Virus record (IMG/VR): IMGVR_UViG_3300032270_001941
Coordinates: 1 to 30,547 of that record
DNA length: 30,547 nucleotides
From: a virus
Taxonomy: Duplodnaviria > Caudoviricetes
Direction: 5' to 3' (one strand)
Below, piece by piece: positions 1 to 30,547 of this stretch. The stretch's first letter is position 1, and each line of letters begins with the position of its first letter. The notes beneath the pieces were generated by a model, which had not been told where the DNA came from, ran no database searches, and saw nothing but the letters and a program-made list of their open reading frames with translations. The translations under genes and the position numbers were made by a program.

Positions 1-615
1 CACGGGAACGAGTGAAGTTATGGAGCCATCGTTAAAAGGAACATAGTCAGTTCCGACGTAGTTCCAAGCCATTGTGTATGTCGTGCCTGCTGTCAGTTGC
101 ACCTCACGAGTTATCCATGCCGCGTCTGTCGGTGTACCTCCGCCATTGCCAGATGCTTGCGCCTGCGATGTAAGCATGTTTTTAATTTCTGTTACCGAGC
201 CAGCCGAAAGACTTAAAGCACTTACCGCTTGGTCAAAAGTTTGTTCACCTTTGGGTTGAAGTAGAACAGCGTTTGTTCCGTTATTGGGTGAGAATGTCAA
301 ACTTCCAGAAGCAACCGCTGGTGCGTAATACTCGCTGGACGGGCTTCCAACAGCACCCCTAGAACCGTGAGTGAAAGTCCGAGAACCAGTAAAAATGGTT
401 ACACCACTACCGTTACCAGTGATGGTGTTGCCCAATGTCCCAGACTGGCTTCCCTTGCTCCAGCCCGTAAAGGTTCCGTCCTCGAATCCAGCATTAGGGA
501 AAGAATCAGCCCGAACCGGCGAAGAGAAGCCAAAAATTGACAGAAGAAGGAAGAACACCGAAGGTACGGCCATGATGGCTGCGGGCTTGTTAAAGCGACG
601 ACGACTACGGAACAT
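1..615 (-). CDS. Secreted/surface protein with signal peptide, possible carbohydrate-binding-like domain (3' end runs off the window)
   Basis: Missing from the ORF track; translated by hand from ATG 615 and open to base 1: MFRSRRRFNKPAAIMAVPSVFFLLLSIFGFSSPVRA-DSFPNAGFEDGTFTGWSKG. Basic n-region, hydrophobic h-region, VRA cleavage site, NxGFExG motif; GGAGG just upstream. Confidence 0.8.
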   Translation of the reverse strand, partial: MFRSRRRFNKPAAIMAVPSVFFLLLSIFGFSSPVRADSFPNAGFEDGTFTGWSKGSQSGTLGNTITGNGSGVTIFTGSRTFTHGSRGAVGSPSSEYYAPAVASGSLTFSPNNGTNAVLLQPKGEQTFDQAVSALSLSAGSVTEIKNMLTSQAQASGNGGGTPTDAAWITREVQLTAGTTYTMAWNYVGTDYVPFNDGSITSLVPV

Positions 616-765
616 TTAGCCTCCAGAAAAAATACCTCCAATTCTAGCATTTTTTGGTTCTTATTTTTAAAACCAAATAAATCAAGTGTTAACAAATTTG
701 TCTTTCCTTGTCAAAGTTGTTAATGGGGTAAGATTTATCAAACTCATTTTTTATAAGGAGAGCGC

Positions 766-1761
766 ATGGCCGGCGCAGGCATAAGACTTTTTGAAGCTGG
801 ATCAATTTTGACGGCTAACCAAGTGAACACGTACCTGATGGATCAGGTTGTTGCTCGTTTTGCAACTGCCGTAGCAAGAGATGCCGCTTTTGGTTCTCCT
901 GGTCAGCCAGCTCTAGCAGAAGGGCGACTTTGCTACCTTGACTCAACAAACAAGGTTTATATCTACACAGGAAGCGCGTGGGAGGAAATTGGCTCCCAGA
1001 TAGAAGCTGGAGAAGTAGGCGAAACAGAACTGGCCAACAACGCTGTTACCAGCGCAAAAATTGCAAATGGAACGATTTTGAATGAGGACATTAGTTCAAG
1101 CGCTTCAATTGCACTATCTAAACTGGCAACTGGCGCACTTCCAACTGACATAACTGTTGCTTCAGCAAACATAGTCAATGGAACTATTGTCGATGCTGAC
1201 ATCAGTTCGTCAGCTGCAATAGCTGACACAAAACTAGCGACAATCTCAACCGCCAGTAAAGTATCAAATTCTGCTACAACGGCTACGTCGGCAAATACAA
1301 ACTCGGCAATTGTTGCACGTGACTCTTCTGGAAATTTCGTAGCAGGCAAGGCAACTCTTTCAACAGTGGATGTTGCAACAGTCATAGAGACAGCAACAAT
1401 AAGTGCATCCGCGGCAACTGGAACAATAAACATAGACTTCAGCACAAATCCAACCGTTTACTACACTGTTTCGGCAACAAATGATTGGACAATAAATATT
1501 CGTGGTACTTCAGGAACCACATTGAATAGCGTTCTGTCAACTGGTCAAATTGCTACAGTTACTTTTCTTGCAACAATAGGCGCAACACAAAAAAGACCAA
1601 CAGTATTTCAGGTTGATGGATCCGCTGTCACACCCAAGTGGATGGGTGGAACTGCACCAACTTCTGGCAATGCTAGTTCTATTGATGTGTATACAATTAC
1701 AGTCATAAAAACTGGCAATGCCGCATTTACCATGCTTGCGGGTCAGACTAGATTCGCATAA
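766..1761 (+). CDS. Phage minor tail/fibre protein
   Basis: AAGGAG RBS; N-terminus MAGAG..F.AG..LTA..VNTYLM.Q resembles phage minor tail proteins; I.N..I...DISSSA.IA..K shaft repeats; C-terminal beta domain ending KW.GG.APT...IDVY...QTRFA. Confidence 0.75.
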   Translation: MAGAGIRLFEAGSILTANQVNTYLMDQVVARFATAVARDAAFGSPGQPALAEGRLCYLDSTNKVYIYTGSAWEEIGSQIEAGEVGETELANNAVTSAKIANGTILNEDISSSASIALSKLATGALPTDITVASANIVNGTIVDADISSSAAIADTKLATISTASKVSNSATTATSANTNSAIVARDSSGNFVAGKATLSTVDVATVIETATISASAATGTINIDFSTNPTVYYTVSATNDWTINIRGTSGTTLNSVLSTGQIATVTFLATIGATQKRPTVFQVDGSAVTPKWMGGTAPTSGNASSIDVYTITVIKTGNAAFTMLAGQTRFA

Positions 1762-1767
1762 TAAGAC

Positions 1768-2565
1768 ATGCCTTTTCTAAATCGTATTGGCAGTGGTGCA
1801 ATCAATAAATTTGGTTTCCGTTTAACTTTTGCCCCCGGAATACCAACTTTAGTAACAGCAAGTCTCCCATCAACATATGGGAATACAACTGCCTCAGTTA
1901 GCTGGACGGCCCCATTAACTCTCGGTAGCCCATTATTTAATGACTACAGTATTCAGTATTCAAGCAATGGTGGATCAACTTGGACAACATTTACGCATGC
2001 TGCTTCCATAGCTACATCAATAACCGTAACTGGATTGACCAATGGAACTGAATACATATTTAGGGTTGCGGCTGCAAACATAATTGGAATTGGTGTATAT
2101 TCTTCGTCTTCGAACGCGGTTACTCCTCTATACGGAAAACTGCCAACCCCGATTGTGTCAGATATTGCGGAAACAACATCTACCGTCCCTCTGTGCTACG
2201 ACAACTACGATGCTTCGTACACATATAACTATTACAACTATAATTTTGCTCCTAACGATATTTCTGGATCGTGTCAAGGTTGGACAGGTCTTGGATACGA
2301 TCAATTTAGAGAAACTTACGTTTACGTTTCTAAAGCTGGTTGGGCTAATTCTGACTCCATTTATCTATCTGAAACCTCACAACCAGAGCCACCACCATCT
2401 TTCCCTGTAGACCCAGGTTTCCCTGTAGACCCAGGATTCCCTATAGATCCAGGATTCCCTATAGACCCAGGATTCCCTGTGTGTCCGGATTGCGACGGAA
2501 AACCATGCTGCGGATCATGCTTCCCAGATCCGAAGAGCGGATCAAACCCTCCAGTATGTATATAA
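1768..2565 (+). CDS. FN3-domain protein with FP(V/I)DPG repeat tail and six-Cys C-terminus; putative virion appendage tip
   Basis: FN3 signature VSWTAP...YSIQYS...TVTGLTNGTEYIFRVAA.N..G; tail FPVDPG x2, FPIDPG x2, then CPDCDGKPCCGSC...C. Paralogue of 28986..30032. Confidence 0.85.
   Translation: MPFLNRIGSGAINKFGFRLTFAPGIPTLVTASLPSTYGNTTASVSWTAPLTLGSPLFNDYSIQYSSNGGSTWTTFTHAASIATSITVTGLTNGTEYIFRVAAANIIGIGVYSSSSNAVTPLYGKLPTPIVSDIAETTSTVPLCYDNYDASYTYNYYNYNFAPNDISGSCQGWTGLGYDQFRETYVYVSKAGWANSDSIYLSETSQPEPPPSFPVDPGFPVDPGFPIDPGFPIDPGFPVCPDCDGKPCCGSCFPDPKSGSNPPVCI
2401..2481 (+). repeat. 18-bp coding tandem repeat, FP(V/I)DPG x4.5
   Basis: ttccct(g/a)taga(c/t)ccagg(t/a) repeated, read directly. Confidence 0.95.
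2462..2538 (+). repeat. Left arm of long-range inverted repeat (partner 29013..29089)
   Basis: 76/77 nt identical to the reverse complement of 29013..29089 by manual alignment; single mismatch at 2488. Confidence 0.9.
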
Positions 2566-2616
2566 TCGATCTAATATCTACAAAATCAATAAAAATAAGA
2601 AAGGATTACATAAATT

Positions 2617-3066
2617 ATGAGTAGCACAGATTGGGAACCCATAACCCCAAACCTCGATACGACCGAGGACGTATGGTTGCAGTGGTGGTTTAACATGGAG
2701 CAAAAGTGGGGGGAAATAGGAACCCCAGGTATTTCTAGGATATCAAGCCCTGTAAGGTGGGAGAGGGTTTTTGGGCATAACGAATTTGAAAACGTAGAGT
2801 GGTATTTTTACAGAGATGAAGAAGGTCACTTGCTCGCCGTCTATGCGTATTTCATGCGTGATGGTCAGCCAAAACCCTTTATCCTGAACACACACCCCGA
2901 CCACATGCGAAAAGGAATTGCAACAGCGCTGGTCGATAGGTCGCTTGATGATTTCGGACCTGGTTTTGATTTTAAAGAAAATACTAAAAACATGGACGTT
3001 TCAGAATCTGCTGCAAATTGGGGAAATAAATATATAAAAAACAAACTTGGAATTGAAACAACTTAG
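2617..3066 (+). CDS. GNAT-family N-acetyltransferase
   Basis: Acetyl-CoA binding motif A-like segment ILNTHPDHMRKGIATALV; 149 aa. Confidence 0.7.
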   Translation: MSSTDWEPITPNLDTTEDVWLQWWFNMEQKWGEIGTPGISRISSPVRWERVFGHNEFENVEWYFYRDEEGHLLAVYAYFMRDGQPKPFILNTHPDHMRKGIATALVDRSLDDFGPGFDFKENTKNMDVSESAANWGNKYIKNKLGIETT

Positions 3067-3085
3067 TAGCAAGAAGGATTTTAAA

Positions 3086-3331
3086 ATGACCGCATGGGAA
3101 GAGTACAAGAAAAAGCGAGCACAAGATCTTCAGGGTGGCGCTCAAGTTAGACCTACTGATTTGTTAAATAGAAATAATCACACAGGTGATGATGTCGCCG
3201 ATGCAAGAATGGCAATATGTTACGAGTGCCCAAGCTTGATACAAATCACCAATCAGTGCAGGGAGTGCGGGTGTTTCATGAAACTTAAAACAAAACTTGC
3301 AGCAGCTGTTTGCCCTATTGGTAAATGGTAG
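3086..3331 (+). CDS. Small Cys-rich, probably metal-binding protein (DUF6171-like)
   Basis: R..IC..CP.L.....QC..CGCF...K......CP.GKW pattern; start moved to ATG 3086 behind AAGAAGGA. Confidence 0.7.
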   Translation: MTAWEEYKKKRAQDLQGGAQVRPTDLLNRNNHTGDDVADARMAICYECPSLIQITNQCRECGCFMKLKTKLAAAVCPIGKW

Positions 3332-4663
3332 ATGATAACTAAAGACTTGTTGTTTGAACTTCCAGAACCCTTATCGGAGCCAAAAATTGTTAAAAATTTT
3401 TTTACCGATGAGATGTTCGGTCGCGTAAAAAGTGTAATTGATAAAACAGGCCTCGGTACTGATTCATTAAAATATCATACGATGTACGCCAGATGGGAGG
3501 CATCTTCAATAGTTTTTGATGAAGATATTGAAGAATATTGTTTGCAAAAAGCTAAAGAAATATTTAATGACAATACATTAAAAAAAACTTATTTTTTTGC
3601 AACCAGATATCAAAGAAGGGATTGCTGTGTGCCCCATCTTTGGGAACACGTAGATCAAAATGGAACACAAACAACTATCGATATAACAATTGAAAATACC
3701 GCTGGTTGGGGGATTAGCGTGGAGGGGCTGGAGTTCGAGCAAAACCCTAATGACGCAGTTGTTTTCTGTGGTCAACAGCACACGCACTCTCGTCCACCTT
3801 ACCCAACAAAAGATTTGGATAAATACGTTACAGTTTTATTCTTGCATTTTACGCAGCCAAATCACTGGATGCAAAAAGAAAAAGGTGGAATTGCCAAGTA
3901 CGGCAGTGATGGGAATATTAGATTTTTTAATCGTAATAGATTCCTACCGCTTCCTGACGGTCCGATAAACCAGCCGATGTGCGAATGTCACAACTACTGG
4001 CACATGGTAGACCTATACAAGACAATCGTTGGTGATGCAGTATATTCAGATCCAGAATTAGTAGACACAAAAATAATTGATGAAAACGAAATTGCTCCAG
4101 GAATCGTTGAATATCGAATATCAAAAGAATCATCTAGAATCCTTAAAGGGCTAATCCAAAACTCGGTTTATCACCAATGGAAACCTGCTGAAGTTTTATA
4201 TAAAAACAATGGTGCAAAAGTTGACCCAGATGTAAGAAGTTGCTTTGTTTACTATATGAACGAGAAGGAATCATCTTGCCATCCACAAGATCCAATTAGA
4301 AGAGCAAAAGAGTCATTGCAGACAATAATGAGTTCCGCCGTTGAGATGTACCGAAAAAGATACGATATTGTAAATTTAAAATCAACAAATACATTGCTTT
4401 TAAGGTACGAAGAGGGTGATGGTTTTATAAATCACATTGACGATCACCCAACCATGCCGAGGGTTGTTTCTGTTTCAATGTTTTTAAATGACAACTTTGA
4501 TGGCGGTGAATTAGAATTTAAAGAATTTGGATTAAAAATTACACCAGAATCCGGAAAGATAGTTATTTTTTGTTCTGCATTTCCTTACTCTCATAAAGTA
4601 AACCCAGTTTTAAAAGGGATAAGATACGCTGCTGTTAAATGGTACGAATTCGCAAAGGCGTAA
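3332..4663 (+). CDS. Tandem two-domain Fe(II)/2OG oxygenase
   Basis: Domain 1: HVD...HSR...LFLHF. Domain 2, P4H-like: HID...FLNDNFDGGELEF...HKVNPVLKGIRY. Confidence 0.8.
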   Translation: MITKDLLFELPEPLSEPKIVKNFFTDEMFGRVKSVIDKTGLGTDSLKYHTMYARWEASSIVFDEDIEEYCLQKAKEIFNDNTLKKTYFFATRYQRRDCCVPHLWEHVDQNGTQTTIDITIENTAGWGISVEGLEFEQNPNDAVVFCGQQHTHSRPPYPTKDLDKYVTVLFLHFTQPNHWMQKEKGGIAKYGSDGNIRFFNRNRFLPLPDGPINQPMCECHNYWHMVDLYKTIVGDAVYSDPELVDTKIIDENEIAPGIVEYRISKESSRILKGLIQNSVYHQWKPAEVLYKNNGAKVDPDVRSCFVYYMNEKESSCHPQDPIRRAKESLQTIMSSAVEMYRKRYDIVNLKSTNTLLLRYEEGDGFINHIDDHPTMPRVVSVSMFLNDNFDGGELEFKEFGLKITPESGKIVIFCSAFPYSHKVNPVLKGIRYAAVKWYEFAKA

Positions 4664-4665
4664 CA

Positions 4666-5358
4666 ATGGAGCATCAGTCGGTTGGCGACCCAAGATTTGG
4701 GATTTCCATATATAAAACTGAATTAAAAGAACACATAAGCACACTTATAGAGTGCGAGCTATCAACATCTAGTGATAAGTATTTTAAATGGACTCCAGCA
4801 ACTGTTGGTTACTTTGAAACACCTAGACCAGACTACAGGAAATGTTGGGATTGCAAAATAGGAAATCAGCACATAGGTGTAATGCCTCTTGAGCTTGAAT
4901 ACATCTACACTGAAGTATCAGCGACAGTTAGATCATGTGTTGAAGACTACAGAAAAAAACAAAACATACACCCGATGGAATACATGGAAGCAATAAATTT
5001 TATAAAGTATGGAGTTGGTGAACATTTTGCACCACACAACGACCACGGACTTACTTATGTTTCTACGATTTCAACTGTAACTTATTTTAACAATAATTAC
5101 GAAGGTGGCGAATTAGAGTTTTCAAAATTAGGATATAAAATAAAACCAGAACCTGGTGACGTTGTGGTTTTTCCGTCTACGTATATATACACGCACTCAT
5201 CTCTTCCAGTTACCTCTGGTGTTAAGTATGCAGCAGTTACGATGTTCGACTATACGGATAAATGGCATAAATTTCATGCAGCAAAAGATCCAAACGAAAA
5301 TATCCCAAGGATCGAAACTCCAGACGTACTCTGCGGAAATTTTGACAAAATAAATTAA
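4666..5358 (+). CDS. Prolyl-4-hydroxylase-like Fe(II)/2OG oxygenase
   Basis: HND...YFNNNYEGGELEF...HSSLPVTSGVKY; ATG 4666 directly follows the upstream stop; paralogue of 16120..16773. Confidence 0.85.
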   Translation: MEHQSVGDPRFGISIYKTELKEHISTLIECELSTSSDKYFKWTPATVGYFETPRPDYRKCWDCKIGNQHIGVMPLELEYIYTEVSATVRSCVEDYRKKQNIHPMEYMEAINFIKYGVGEHFAPHNDHGLTYVSTISTVTYFNNNYEGGELEFSKLGYKIKPEPGDVVVFPSTYIYTHSSLPVTSGVKYAAVTMFDYTDKWHKFHAAKDPNENIPRIETPDVLCGNFDKIN

Positions 5359-5363
5359 TTGAA

Positions 5364-6338
5364 TTAGTAGCTTTTACCATCACCAATCATTCCATCGTCG
5401 CCTTCTAGATTGCGATTTGAATATATTGGGTTGTCTGAATCAACTTTGCTGTTGTACTTGGCTGCGTAATCCCAGTAGTCGTCATATATTGAATCGATCC
5501 AATGGGGTTTGCACCAGTCATCCATTTCGTTCGGCTCCACTACTTCAATTCTGACATTTACATCAGGGCTGCCCTGTGAGTAGAACTCTAGATATGCATA
5601 CCTAATTCCATCTGTAACTTCCCTCACGCCGTGCGAAGCCACAAAGTTGGTGGGGAATATTACGATGTCTCCAGCTTTTGCTGACACATCTATGTCTAAA
5701 TATGGGAAGTAAAGTTCTCCACCCATATAATTAGTGCCGTCAAGTTTTTCTTTTGCATCGACGCAATCGTTTATATACAAAAGCGCAGCAAGGCTTTGAC
5801 GTGAACCGAGCTGACCATATGGGACATACCTCTTGCCTCCAGTTGCCCTGTAGTTAGTGTCATTATCGTTGTGCAGTCCAAGAAATGTTCCCTTGTCGTA
5901 CCTGAGAATATGTCCCCTATTCCTCCACCAAAGAGTTCCGAGCACTAATGGGTATTCATCTATGTACCTAATTAGACATTTGTATATTGCGCGCTCCCAG
6001 TCTTGGAACAGCTGAACCATCTCTTCTTCTGTGTCCTGCTCAACTGGCTGAAGAACTCTAACAGGAACCATCTCAGCTTGTTCTATGGTGAACTTATTGC
6101 CATCTTCGTTCTCTGCATAACGAACACCATTTTTGTCGGTCTTATATTTCCATCTCTGTTCGTGAGCTTTCTTGCCGCGCGCATCAATCCATTTTGAAAC
6201 TTTTGGAAAATCAACTTCAAATACGTTCTTGAAACGTAGTACAGCACCACCGTGATTTTCAAATTTGAGATTGCTTATCCCAAGCATCTCCTCTTGTGAT
6301 AAAGGGATGCTTACAGCGTCGTATCTGCTTTGGTTCAT
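5364..6338 (-). CDS. Prolyl-4-hydroxylase-like Fe(II)/2OG oxygenase
   Basis: HND...LYIND...GGELYF...HGVREVTDGIRY. Confidence 0.85.
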   Translation of the reverse strand: MNQSRYDAVSIPLSQEEMLGISNLKFENHGGAVLRFKNVFEVDFPKVSKWIDARGKKAHEQRWKYKTDKNGVRYAENEDGNKFTIEQAEMVPVRVLQPVEQDTEEEMVQLFQDWERAIYKCLIRYIDEYPLVLGTLWWRNRGHILRYDKGTFLGLHNDNDTNYRATGGKRYVPYGQLGSRQSLAALLYINDCVDAKEKLDGTNYMGGELYFPYLDIDVSAKAGDIVIFPTNFVASHGVREVTDGIRYAYLEFYSQGSPDVNVRIEVVEPNEMDDWCKPHWIDSIYDDYWDYAAKYNSKVDSDNPIYSNRNLEGDDGMIGDGKSY

Positions 6339-6342
6339 GCCT

Positions 6343-7275
6343 TTATTCTAGATACGAATCAATGTGTCTGGATATCGCTTCTAGTGAAATATCTATTCCA
6401 CTACGTTGATGCTTATTCGGCCAAGGCTTGTCGCCTTGTTCTGACTTGTCGTCGCCAGTTGAGTCAAGGACAGGGTTATGGTCTCTTCGTCCATCTTCCG
6501 TATACTTCTCAGCAATCCATGGGAAAGTTACTCCAAATTGATCCCTCTCACCAAGAAGGAATCCATTTGCAAAACGTTTTACTTTTGTTCCAGTTCTATC
6601 GATAAGAAACTTTTCGAAGTTTCCTCTAAGCGGAGTATAGGTCTTGAATCCTTTGCCCATAGGGTTTTCAATGTTTGCATTAGACCATGGTACGTATTCG
6701 TACTGGAATGGGATTCCATCTTCCCTAATATCTGCGGCGTATGCGCCAGTCAGATAGTTCCACAACTCATGCTGTTCTTGTTCTTTAACTGCTCCTGGAG
6801 CATAGTCTGAGTCGTATTTATGCTTGTCGTATCTTCCGTTTGTCAATTCAGAAAATTCATAAGTTGAACCGAAATTGTCAGCAGCGTACTTCTTGGAGAC
6901 CATACCTGGGGTTAGGTCAAGGTTCAACCTATCTATATATGCCTGTATCCCATCCTGGAATTCAGGATAACCATGACAAACAAAATCGTCTACAACTATT
7001 GCCAAGATATTAAAGTCATCGTTTTCTTTGTATTTTTGATTCAACTCTTCAAGCACGCTATGTTGAGGGATATTCCCACATCCTGCAGCAACATTAAAAA
7101 TTAAGGTGACCTTACCTTTTTGTCCTTCAAGTATGTTCTTTTTTTTGCCGTCTGCCGAAGAAACCTGTAGGTCATATATGGATACAGGCAAAACGACTTC
7201 CTCTATCTCCGAATTGAGAACCTGGTTTTTATTCTCCTCAGTAAGGTTTTCTGGGATATATTGTGATTTAGCCAT
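6343..7275 (-). CDS. Glutathione peroxidase-fold protein, atypical and extended
   Basis: KGKVTLIFNVAAGCG (cf. GKV.L.VN.AS.CG) and NFEKFLIDRTG; the FPCNQF motif is replaced by VVDDF. Confidence 0.75.
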   Translation of the reverse strand: MAKSQYIPENLTEENKNQVLNSEIEEVVLPVSIYDLQVSSADGKKKNILEGQKGKVTLIFNVAAGCGNIPQHSVLEELNQKYKENDDFNILAIVVDDFVCHGYPEFQDGIQAYIDRLNLDLTPGMVSKKYAADNFGSTYEFSELTNGRYDKHKYDSDYAPGAVKEQEQHELWNYLTGAYAADIREDGIPFQYEYVPWSNANIENPMGKGFKTYTPLRGNFEKFLIDRTGTKVKRFANGFLLGERDQFGVTFPWIAEKYTEDGRRDHNPVLDSTGDDKSEQGDKPWPNKHQRSGIDISLEAISRHIDSYLE

Positions 7276-7281
7276 GCATAC

Positions 7282-7292
7282 ATATTGTCACA
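7282..7292 (-). promoter_or_regulatory. Putative extended -10 element for a leaderless transcript
   Basis: Minus strand TGTGA-CAATAT, 6 nt, then ATG 7275; no SD. Confidence 0.45.
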
Positions 7293-7308
7293 TTTTTACT
7301 GGATCCAT

Positions 7309-7884
7309 ATGAAGGCTGTTTCGTCTGACGGTTTTAGTTTCTCGGAGTTAGGCATTCCTGACAGCGGTGTCTATCTGGTAAATGGGCTAATGTCCAAATC
7401 CGATACAAGTGAGGCACTTGAGGATATTTTAAGAAATCCAGATTCATATTCGGTTTCAGGATCAGAATCACACGGGTTTGACACTGTAAGAATTACCAGT
7501 GAAAACATAGATTCTGCAAGAAAAATAATCTATAGGCTGGAGCAAGTGTTATCGGAAATTTTTAAACAAGAATTTAAACCTGTGATTTTGCCAGACATCA
7601 GAACTTCTATAAAAGTTCAAAAGACTGGACAGTCTCACCCTATTCACAGCGACTGCCACGAAGATACTGAGTCAGGAGAGGAATCCGGAACAAATGTTGT
7701 TTATTCTGCGATATTTTGTCTTTCAGATGACTACGTCGGTGGCGAAGTCGCATTCCCTAATGAAGGAGTGGAAATAAAGTTAGATGCCGGTTCTGCTCTC
7801 CTGTATCCATCATCTGATCACTGGCACGAAGTAAAGAACGTCTCTGCAGGAACCCGTTATTCTTTTCTTACTTTTTGGGAATAA
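7309..7884 (+). CDS. Prolyl-4-hydroxylase-like Fe(II)/2OG oxygenase
   Basis: HSD...LSDDYVGGEVAF...HEVKNVSAGTRY; ATG 7309 preferred to TTG 7285. Confidence 0.85.
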   Translation: MKAVSSDGFSFSELGIPDSGVYLVNGLMSKSDTSEALEDILRNPDSYSVSGSESHGFDTVRITSENIDSARKIIYRLEQVLSEIFKQEFKPVILPDIRTSIKVQKTGQSHPIHSDCHEDTESGEESGTNVVYSAIFCLSDDYVGGEVAFPNEGVEIKLDAGSALLYPSSDHWHEVKNVSAGTRYSFLTFWE

Positions 7885-7887
7885 GGA

Positions 7888-8628
7888 TTAATTCAATTTA
7901 CCAACAGGCACGTATGCCGATTGAGCGTTCCCAACTTCGGCCCTTAACTGGTTGAATTTTTCATAATGACCAGTTGAATTTTTATCGCCACCTTGACAAA
8001 ACCATTGTAAGTAGGCATATCGTATTCCAGATTTGATTTCCTCGACCTCGTGGCATCCAGCAAAAGACGAAGGGTACATCACCACGGAAAGTGTTTTGCT
8101 CCGCACCGTTATTCCCCATTGTCTAAACCTAAGGTTTCCACCCTCAAAATCATCGTTTAGAAACAAACCAGCAGTTATGGTGTTGAATAAAGCAAATTGA
8201 TTTATTGGATTGCCATCGGAGTCATATGGTATTGCGCTATCAGAATGCGGACCTATGTTTTGACCCTTTTCATATTTTATTAAATATCCGTTTGTTTTCC
8301 ATTTAACAGAATCGATAACACATGGAAAAAGTCTGCAATATTCCACAAGACACAAATAAAGTGATTCATTCATCTTGTCAATAAACAATCTGTCAGAATC
8401 GGGCATGCCGTCGTATATGAGACTCATAAATCGACTCGGAGACGGATTGTCTAGCACATCGAATCTATAGCCTCCATCATTTTCTACAACATCTTCAGAT
8501 ATGTTTTTATAGTTTTGATTTGGAGTGTTTAATTCTGTATTTTTGATAAATGATTCAATTTCAAAGCTAGAAGCATTAATTGCATTATCAAATAGCACGA
8601 CTCCGTTACCAAGATGAGTTGTGTCCAT
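7888..8628 (-). CDS. Prolyl-4-hydroxylase-like Fe(II)/2OG oxygenase
   Basis: HSD...FLNDDFEGGNLRF...HEVEEIKSGIRY; TAATG overlap with the upstream gene places the start at 8628. Confidence 0.85.
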   Translation of the reverse strand: MDTTHLGNGVVLFDNAINASSFEIESFIKNTELNTPNQNYKNISEDVVENDGGYRFDVLDNPSPSRFMSLIYDGMPDSDRLFIDKMNESLYLCLVEYCRLFPCVIDSVKWKTNGYLIKYEKGQNIGPHSDSAIPYDSDGNPINQFALFNTITAGLFLNDDFEGGNLRFRQWGITVRSKTLSVVMYPSSFAGCHEVEEIKSGIRYAYLQWFCQGGDKNSTGHYEKFNQLRAEVGNAQSAYVPVGKLN

Positions 8629-9491
8629 TAGTTCATGCTCTCTACTAATTTCCATGCTGCAGAATCCTTGGAAATGTTTATTGATGATAAATATTCTGCA
8701 AAGTCATTTCGGAGAGATGGCATATAAACGTTGGTTGCTGTCTTTGACAGCTCTGGTTCCTGCACGGGGTCAACAATGTGTTCGTTGACTTCTTTGTTGG
8801 GTGTTCCGTGTGAGTACCAACCAAGATAAGAATATCTACTTCCATATGTAACCGGTGTTACTTCATGCGCAGCAATATAGTTAGAAGGGAACATTAGTAT
8901 GTCACCGGTCCTAGGAGTGTAATCTATGTCTAGATAGTTGAAGTAATGATGACCGCCATCAAAGTCCTCGTTTAAGTAAACAACGCAAGACACAGTGTTT
9001 CTTGTTGCAAGCTGGTCACTTGGTTGTGGATAGCCGTATGCATAGTCTGCACTTGTGTCTGAGTGACTCCCAAGAAACTCGCCACCATATTCTGTTGAAT
9101 ACGAGACAAGATGTCCTTTTACCTTCCACCAGACATTTTTGTAAGCCAATGGAAATAAAACAAAATACTTTAGTAAGTATTCGTCTTTTGATAACTCGAC
9201 AAAATCCAAAAATGCTCGTATCTCTTTATCTTCTGTTCTATGAATCTGTGAACCTCTGCGTGGCATTTTGTTAACGCCATCAGCATCAAATATGTATCCG
9301 CTTTTATTGAGGAAAGCCGGCTCTCCTGTTTCGGGGTTTGTGGTTGGAGTGTACATTTCTGATCGTTCTTTGCTTATTTGGGCTTCAGCAAAATCGGTTA
9401 CCCATTTAGAGTCAAACTCAATGGCACCCCTGAATACAACCACGCCTCCGCCAAGATGCTCTCCCTCAACGTTTTTGTATATAGCGTCCAT
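8628..9491 (-). CDS. Prolyl-4-hydroxylase-like Fe(II)/2OG oxygenase
   Basis: HSD...YLNEDFDGG...HEVTPVTYGSRY. Confidence 0.85.
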   Translation of the reverse strand: MDAIYKNVEGEHLGGGVVVFRGAIEFDSKWVTDFAEAQISKERSEMYTPTTNPETGEPAFLNKSGYIFDADGVNKMPRRGSQIHRTEDKEIRAFLDFVELSKDEYLLKYFVLFPLAYKNVWWKVKGHLVSYSTEYGGEFLGSHSDTSADYAYGYPQPSDQLATRNTVSCVVYLNEDFDGGHHYFNYLDIDYTPRTGDILMFPSNYIAAHEVTPVTYGSRYSYLGWYSHGTPNKEVNEHIVDPVQEPELSKTATNVYMPSLRNDFAEYLSSINISKDSAAWKLVESMN

Positions 9492-9508
9492 GTGTGTATA
9501 ATAACACC
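9492..9508. promoter_or_regulatory. Putative bidirectional leaderless promoter
   Basis: Plus TATAAT 9497-9502, 6 nt, ATG 9509; minus TATTAT 9503-9498, 6 nt, ATG 9491. Confidence 0.7.
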
Positions 9509-9793
9509 ATGGAGCATCTTGAAATAACTAACGATTTAGCCAATAGAGAAGACATGGGTTTCTATATGTGGCAAGACGTAACCCTGCCAAGGTTGATTGA
9601 AGATAAGTACTACACAAAAGGGCGAACCGGAGCAGAGGCTTTGGCTGCATTTTGGAAAGATGTAGCAGAAGGAAAACTGCCAGAATTGATGAAAGAGATA
9701 GACGCACCTGAAGAACTTGGGGTGTGTCATGGTGCCAGTACCCTTGCAAAGCATTTCTTCCAAGCGGGAAAGATTTATCTAGTCAGAGAGTAG
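9509..9793 (+). CDS. Hypothetical protein
   Basis: 94-codon ORF that fills the gap between two minus-strand genes; -10 box upstream of ATG 9509; no motif recognised. Confidence 0.65.
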   Translation: MEHLEITNDLANREDMGFYMWQDVTLPRLIEDKYYTKGRTGAEALAAFWKDVAEGKLPELMKEIDAPEELGVCHGASTLAKHFFQAGKIYLVRE

Positions 9794-10636
9794 TTAGTAA
9801 CCTTTGTGGTCATCTGCTCTATTTCTATAGGCAGATAGCTCGCATGGAATGTTTTCGCCGTACTTCTTGTCTAGGTGGTTTCCAAAATCTTCAATAATTG
9901 TTTCCATCCACCATTGCCCACCAGATTGGTATGTCCCATCTGGGGTCATTGGTGAAATGCCGCTATCGGTTGTTCCTGTTCCCTGAGCAAACCAAGAAAG
10001 ATACGAGTACCTGGAACCACTAGTCACTTGATGGATTTCGTGAGCGCCAAGATAGTTGGCTGGCATCAAGAGTATCGAGCCAGTTTTTGGCTTGATGTCA
10101 ATATCAAAATAAGGGATTGTCATATTTCCGCCAGTAAAAGCGTACGGAACATCATCCTCCGTGCAGTCGTTGAAATAAACAAGTGCAGACAATACGTTCC
10201 TTGTTGCATGTTCTTTCTGTGGGGCCGCACCGTATCTATAGTTAACATCGTTGTCGCAGTGAAAACCCAAGTTTGCACCTTCATCGTAACAGAGAACATG
10301 CCCACCGCTTCTCCACCATAGGCACTGGAGAATTGCAGGGAATATCTCTATATAGTGAAGCAACGCTTCGTAAACAGCTTCGTCACACTTTTGAAAGAAT
10401 GAATGCTCAAGCTCTTGAATCCTTACAGGAGAAGCATTCATCGATTCTATCGAATAGATAAACCCACCCTTATTTACAGCGTGAACTGGTTTTCCATCTT
10501 CACCATATACGATGTCAAAGTTCTCTGCTCGCCACTTGTCTTTTTCTTTTTCAAGATAAGAAATCAGTGATTCTTGTGGAATATCTATTGCGTTCTCAAA
10601 TAGAACAGTTCCACCGCCAAGGTTTATCGGGTTCAT
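9794..10636 (-). CDS. Prolyl-4-hydroxylase-like Fe(II)/2OG oxygenase
   Basis: HCD...YFND...GGNM...HEIHQVTSGSRY; ATGA overlap with the upstream gene. Confidence 0.85.
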   Translation of the reverse strand: MNPINLGGGTVLFENAIDIPQESLISYLEKEKDKWRAENFDIVYGEDGKPVHAVNKGGFIYSIESMNASPVRIQELEHSFFQKCDEAVYEALLHYIEIFPAILQCLWWRSGGHVLCYDEGANLGFHCDNDVNYRYGAAPQKEHATRNVLSALVYFNDCTEDDVPYAFTGGNMTIPYFDIDIKPKTGSILLMPANYLGAHEIHQVTSGSRYSYLSWFAQGTGTTDSGISPMTPDGTYQSGGQWWMETIIEDFGNHLDKKYGENIPCELSAYRNRADDHKGY

Positions 10637-11250
10637 GGGATATCCAGCGCAATCTTTATTGATGACTTTATTGTGTCATGCGAGTCTAGTGTTTCAGATT
10701 CATCGGCAAGAGGAGAAGAGGAAAATCTAAACCTCATAAGTGTTCTGCCATTCTTGCCGATTATGAATTTCTCGTAATTTGATGGCACTCGGTTAATTGT
10801 CTCGTTTGCAAGACTCTGACCCATTTGTGCGCTGTGACTCATATCCGCCATAGTGTCGTTATGTCGTCGTTTCGTATTTCCTTTGACAAAAGTAAAGACC
10901 TGATGCTCGTTGTCACCATTGACTTCAATCTTTTCCGATATTGGAAAAGTGACAAATGGATAATTATATTTAATGAACTTGTGTATTTCTTCGTTCCCAA
11001 GTGGTTCCATGCCGTAGAACTGATTGCACGGAAATCCAACTACTGAAAAATTTTCAAACATCTCGTGTACCCGCTGCAACTCCCACATCTTCTCAGATGT
11101 CCTAGCGTAAGACCAGAGTTTTGAACACTTCGGTTCATAGCCGGCTTTAGTTGCAATGTTTACAAACATACATACCTTCCCCTTAAGGCTTGAGAGCATG
11201 TCTTCTCGTCCGTCAATTGATTTTATGCCGATGTCGTAAACCGATTCCAT
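10633..11250 (-). CDS. Glutathione peroxidase-fold protein lacking the canonical peroxidatic Cys
   Basis: LKGKVCMFVNIATKAG, VVGFPCNQFYGMEP, VTFPISEKIEVNG...H.VF, NYEKFIIGKNG. Confidence 0.85.
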   Translation of the reverse strand: MESVYDIGIKSIDGREDMLSSLKGKVCMFVNIATKAGYEPKCSKLWSYARTSEKMWELQRVHEMFENFSVVGFPCNQFYGMEPLGNEEIHKFIKYNYPFVTFPISEKIEVNGDNEHQVFTFVKGNTKRRHNDTMADMSHSAQMGQSLANETINRVPSNYEKFIIGKNGRTLMRFRFSSSPLADESETLDSHDTIKSSIKIALDIP

Positions 11251-12242
11251 TAGTATTTAGAACCTTCAAAATCGACAACCGTATGTTCACCAACAAAAGC
11301 CTTGCCAAATATTTTGCTTCCATCTATGGTTGCTTTCAATGACACCTGGGTTTCCATTGGTGCGATTATATTGAACCTACCTACAAAGGAGTTGTTGTTG
11401 TATTCAAAATCTTTTGACAAAGAACTCCCACGTGGAGCAGAGATTGTTTTGGCATCCCGATATTCAGATAATTCTGCCGTGTCATCAATCACCTCAAGGG
11501 TGTAATGCTCGGTGCCAAATGGTGTAAAAACATTAAGTTTGTACTTGTCGGGAAATATGTATTGCGGTTCCTCGTAATGAAAAGAACCATTTGATATTGC
11601 CTTTGGGGGGCACTCTTTGTGCCACAGGTTTATAACCAGCACGCTTCGCTTCCCAGTAATTACCGGAGTTGTTCCGTGGACTGTGTGGCCGGCGTCAAAC
11701 ATTACCAACCTGTTTGGCGTACATGCAATCCTTTCGCGCTCTTCAATCGGAGAATCCTGTATTCCCTCAAGACCGTCTTGGGTTCCATTGGGAACAAATG
11801 TTTTATGTATTTCTAGATACCCACCCTCAACACCCGTATTGATGTGCGGATAATAAACAGAACCCCAGTACGGACCATTGAGTATTTTTGTTTCTGCATA
11901 CTCAAAAGTATCCTCATCTAGGTGTGTCGGAAGATTTTGTCCAACTTCAAAAGTCCTAGCCCAATACTCAAAACCTATTACATCCTGCTCTTTGCATGGC
12001 ATGTTTGGTTTCCAGATTGCCTCAATAATCATCTTTGCTGTTGTGTCAGCTCTGCTATTCCACCAACCATCCCAGAACATGTAAGGCGCAAACACCTTTG
12101 CTCCCGGTTCATGGTACTGGTTTAGTCGAGAACCAATACCTTCATCAAACCCCATGGAGTTCGGAAACAGCTTCTTGTCATTTCTTATCAAAGAAAGCAG
12201 ATTTTCGTCTTTTATGTAATCATCAATTACAAGCATGATCAC
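11250..12242 (-). CDS. Fe(II)/2OG oxygenase with extra C-terminal beta-rich domain
   Basis: EYW...HLD...GSVYYP...GGYL...PNRLVMFD...HGTTPVITGKR...INLW, followed by about 100 extra residues. Confidence 0.8.
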   Translation of the reverse strand: MIMLVIDDYIKDENLLSLIRNDKKLFPNSMGFDEGIGSRLNQYHEPGAKVFAPYMFWDGWWNSRADTTAKMIIEAIWKPNMPCKEQDVIGFEYWARTFEVGQNLPTHLDEDTFEYAETKILNGPYWGSVYYPHINTGVEGGYLEIHKTFVPNGTQDGLEGIQDSPIEERERIACTPNRLVMFDAGHTVHGTTPVITGKRSVLVINLWHKECPPKAISNGSFHYEEPQYIFPDKYKLNVFTPFGTEHYTLEVIDDTAELSEYRDAKTISAPRGSSLSKDFEYNNNSFVGRFNIIAPMETQVSLKATIDGSKIFGKAFVGEHTVVDFEGSKY

Positions 12243-13039
12243 ACGGCACTTCCTGAATAATCGGACTTGTAATAAGAATCCCAGTCAATGTTTTGATCTG
12301 GTTTCTTTTTGATTATGGTAAAGCCATAATACAGGGGTACATGGTACATGTAGCAGTCATCCCTGTATTTGATATCCTCGTGAAACTCCCATATACCAGA
12401 TGCATTGGTTTTATCAACATACAGAAAATTAGCATCCGAAACATTTTGCAGTACCAACACTCCACCCGGAGCGAGCATGTCAAGCCAGGCGTTGGTGCCA
12501 ATAAGATAATTTTCTACATCCATATTCCAAAGGGTTATATAGTCAAACTTATTTTTAGATTCATCTAATTCTAAAACATCAAGCACGTCGTAATCGAAGT
12601 TGTCAAATGTTCCATAAATTGGCTTCATGAATTTTTCAAACAATAAAAGATGTTTGTTATTTAGAGTAGTTACTTTTGAGTTGAATCTTTTTTGTGCATC
12701 ATAGATGCGGTTGCACTCTAAATCCAAAGATGAAACAAGTATTGATTTTGGTGATATAAGGCTGAATATCATTTCTTGGAACACTGGAGGAATCCACATT
12801 GATGTTTCAGTTGTCTCCGGAGGATCCACAAATGGGAACCATCCACCTATTTCAAGGTCTCCGCCTCCGGTAGCCACAATTCTTGGATCAGCTTCAGATT
12901 CTCCAAATATAAAATGAATTATTTTACTTGCGCATTTCCTTGATACATCTTTCAGGAAATTATGGTTATCCATTCCGGATGCAGAAGTTTTAGAAAATCC
13001 AACCGTTCTATCGCCTTTAAACTTTTCAGCTTTTGCCAT
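12239..13039 (-). CDS. Divergent class I SAM-dependent methyltransferase-like protein
   Basis: KFDYI...LDMLAPGGVLVLQN resembles motifs II/III; no clear GxGxG motif I. ATG 13039 preferred. Confidence 0.5.
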   Translation of the reverse strand: MAKAEKFKGDRTVGFSKTSASGMDNHNFLKDVSRKCASKIIHFIFGESEADPRIVATGGGDLEIGGWFPFVDPPETTETSMWIPPVFQEMIFSLISPKSILVSSLDLECNRIYDAQKRFNSKVTTLNNKHLLLFEKFMKPIYGTFDNFDYDVLDVLELDESKNKFDYITLWNMDVENYLIGTNAWLDMLAPGGVLVLQNVSDANFLYVDKTNASGIWEFHEDIKYRDDCYMYHVPLYYGFTIIKKKPDQNIDWDSYYKSDYSGSAV

Positions 13040-13328
13040 GATCCACCATATATTTCGCAATGTGTCTATTGTGATGAAAGCGTCTTGCCATTCTGCTCAA
13101 TATAAGATTTTGTTTTTTGACAAACTCGTCTGAAGCGATGTACGTCTGGGTTCCTTCTCCGCGAGTGGTTAGTTCATGCTTGTACTTGTACGTATTCCGA
13201 ATTGCGTTAATTGCGTCATCAATTGAAGCATTTTGCAATTCTTCATCCGTAAATCCAAGGATGTACAACACAGACATAAAGCCCACATCGTTGTATCTGT
13301 AATCGGAATGAGGATCGTACTTATTCAT
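13026..13328 (-). CDS. Hypothetical protein
   Basis: ORF tiles with both neighbours; ATG 13328 overlaps the end of the upstream gene. Confidence 0.6.
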   Translation of the reverse strand: MNKYDPHSDYRYNDVGFMSVLYILGFTDEELQNASIDDAINAIRNTYKYKHELTTRGEGTQTYIASDEFVKKQNLILSRMARRFHHNRHIAKYMVDHGKS

Positions 13329-13503
13329 CTTCGCCTTCATCAACAAACTGAGAATAAAAAAAACAATCAACGGTTCCATGGCCCCCGCTTATTATCCACG
13401 AACCAGATTTTTCGTCCCAGGTAAGTGTTTCGTTATTGATCGCTTTTACGTCAGTTGGTTCTGAGCCAAGTAACTGACTTTCGCTTGGAATCTCATTTGA
13501 CAT
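13321..13503 (-). CDS. Small acidic hypothetical protein (60 aa)
   Basis: Tiles between neighbours with short overlaps at both ends. Confidence 0.55.
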   Translation of the reverse strand: MSNEIPSESQLLGSEPTDVKAINNETLTWDEKSGSWIISGGHGTVDCFFYSQFVDEGEDE

Positions 13504-13705
13504 TTTTCAATTTCTCCAAGCTTTTCAATTCAGACAGGAGACACCTGTATGATTCGTACGGCAACTCTGATGGATCAAATGGGTTTATGGAATCTGAAGT
13601 TATATCGCTTGGATTGACGCCAAATATCATGGAAAGCGTTTCAATTGAACTCTCAAGAAACACAATTGCTTTCTGTCTAGCAATAGCTCTATTGTTTTCA
13701 TCCAT
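13493..13705 (-). CDS. Small hypothetical protein
   Basis: ATG 13705 overlaps the end of the DUF6065-like gene; about 70 aa. Confidence 0.6.
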   Translation of the reverse strand: MDENNRAIARQKAIVFLESSIETLSMIFGVNPSDITSDSINPFDPSELPYESYRCLLSELKSLEKLKNVK

Positions 13706-14402
13706 TATTGGGTTCCTGAAGTTTTGGTAATCCTGTAGTCGTTGGCCCAATTCTAACACCATCTGCATCAAGACCAGTTCTTATGCCTTTTGTCCAAGTC
13801 CAAGGCTTCTCTTGGTTATTCTTCATCTTCAAGTCCCCATATTTCTGACGAGAATCCATGAGTTCCTTATCGTCCCACATGTTTTTTACTTCGAAATCAA
13901 CGTTCTCCAACACGGTGCTGTCAAACATTGTGAAGAACATAAATGGCATTCCTTCAGGAAAAACTGTTTTGCCTGTTTTTGTTAGTTTCCAGTTCATTTG
14001 AAACTCATCAGGCCACCAACTGCTTGGGATGATTGCTGATAGCGGAACCGCTCCATCTAATACGTAATTTGGAGAACCACCAATCCATGTTTCGTATCCT
14101 GGCTCTGTTCCGAATATCCACCCAGTTGAAAATGAGACCATGCCTATTATTCCACCATAGGCAATATCTCTGCCCTCGAATTGCCCACCTTCAAGAATCT
14201 TTGCATTTGTATTTCCGCCATCCCACTCGACAATGACATCATGCGGAAGAATCAACTCCCAACCGTAGACATTTGCGTATGTCATTGGCAGGCATTGATA
14301 AGCATGTTTCTTGTATGTTTGATCCATCCATTCTCTCTGGATCCTGGATTGTCTTATGTCAACTGTTTTTTGTGTTGATTTTGTGAGAGTAAATTTTGGC
14401 AT
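13698..14402 (-). CDS. DUF6065-like protein
   Basis: R.WMD...HAYQCLPM..AN..GWEL..P...W.GG, G.PN...G..PL..II...W...F.MNW; ATG 14402 preferred to TTG 14438. Confidence 0.7.
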   Translation of the reverse strand: MPKFTLTKSTQKTVDIRQSRIQREWMDQTYKKHAYQCLPMTYANVYGWELILPHDVIVEWDGGNTNAKILEGGQFEGRDIAYGGIIGMVSFSTGWIFGTEPGYETWIGGSPNYVLDGAVPLSAIIPSSWWPDEFQMNWKLTKTGKTVFPEGMPFMFFTMFDSTVLENVDFEVKNMWDDKELMDSRQKYGDLKMKNNQEKPWTWTKGIRTGLDADGVRIGPTTTGLPKLQEPNNG

Positions 14403-14418
14403 TTTAAATCCATTCAAA

Positions 14419-14907
14419 TTAAGTTTTTTGAAATACAAAACTTGTCATATAGTAGCGAGCTACGTCGGCGTCAAATGAAGATACAAAATGGCTAATATCA
14501 CCGCTATGTACTACTAGTTTTCCAGGTTTTGGTTTTACTGCAAGTTTTTGTTTTGGGTAAACTAAATAACCGCCAATGAAATTATCATTCAAATACAAAA
14601 TAGTTGAAAATTTTATACTTGAATTCCCATCCGTGTCTGCATGCAGGTCAAGACCATTGCCGTGAAGCGCTCTTTGTACTGCGTTAAATCTTCTCAGATA
14701 ATATTTCTCCTGGTTAAACAATGATTCAATTTTGTCATAAACAGAATTTAGCAAATCGTTTTCGCTGAAATAGTGTTCAGTTATTTCTGGTCTATCCCCA
14801 CGCCATTTTTTGCCACTAGTCTCCATGTGGTCAATCAAGACGCGACAATATTCTTCGCTCAAAAATCCTTCTAATTCAAGAATTCCGTCAAGCCAATCAA
14901 TGCGCAC
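14419..14907 (-). CDS. Short prolyl-4-hydroxylase-like Fe(II)/2OG oxygenase
   Basis: HAD...ILYLNDNFIGG.L.YP...KPKPG...HFV...RY. Confidence 0.8.
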   Translation of the reverse strand: MRIDWLDGILELEGFLSEEYCRVLIDHMETSGKKWRGDRPEITEHYFSENDLLNSVYDKIESLFNQEKYYLRRFNAVQRALHGNGLDLHADTDGNSSIKFSTILYLNDNFIGGYLVYPKQKLAVKPKPGKLVVHSGDISHFVSSFDADVARYYMTSFVFQKT

Positions 14908-14913
14908 AAAAAG

Positions 14914-14919
14914 ATACTA
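14914..14919 (-). promoter_or_regulatory. Putative -10 element, leaderless
   Basis: TAGTAT, 6 nt, GTG 14907; no SD. Confidence 0.55.
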
Positions 14920-14955
14920 CATCTGATATTGTCCTATTTTGACTAAGGAGAGTAA

Positions 14956-15558
14956 ATGTACTGGAACGGACCAGGCAGTGAATTGCCTCAAAATGTTGAA
15001 TATGGCCCATCGTGCTCAATGGAGGGACAGGATCAGTGGGTATTGAATTTGTTTTCTGGCAAGAGGAATGGGACGTACGTCGAAATTGGTGGAGGTCATC
15101 CCCAATTCGGGAATAATACTTTCTTGCTTGAGAATTCATTTGGGTGGACTGGTTTATCCGTTGAGATAGACGAGGATATGGCTAGGTTGTACAACGAACA
15201 GCGAACCAACCCTTGCATCAATGCAGACGCAATAAGCTTTGACTACTGGTCGTATTTTTCAAATAACCACTTCCCAAAGCGGATTGACTACCTACAGATC
15301 GACATTGACGACAAACCAGCGAACGCAAATCTTCTTGGTTTGATCGCCCTGCCGCTAGCCGAGTATAGGTTCTCGACAATAACTATCGAGCATGGATGTA
15401 TCACCAATTATAAAAATTCAGAACTCCGGAGTGCACAAAGAATGATTCTTGATTCATTTGGGTACAGGCTTATAGTTCAAGGGGTTAATGAAGACTGGTG
15501 GATTGACCAATCAGTTGTTCCTTATGAAAAATATGGGTATCAATTTAGGATTGATTGA
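14956..15558 (+). CDS. FkbM-like (Methyltransf_21) methyltransferase
   Basis: GQD..V...F..K.NG.YVEIG......NNT..LE...GW.G..VE...IDYLQIDID; TAAGGAG RBS. Confidence 0.8.
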   Translation: MYWNGPGSELPQNVEYGPSCSMEGQDQWVLNLFSGKRNGTYVEIGGGHPQFGNNTFLLENSFGWTGLSVEIDEDMARLYNEQRTNPCINADAISFDYWSYFSNNHFPKRIDYLQIDIDDKPANANLLGLIALPLAEYRFSTITIEHGCITNYKNSELRSAQRMILDSFGYRLIVQGVNEDWWIDQSVVPYEKYGYQFRID

Positions 15559-16120
15559 GTTTTTGTTTTTGCGCTTCCGCTATATCCAGAACCACATATT
15601 TTGCCGGTGGTTGACATTCATTGATTACCCAGAAGTCGTCAGTATGAAGACGGGCTACATCATTGGACTTGTCTCCACTTAAGTACATGGTTCTTGGTTC
15701 AAAGTCAGCAAATGCCGGATTGTCTTCATCTGGAATATTTTTGTATTCGCTTAACGGCCAGCCCCTTATTGCTCCATCGACATAGTCAACTTCTGAATTA
15801 TTAAATGCTTCGATAATCCAATCTATGTCGTTTTCACATAACCCGTTGAAATCAACGTAGATACCACGGTACTTGGTGTTTATCGCCATTTCGGCGTAAG
15901 TTCTCCAGTCACCATCTTTTATTATACAAAAAACATAGTTGCAAACATCAAAAAGTTTTTCAGGATTTACAACATCTATAACGCCTGCTTCAATAGCGTT
16001 TTTCTTTGTTATTTCAGACCGCGATTCAGAAGCATGGAAAACTTCGTGTCCGGAATTAATCAGTGAGTGGGCAAGAGTTGCTCCCATTTTACCCATTGAT
16101 ATAACTCCGACGCTTGCCAT
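15545..16120 (-). CDS. NAD(P)-binding Rossmann protein (6PGD/beta-hydroxyacid dehydrogenase N-terminal domain only)
   Basis: VGVISMGKMG..LA..L...GHEV, IYVDFN, YVDGAIRG.P, MYLSG; 191 aa with no helical C-terminal domain. Confidence 0.7.
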   Translation of the reverse strand: MASVGVISMGKMGATLAHSLINSGHEVFHASESRSEITKKNAIEAGVIDVVNPEKLFDVCNYVFCIIKDGDWRTYAEMAINTKYRGIYVDFNGLCENDIDWIIEAFNNSEVDYVDGAIRGWPLSEYKNIPDEDNPAFADFEPRTMYLSGDKSNDVARLHTDDFWVINECQPPAKYVVLDIAEAQKQKLNQS

Positions 16121-16773
16121 TAGTAACCCTGTGATTGTCCGTACGTGTAGTGCTCTGGCTTGTGGGTTCTGTCGTTGTAGTCAAACATTGTCACCGCCGC
16201 ATACTTCACTCCGCTTGTAATTGGCTTTGACGCATGAGCATAGATGAATGTCGAAGGAAACAAAACGATGTCGCCATACTCCGGCTTTAGAACTATGTCC
16301 AAATACGGAAACCACAATTCTCCACCCTCGTAGTTATCGTTTAAGTACATCACCGAAGAAACTGTGCAATTGTAAGAAAAACCGTGGTCAGTATGAACGG
16401 CAAAATGTTGACCAACTCCATACTTAACGTAGTTGATCGCTTCCATAAATTCCATATTTATGTTGTATCTACTCTGGTAGTCAACTAAACATTTTCTAAG
16501 ACCATTATTGGTGTCTTCGTAAATTGATTTAATTTCTGAAAATTGTGGAGGGCAGTGCCGCAGGTGGTCAACTCCGATTTTGCAGTCAACACAATCTCTG
16601 TACTCGGGCATTTTTACCGAGTCTCCGACAAGTGCTTCCATCCACATATACGGAGGAGTCTGGCTGTCCCCTATGGTTGACTCAAGCCGATTAACCAGGT
16701 CAAGTTCTTTTGGCAATGCATTCTTGTAAAGAATTATTCCCAACATTGGATTTCCGATATAGACGCTGTTCAT
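16120..16773 (-). CDS. Prolyl-4-hydroxylase-like Fe(II)/2OG oxygenase
   Basis: HTD...YLNDNYEGGELWF...HASKPITSGVKY. Confidence 0.88.
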   Translation of the reverse strand: MNSVYIGNPMLGIILYKNALPKELDLVNRLESTIGDSQTPPYMWMEALVGDSVKMPEYRDCVDCKIGVDHLRHCPPQFSEIKSIYEDTNNGLRKCLVDYQSRYNINMEFMEAINYVKYGVGQHFAVHTDHGFSYNCTVSSVMYLNDNYEGGELWFPYLDIVLKPEYGDIVLFPSTFIYAHASKPITSGVKYAAVTMFDYNDRTHKPEHYTYGQSQGY

Positions 16774-16779
16774 GATTAA

Positions 16780-16785
16780 ATTCTA
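16780..16785 (-). promoter_or_regulatory. Putative -10 element, leaderless
   Basis: TAGAAT, 6 nt, ATG 16773; no SD. Confidence 0.6.
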
Positions 16786-16863
16786 TACATAATCAGTATG
16801 TATATGGCCCCTTTTTGCTAAATCTACGTTTAATAATCAAAAAAAATATTCTTACCGCTTGCA

Positions 16864-18309
16864 TCATGCGACAATGTTATTACATACTGGGGCATCTTTG
16901 TGTAGTGCATTCCACATTAAAACATCGTATTTATCATTAATCAACGGCTGGCCTTTAATGTTTAGGCTTGTATTTAGTAGCACTGGAATACCAGAGTGCT
17001 TTTCCCACTCGATGAGCAGGTCGTATAGCCCTGGATGCTGTGCTCTATTTACTGTTTGAACTCTAGATGTTCCGTCTTCATGAACAACGGATGGTATTAG
17101 ATTTGGTTTTTTGCATTTAATCGCGTACTGCATGTATGGGCTTGGTCTGTCAATGTCAAACCATTTTGATGCTTTTTCTTCTATGACAACTGGGGCAAAT
17201 GGCCTGAACATCTCCCTGCCCTTGATCGTATTCACCAAGTCTTTTACAGATTTGTCACGAGGGTCAGCAAATATGCTTCGGTTGCCAAGTGCCCTTGGGC
17301 CATATTCAGCCCTGCCAGACGCCACTGCTGTAACTTTCCTGTTGCTCAACTCGTACATTGCTGAACTAATTGGATATTTACTCTGGATATCTGTTCCGAT
17401 GTATGGTCCGGTCCAATTTAGATGTTTACCGTAAAGAGCTGCCGCAGCGCCAAGGCTGCTTCCTGCGTCTCCGGGATTTGGCATTATCCATACCTGTTCG
17501 TAGATACCAAGCAATCTGGTGTTTGCGGAACAGTTGAGTGCACACCCACCCATAAATACAAGATTCTTTTTGTTTGATTTCTTTTTTGCAAACGACATAA
17601 ATTCTATTAGTCGCTGTTCGTACACCGCCTGAACAGCTGCAGCAATATCAAACTTATTCTCTTCTGTGACTTTTGGTGCGAATTTTTTTACTCCATAATG
17701 AAAGTTTTCGGTCTGTTTTTTGATTGAAGGGAAAAGCGAAGAGATCTCGCTAAAGTACCTTCCTGGGTTACCGTAAGCAGCCATTCCCATCATGATGTAC
17801 TCTTCCTCGTTCGGTTTGAGTCCAACTAGCTGGGTAAATGCCGTATAGAACAATCCAAAACTAAATGGGTATCCATCAGAGTAGATTTGCTTTAACTTAT
17901 TGCCCTCACCAACCCAGATGCTTGATGTCTCAAATTCCCCAATTGCGTCAAGAACAACAACTACCGCGTCGTCAAAGTTGCTAGTAAAATATCCTGCGCA
18001 AGCATGTGAGTAATGATGCTTGAATGTGGTTATCTTCGAGTTTGAGAACATCTCCTTGACTTCGTCAAATGAAGACCCAAAGCCACCAAAAAAACTTTTT
18101 CTGATTGCCTTCAATGCCGGCTTCTCGTAATAGGCTATCTTTTCCGGTTCCCCAAAAGATAATGCCTCGGAAAGCAAATCATCGTTTATGTTGCTATCGT
18201 TTTTTTTCTTACTGTAACGCTCTGAGTGTCCAGCAAAAAGAATCTCTCCATTTTCAATTACTGACAATGAAGCGTCATGAGAGCAGGAATTAATTCCCAG
18301 TATCAGCAT
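16864..18309 (-). CDS. Carbamoyltransferase, NodU/CmcH/TobZ family
   Basis: HDAS...ERYS..K, HH.SHA...YF.S.F, DAIGE, EY..MGMAAYG, GGCALN, P.PGDAGSSLGAA, EYGPRALGNRSI.ADPR, K.RE.FRPFAP, H.DGTSRVQTV, LLNTSLN..GQP. Confidence 0.95.
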   Translation of the reverse strand: MLILGINSCSHDASLSVIENGEILFAGHSERYSKKKNDSNINDDLLSEALSFGEPEKIAYYEKPALKAIRKSFFGGFGSSFDEVKEMFSNSKITTFKHHYSHACAGYFTSNFDDAVVVVLDAIGEFETSSIWVGEGNKLKQIYSDGYPFSFGLFYTAFTQLVGLKPNEEEYIMMGMAAYGNPGRYFSEISSLFPSIKKQTENFHYGVKKFAPKVTEENKFDIAAAVQAVYEQRLIEFMSFAKKKSNKKNLVFMGGCALNCSANTRLLGIYEQVWIMPNPGDAGSSLGAAAALYGKHLNWTGPYIGTDIQSKYPISSAMYELSNRKVTAVASGRAEYGPRALGNRSIFADPRDKSVKDLVNTIKGREMFRPFAPVVIEEKASKWFDIDRPSPYMQYAIKCKKPNLIPSVVHEDGTSRVQTVNRAQHPGLYDLLIEWEKHSGIPVLLNTSLNIKGQPLINDKYDVLMWNALHKDAPVCNNIVA

Positions 18310-18976
18310 GTTGTGTCTTTGGTGTAAAGAATGCTTGCATCATGTACCTTGATCCAGATGTAACAGGATTTATTCCATGGATCATTTCTTCGTCCCAAAC
18401 GTTGCTTAAAAGGATTAGAGAGTTTGGCATTGGCTTGTACTGCAGGCCGAGAGCTGGAAATATATTTTCCCCACCTTCGTAATCATCGTTGAGATAATAG
18501 ACGGATGCGTAGTGCGTGAAAGCTCCTGGTGTTTCCATAAAAACACCGTCACAGTGAAGATGCATACTCCCGCCAGTATTTATCTTTGTTATGGCATTTC
18601 CAAACTCGTAAATTACTTCTTCATTCCAAACATCTTTAACTGCATCAACCGTCATGTCCATGCACTTAGAAACAATTCCATTTATGTACTCGTCATCTGG
18701 CCAGAACACCCAGAAACCAAGAGCTTCTGTTGGCGGATAACCAATCTGCTCAATTTCGCCAGATTCTATTTTTCTTACTTCTTCGTCTGAAAGTATGTAA
18801 TTTTTTCTGTACTTTACACCTTTAAGTCTGGTGTGCTCATAGTCCCTCCACCGCAATCCATGATTGGTTGGAAATGGTTTGAATTGTGAATCATTTGCAA
18901 GCGCACAAGACTTTAGTGCTTCCCATTCATCTGTTGGGAGAAAGTCTTTATAAATCATTATTCTTGGTGTTGTCAT
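18290..18976 (-). CDS. Prolyl-4-hydroxylase-like Fe(II)/2OG oxygenase
   Basis: HCD...YYLNDDYEGGE..FP...HGINPVTSGSRY; ATG 18976 follows GGAG and the upstream stop. Confidence 0.85.
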   Translation of the reverse strand: MTTPRIMIYKDFLPTDEWEALKSCALANDSQFKPFPTNHGLRWRDYEHTRLKGVKYRKNYILSDEEVRKIESGEIEQIGYPPTEALGFWVFWPDDEYINGIVSKCMDMTVDAVKDVWNEEVIYEFGNAITKINTGGSMHLHCDGVFMETPGAFTHYASVYYLNDDYEGGENIFPALGLQYKPMPNSLILLSNVWDEEMIHGINPVTSGSRYMMQAFFTPKTQHADTGN

Positions 18977-18977
18977 G

Positions 18978-19643
18978 TCACTCCATAAAACTTTCAACTG
19001 TATAAAATGCTGGAGAAGTAAACCGTTCTCCAGCAGTAACCATTTTTACTCCATGCAGATAATTAATATCTCCAGGATGAAGAACGGCTAGACCTGGCTC
19101 TGGCTTTATAACGATGTCGTGCTCGGGGTAATAAAGTTCGCCGCCTTGAAAATCATCGTTGTAATAGAAAAGCGAATTGATGTCATAGTCGATAAACGGG
19201 TTCGGTGATCCATCAGGCATTTGTTTATCAGCATGAGGGCGTTGCTCTATCCCTGGAAACCATCTAATCAAACATGGTGGACGTTTGCTGAGTTTGCATT
19301 TGAAAACTTCACCAGCGGCAACAGCCATTTTGTCTATGTAAAAGTCAATTAAATCGTATATTTGCGGATCAAGTCTTTTTATTATGTCGTGAGTACATTG
19401 CCTGTTGTTCCAATATGAAGCATCGTAAGTGCAGGTTCCGTCTTCTGCATATTCGTTTTCATCTTTTTGGTTTGCCCACTCAGTGATGTTTCTTGCAAAT
19501 TTAACTATTCTTGCAACATCATCTTTTTCAATGAAGTTCTTATATACGCGTATATTCCAGGCGGTAGTTCCAAATGTCCCAGGTGGCACTGGCCATGGTG
19601 ATTCGTTACTCGATAACATAGAGGAATCCATTTTGCTCTTCAC
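18978..19643 (-). CDS. Prolyl-4-hydroxylase-like Fe(II)/2OG oxygenase
   Basis: HAD...YYNDDFQGGELYYP...HGVKMVTAGERF; start could be 19631 instead. Confidence 0.85.
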   Translation of the reverse strand: MKSKMDSSMLSSNESPWPVPPGTFGTTAWNIRVYKNFIEKDDVARIVKFARNITEWANQKDENEYAEDGTCTYDASYWNNRQCTHDIIKRLDPQIYDLIDFYIDKMAVAAGEVFKCKLSKRPPCLIRWFPGIEQRPHADKQMPDGSPNPFIDYDINSLFYYNDDFQGGELYYPEHDIVIKPEPGLAVLHPGDINYLHGVKMVTAGERFTSPAFYTVESFME

Positions 19644-20340
19644 AAATATTTTTCAGAATGTTTACGTCTTCACTCAAAAGAGAGTTTTCCGTAAAATGGC
19701 CAACCAGGGCATGCCTTGTGGTCTGTTCATTTTTTGGTACTGAGCCGCTATGAACGGCAAGACCATTCCAGATTATTGCGTCACCAGCTTTGCCCTCAAA
19801 TAGAAATGATTCTATTGATTTTTTATCAACCATATCGAGATAGTACTCGTAGCAGACCTTGTCGTTTTCTTTGCAATTTTCATTATTAATTATCGACTCG
19901 TCTACCTGCCATTTGTGTGACCCAGGAATAACTTCGAAAGGTCCGGCGTCATGATCAACATCTTCAAGACAGACTGATATGCCAATAAAATTATTTGGAT
20001 TTTGGGGGTTTTGTGTGTACGGCCCAAAATAGTCTCTATGCCACGGAATTCTTGATGAGGAGTATCTAGCTTCTGACAGTCGTAATGCGTATCTAATCCC
20101 TGTAAGTTTAAGAAAGTCCCTAAAGGTACTACAAAGAAGAATGTTTCTAATCTCAATATTGTTTTTGTATTCTTGTCGACTTGGAAGGTACGTTCTGTCC
20201 GGTGAGTCGCCTAGAAAATCTTCTTTTGAATATTTATTTTTGTATTTTTCTATTAAGTCTTCTGATACAGCAGCGCTGAGTACAACAAATCCATTTTCTA
20301 TAAATTCTTCATATTGTTGCGCAAGAACGGATTCGCCCAT
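19606..20340 (-). CDS. PhyH (phytanoyl-CoA dioxygenase)-family Fe(II)/2OG oxygenase
   Basis: PWHRD...LEDV...GPFEVIPGSH...KAGDAIIW.G...HSG...R. Confidence 0.88.
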   Translation of the reverse strand: MGESVLAQQYEEFIENGFVVLSAAVSEDLIEKYKNKYSKEDFLGDSPDRTYLPSRQEYKNNIEIRNILLCSTFRDFLKLTGIRYALRLSEARYSSSRIPWHRDYFGPYTQNPQNPNNFIGISVCLEDVDHDAGPFEVIPGSHKWQVDESIINNENCKENDKVCYEYYLDMVDKKSIESFLFEGKAGDAIIWNGLAVHSGSVPKNEQTTRHALVGHFTENSLLSEDVNILKNICEEQNGFLYVIE

Positions 20341-20346
20341 GCGCGA

Positions 20347-20352
20347 ATACTA
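20347..20352 (-). promoter_or_regulatory. Putative -10 element overlapping the upstream stop codon, leaderless
   Basis: TAGTAT, 6 nt, ATG 20340; no SD. Confidence 0.45.
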
Positions 20353-21384
20353 CTTGAACCTAGGAGGGAAGAACGGTGGGAAGAACGGTGGAAAGAATGG
20401 AGGGAAGAATGGCGGGAAGAACGGCGGGAAATAAGGAGGGAAGAATGGAGGGAAGAACGGCGGAAAGTAAGGAGGAAAGAACGGTGGGAAAAATGGCGGA
20501 AAATAAGGTGGGAAAAACGGCGGGAAGAATGGTGGGAAATACGGAGGAGCAACAGGAGTTACTGAGTTTGACGCCACAGAAGTTTGAGAACCATAGACAG
20601 AAGACGCCCTTACGGTGAATGTGTAGGCGGTGCCATTAGAAAGGCCTGTAACGGTGATAGGAGACGCTCCAGAGGCTTGAATGTTCCCTGGCGATGAAAT
20701 GGCCGTATAAGTAACTGAACCGGTTCCTGTGGCTCCTGCGGTGTACGTGACGGTAGCTTGAGCATTTCCGCCAGTCGCGGTTCCGATCGTTGGGGCTGCA
20801 GGTCGCGTTCCAGCTGTTACCGAGTTTGAAGACGCAGATGTTGCTTCTCCAAAAATAGTTGAAGCCTTGACAGTAAATGTATAAGCCTGACCAGCAGTGA
20901 GACCAGTTGCCGTAATAGGACTAGTTCCAGTGAAAGTCAATGAACCAGGCGTAGAGGTCGCTGTATAAGTAACGGTCGGGCTTGTTCCTGTTGGTCCAGG
21001 TGTAAAAGGTACGCTAATGGCATTGTTGGTATCCACAACAATTGCTGCAGTTCCTATTGTTGGCGCGGTTGGACCAGCACCCATTACGAGTTCTGCGCTC
21101 ACACCAGAAACAGCTTCAACTCCACTTGAAGAAACTGCAAAAACCCTAAAGGTTCTTGTTGTCCCTTGGGTCATTCCGCTTACAACAATTGGACTGCTAT
21201 TTCCTGTTGCGAACTGACCAGTGTCAGACTCGGCTCTGTAGGAAACAGTTCCTTTTCCGGCATAAGAGCCGGGGGTGAAGTAGACGCTTGCAGATGTTCC
21301 GGTTGCAAGCAGTGGGGTACCAATCGTTGGCGCAGACGGTTCTTTTCCGCCAGAGTCGATTTGATTGTTGCTTGAAACGGCCAT
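20350..21384 (-). CDS. Triple-FN3 protein with (PPFF/PPYF)n C-terminal tail; putative virion appendage tip
   Basis: Three P.APTIGT...V.FT...Y.A.S......SPI...GL..G..YTF.V.A modules, then 16 PPxF units and a terminal Lys. Confidence 0.88.
   Translation of the reverse strand: MAVSSNNQIDSGGKEPSAPTIGTPLLATGTSASVYFTPGSYAGKGTVSYRAESDTGQFATGNSSPIVVSGMTQGTTRTFRVFAVSSSGVEAVSGVSAELVMGAGPTAPTIGTAAIVVDTNNAISVPFTPGPTGTSPTVTYTATSTPGSLTFTGTSPITATGLTAGQAYTFTVKASTIFGEATSASSNSVTAGTRPAAPTIGTATGGNAQATVTYTAGATGTGSVTYTAISSPGNIQASGASPITVTGLSNGTAYTFTVRASSVYGSQTSVASNSVTPVAPPYFPPFFPPFFPPYFPPFFPPFFPPYFPPFFPPFFPPYFPPFFPPFFPPFFPPFFPPFFPPRFK
20356..20547 (-). repeat. 12-bp coding repeat, PPxF x16, with 36-bp superperiod
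   Basis: (PPYF-PPFF-PPFF)x4, (PPFF)x3, PPRF; synonymous codons vary between units. Confidence 0.95.
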
Positions 21385-21387
21385 AAT

Positions 21388-22167
21388 TTATGAAGCTGAA
21401 AGGTCTCCCATTACCACCCATGTATCTGATGCTCTTTTAAGAAGAGTAACACCTGACCACTGGGCTCGCATGTAGACACCAGGGGTTGCGTTTACAGTCA
21501 CTCCACCGCCAGCGAGAATTCTTGTTTTCCCTGTTCCAACTTGTAGAACTTGAATTTGCGTTCCAACCGGGAAAGCAACAACAGAGTTGGCTGGAACTGT
21601 CAAGTCGTTTGCAGAGCCGACATTCATTTCAATAATCTTATTTTTGTCAGCCAATACAAGTGTGTAACTTGCCGTCTGAGCATTTGTGATTATGTCAGCA
21701 ATTTTTCCTTGAGCAATATTAGCCGTAGAACTGATATCTCCATCAACAATTGTGGAGTCAGCAATCATCGATGATGTGACCGTCCCTGAGTCATCAAGAG
21801 TGACTGCAGTACCGGCAATTTTAGTTTTTGCAATTGCTGCTGAAGCATTTATGTCAGCATTAACAATCACCCCAGATGCGATAGATGTAACACCGGTGTT
21901 ACTTATCGTCACATCTCCAGTTTGATCTACTGCTGTTGCGATGCCAGAACTATTAAATACAATTATCTGTCCGGCAGCAGCTGGATATATTTTTGACAAT
22001 CCAACCGTTCCGTCAACAAGAGAAGAACCACTTATCGAGTCTGCTGTATACATTGCTGTTGGAATGGTTACAAGAACCCAACCAGAGCCGTTGTATGTCC
22101 ATGTCTTTCCTGCACTTACGTGCTGGTCTCCGGATAGCGCTCCTGATGGAAAGTCAATTGCTGGCAT
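21388..22167 (-). CDS. Short fibre/adapter virion protein
   Basis: N-terminal FP...G....GKTWTYNG..W motif; IV.ADI...A.IA..KI shaft repeats; C-terminal YTL...D...TVP....AF..GT.I...Q.G.G...W...GDL domain. Confidence 0.75.
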   Translation of the reverse strand: MPAIDFPSGALSGDQHVSAGKTWTYNGSGWVLVTIPTAMYTADSISGSSLVDGTVGLSKIYPAAAGQIIVFNSSGIATAVDQTGDVTISNTGVTSIASGVIVNADINASAAIAKTKIAGTAVTLDDSGTVTSSMIADSTIVDGDISSTANIAQGKIADIITNAQTASYTLVLADKNKIIEMNVGSANDLTVPANSVVAFPVGTQIQVLQVGTGKTRILAGGGVTVNATPGVYMRAQWSGVTLLKRASDTWVVMGDLSAS

Positions 22168-22169
22168 GA

Positions 22170-24926
22170 TTAAGCCTGTGCTTCAGTCCATGAAAGACGA
22201 GCAAACACTGTTGCCGAAGAGGCACCAAGGTTACGCACCATAATATGGATGACGTCTGGACCGTCTGGGTAGATGCCGGCAGTTGTTGTTGTTCCACCGC
22301 CACCAAGAATTGAGTTACCAAGATCTCGAACTGCTGCAAGGTCAATTGAGTTGGCACCAGTTCCGACGAAGAAACCTCCAGTGACTTCACCACCAGTAAT
22401 CGTTGTTGTTGTACCGCCGTAGTCAGCAACCTGAGCAAGTGACGAAGTTACTGTGAACGGCTTAGACCATGTTTGCGATGTTGACGGCACACCGTTAAGA
22501 ACAGCCGTAATCAGCAAGTTTGCTGAAGCTGTAGTAGTGGTAACGTCCAGTGCTCTCAATACCAATTGCATTCTGTTGATAAGTTCACGTGCACCAAATG
22601 CTGCAGAAGTTCCGTTGTCTGCAGAAGGAGAAACTCTGATTGCAAGCATGGCGTTAGTGGCACCGGCGGCTACAGACACGGATGTTGTAGAACCGTAAGT
22701 GAACACGAGCGACTTATCATCGTCGTAACGGCCGTCCATGATTGCTGAAGTACCCCAGTGAGAAATGGATGGTGCATAAGTTGGAAATGCAAGTTCAACA
22801 CCAATTGGGTTGGTTGCCGAGTAGGTCCAAGCAATCGGACCACTTGTTCCCATTGGTATTACGTTTACTGTTGGGTTGGCTCCAGTAACAGCAGCACTCA
22901 GCTTAATGTTTAATCCGCTGATTTGCTGGATAAACGTTCCGTCTGGAACATCTGTTCCGTTAACTCTTTGTCCAACCTGAAGACCAGAAGCGGAAACAAC
23001 AGTTCCATCGTTGGAGCCGGCAGCAATCGTCAATGCAAGTGATGCATTTCCTGTCTGCTGTCTAGTCAAACCAGTGAATGTTGTCGCTGTTTTGCCAGTG
23101 TAGTTTACGTACTCCCAGCCATGAGTCTGATTGAAGCAAGCAAGCGTTCCCGAGTTAGGGAATCCAGTCGTGCTACTCACGTTCATCGTTGTTCCGTTGT
23201 TTGCAAGCGATTGCGACATGTAAGTAAACGGTGGCTGAGCTGTAGTCTCATATCTCGCAGGAAGGTTTCCTGAACGCATGTACGCTTCAGAGTTTGTGTT
23301 GTTGTTAACAATCTTGTGGCAGTAAGTTACTTTTCCATTGGTTGCACGCATTCCCCATCGAATTGAGCCAGCACCGTACCAGGAGTAGTCAATGTAGAAC
23401 ATTTGCATCTTTGACAGGTCAACGTTGTATCCAGAAGGTCCAGTTCCGTCAAACTTGTCAAGATTCCATTCAGACTGCGCGTATCTCTCGTCTACGGTTC
23501 TAGAGCAGATTACATAGTCTGTTGTTGCACCACGATACGCAGGGCTGATGGTCATTGATGTATCGCTTGCAATGTCCGTAATTCTGTAAGATGCTCCACG
23601 AAGAACGATTCTGTCCCCAATGGAAAGTTGTTTTGAAAACCTTGTTGGGAATGCCGCGTTTGTTTGCGAAACAGTGCAAGAACCAAATGTTGCAGTAACT
23701 TTTCCAGAAATCTGGAATGTTGATGATCTCTTAACTACCCAAAGTGTCTGTCCGTCAAACTCAAAGAACACTCCGTTTTGGTCATCAAACAAACCAATTC
23801 GGTTTTCGTTTCCATACCAACCAGTTACGGTGATGTAGTAGGGACCAGAAGCGGTTGCTGCCGATGGAGTAGTAGCTGGTGTGTATGTGAAAGTATTGTA
23901 GCCAGTAATCGTATAAACAGAGAACGTTCCGTTGTAACCGGTTTCGGTTGCACCGTAAGTCACAATTACCGAACCTGGGTAGAGGTTGTGTTTTTCTTTA
24001 GTCTGAACAGTTACCAGACCGGTTCCAGCAGAGTATGTCAGCGAGTCAACTTGAAGAGCTGGCTTAAGCAAAGTTCCAGATGACATCTGAATACCCTTGC
24101 CTGACTGGTAACGGAAGTAACGACGGGTTTGGCGAATAGCGGTCTCGTAGTTTGATGTTCCGTTGTTTGTGAAGATAACGCCACCATCAAATGGTCTATG
24201 TAAAAACTGTCCTGATGGAACAACATAAACTGCAGCAGAAGAAGCGGTCAGTGTTCCTGTTGGTGTTGCTGGAACATAAACAACAAATTGTGTTGCACTT
24301 ATAATTCTTGCAACAAAGTTTGAACCGTTTGGAGGGTTGGTACCTGAAGTCGTAATACCCGTAAGCGCAACTTCGTTACCAATTGACAATCCATGAGGAA
24401 TTGTTGTAGTAACGGTTACTGCGTTTCCTGTATAAGAGACAGTTGGTGCTCCACCAATTGCAGCCCCAGTATAAAGTGCACCGGTAAAGATAACAGTCTT
24501 GTTAGCATCAAGAATTGATGTAACCGAGCCAGTGTTTACAGCCTTACCCGTGTAGGTGAAAGAAGTGTTTGACGTAACCGACTCAACAAGGTAGTTCCCG
24601 TTTGCAATAGCAAGATAGGTGTCTCTTACGGAGATTGGCGTACCAACTGCAATACCTGCAGTGCTTGGGAGCGATACGGTAACCGTTCTTGACGACGTGC
24701 TCATCGTAATTGCCGTGATTCCGGTAACTGGTGATGCTAAGTCGTACACGAACGGACGAGCACCAACATTTATCATGTTTTCCCATTTGGAAATCTGGGT
24801 ACCATATTCAAAGTCAGTGTCAATCAACGCCTGTGGAGACGAGATGCGCAGCTTTTGGACTGGGTCAATCAACACCTCTTCAGGTGTTATTGGTGTCAGA
24901 CCTGCAGGGATTTGATTGGCTGCCAT
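22170..24926 (-). CDS. Large virion structural protein (918 aa)
   Basis: T/G/S-rich beta protein with VTVTT..PHGL..G modules and QTRRYFRYQSGKG, WNLD..DGTGPSG, IDYSWYGAG motifs recalled from large-phage structural proteins. Confidence 0.7.
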   Translation of the reverse strand: MAANQIPAGLTPITPEEVLIDPVQKLRISSPQALIDTDFEYGTQISKWENMINVGARPFVYDLASPVTGITAITMSTSSRTVTVSLPSTAGIAVGTPISVRDTYLAIANGNYLVESVTSNTSFTYTGKAVNTGSVTSILDANKTVIFTGALYTGAAIGGAPTVSYTGNAVTVTTTIPHGLSIGNEVALTGITTSGTNPPNGSNFVARIISATQFVVYVPATPTGTLTASSAAVYVVPSGQFLHRPFDGGVIFTNNGTSNYETAIRQTRRYFRYQSGKGIQMSSGTLLKPALQVDSLTYSAGTGLVTVQTKEKHNLYPGSVIVTYGATETGYNGTFSVYTITGYNTFTYTPATTPSAATASGPYYITVTGWYGNENRIGLFDDQNGVFFEFDGQTLWVVKRSSTFQISGKVTATFGSCTVSQTNAAFPTRFSKQLSIGDRIVLRGASYRITDIASDTSMTISPAYRGATTDYVICSRTVDERYAQSEWNLDKFDGTGPSGYNVDLSKMQMFYIDYSWYGAGSIRWGMRATNGKVTYCHKIVNNNTNSEAYMRSGNLPARYETTAQPPFTYMSQSLANNGTTMNVSSTTGFPNSGTLACFNQTHGWEYVNYTGKTATTFTGLTRQQTGNASLALTIAAGSNDGTVVSASGLQVGQRVNGTDVPDGTFIQQISGLNIKLSAAVTGANPTVNVIPMGTSGPIAWTYSATNPIGVELAFPTYAPSISHWGTSAIMDGRYDDDKSLVFTYGSTTSVSVAAGATNAMLAIRVSPSADNGTSAAFGARELINRMQLVLRALDVTTTTASANLLITAVLNGVPSTSQTWSKPFTVTSSLAQVADYGGTTTTITGGEVTGGFFVGTGANSIDLAAVRDLGNSILGGGGTTTTAGIYPDGPDVIHIMVRNLGASSATVFARLSWTEAQA

Positions 24927-25231
24927 TATGCAATCTCCATTCCACTGATGTGGAAGCTAATAGAAGTGGCGTTTGCACCACCCTTAATTGTTTTCGTTGT
25001 AGCTAAAACTTGTTTAATGTCAAAGGTAAGAATACCTTTTGCTGGCACTACTACTGCTGACGCAAATGGAACGTCATCTAGGGACAGGGTGAAAGTTCCA
25101 TCCGTTGCAGCAGTATTTGTAACAATTATGTTGGTAATAATCGTCGTAGTCGAGGACGGCACTGTGTAAAGAGTCGTGCTAGTAGTTGTAGTTGCTGCAC
25201 CTCTAAATAGTGCTTTAGCTGAGTTAGCCAT
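24926..25231 (-). CDS. Small beta-sandwich virion protein
   Basis: TLYTVP..TT.II.NI.V.N...ISG.EI pattern, common next to phage fibre genes; GGAG RBS; TAATG coupling to the next gene. Confidence 0.7.
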   Translation of the reverse strand: MANSAKALFRGAATTTTSTTLYTVPSSTTTIITNIIVTNTAATDGTFTLSLDDVPFASAVVVPAKGILTFDIKQVLATTKTIKGGANATSISFHISGMEIA

Positions 25232-25247
25232 TGATCGCTCCAGTCAT

Positions 25248-28200
25248 TTAATACGCTCCCATGATAGACGCAATTTCAACGTCGCTAGTGTTAGTCGAGC
25301 TATTAACAAGTATCCATGCACTGTCGTAATAGACGAACATTTCATCTGTTGTGCTCTTAAACCACAATTGTCCGTTTGCCGGGTTCGAAGGCGCGGATGC
25401 TGCCGTAACAGCACCAATACCAGAAGAACCAATTTCGACCCAGTAAGAGTCGTAGTAAACAAAAGTTATTGCAGAGTCGGTCTCAAACCAGAAGTCACCT
25501 TGGTCGGGAGAGCTTGGAGGGGTTGTCCCCAGAGACATCTTTGCGCCTGAAGCAATAATGTGATAGTTGCTTCCGTCACTTGTTGCTTCCCATCTATCAT
25601 CAGTTTCGTTCCATCTGATGGCTACGCTTGCGCTTGTTCCTCTGTCAATAACGATAGTTCCATCAACTGTTGGAGCTCCAACCGTCCCAGCATTCAAAAC
25701 AATCTTACTGTCAGAAACGTTTAGCTCGGACGCGTTGCTTGATTGGCTGTTTGTGGCATAAAGATTTGTAACTACAAGCGTGTCAAATTGCACTGAAGCA
25801 TTTGTTCCAACTGCTTGACCAATAGAAATTGTTGGGGTTGCTCCCTCTCCAGAGTTTCCAGTAATCGTTACGCCGGTTCCCTCTGTGAGATTGGCTACAT
25901 AATTTCCAGTTGTGTCTGTCCCAAGCGCTACAGAGTCTGCAGCAATCGTGGCGGTCAGCGTTGCATTTCCAAGATTAGTAAGCGTTGCTGAACCGGTCAA
26001 ATCTCCGCCAAGAGTTATAACAGGAGAAATTCCAGTAATAGTTGGACTTGTAAGCGTCTTATTGGTAAGTGTATCGGTTGTATCAGTACCTACAAGTTGC
26101 GTAGTTGCATTTGGAAGTGAGATTATTCTGTCTGATGTGGCGTCAGTTGCAACAATTGTCGTCTCAAATGAGTCGTCAGTGGATCCTTCAAAAGTTATAG
26201 CACCACCAACATAAACAAGGTATGGACCAGAAGCAATGTTTGCTGAAGGGCCAACGTTAGGTTGGTAGGTGAATGTTGAGGATGCTGGGACTGAGGTAAT
26301 TGAGTAAGTTCCGTTGTAGCCAGTCTGAGTTGCACCAGACACGGTGATTCTTGCGCCAATAGCAAGACCATGATCAACTGCAGTAACGGTCACAAGGTTG
26401 CTTACGCCACTGTATGTAAGTTGAGTAGCATTTACCTGTGCATTTCCTACTGAAAGGTTTGCAAAAGATGGAGAGTTGGTTGTACCAACAGCCTGACCGA
26501 TGCTTATTGTCGGGTTTCCACCTTCTGAGGCAACACCGTTGGCAAGCGAAACACCAGTTCCGGCATTTATTGAAGAAACATAGTTTCCAGCAGTATCAGC
26601 AGTTAGGTCAACTGCATCAGCAACCCAAGCGCTTCCGCTCCATTTAAGGAACTGACCAGCAGTTGGGGTGGCAACAGATACGTCAGAAAGTGCATCAAGT
26701 GCGTGTGTTGATATTGAAGAAACGGTTGCAGCGTTTCCAGAAATGCTTCCGTCAACGGATCCTGTCACATTTCCTGTTAGATTTCCGGTTACGTTTCCAA
26801 CATGTAGACCGGTAGTCATACCAGTGACATCGCCGGTTACATTTCCAGTGAGATTTCCAGTTACATTGCCACTCACGCTTCCAGAAACGTTTCCGGTTAA
26901 GTTTCCAGTTACGTTTCCTGTTACGTTTCCAATGTGTAGTCCTGTTACGTTTCCAGTGACATCACCAGTTACATTTCCGAGAAGATTTCCAGTTACGTCT
27001 CCAGTGACATTTCCAATTACAGTTCCTGTATGTTGTCCGAAAAATGCTCCACCAAAAGAAGCAGATGAAATGGCCGATCCTTCAATGTCGGTTGCATAAA
27101 CTCTTGCAAAGTTCACCGAAGAAGATGTCTGAACATCCTGTCCAATCGAAAGGGTGTGTGTTGTGCCCTCACCGGTTGTGGCTGCTGTCGAAGAAACACC
27201 AGTTCCACCAGTGATGGTGGCTACATAGTCGCCTACGGTATTTGTTCCAAGTGTCACTTCTACGTCAGAAGTTTCTAGTCCAATTACTCTTCCGTATGCG
27301 TCTAATTCAATATTGTTAATAAACGCTAATTCAGTAGTGCCAACAGAAGCTGTTGCGCTTATTCCTGGAAGGTCAACGCTATTTCCTTCAACCGTTAAAC
27401 CTGAACCAAAAATTATTTGTGCAACACCTGTTACCTGAACGTAGTCAAGATCGTCGGTTCCGAGTACATGCGCCCCATTGGCTCCACTTCCAAAAGAAGC
27501 AAGCGAGAAAGTTTGAAACACATTTTCAACACCAGCGGCGATGTTTATAATCTCGCCGTGAGTAATCTGAGTAGCAGATGAACCATCCATGTCGTCAACA
27601 CGCGTGAGAATCCAGTGGGCACTGATGCTTCCAACTTGAGTTACTTTATAAACACCGTTATGTTTTGCATCTGCTTGGTTTTTTACAAGAATTCTGTCGT
27701 ATTGCGCAGCATTGGTGGAGTCAACAACCAAAAGAGCATTGGAGGATGATTCCAGCGTTGCGCCAATTCCATACCCACCATCATCATCGAGTGTTCCTGC
27801 TGTGTAGGTTGGAGAATTTGGAAGAACAGCATCAGTGGCGAGTCTTGCTGGTTTATGCCAGTGTTCTAATCCAAGTTGGTAGTCAAGTGAGTCTTGATTG
27901 ACTATTGGAGAGTAGGTTGTTCCATCTTCTGATACTTCCCATTTGTCGTCAGTTTCGTTCCAGCGAATTGCCGTATTGAGCGATGTTCCTCTTTCAACTT
28001 CAATTCCTGCATTGAGAACTGGTGTACCAGTGACATTGGAGTTCAGCGTAATGAGGTTGTCTTCTACGGCAAGATTGTCTGTATTTAGGGTTGTAGTTGT
28101 TCCGTTAACCGTAAGATTGCCGCCAACAACGACATTCCCAGTTGTCTCAAGTCTTGCAAAAGAAACCGAAGAAGTGGTTGCTACAGCCTGACCTATTGCA

Positions 28201-28571
28201 ATGGTCGGAGTCGCACCCTCCCCAGAGTTGCCAGAAATTGTTACACCAGTACCCTCTACTAGCGAAGATACATAACTACCAACCGTGTCGGTTGCAAGGT
28301 TGATTGGGTCGTTAATCCAGTTCGTGCCGTTCCAGCGGATTACGTCACCAGTTTGAACATCGTTGATTACAACATCGGAAAAATCGTTTAATACAACGTC
28401 ATCAACTGAGCCAAAGAAGTAATCTAGGTCTTGCCAGTGGTTGGTGCCGTCGCCAAGCTTTATTTTGTTGGTATTAGACTCAAGACCAATTTCTCCGGCC
28501 GAAAGTACGGGATTGGCGGTATTCCAGTTGGAAGCCGTATCGCGACGGAAAAGTATCTTTTTATACGCCAT
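25248..28571 (-). CDS. Long tail fibre-like protein with Mtd-N-like N-terminus (1107 aa)
   Basis: I.FRR.TA..W...NPVL..GEIG.E..T.K.K.GDG...W..L.Y; four DT.G.YV.....GTGV......EG...T.SIGQ.V.T repeats; GNVT run; two C-terminal P..P..G..WF......FVYYDS.W repeats. Confidence 0.85.
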   Translation of the reverse strand: MAYKKILFRRDTASNWNTANPVLSAGEIGLESNTNKIKLGDGTNHWQDLDYFFGSVDDVVLNDFSDVVINDVQTGDVIRWNGTNWINDPINLATDTVGSYVSSLVEGTGVTISGNSGEGATPTIAIGQAVATTSSVSFARLETTGNVVVGGNLTVNGTTTTLNTDNLAVEDNLITLNSNVTGTPVLNAGIEVERGTSLNTAIRWNETDDKWEVSEDGTTYSPIVNQDSLDYQLGLEHWHKPARLATDAVLPNSPTYTAGTLDDDGGYGIGATLESSSNALLVVDSTNAAQYDRILVKNQADAKHNGVYKVTQVGSISAHWILTRVDDMDGSSATQITHGEIINIAAGVENVFQTFSLASFGSGANGAHVLGTDDLDYVQVTGVAQIIFGSGLTVEGNSVDLPGISATASVGTTELAFINNIELDAYGRVIGLETSDVEVTLGTNTVGDYVATITGGTGVSSTAATTGEGTTHTLSIGQDVQTSSSVNFARVYATDIEGSAISSASFGGAFFGQHTGTVIGNVTGDVTGNLLGNVTGDVTGNVTGLHIGNVTGNVTGNLTGNVSGSVSGNVTGNLTGNVTGDVTGMTTGLHVGNVTGNLTGNVTGSVDGSISGNAATVSSISTHALDALSDVSVATPTAGQFLKWSGSAWVADAVDLTADTAGNYVSSINAGTGVSLANGVASEGGNPTISIGQAVGTTNSPSFANLSVGNAQVNATQLTYSGVSNLVTVTAVDHGLAIGARITVSGATQTGYNGTYSITSVPASSTFTYQPNVGPSANIASGPYLVYVGGAITFEGSTDDSFETTIVATDATSDRIISLPNATTQLVGTDTTDTLTNKTLTSPTITGISPVITLGGDLTGSATLTNLGNATLTATIAADSVALGTDTTGNYVANLTEGTGVTITGNSGEGATPTISIGQAVGTNASVQFDTLVVTNLYATNSQSSNASELNVSDSKIVLNAGTVGAPTVDGTIVIDRGTSASVAIRWNETDDRWEATSDGSNYHIIASGAKMSLGTTPPSSPDQGDFWFETDSAITFVYYDSYWVEIGSSGIGAVTAASAPSNPANGQLWFKSTTDEMFVYYDSAWILVNSSTNTSDVEIASIMGAY
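26734..27038 (-). repeat. 12-bp degenerate coding repeat, G(N/D)(V/L)T tetrapeptides (boundaries approximate)
   Basis: GNVTGDVTGNLLGNVT...; about 25 Gxxx units in the fibre shaft. Confidence 0.85.
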
Positions 28572-28753
28572 TAAGCATCGCCTCCGTCAGCAACCTGTGA
28601 ATCGTTTGCCTCGTCAATTTCAATATTGGCAAATCCACCGTCAATTATCGCAGATTTAAATCTTTGCCAACGGAACCCGTTCCAGCTCCAGGATTTACCT
28701 GCAACAGAAAATTCGTCATTTATTGACGGTGATGAAGGGAATACGATTGGCAT
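28571..28753 (-). CDS. Small virion-associated protein (60 aa)
   Basis: FPSSP...D.F...GKSW.WNG..W shared with the N-terminus of 21388..22167; two DGG motifs; TAATG coupling to the fibre gene. Confidence 0.75.
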   Translation of the reverse strand: MPIVFPSSPSINDEFSVAGKSWSWNGFRWQRFKSAIIDGGFANIEIDEANDSQVADGGDA

Positions 28754-28760
28754 ACGGCCA

Positions 28761-28771
28761 ATTATCTCACA
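28761..28771 (-). promoter_or_regulatory. Putative extended -10 element, leaderless
   Basis: TGTGA-GATAAT, 7 nt, ATG 28753; no SD. Confidence 0.55.
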
Positions 28772-28985
28772 CGACAGTCTTTCATCGACACTAGTCTGTT
28801 GTTTTCGCTAGCTTTTAGCGGAAGCCTTCTTGTTATTGCTCGTATGCCCTTATGGCATATTTGTTAACAAAGTTTGCAGTTGATGTAGTAATTAATTCAG
28901 CAGGCAATGCACCTCAAACTTCACCATAAGGGAATTAAGTTCCGGTTTTGTCCAAGTGTTTGAATGAAATGTAGTCAGCGATCAA

Positions 28986-30032
28986 CTAGAGACATACTGG
29001 AGGGTTGTATGAGCTCTTCGGATCTGGGAAGCATGATCCGCAGCATGGTTTTCCGTCGCAATTCGGACACACAGGGAATCCTGGGTCTACAGGGAAACCT
29101 GGGTCTACAGGGAAACCTGGGTCTACTGGTGCAGGAGTAACATTTGTAGTTTCTTCTATATAAACTGAATTAGAGTTAGCCCAACCCGGTCTTGAAACGT
29201 ACACATATGTATAACGGTTAACGTTTTCCCCAAGACCAAACCAACCGTGGCACGAGCCATAAACGTCATTAGGAATTTCGTTATATCCATAATAGTTGTA
29301 TGTTGCATCACCACCATTGCCAGGCTGTGCAAGGTTGTCGGTAAAGTAGTTGTCGTAACACCATGGGATGGAGTTAGTTGTTTCTGCAATATCTGAAACA
29401 ATTGGAGTTGGAACTTTACCGAACAATGGAGTAACCGAACTTGAGGAAGACGAGTAGCTTCCAGTTCCGATGCCGTTTATGGCATTGACTCTGAATACAT
29501 AGGCGGTTCCGTTAGTCAACCCAGTGACCGTTACCGAGGTGGCTGTTGACGCAGCGCGACTAAATGTAGTCCATGTTGAACCGCTATTTGACGAGTACTG
29601 AACCGTGTAATCGCTGATTGCCGAACCAACAGAGGCTGGAGCAGACCAAGAAACAGAAGCAGTTGTATTTCCATATGTTGATGGAAGACTAACTGTTGGA
29701 GCTGCTGGGGCAGAAGGAGCAGAACCAAGAACAAGCGAAGCGGAAGATGTCGACGCTAGTGATTCAGCAGCACTTGTTGACTCAATCGCAACAGCAGAGA
29801 ATGTGTAAGTTTGTCCTGGGGTGAGTCCGGCCAGCATGGATACCGTTGTGGAACTAGTTGTTGCAGTCACACCATTGCTCGCAGTTACGCGATATGTAAC
29901 TATCCCAGACTTGCCCTTATATCCAGTATGAGTGATTGTTATGTCTGCTGTTCCACCAGCACCTACAACGCTAGTTATTGCGCTTGGTGGGTCAATGAAC
30001 TTTCCGCCACTGGCTTGATTGCCCGGAATCAC
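28986..30032 (-). CDS. Double-FN3 protein with FPVDPG repeat tail and six-Cys C-terminus
   Basis: Two FN3 modules (...GLTPGQTYTFSAVA; VSWSAP...GLTNGTAYVFRVNA.N..G), then PVDPGFPVDPGFPVDPGFPV-CPNCDGKPCCGSC...C; GTGA overlap with the upstream gene. Confidence 0.85.
   Translation of the reverse strand: MIPGNQASGGKFIDPPSAITSVVGAGGTADITITHTGYKGKSGIVTYRVTASNGVTATTSSTTVSMLAGLTPGQTYTFSAVAIESTSAAESLASTSSASLVLGSAPSAPAAPTVSLPSTYGNTTASVSWSAPASVGSAISDYTVQYSSNSGSTWTTFSRAASTATSVTVTGLTNGTAYVFRVNAINGIGTGSYSSSSSSVTPLFGKVPTPIVSDIAETTNSIPWCYDNYFTDNLAQPGNGGDATYNYYGYNEIPNDVYGSCHGWFGLGENVNRYTYVYVSRPGWANSNSVYIEETTNVTPAPVDPGFPVDPGFPVDPGFPVCPNCDGKPCCGSCFPDPKSSYNPPVCL
29013..29089 (-). repeat. Right arm of long-range inverted repeat (partner 2462..2538)
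   Basis: 76/77 identity by manual alignment. Confidence 0.9.
29070..29129 (-). repeat. 18-bp coding tandem repeat, FPVDPG about 3.3 units
   Basis: Read directly; same unit as 2401..2481. Confidence 0.92.
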
Positions 30033-30547
30033 GATGCCGCCAAGTCACCTATAACAAACCACTCGTTTGCATTTTCTGTTTTGACCAATGTGCATGATGA
30101 GTAACGTGCTCTCAAGTAGACACCAGGAGTTGCGAGAAGAGTTACACCAGAGCCAGCAAGTATTCGCGTCTTGCCAGTTCCTCTTTGAACAATAGTAATA
30201 CTTGTGCCAGTTCCAAACGCAACAACCGAAGCACTTGGAACAGTCAAATCATTTGCAGAGCTTGAGTCCATAATAATGATTGTTTCTGCAGCATCACCAG
30301 CAGCAAGCGTGTAGTTGCCAGCTTTTGCGCCAAGCGTCTGAACACCAGTTGTTGAAATTGTTGCAGTTGAACCCTCACCCTGTGTGTGTGAGATGGAGAT
30401 ACCAGTGCTTGCAGACACATTGACCATGTAGTTGCCGACAGTGTCGGTGCCAAGGTTGATTGGGTCATTAACCCAATTGGCTCCGTCGTACTTTAAGAAG
30501 TCGCCAGAAGCAGCAGCTGAAGCCGAGACATTGCCGATGTCGTCAAG
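30029..30547 (-). CDS. Fibre/adapter virion protein, 3' part (starts beyond the window)
   Basis: Frame is open to the window edge: LDDIGNV...GDFLKYDGANWVNDPINLGTDTVGNYM, the same repeat type as the 1107-aa fibre; ends in the same ...W...GDL domain as 21388..22167. Confidence 0.8.
   Translation of the reverse strand, partial: LDDIGNVSASAAASGDFLKYDGANWVNDPINLGTDTVGNYMVNVSASTGISISHTQGEGSTATISTTGVQTLGAKAGNYTLAAGDAAETIIIMDSSSANDLTVPSASVVAFGTGTSITIVQRGTGKTRILAGSGVTLLATPGVYLRARYSSCTLVKTENANEWFVIGDLAAS

Follow-up and report, generated by a model that had tools for sequence, protein, structure and literature searches.

Genes and features at the locus

The window, by which we mean the whole stretch of 30,547 nucleotides that was analysed, is a 30.5-kb virus fragment (IMG/VR record IMGVR_UViG_3300032270_001941). 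The feature of interest is a small gene next to a fibre gene. Its product, here called the carrier, ends in a long run of PPxF units (the tail), and an array of oxygenase-like genes lies downstream. Coordinates are collected in Table 1, together with those of some side features in the window and in other loci (numbers beginning with L).

Table 1. Features of the window and of related loci
Feature	Position	Strand	Remarks
Fibre gene	21388..22167	minus	directly upstream of the carrier gene, 3 bases apart; PHROG 8780 minor tail protein
Fibre tip-like domain, conserved	21391-21699	minus	last ~103 residues of the fibre gene
Carrier gene, 344 aa	20350..21384	minus	N-terminal D-S-GGK motif, three FN3-like repeats, tail
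(PPxF)16-K C-terminal tail	20350..20547	minus	x = Y in units 1, 4, 7 and 10, R in unit 16, otherwise F
PhyH-family dioxygenase	19606..20340	minus	variable passenger
OX0	18978..19643	minus	core oxygenase family
2OG-Fe(II) oxygenase	18290..18997	minus	less constant; 18/61 forward loci at E<1e-10
NodU-like carbamoyltransferase	16864..18309	minus	
OX2	16120..16773	minus	core oxygenase family
DUF6065	13698..14438	minus	core partner; dUTPase-like fold, invariant HAYxCxP motif
Rest of array	3332..14907	both	nine more 2OG-Fe(II) oxygenase-like and two glutathione-peroxidase-like genes
Glutathione-peroxidase-like genes	6343-7275; 10633-11250		
Second cassette, FN3 protein	28986..30032	minus	(DPGFPV)n and Cys-rich end; directly behind a fibre (30029 onward) that has the same tip domain
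Third cassette, FN3 protein	1768..2565	plus	(FPVDPG)n and Cys-rich end; then GNAT-like gene, DUF6171-cluster gene, oxygenases
Small DUF6171-cluster gene	3047-3331	plus	follows Cys-rich end
Unnamed cluster c44 gene	L267:617-856		follows Cys-rich end
12-base repeat	26760-27020		encodes (G-N/D-V/L-T)n inside a 1107-aa fibre
Hint-like or Peptidase_S74 domains after tails	L046:7509-8750; L324:5892-6860; L025:1082-1762		
Hexamer-grammar loci	L398, L411, L412, L414, L420, L436, L437, L444, L455, L456, L460		
Second DUF6065-like family	L065:6110-6886		clade-2 loci
Capsid protein of a tail-bearing phage	L041:108-1169		

Three FN3 repeats can be recognized in the carrier by eye, and the Pfam fn3 family matches it with an E-value of 1.9e-9; the first repeat has conserved GGK-x-P and GK motifs of its own. 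For the tip-like domain of the fibre, a search of PDB sequences gave no match, and a lead to PF25692 (Phage_depo_C) comes from 11% of one Atlas cluster. A promoter search in the window returned 22 sites where 20.4 were expected, which is chance level.

The array contains 12 Pfam 2OG-FeII_Oxy_3 matches (two of them below the curated cut-off) in addition to PhyH, and these fall into several clusters. A preliminary description of the locus listed PhyH-like, two P4H-like and carbamoyltransferase genes immediately downstream of the tail, and those are indeed the neighbours. In all, 153 Pfam scans were made (33 window proteins, 30 cluster representatives and 90 further entries, many of them without any family), and among the window proteins and neighbours so covered no tyrosinase, aromatic amino acid (pterin-dependent) hydroxylase, halogenase, protease or cyclase family was found. 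Glutathione-peroxidase-like genes, present in 27 of 81 loci, could protect or reduce iron enzymes.

Sequence and reading frame of the tail

The tail is in frame with the ORF at 20350-21384 and runs (PPYF PPFF PPFF)x4, PPFF x3, PPRF, K, stop, for a total of 65 residues and 16 PPxF units. This is exactly the count, the Tyr in every third unit over four cycles and the PPRFK end given in the preliminary description. Its further point, that the peptide rather than the DNA is conserved, agrees with the codons of the window array: variation falls on third positions, the first two being fixed except at the F/Y site, and as DNA 14 of the 16 units differ. Shuffling the window 100 times never produced a PP[FY]F run longer than one unit. 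Third positions are also protected in an antisense (GGKN)n frame, but stops interrupt that frame in the window copy and in 57 of 112 arrays, which identifies PPxF as the coding frame. Neither antisense frame, GGKN or REEW, is accepted as the true gene.

The number of repeats was to be confirmed with reads. A contig from an independent study covers 20426-20895, which holds most of the array, with six differences and no gap. Two contigs from the sequencing run that may be the source of the record cover 20000-20473 and 20497-21500 with zero differences, the 23 bases between them being unbridged in the pieces listed. One RNA run compared with the window does not cover the tail, a result that has no bearing on its expression. 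A relative (L002) likewise encodes a 344-aa protein with 16 units, its FN3 part 78% identical to that of the window. An assembly artefact is ruled out by this homologue, the codon pattern and the contig from the independent sample.

The tail is apolar, with a Kyte-Doolittle mean of 0.17 and a best 19-residue window of 0.72. These values are low and rule out a membrane anchor, and the earlier wording ‘extremely hydrophobic’ was too strong. No protein family matched the tail polymer, taken as an all-Pro/aromatic chain of at least 60 residues, and an Atlas search with the tail as the query gave no usable match.

Distribution and repeat grammars

The preliminary description recommended a pattern search in viral proteins. 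Searching IMG/VR for at least five consecutive units gives about 720 stored stretches (an estimate), of which at least 120 were listed and 80 were available with flanks; the repeat is common, then, and not peculiar to the window. A four-unit pattern finds 14 stretches among 185,579 prokaryote species genomes. Six of them encode a small carrier with a tail as in the phages and lie on contigs of metagenome bins (MAGs), while the other eight lack a carrier and look like shadow frames. PASTA-like Pro-Phe proteins occur on contigs of unrelated MAGs (L122, L125, L127, L128, L130 and L134), which are probably phage contigs binned with bacteria.

Of 1410 units, 1342 have F, Y, H or W at position x and none has Leu, even though a Leu codon is one base away from Phe. 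The peptide is under selection for proline and aromatic residues. The grammar itself can differ. DUF6065 clade-2 loci (see below) have a mixed PFF/PPFF grammar; in the hexamer-grammar loci of Table 1, FF-(A/S/G)-PP-(G/S/V/N/T) stands in place of PPxF ahead of the same downstream enzymes; and units of three, four and six residues mix freely. The protein ends within 8 residues after the tail in 59 of 152 distinct tails. Endings include PPxFK, a Cys-rich peptide, a Hint domain or a Peptidase_S74 domain; self-cleavage at the Hint-like and Peptidase_S74 domains would leave the tail C-terminal, and L025 would then end in PPAFK, resembling natural tail ends. In L326, L329 and L346, a (GV)n run separates the Pro/Phe tail from the Cys-rich end.

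Such a repeat might also be read as a RiPP-like precursor, the tail being cut to short Pro/Phe peptides with an action on the host, perhaps after cyclisation. The cores are short and repeated, Hint domains follow some tails, and PPFF occurs in the fungal and plant cyclic peptides antamanide and cyclolinopeptide A. The scanned neighbours, however, include no dedicated protease or cyclase families, the carriers consist of virion-type domains (FN3 or PASTA) paired with fibres, and the free mixing of unit lengths also speaks against a precursor, a role that we regard as highly improbable.

In open-licence PMC and bioRxiv text, the PFFPPFF and PPYFPPFF motifs and DUF6065 were not found in print; for PPFFPP together with phage, cathelicidins and other antimicrobial peptides were among the matches listed. 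The tail is a real and common feature, apparently undescribed.

Tyrosine period and polymer shape

The Tyr pattern was at first taken as a conserved feature. A clear period of three of this type, with Tyr or His, is seen in just 15 of 99 distinct tails, on both carrier types, though the spacing of three between non-Phe units is enriched (81 versus 57.3 +/- 7.1 in shuffles); spacings of two and four are depleted and a spacing of one is enriched, all counted on the same 99 tails, which are not independent of each other. In the window, third-position identity peaks at a lag of three units (0.50, versus 0.39-0.40 at lags 1 and 2), and the Tyr period there can therefore be explained by a 36-base duplication.

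Conversion of Tyr and Phe to DOPA, as in a mussel-type adhesive, had been called conceivable. Among the alternatives to Phe at x, Tyr ranks first (449 of 2308 units), and the enriched spacing of three would suit this chemistry, but many tails are Tyr-free and neither a tyrosinase nor a pterin-dependent hydroxylase was seen in the neighbours scanned. Moreover, 2OG oxygenases usually attack aliphatic carbon, and the DOPA reading has very little to recommend it.

Twelve residues would make four turns if the chain formed a polyproline II helix. A simple rod of this kind is doubtful: Pro-Pro, aromatic-Pro and Pro-aromatic steps favour cis-proline according to PMC12862571, and the title of a paper cited there has aromatics in Pro-rich sequences strongly disfavouring PPII.

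Linkage of the tail with OX0, OX2 and DUF6065

Linkage can be counted from either end. Starting from the listed tail matches, 80 forward loci were obtained, and 61 of these extend at least 4 kb downstream. Among the 61, OX2 is found in 48, DUF6065 in 43, OX0 in 42 and PhyH in 2; OX2 is absent nearby in 13 to 14. The carbamoyltransferase occurs in none of 298 other loci and, as the sole case in 299, is probably a recent insertion. PhyH and the carbamoyltransferase, which had been stressed as partners of the tail, are ruled out as core partners by these counts. Five tails without nearby enzymes were checked: two belong to records with the array elsewhere, and three are on fragments (13-50% complete) without DUF6065.

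Starting instead from DUF6065, a tail lies upstream of the clade-1 gene in 62 of 80 loci, and in 41 of the 43 with at least 5 kb upstream. For clade 2, about 25% identical to clade 1, the values are 66 of 75 (5 of 80 were dropped, the gene having been missed by the motif) and 66 of the 67 with at least 2 kb upstream. A third, pattern-drawn sample of DUF6065 loci was chosen without regard to the tail and was not ranked by likeness to the window. Here a strict tail is present in 55 of 80 loci, or 40 of the 53 with at least 5 kb upstream; 12 of the remaining 13 carry a variant Pro/Phe tail if a looser rule, set post hoc, is applied; that rule fires in 4 of 58 downstream regions used as a control, and the total is then 52 of 53. 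All of these counts are by contig and not dereplicated to species. The proposed link of the tail to oxygenase genes is supported from both directions.

On the fibre side, the tip domain of about 100 residues directly precedes 104 of 126 distinct tail genes. Carriers across the loci are FN3 or PASTA proteins; a search for homologues gave, for the most part, generic FN3 proteins. Divergent phage lineages share the gene order fibre, tail protein, OX0/OX2, DUF6065.

Conserved gene order can by itself produce tight linkage. In one alternative, the tail stays unmodified and has a structural or adhesive role at the fibre tip; the array has other targets, such as further fibre proteins, small molecules or glycans, and adjoins the tail solely because this phage group has preserved its gene order. 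Against it, the linkage persists in the two divergent DUF6065 clades, where carriers, fibre lengths and most other neighbours vary. Nor would a purely structural spacer explain those tails that end within 8 residues, since they space nothing. We consider this alternative possible though rather unlikely; further points in its favour are given in the following sections.

The second and third cassettes

Besides the main tail protein, the window holds two more FN3 proteins with repeats and Cys-rich ends (Table 1). They are 63% identical, on opposite strands, about 26 kb apart, and have different fibre C-terminal domains ahead of them. The DPGFPV pattern itself found nothing in IMG/VR. Relatives of the second cassette have a PFF, PAPT, PPPS or poly-Pro repeat at the equivalent position (24 loci; 7 of the 10 distinct cases displayed), so that proline is the common element of these swaps. 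Such Pro-rich repeats look interchangeable as spacers ahead of Cys-rich ends, and second cassettes can sit far from the oxygenase array; both observations suit an unmodified tail.

Downstream gene content varies with the tail protein. A DUF6171-cluster or c44 gene accompanies Cys-rich ends in 23 of 24 cases, versus 0 of 32 otherwise; corrected for kinship, this corresponds to 9-10 changes on the tree, with five independent pairs that nearly all agree and none that oppose (p 0.06). The DUF6171-cluster/c44 gene is a candidate partner for the Cys-rich peptide. PFF triplets go with a second OX2 paralogue in 42 of 42 cases, versus 1 of 7 otherwise (43 of 43 versus 5 of 13 without the truncation filter), and this covariation is not significant after kinship correction (p 0.5; about two informative independent pairs).

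Fold and active site of the core enzymes

A structure model of OX2 has a pLDDT of 91, and its top Foldseek matches are 2jig, 3gze, 5c5t and PHD2 (the algal P4H is included, and the chlorovirus enzyme vCPH is third-best). These are peptide prolyl hydroxylases, one of them the algal enzyme with (Ser-Pro)5; the scores are modest, with TM about 0.6-0.7 and 14-19% identity. OX2 shares with P4Hs the double-stranded beta-helix and the HxD...H iron triad, in which H127, D129 and H180 are invariant, and the basic 2OG residue after the distal His (K190, also invariant, aligned to GEKW of the Bacillus anthracis P4H). Invariance of the triad and of the 2OG Lys is as expected of an active enzyme. For OX0, the best match among PDB sequences is prolyl 3-hydroxylase 1 (E 4.6e-4).

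As described in PMC4396695, all P4Hs have a Tyr three residues before the first His (Tyr140 in CrP4H, Tyr310 in PHD2), and all P3Hs and P4Hs have an Arg at the active-site opening (Arg161 and Arg322, respectively). By motif-based mapping, the position of the Tyr is Phe in 98 of 106 OX2 and Gln in 160 of 165 OX0 sequences, and none of the 11 window oxygenases caught by the motif search has the Tyr. By motif-based alignment, the Arg is replaced by Cys in the window OX2 and by Tyr in the window OX0; Arg does occur at the aligned site, or beside it, in some other members of the array. The label ‘P4H-like’ given to these genes at the outset therefore holds for the fold and fails at both residues. 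OX0 and OX2 resemble peptide prolyl hydroxylases in fold, and we do not class them as P4Hs because the Tyr and Arg are missing. The lack of this signature is another point for an unmodified tail. If the tail is hydroxylated after all, the reaction would probably have a new regiochemistry.

DUF6065 has a dUTPase-like fold (best match E 3e-4) with an invariant C49, and gave no match to PDB sequences. No cultured phage was found with this DUF6065, and OX2 matches in cultured phages, mostly cyanophages, are below 60% identity. Clade-2 loci also encode a second DUF6065-like family, to which proteins of haloarchaeal tailed viruses are weakly related (24-31% identity).

The core proteins could also be folding or solubility aids, DUF6065 and the oxygenase folds binding an aggregation-prone, cis-proline-prone polymer during assembly. 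Assembly helpers are commonly encoded beside fibre genes, as the Syn9 annotation also illustrates, and DUF6065 has a dUTPase fold. The preference of Pro/aromatic steps for cis-proline (PMC12862571) fits as well. Invariant iron and 2OG ligands in OX2 are instead those of an active enzyme, and we think a folding role unlikely.

Proposed role of the tail and its host

We slightly favour a reading in which the tail is part of the fibre tip of the virion and is hydroxylated, with Pro as the first target, by core 2OG-Fe(II) oxygenases that the phage itself encodes. The carrier would dock on the C-terminal domain of the fibre through its first FN3 repeat, OX0 and OX2 would act on the tail during virion assembly, and DUF6065 may assist. 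The finished tail would present an aromatic, partly hydroxylated surface that aids adhesion of the phage to its host.

Arguing for hydroxylation are the reciprocal and forward linkage to OX0, OX2 and DUF6065, the placement of most tail genes after a fibre tip domain on FN3 or PASTA carriers, the likeness of OX2 to peptide prolyl hydroxylases together with the PBCV-1 precedent (see below), and a downstream gene content that tracks the tail protein, as with Cys-rich ends and DUF6171/c44. It is weakened by the absence of the P4H Tyr from the 11 window oxygenases, and of the Arg from OX2 as well, and by the modest fold scores. Thirteen oxygenases exceed the needs of one simple tail, several forward loci have no OX2 nearby, and the covariation tests are not significant after kinship correction.

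The host is probably an actinobacterium. WhiB is encoded in 4 of 5 related records (71-210 kb), and WhiB points to actinobacterial hosts (PMC10611076). Where a habitat is named for the sequencing runs, it is freshwater or river. The capsid protein of one tail-bearing phage (L041) is 38-45% identical to those of large phages like Bacillus phage 0305phi8-36.

A wider and more tentative proposal, which we put forward at lower confidence, is that a widespread group of large actinophages of fresh water may build a new ribosomal Pro/aromatic polymer (PFF, PPxF, xPPxFF) on its fibre tips, with dedicated non-canonical hydroxylases that are each tuned to one repeat grammar and possibly act on Phe too. 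The polymer would then serve as a post-translational code for attachment to the host, and would supply phage oxygenase arrays with the substrate that they have long lacked. Phage arrays of 2OG-Fe(II) oxygenases have been on record since 2010 (PMC2938197), with no substrate demonstrated. The tail is a candidate substrate short enough to be synthesised, and with two specific enzymes named, the question can be put to a single mass-spectrometry assay.

Comparison with known systems

In T-even phages, gp38 is a small fibre-tip adhesin with Gly-rich repeats whose gene follows that of the distal fibre. The tail protein is likewise small and separately encoded directly after a fibre, a placement shared by the 104 of 126 tail genes noted above; its N-terminus is conserved, and its C-terminus is variable and of low complexity. 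The differences are the FN3 or PASTA carrier and a repeat rich in Pro and Phe rather than Gly. Plant extensins and algal hydroxyproline-rich glycoproteins have Pro-rich repeats with periodic Tyr that are hydroxylase substrates. Relatives of the second cassette have extensin-like PPPS repeats, whereas extensins are eukaryotic, polar and glycosylated. Antamanide and cyclolinopeptide A share the PPFF motif, but are eukaryotic, short and excised.

The P4H of chlorovirus PBCV-1 (PDB 5c5t) hydroxylates Pro-Ala-Pro-Lys repeats (PMC3634087), and is thus another virus-encoded enzyme with a peptide hydroxylase fold and a Pro-rich repeat as substrate. It differs in being the single enzyme of a eukaryotic virus, acting on a non-aromatic repeat; the phage OX2 lacks the P4H Tyr and Arg.

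Closest is Synechococcus phage Syn9, with a tandem dioxygenase array at gp41-gp54 for which Iyer et al. 2010 (PMC2938197) proposed secondary-metabolite synthesis; collagen-like substrates are proposed there for other dioxygenase neighbourhoods. Upstream, Syn9 encodes tryptophan halogenases and Gly-rich proteins, and it lacks the Pro-Phe repeat; such arrays therefore do not require this substrate, again a point for an unmodified tail. Neither tryptophan halogenases nor a MINA/JmjC member, both Syn9 traits, were found in the window or the scanned neighbour clusters. In common, many tandem 2OG dioxygenases of several families are present in the window as in Syn9, where about ten follow the fibre genes and small fibre-associated proteins, and Syn9 also encodes a dUTPase-fold protein with a conserved cysteine (PMC2938197), as does the window in DUF6065.
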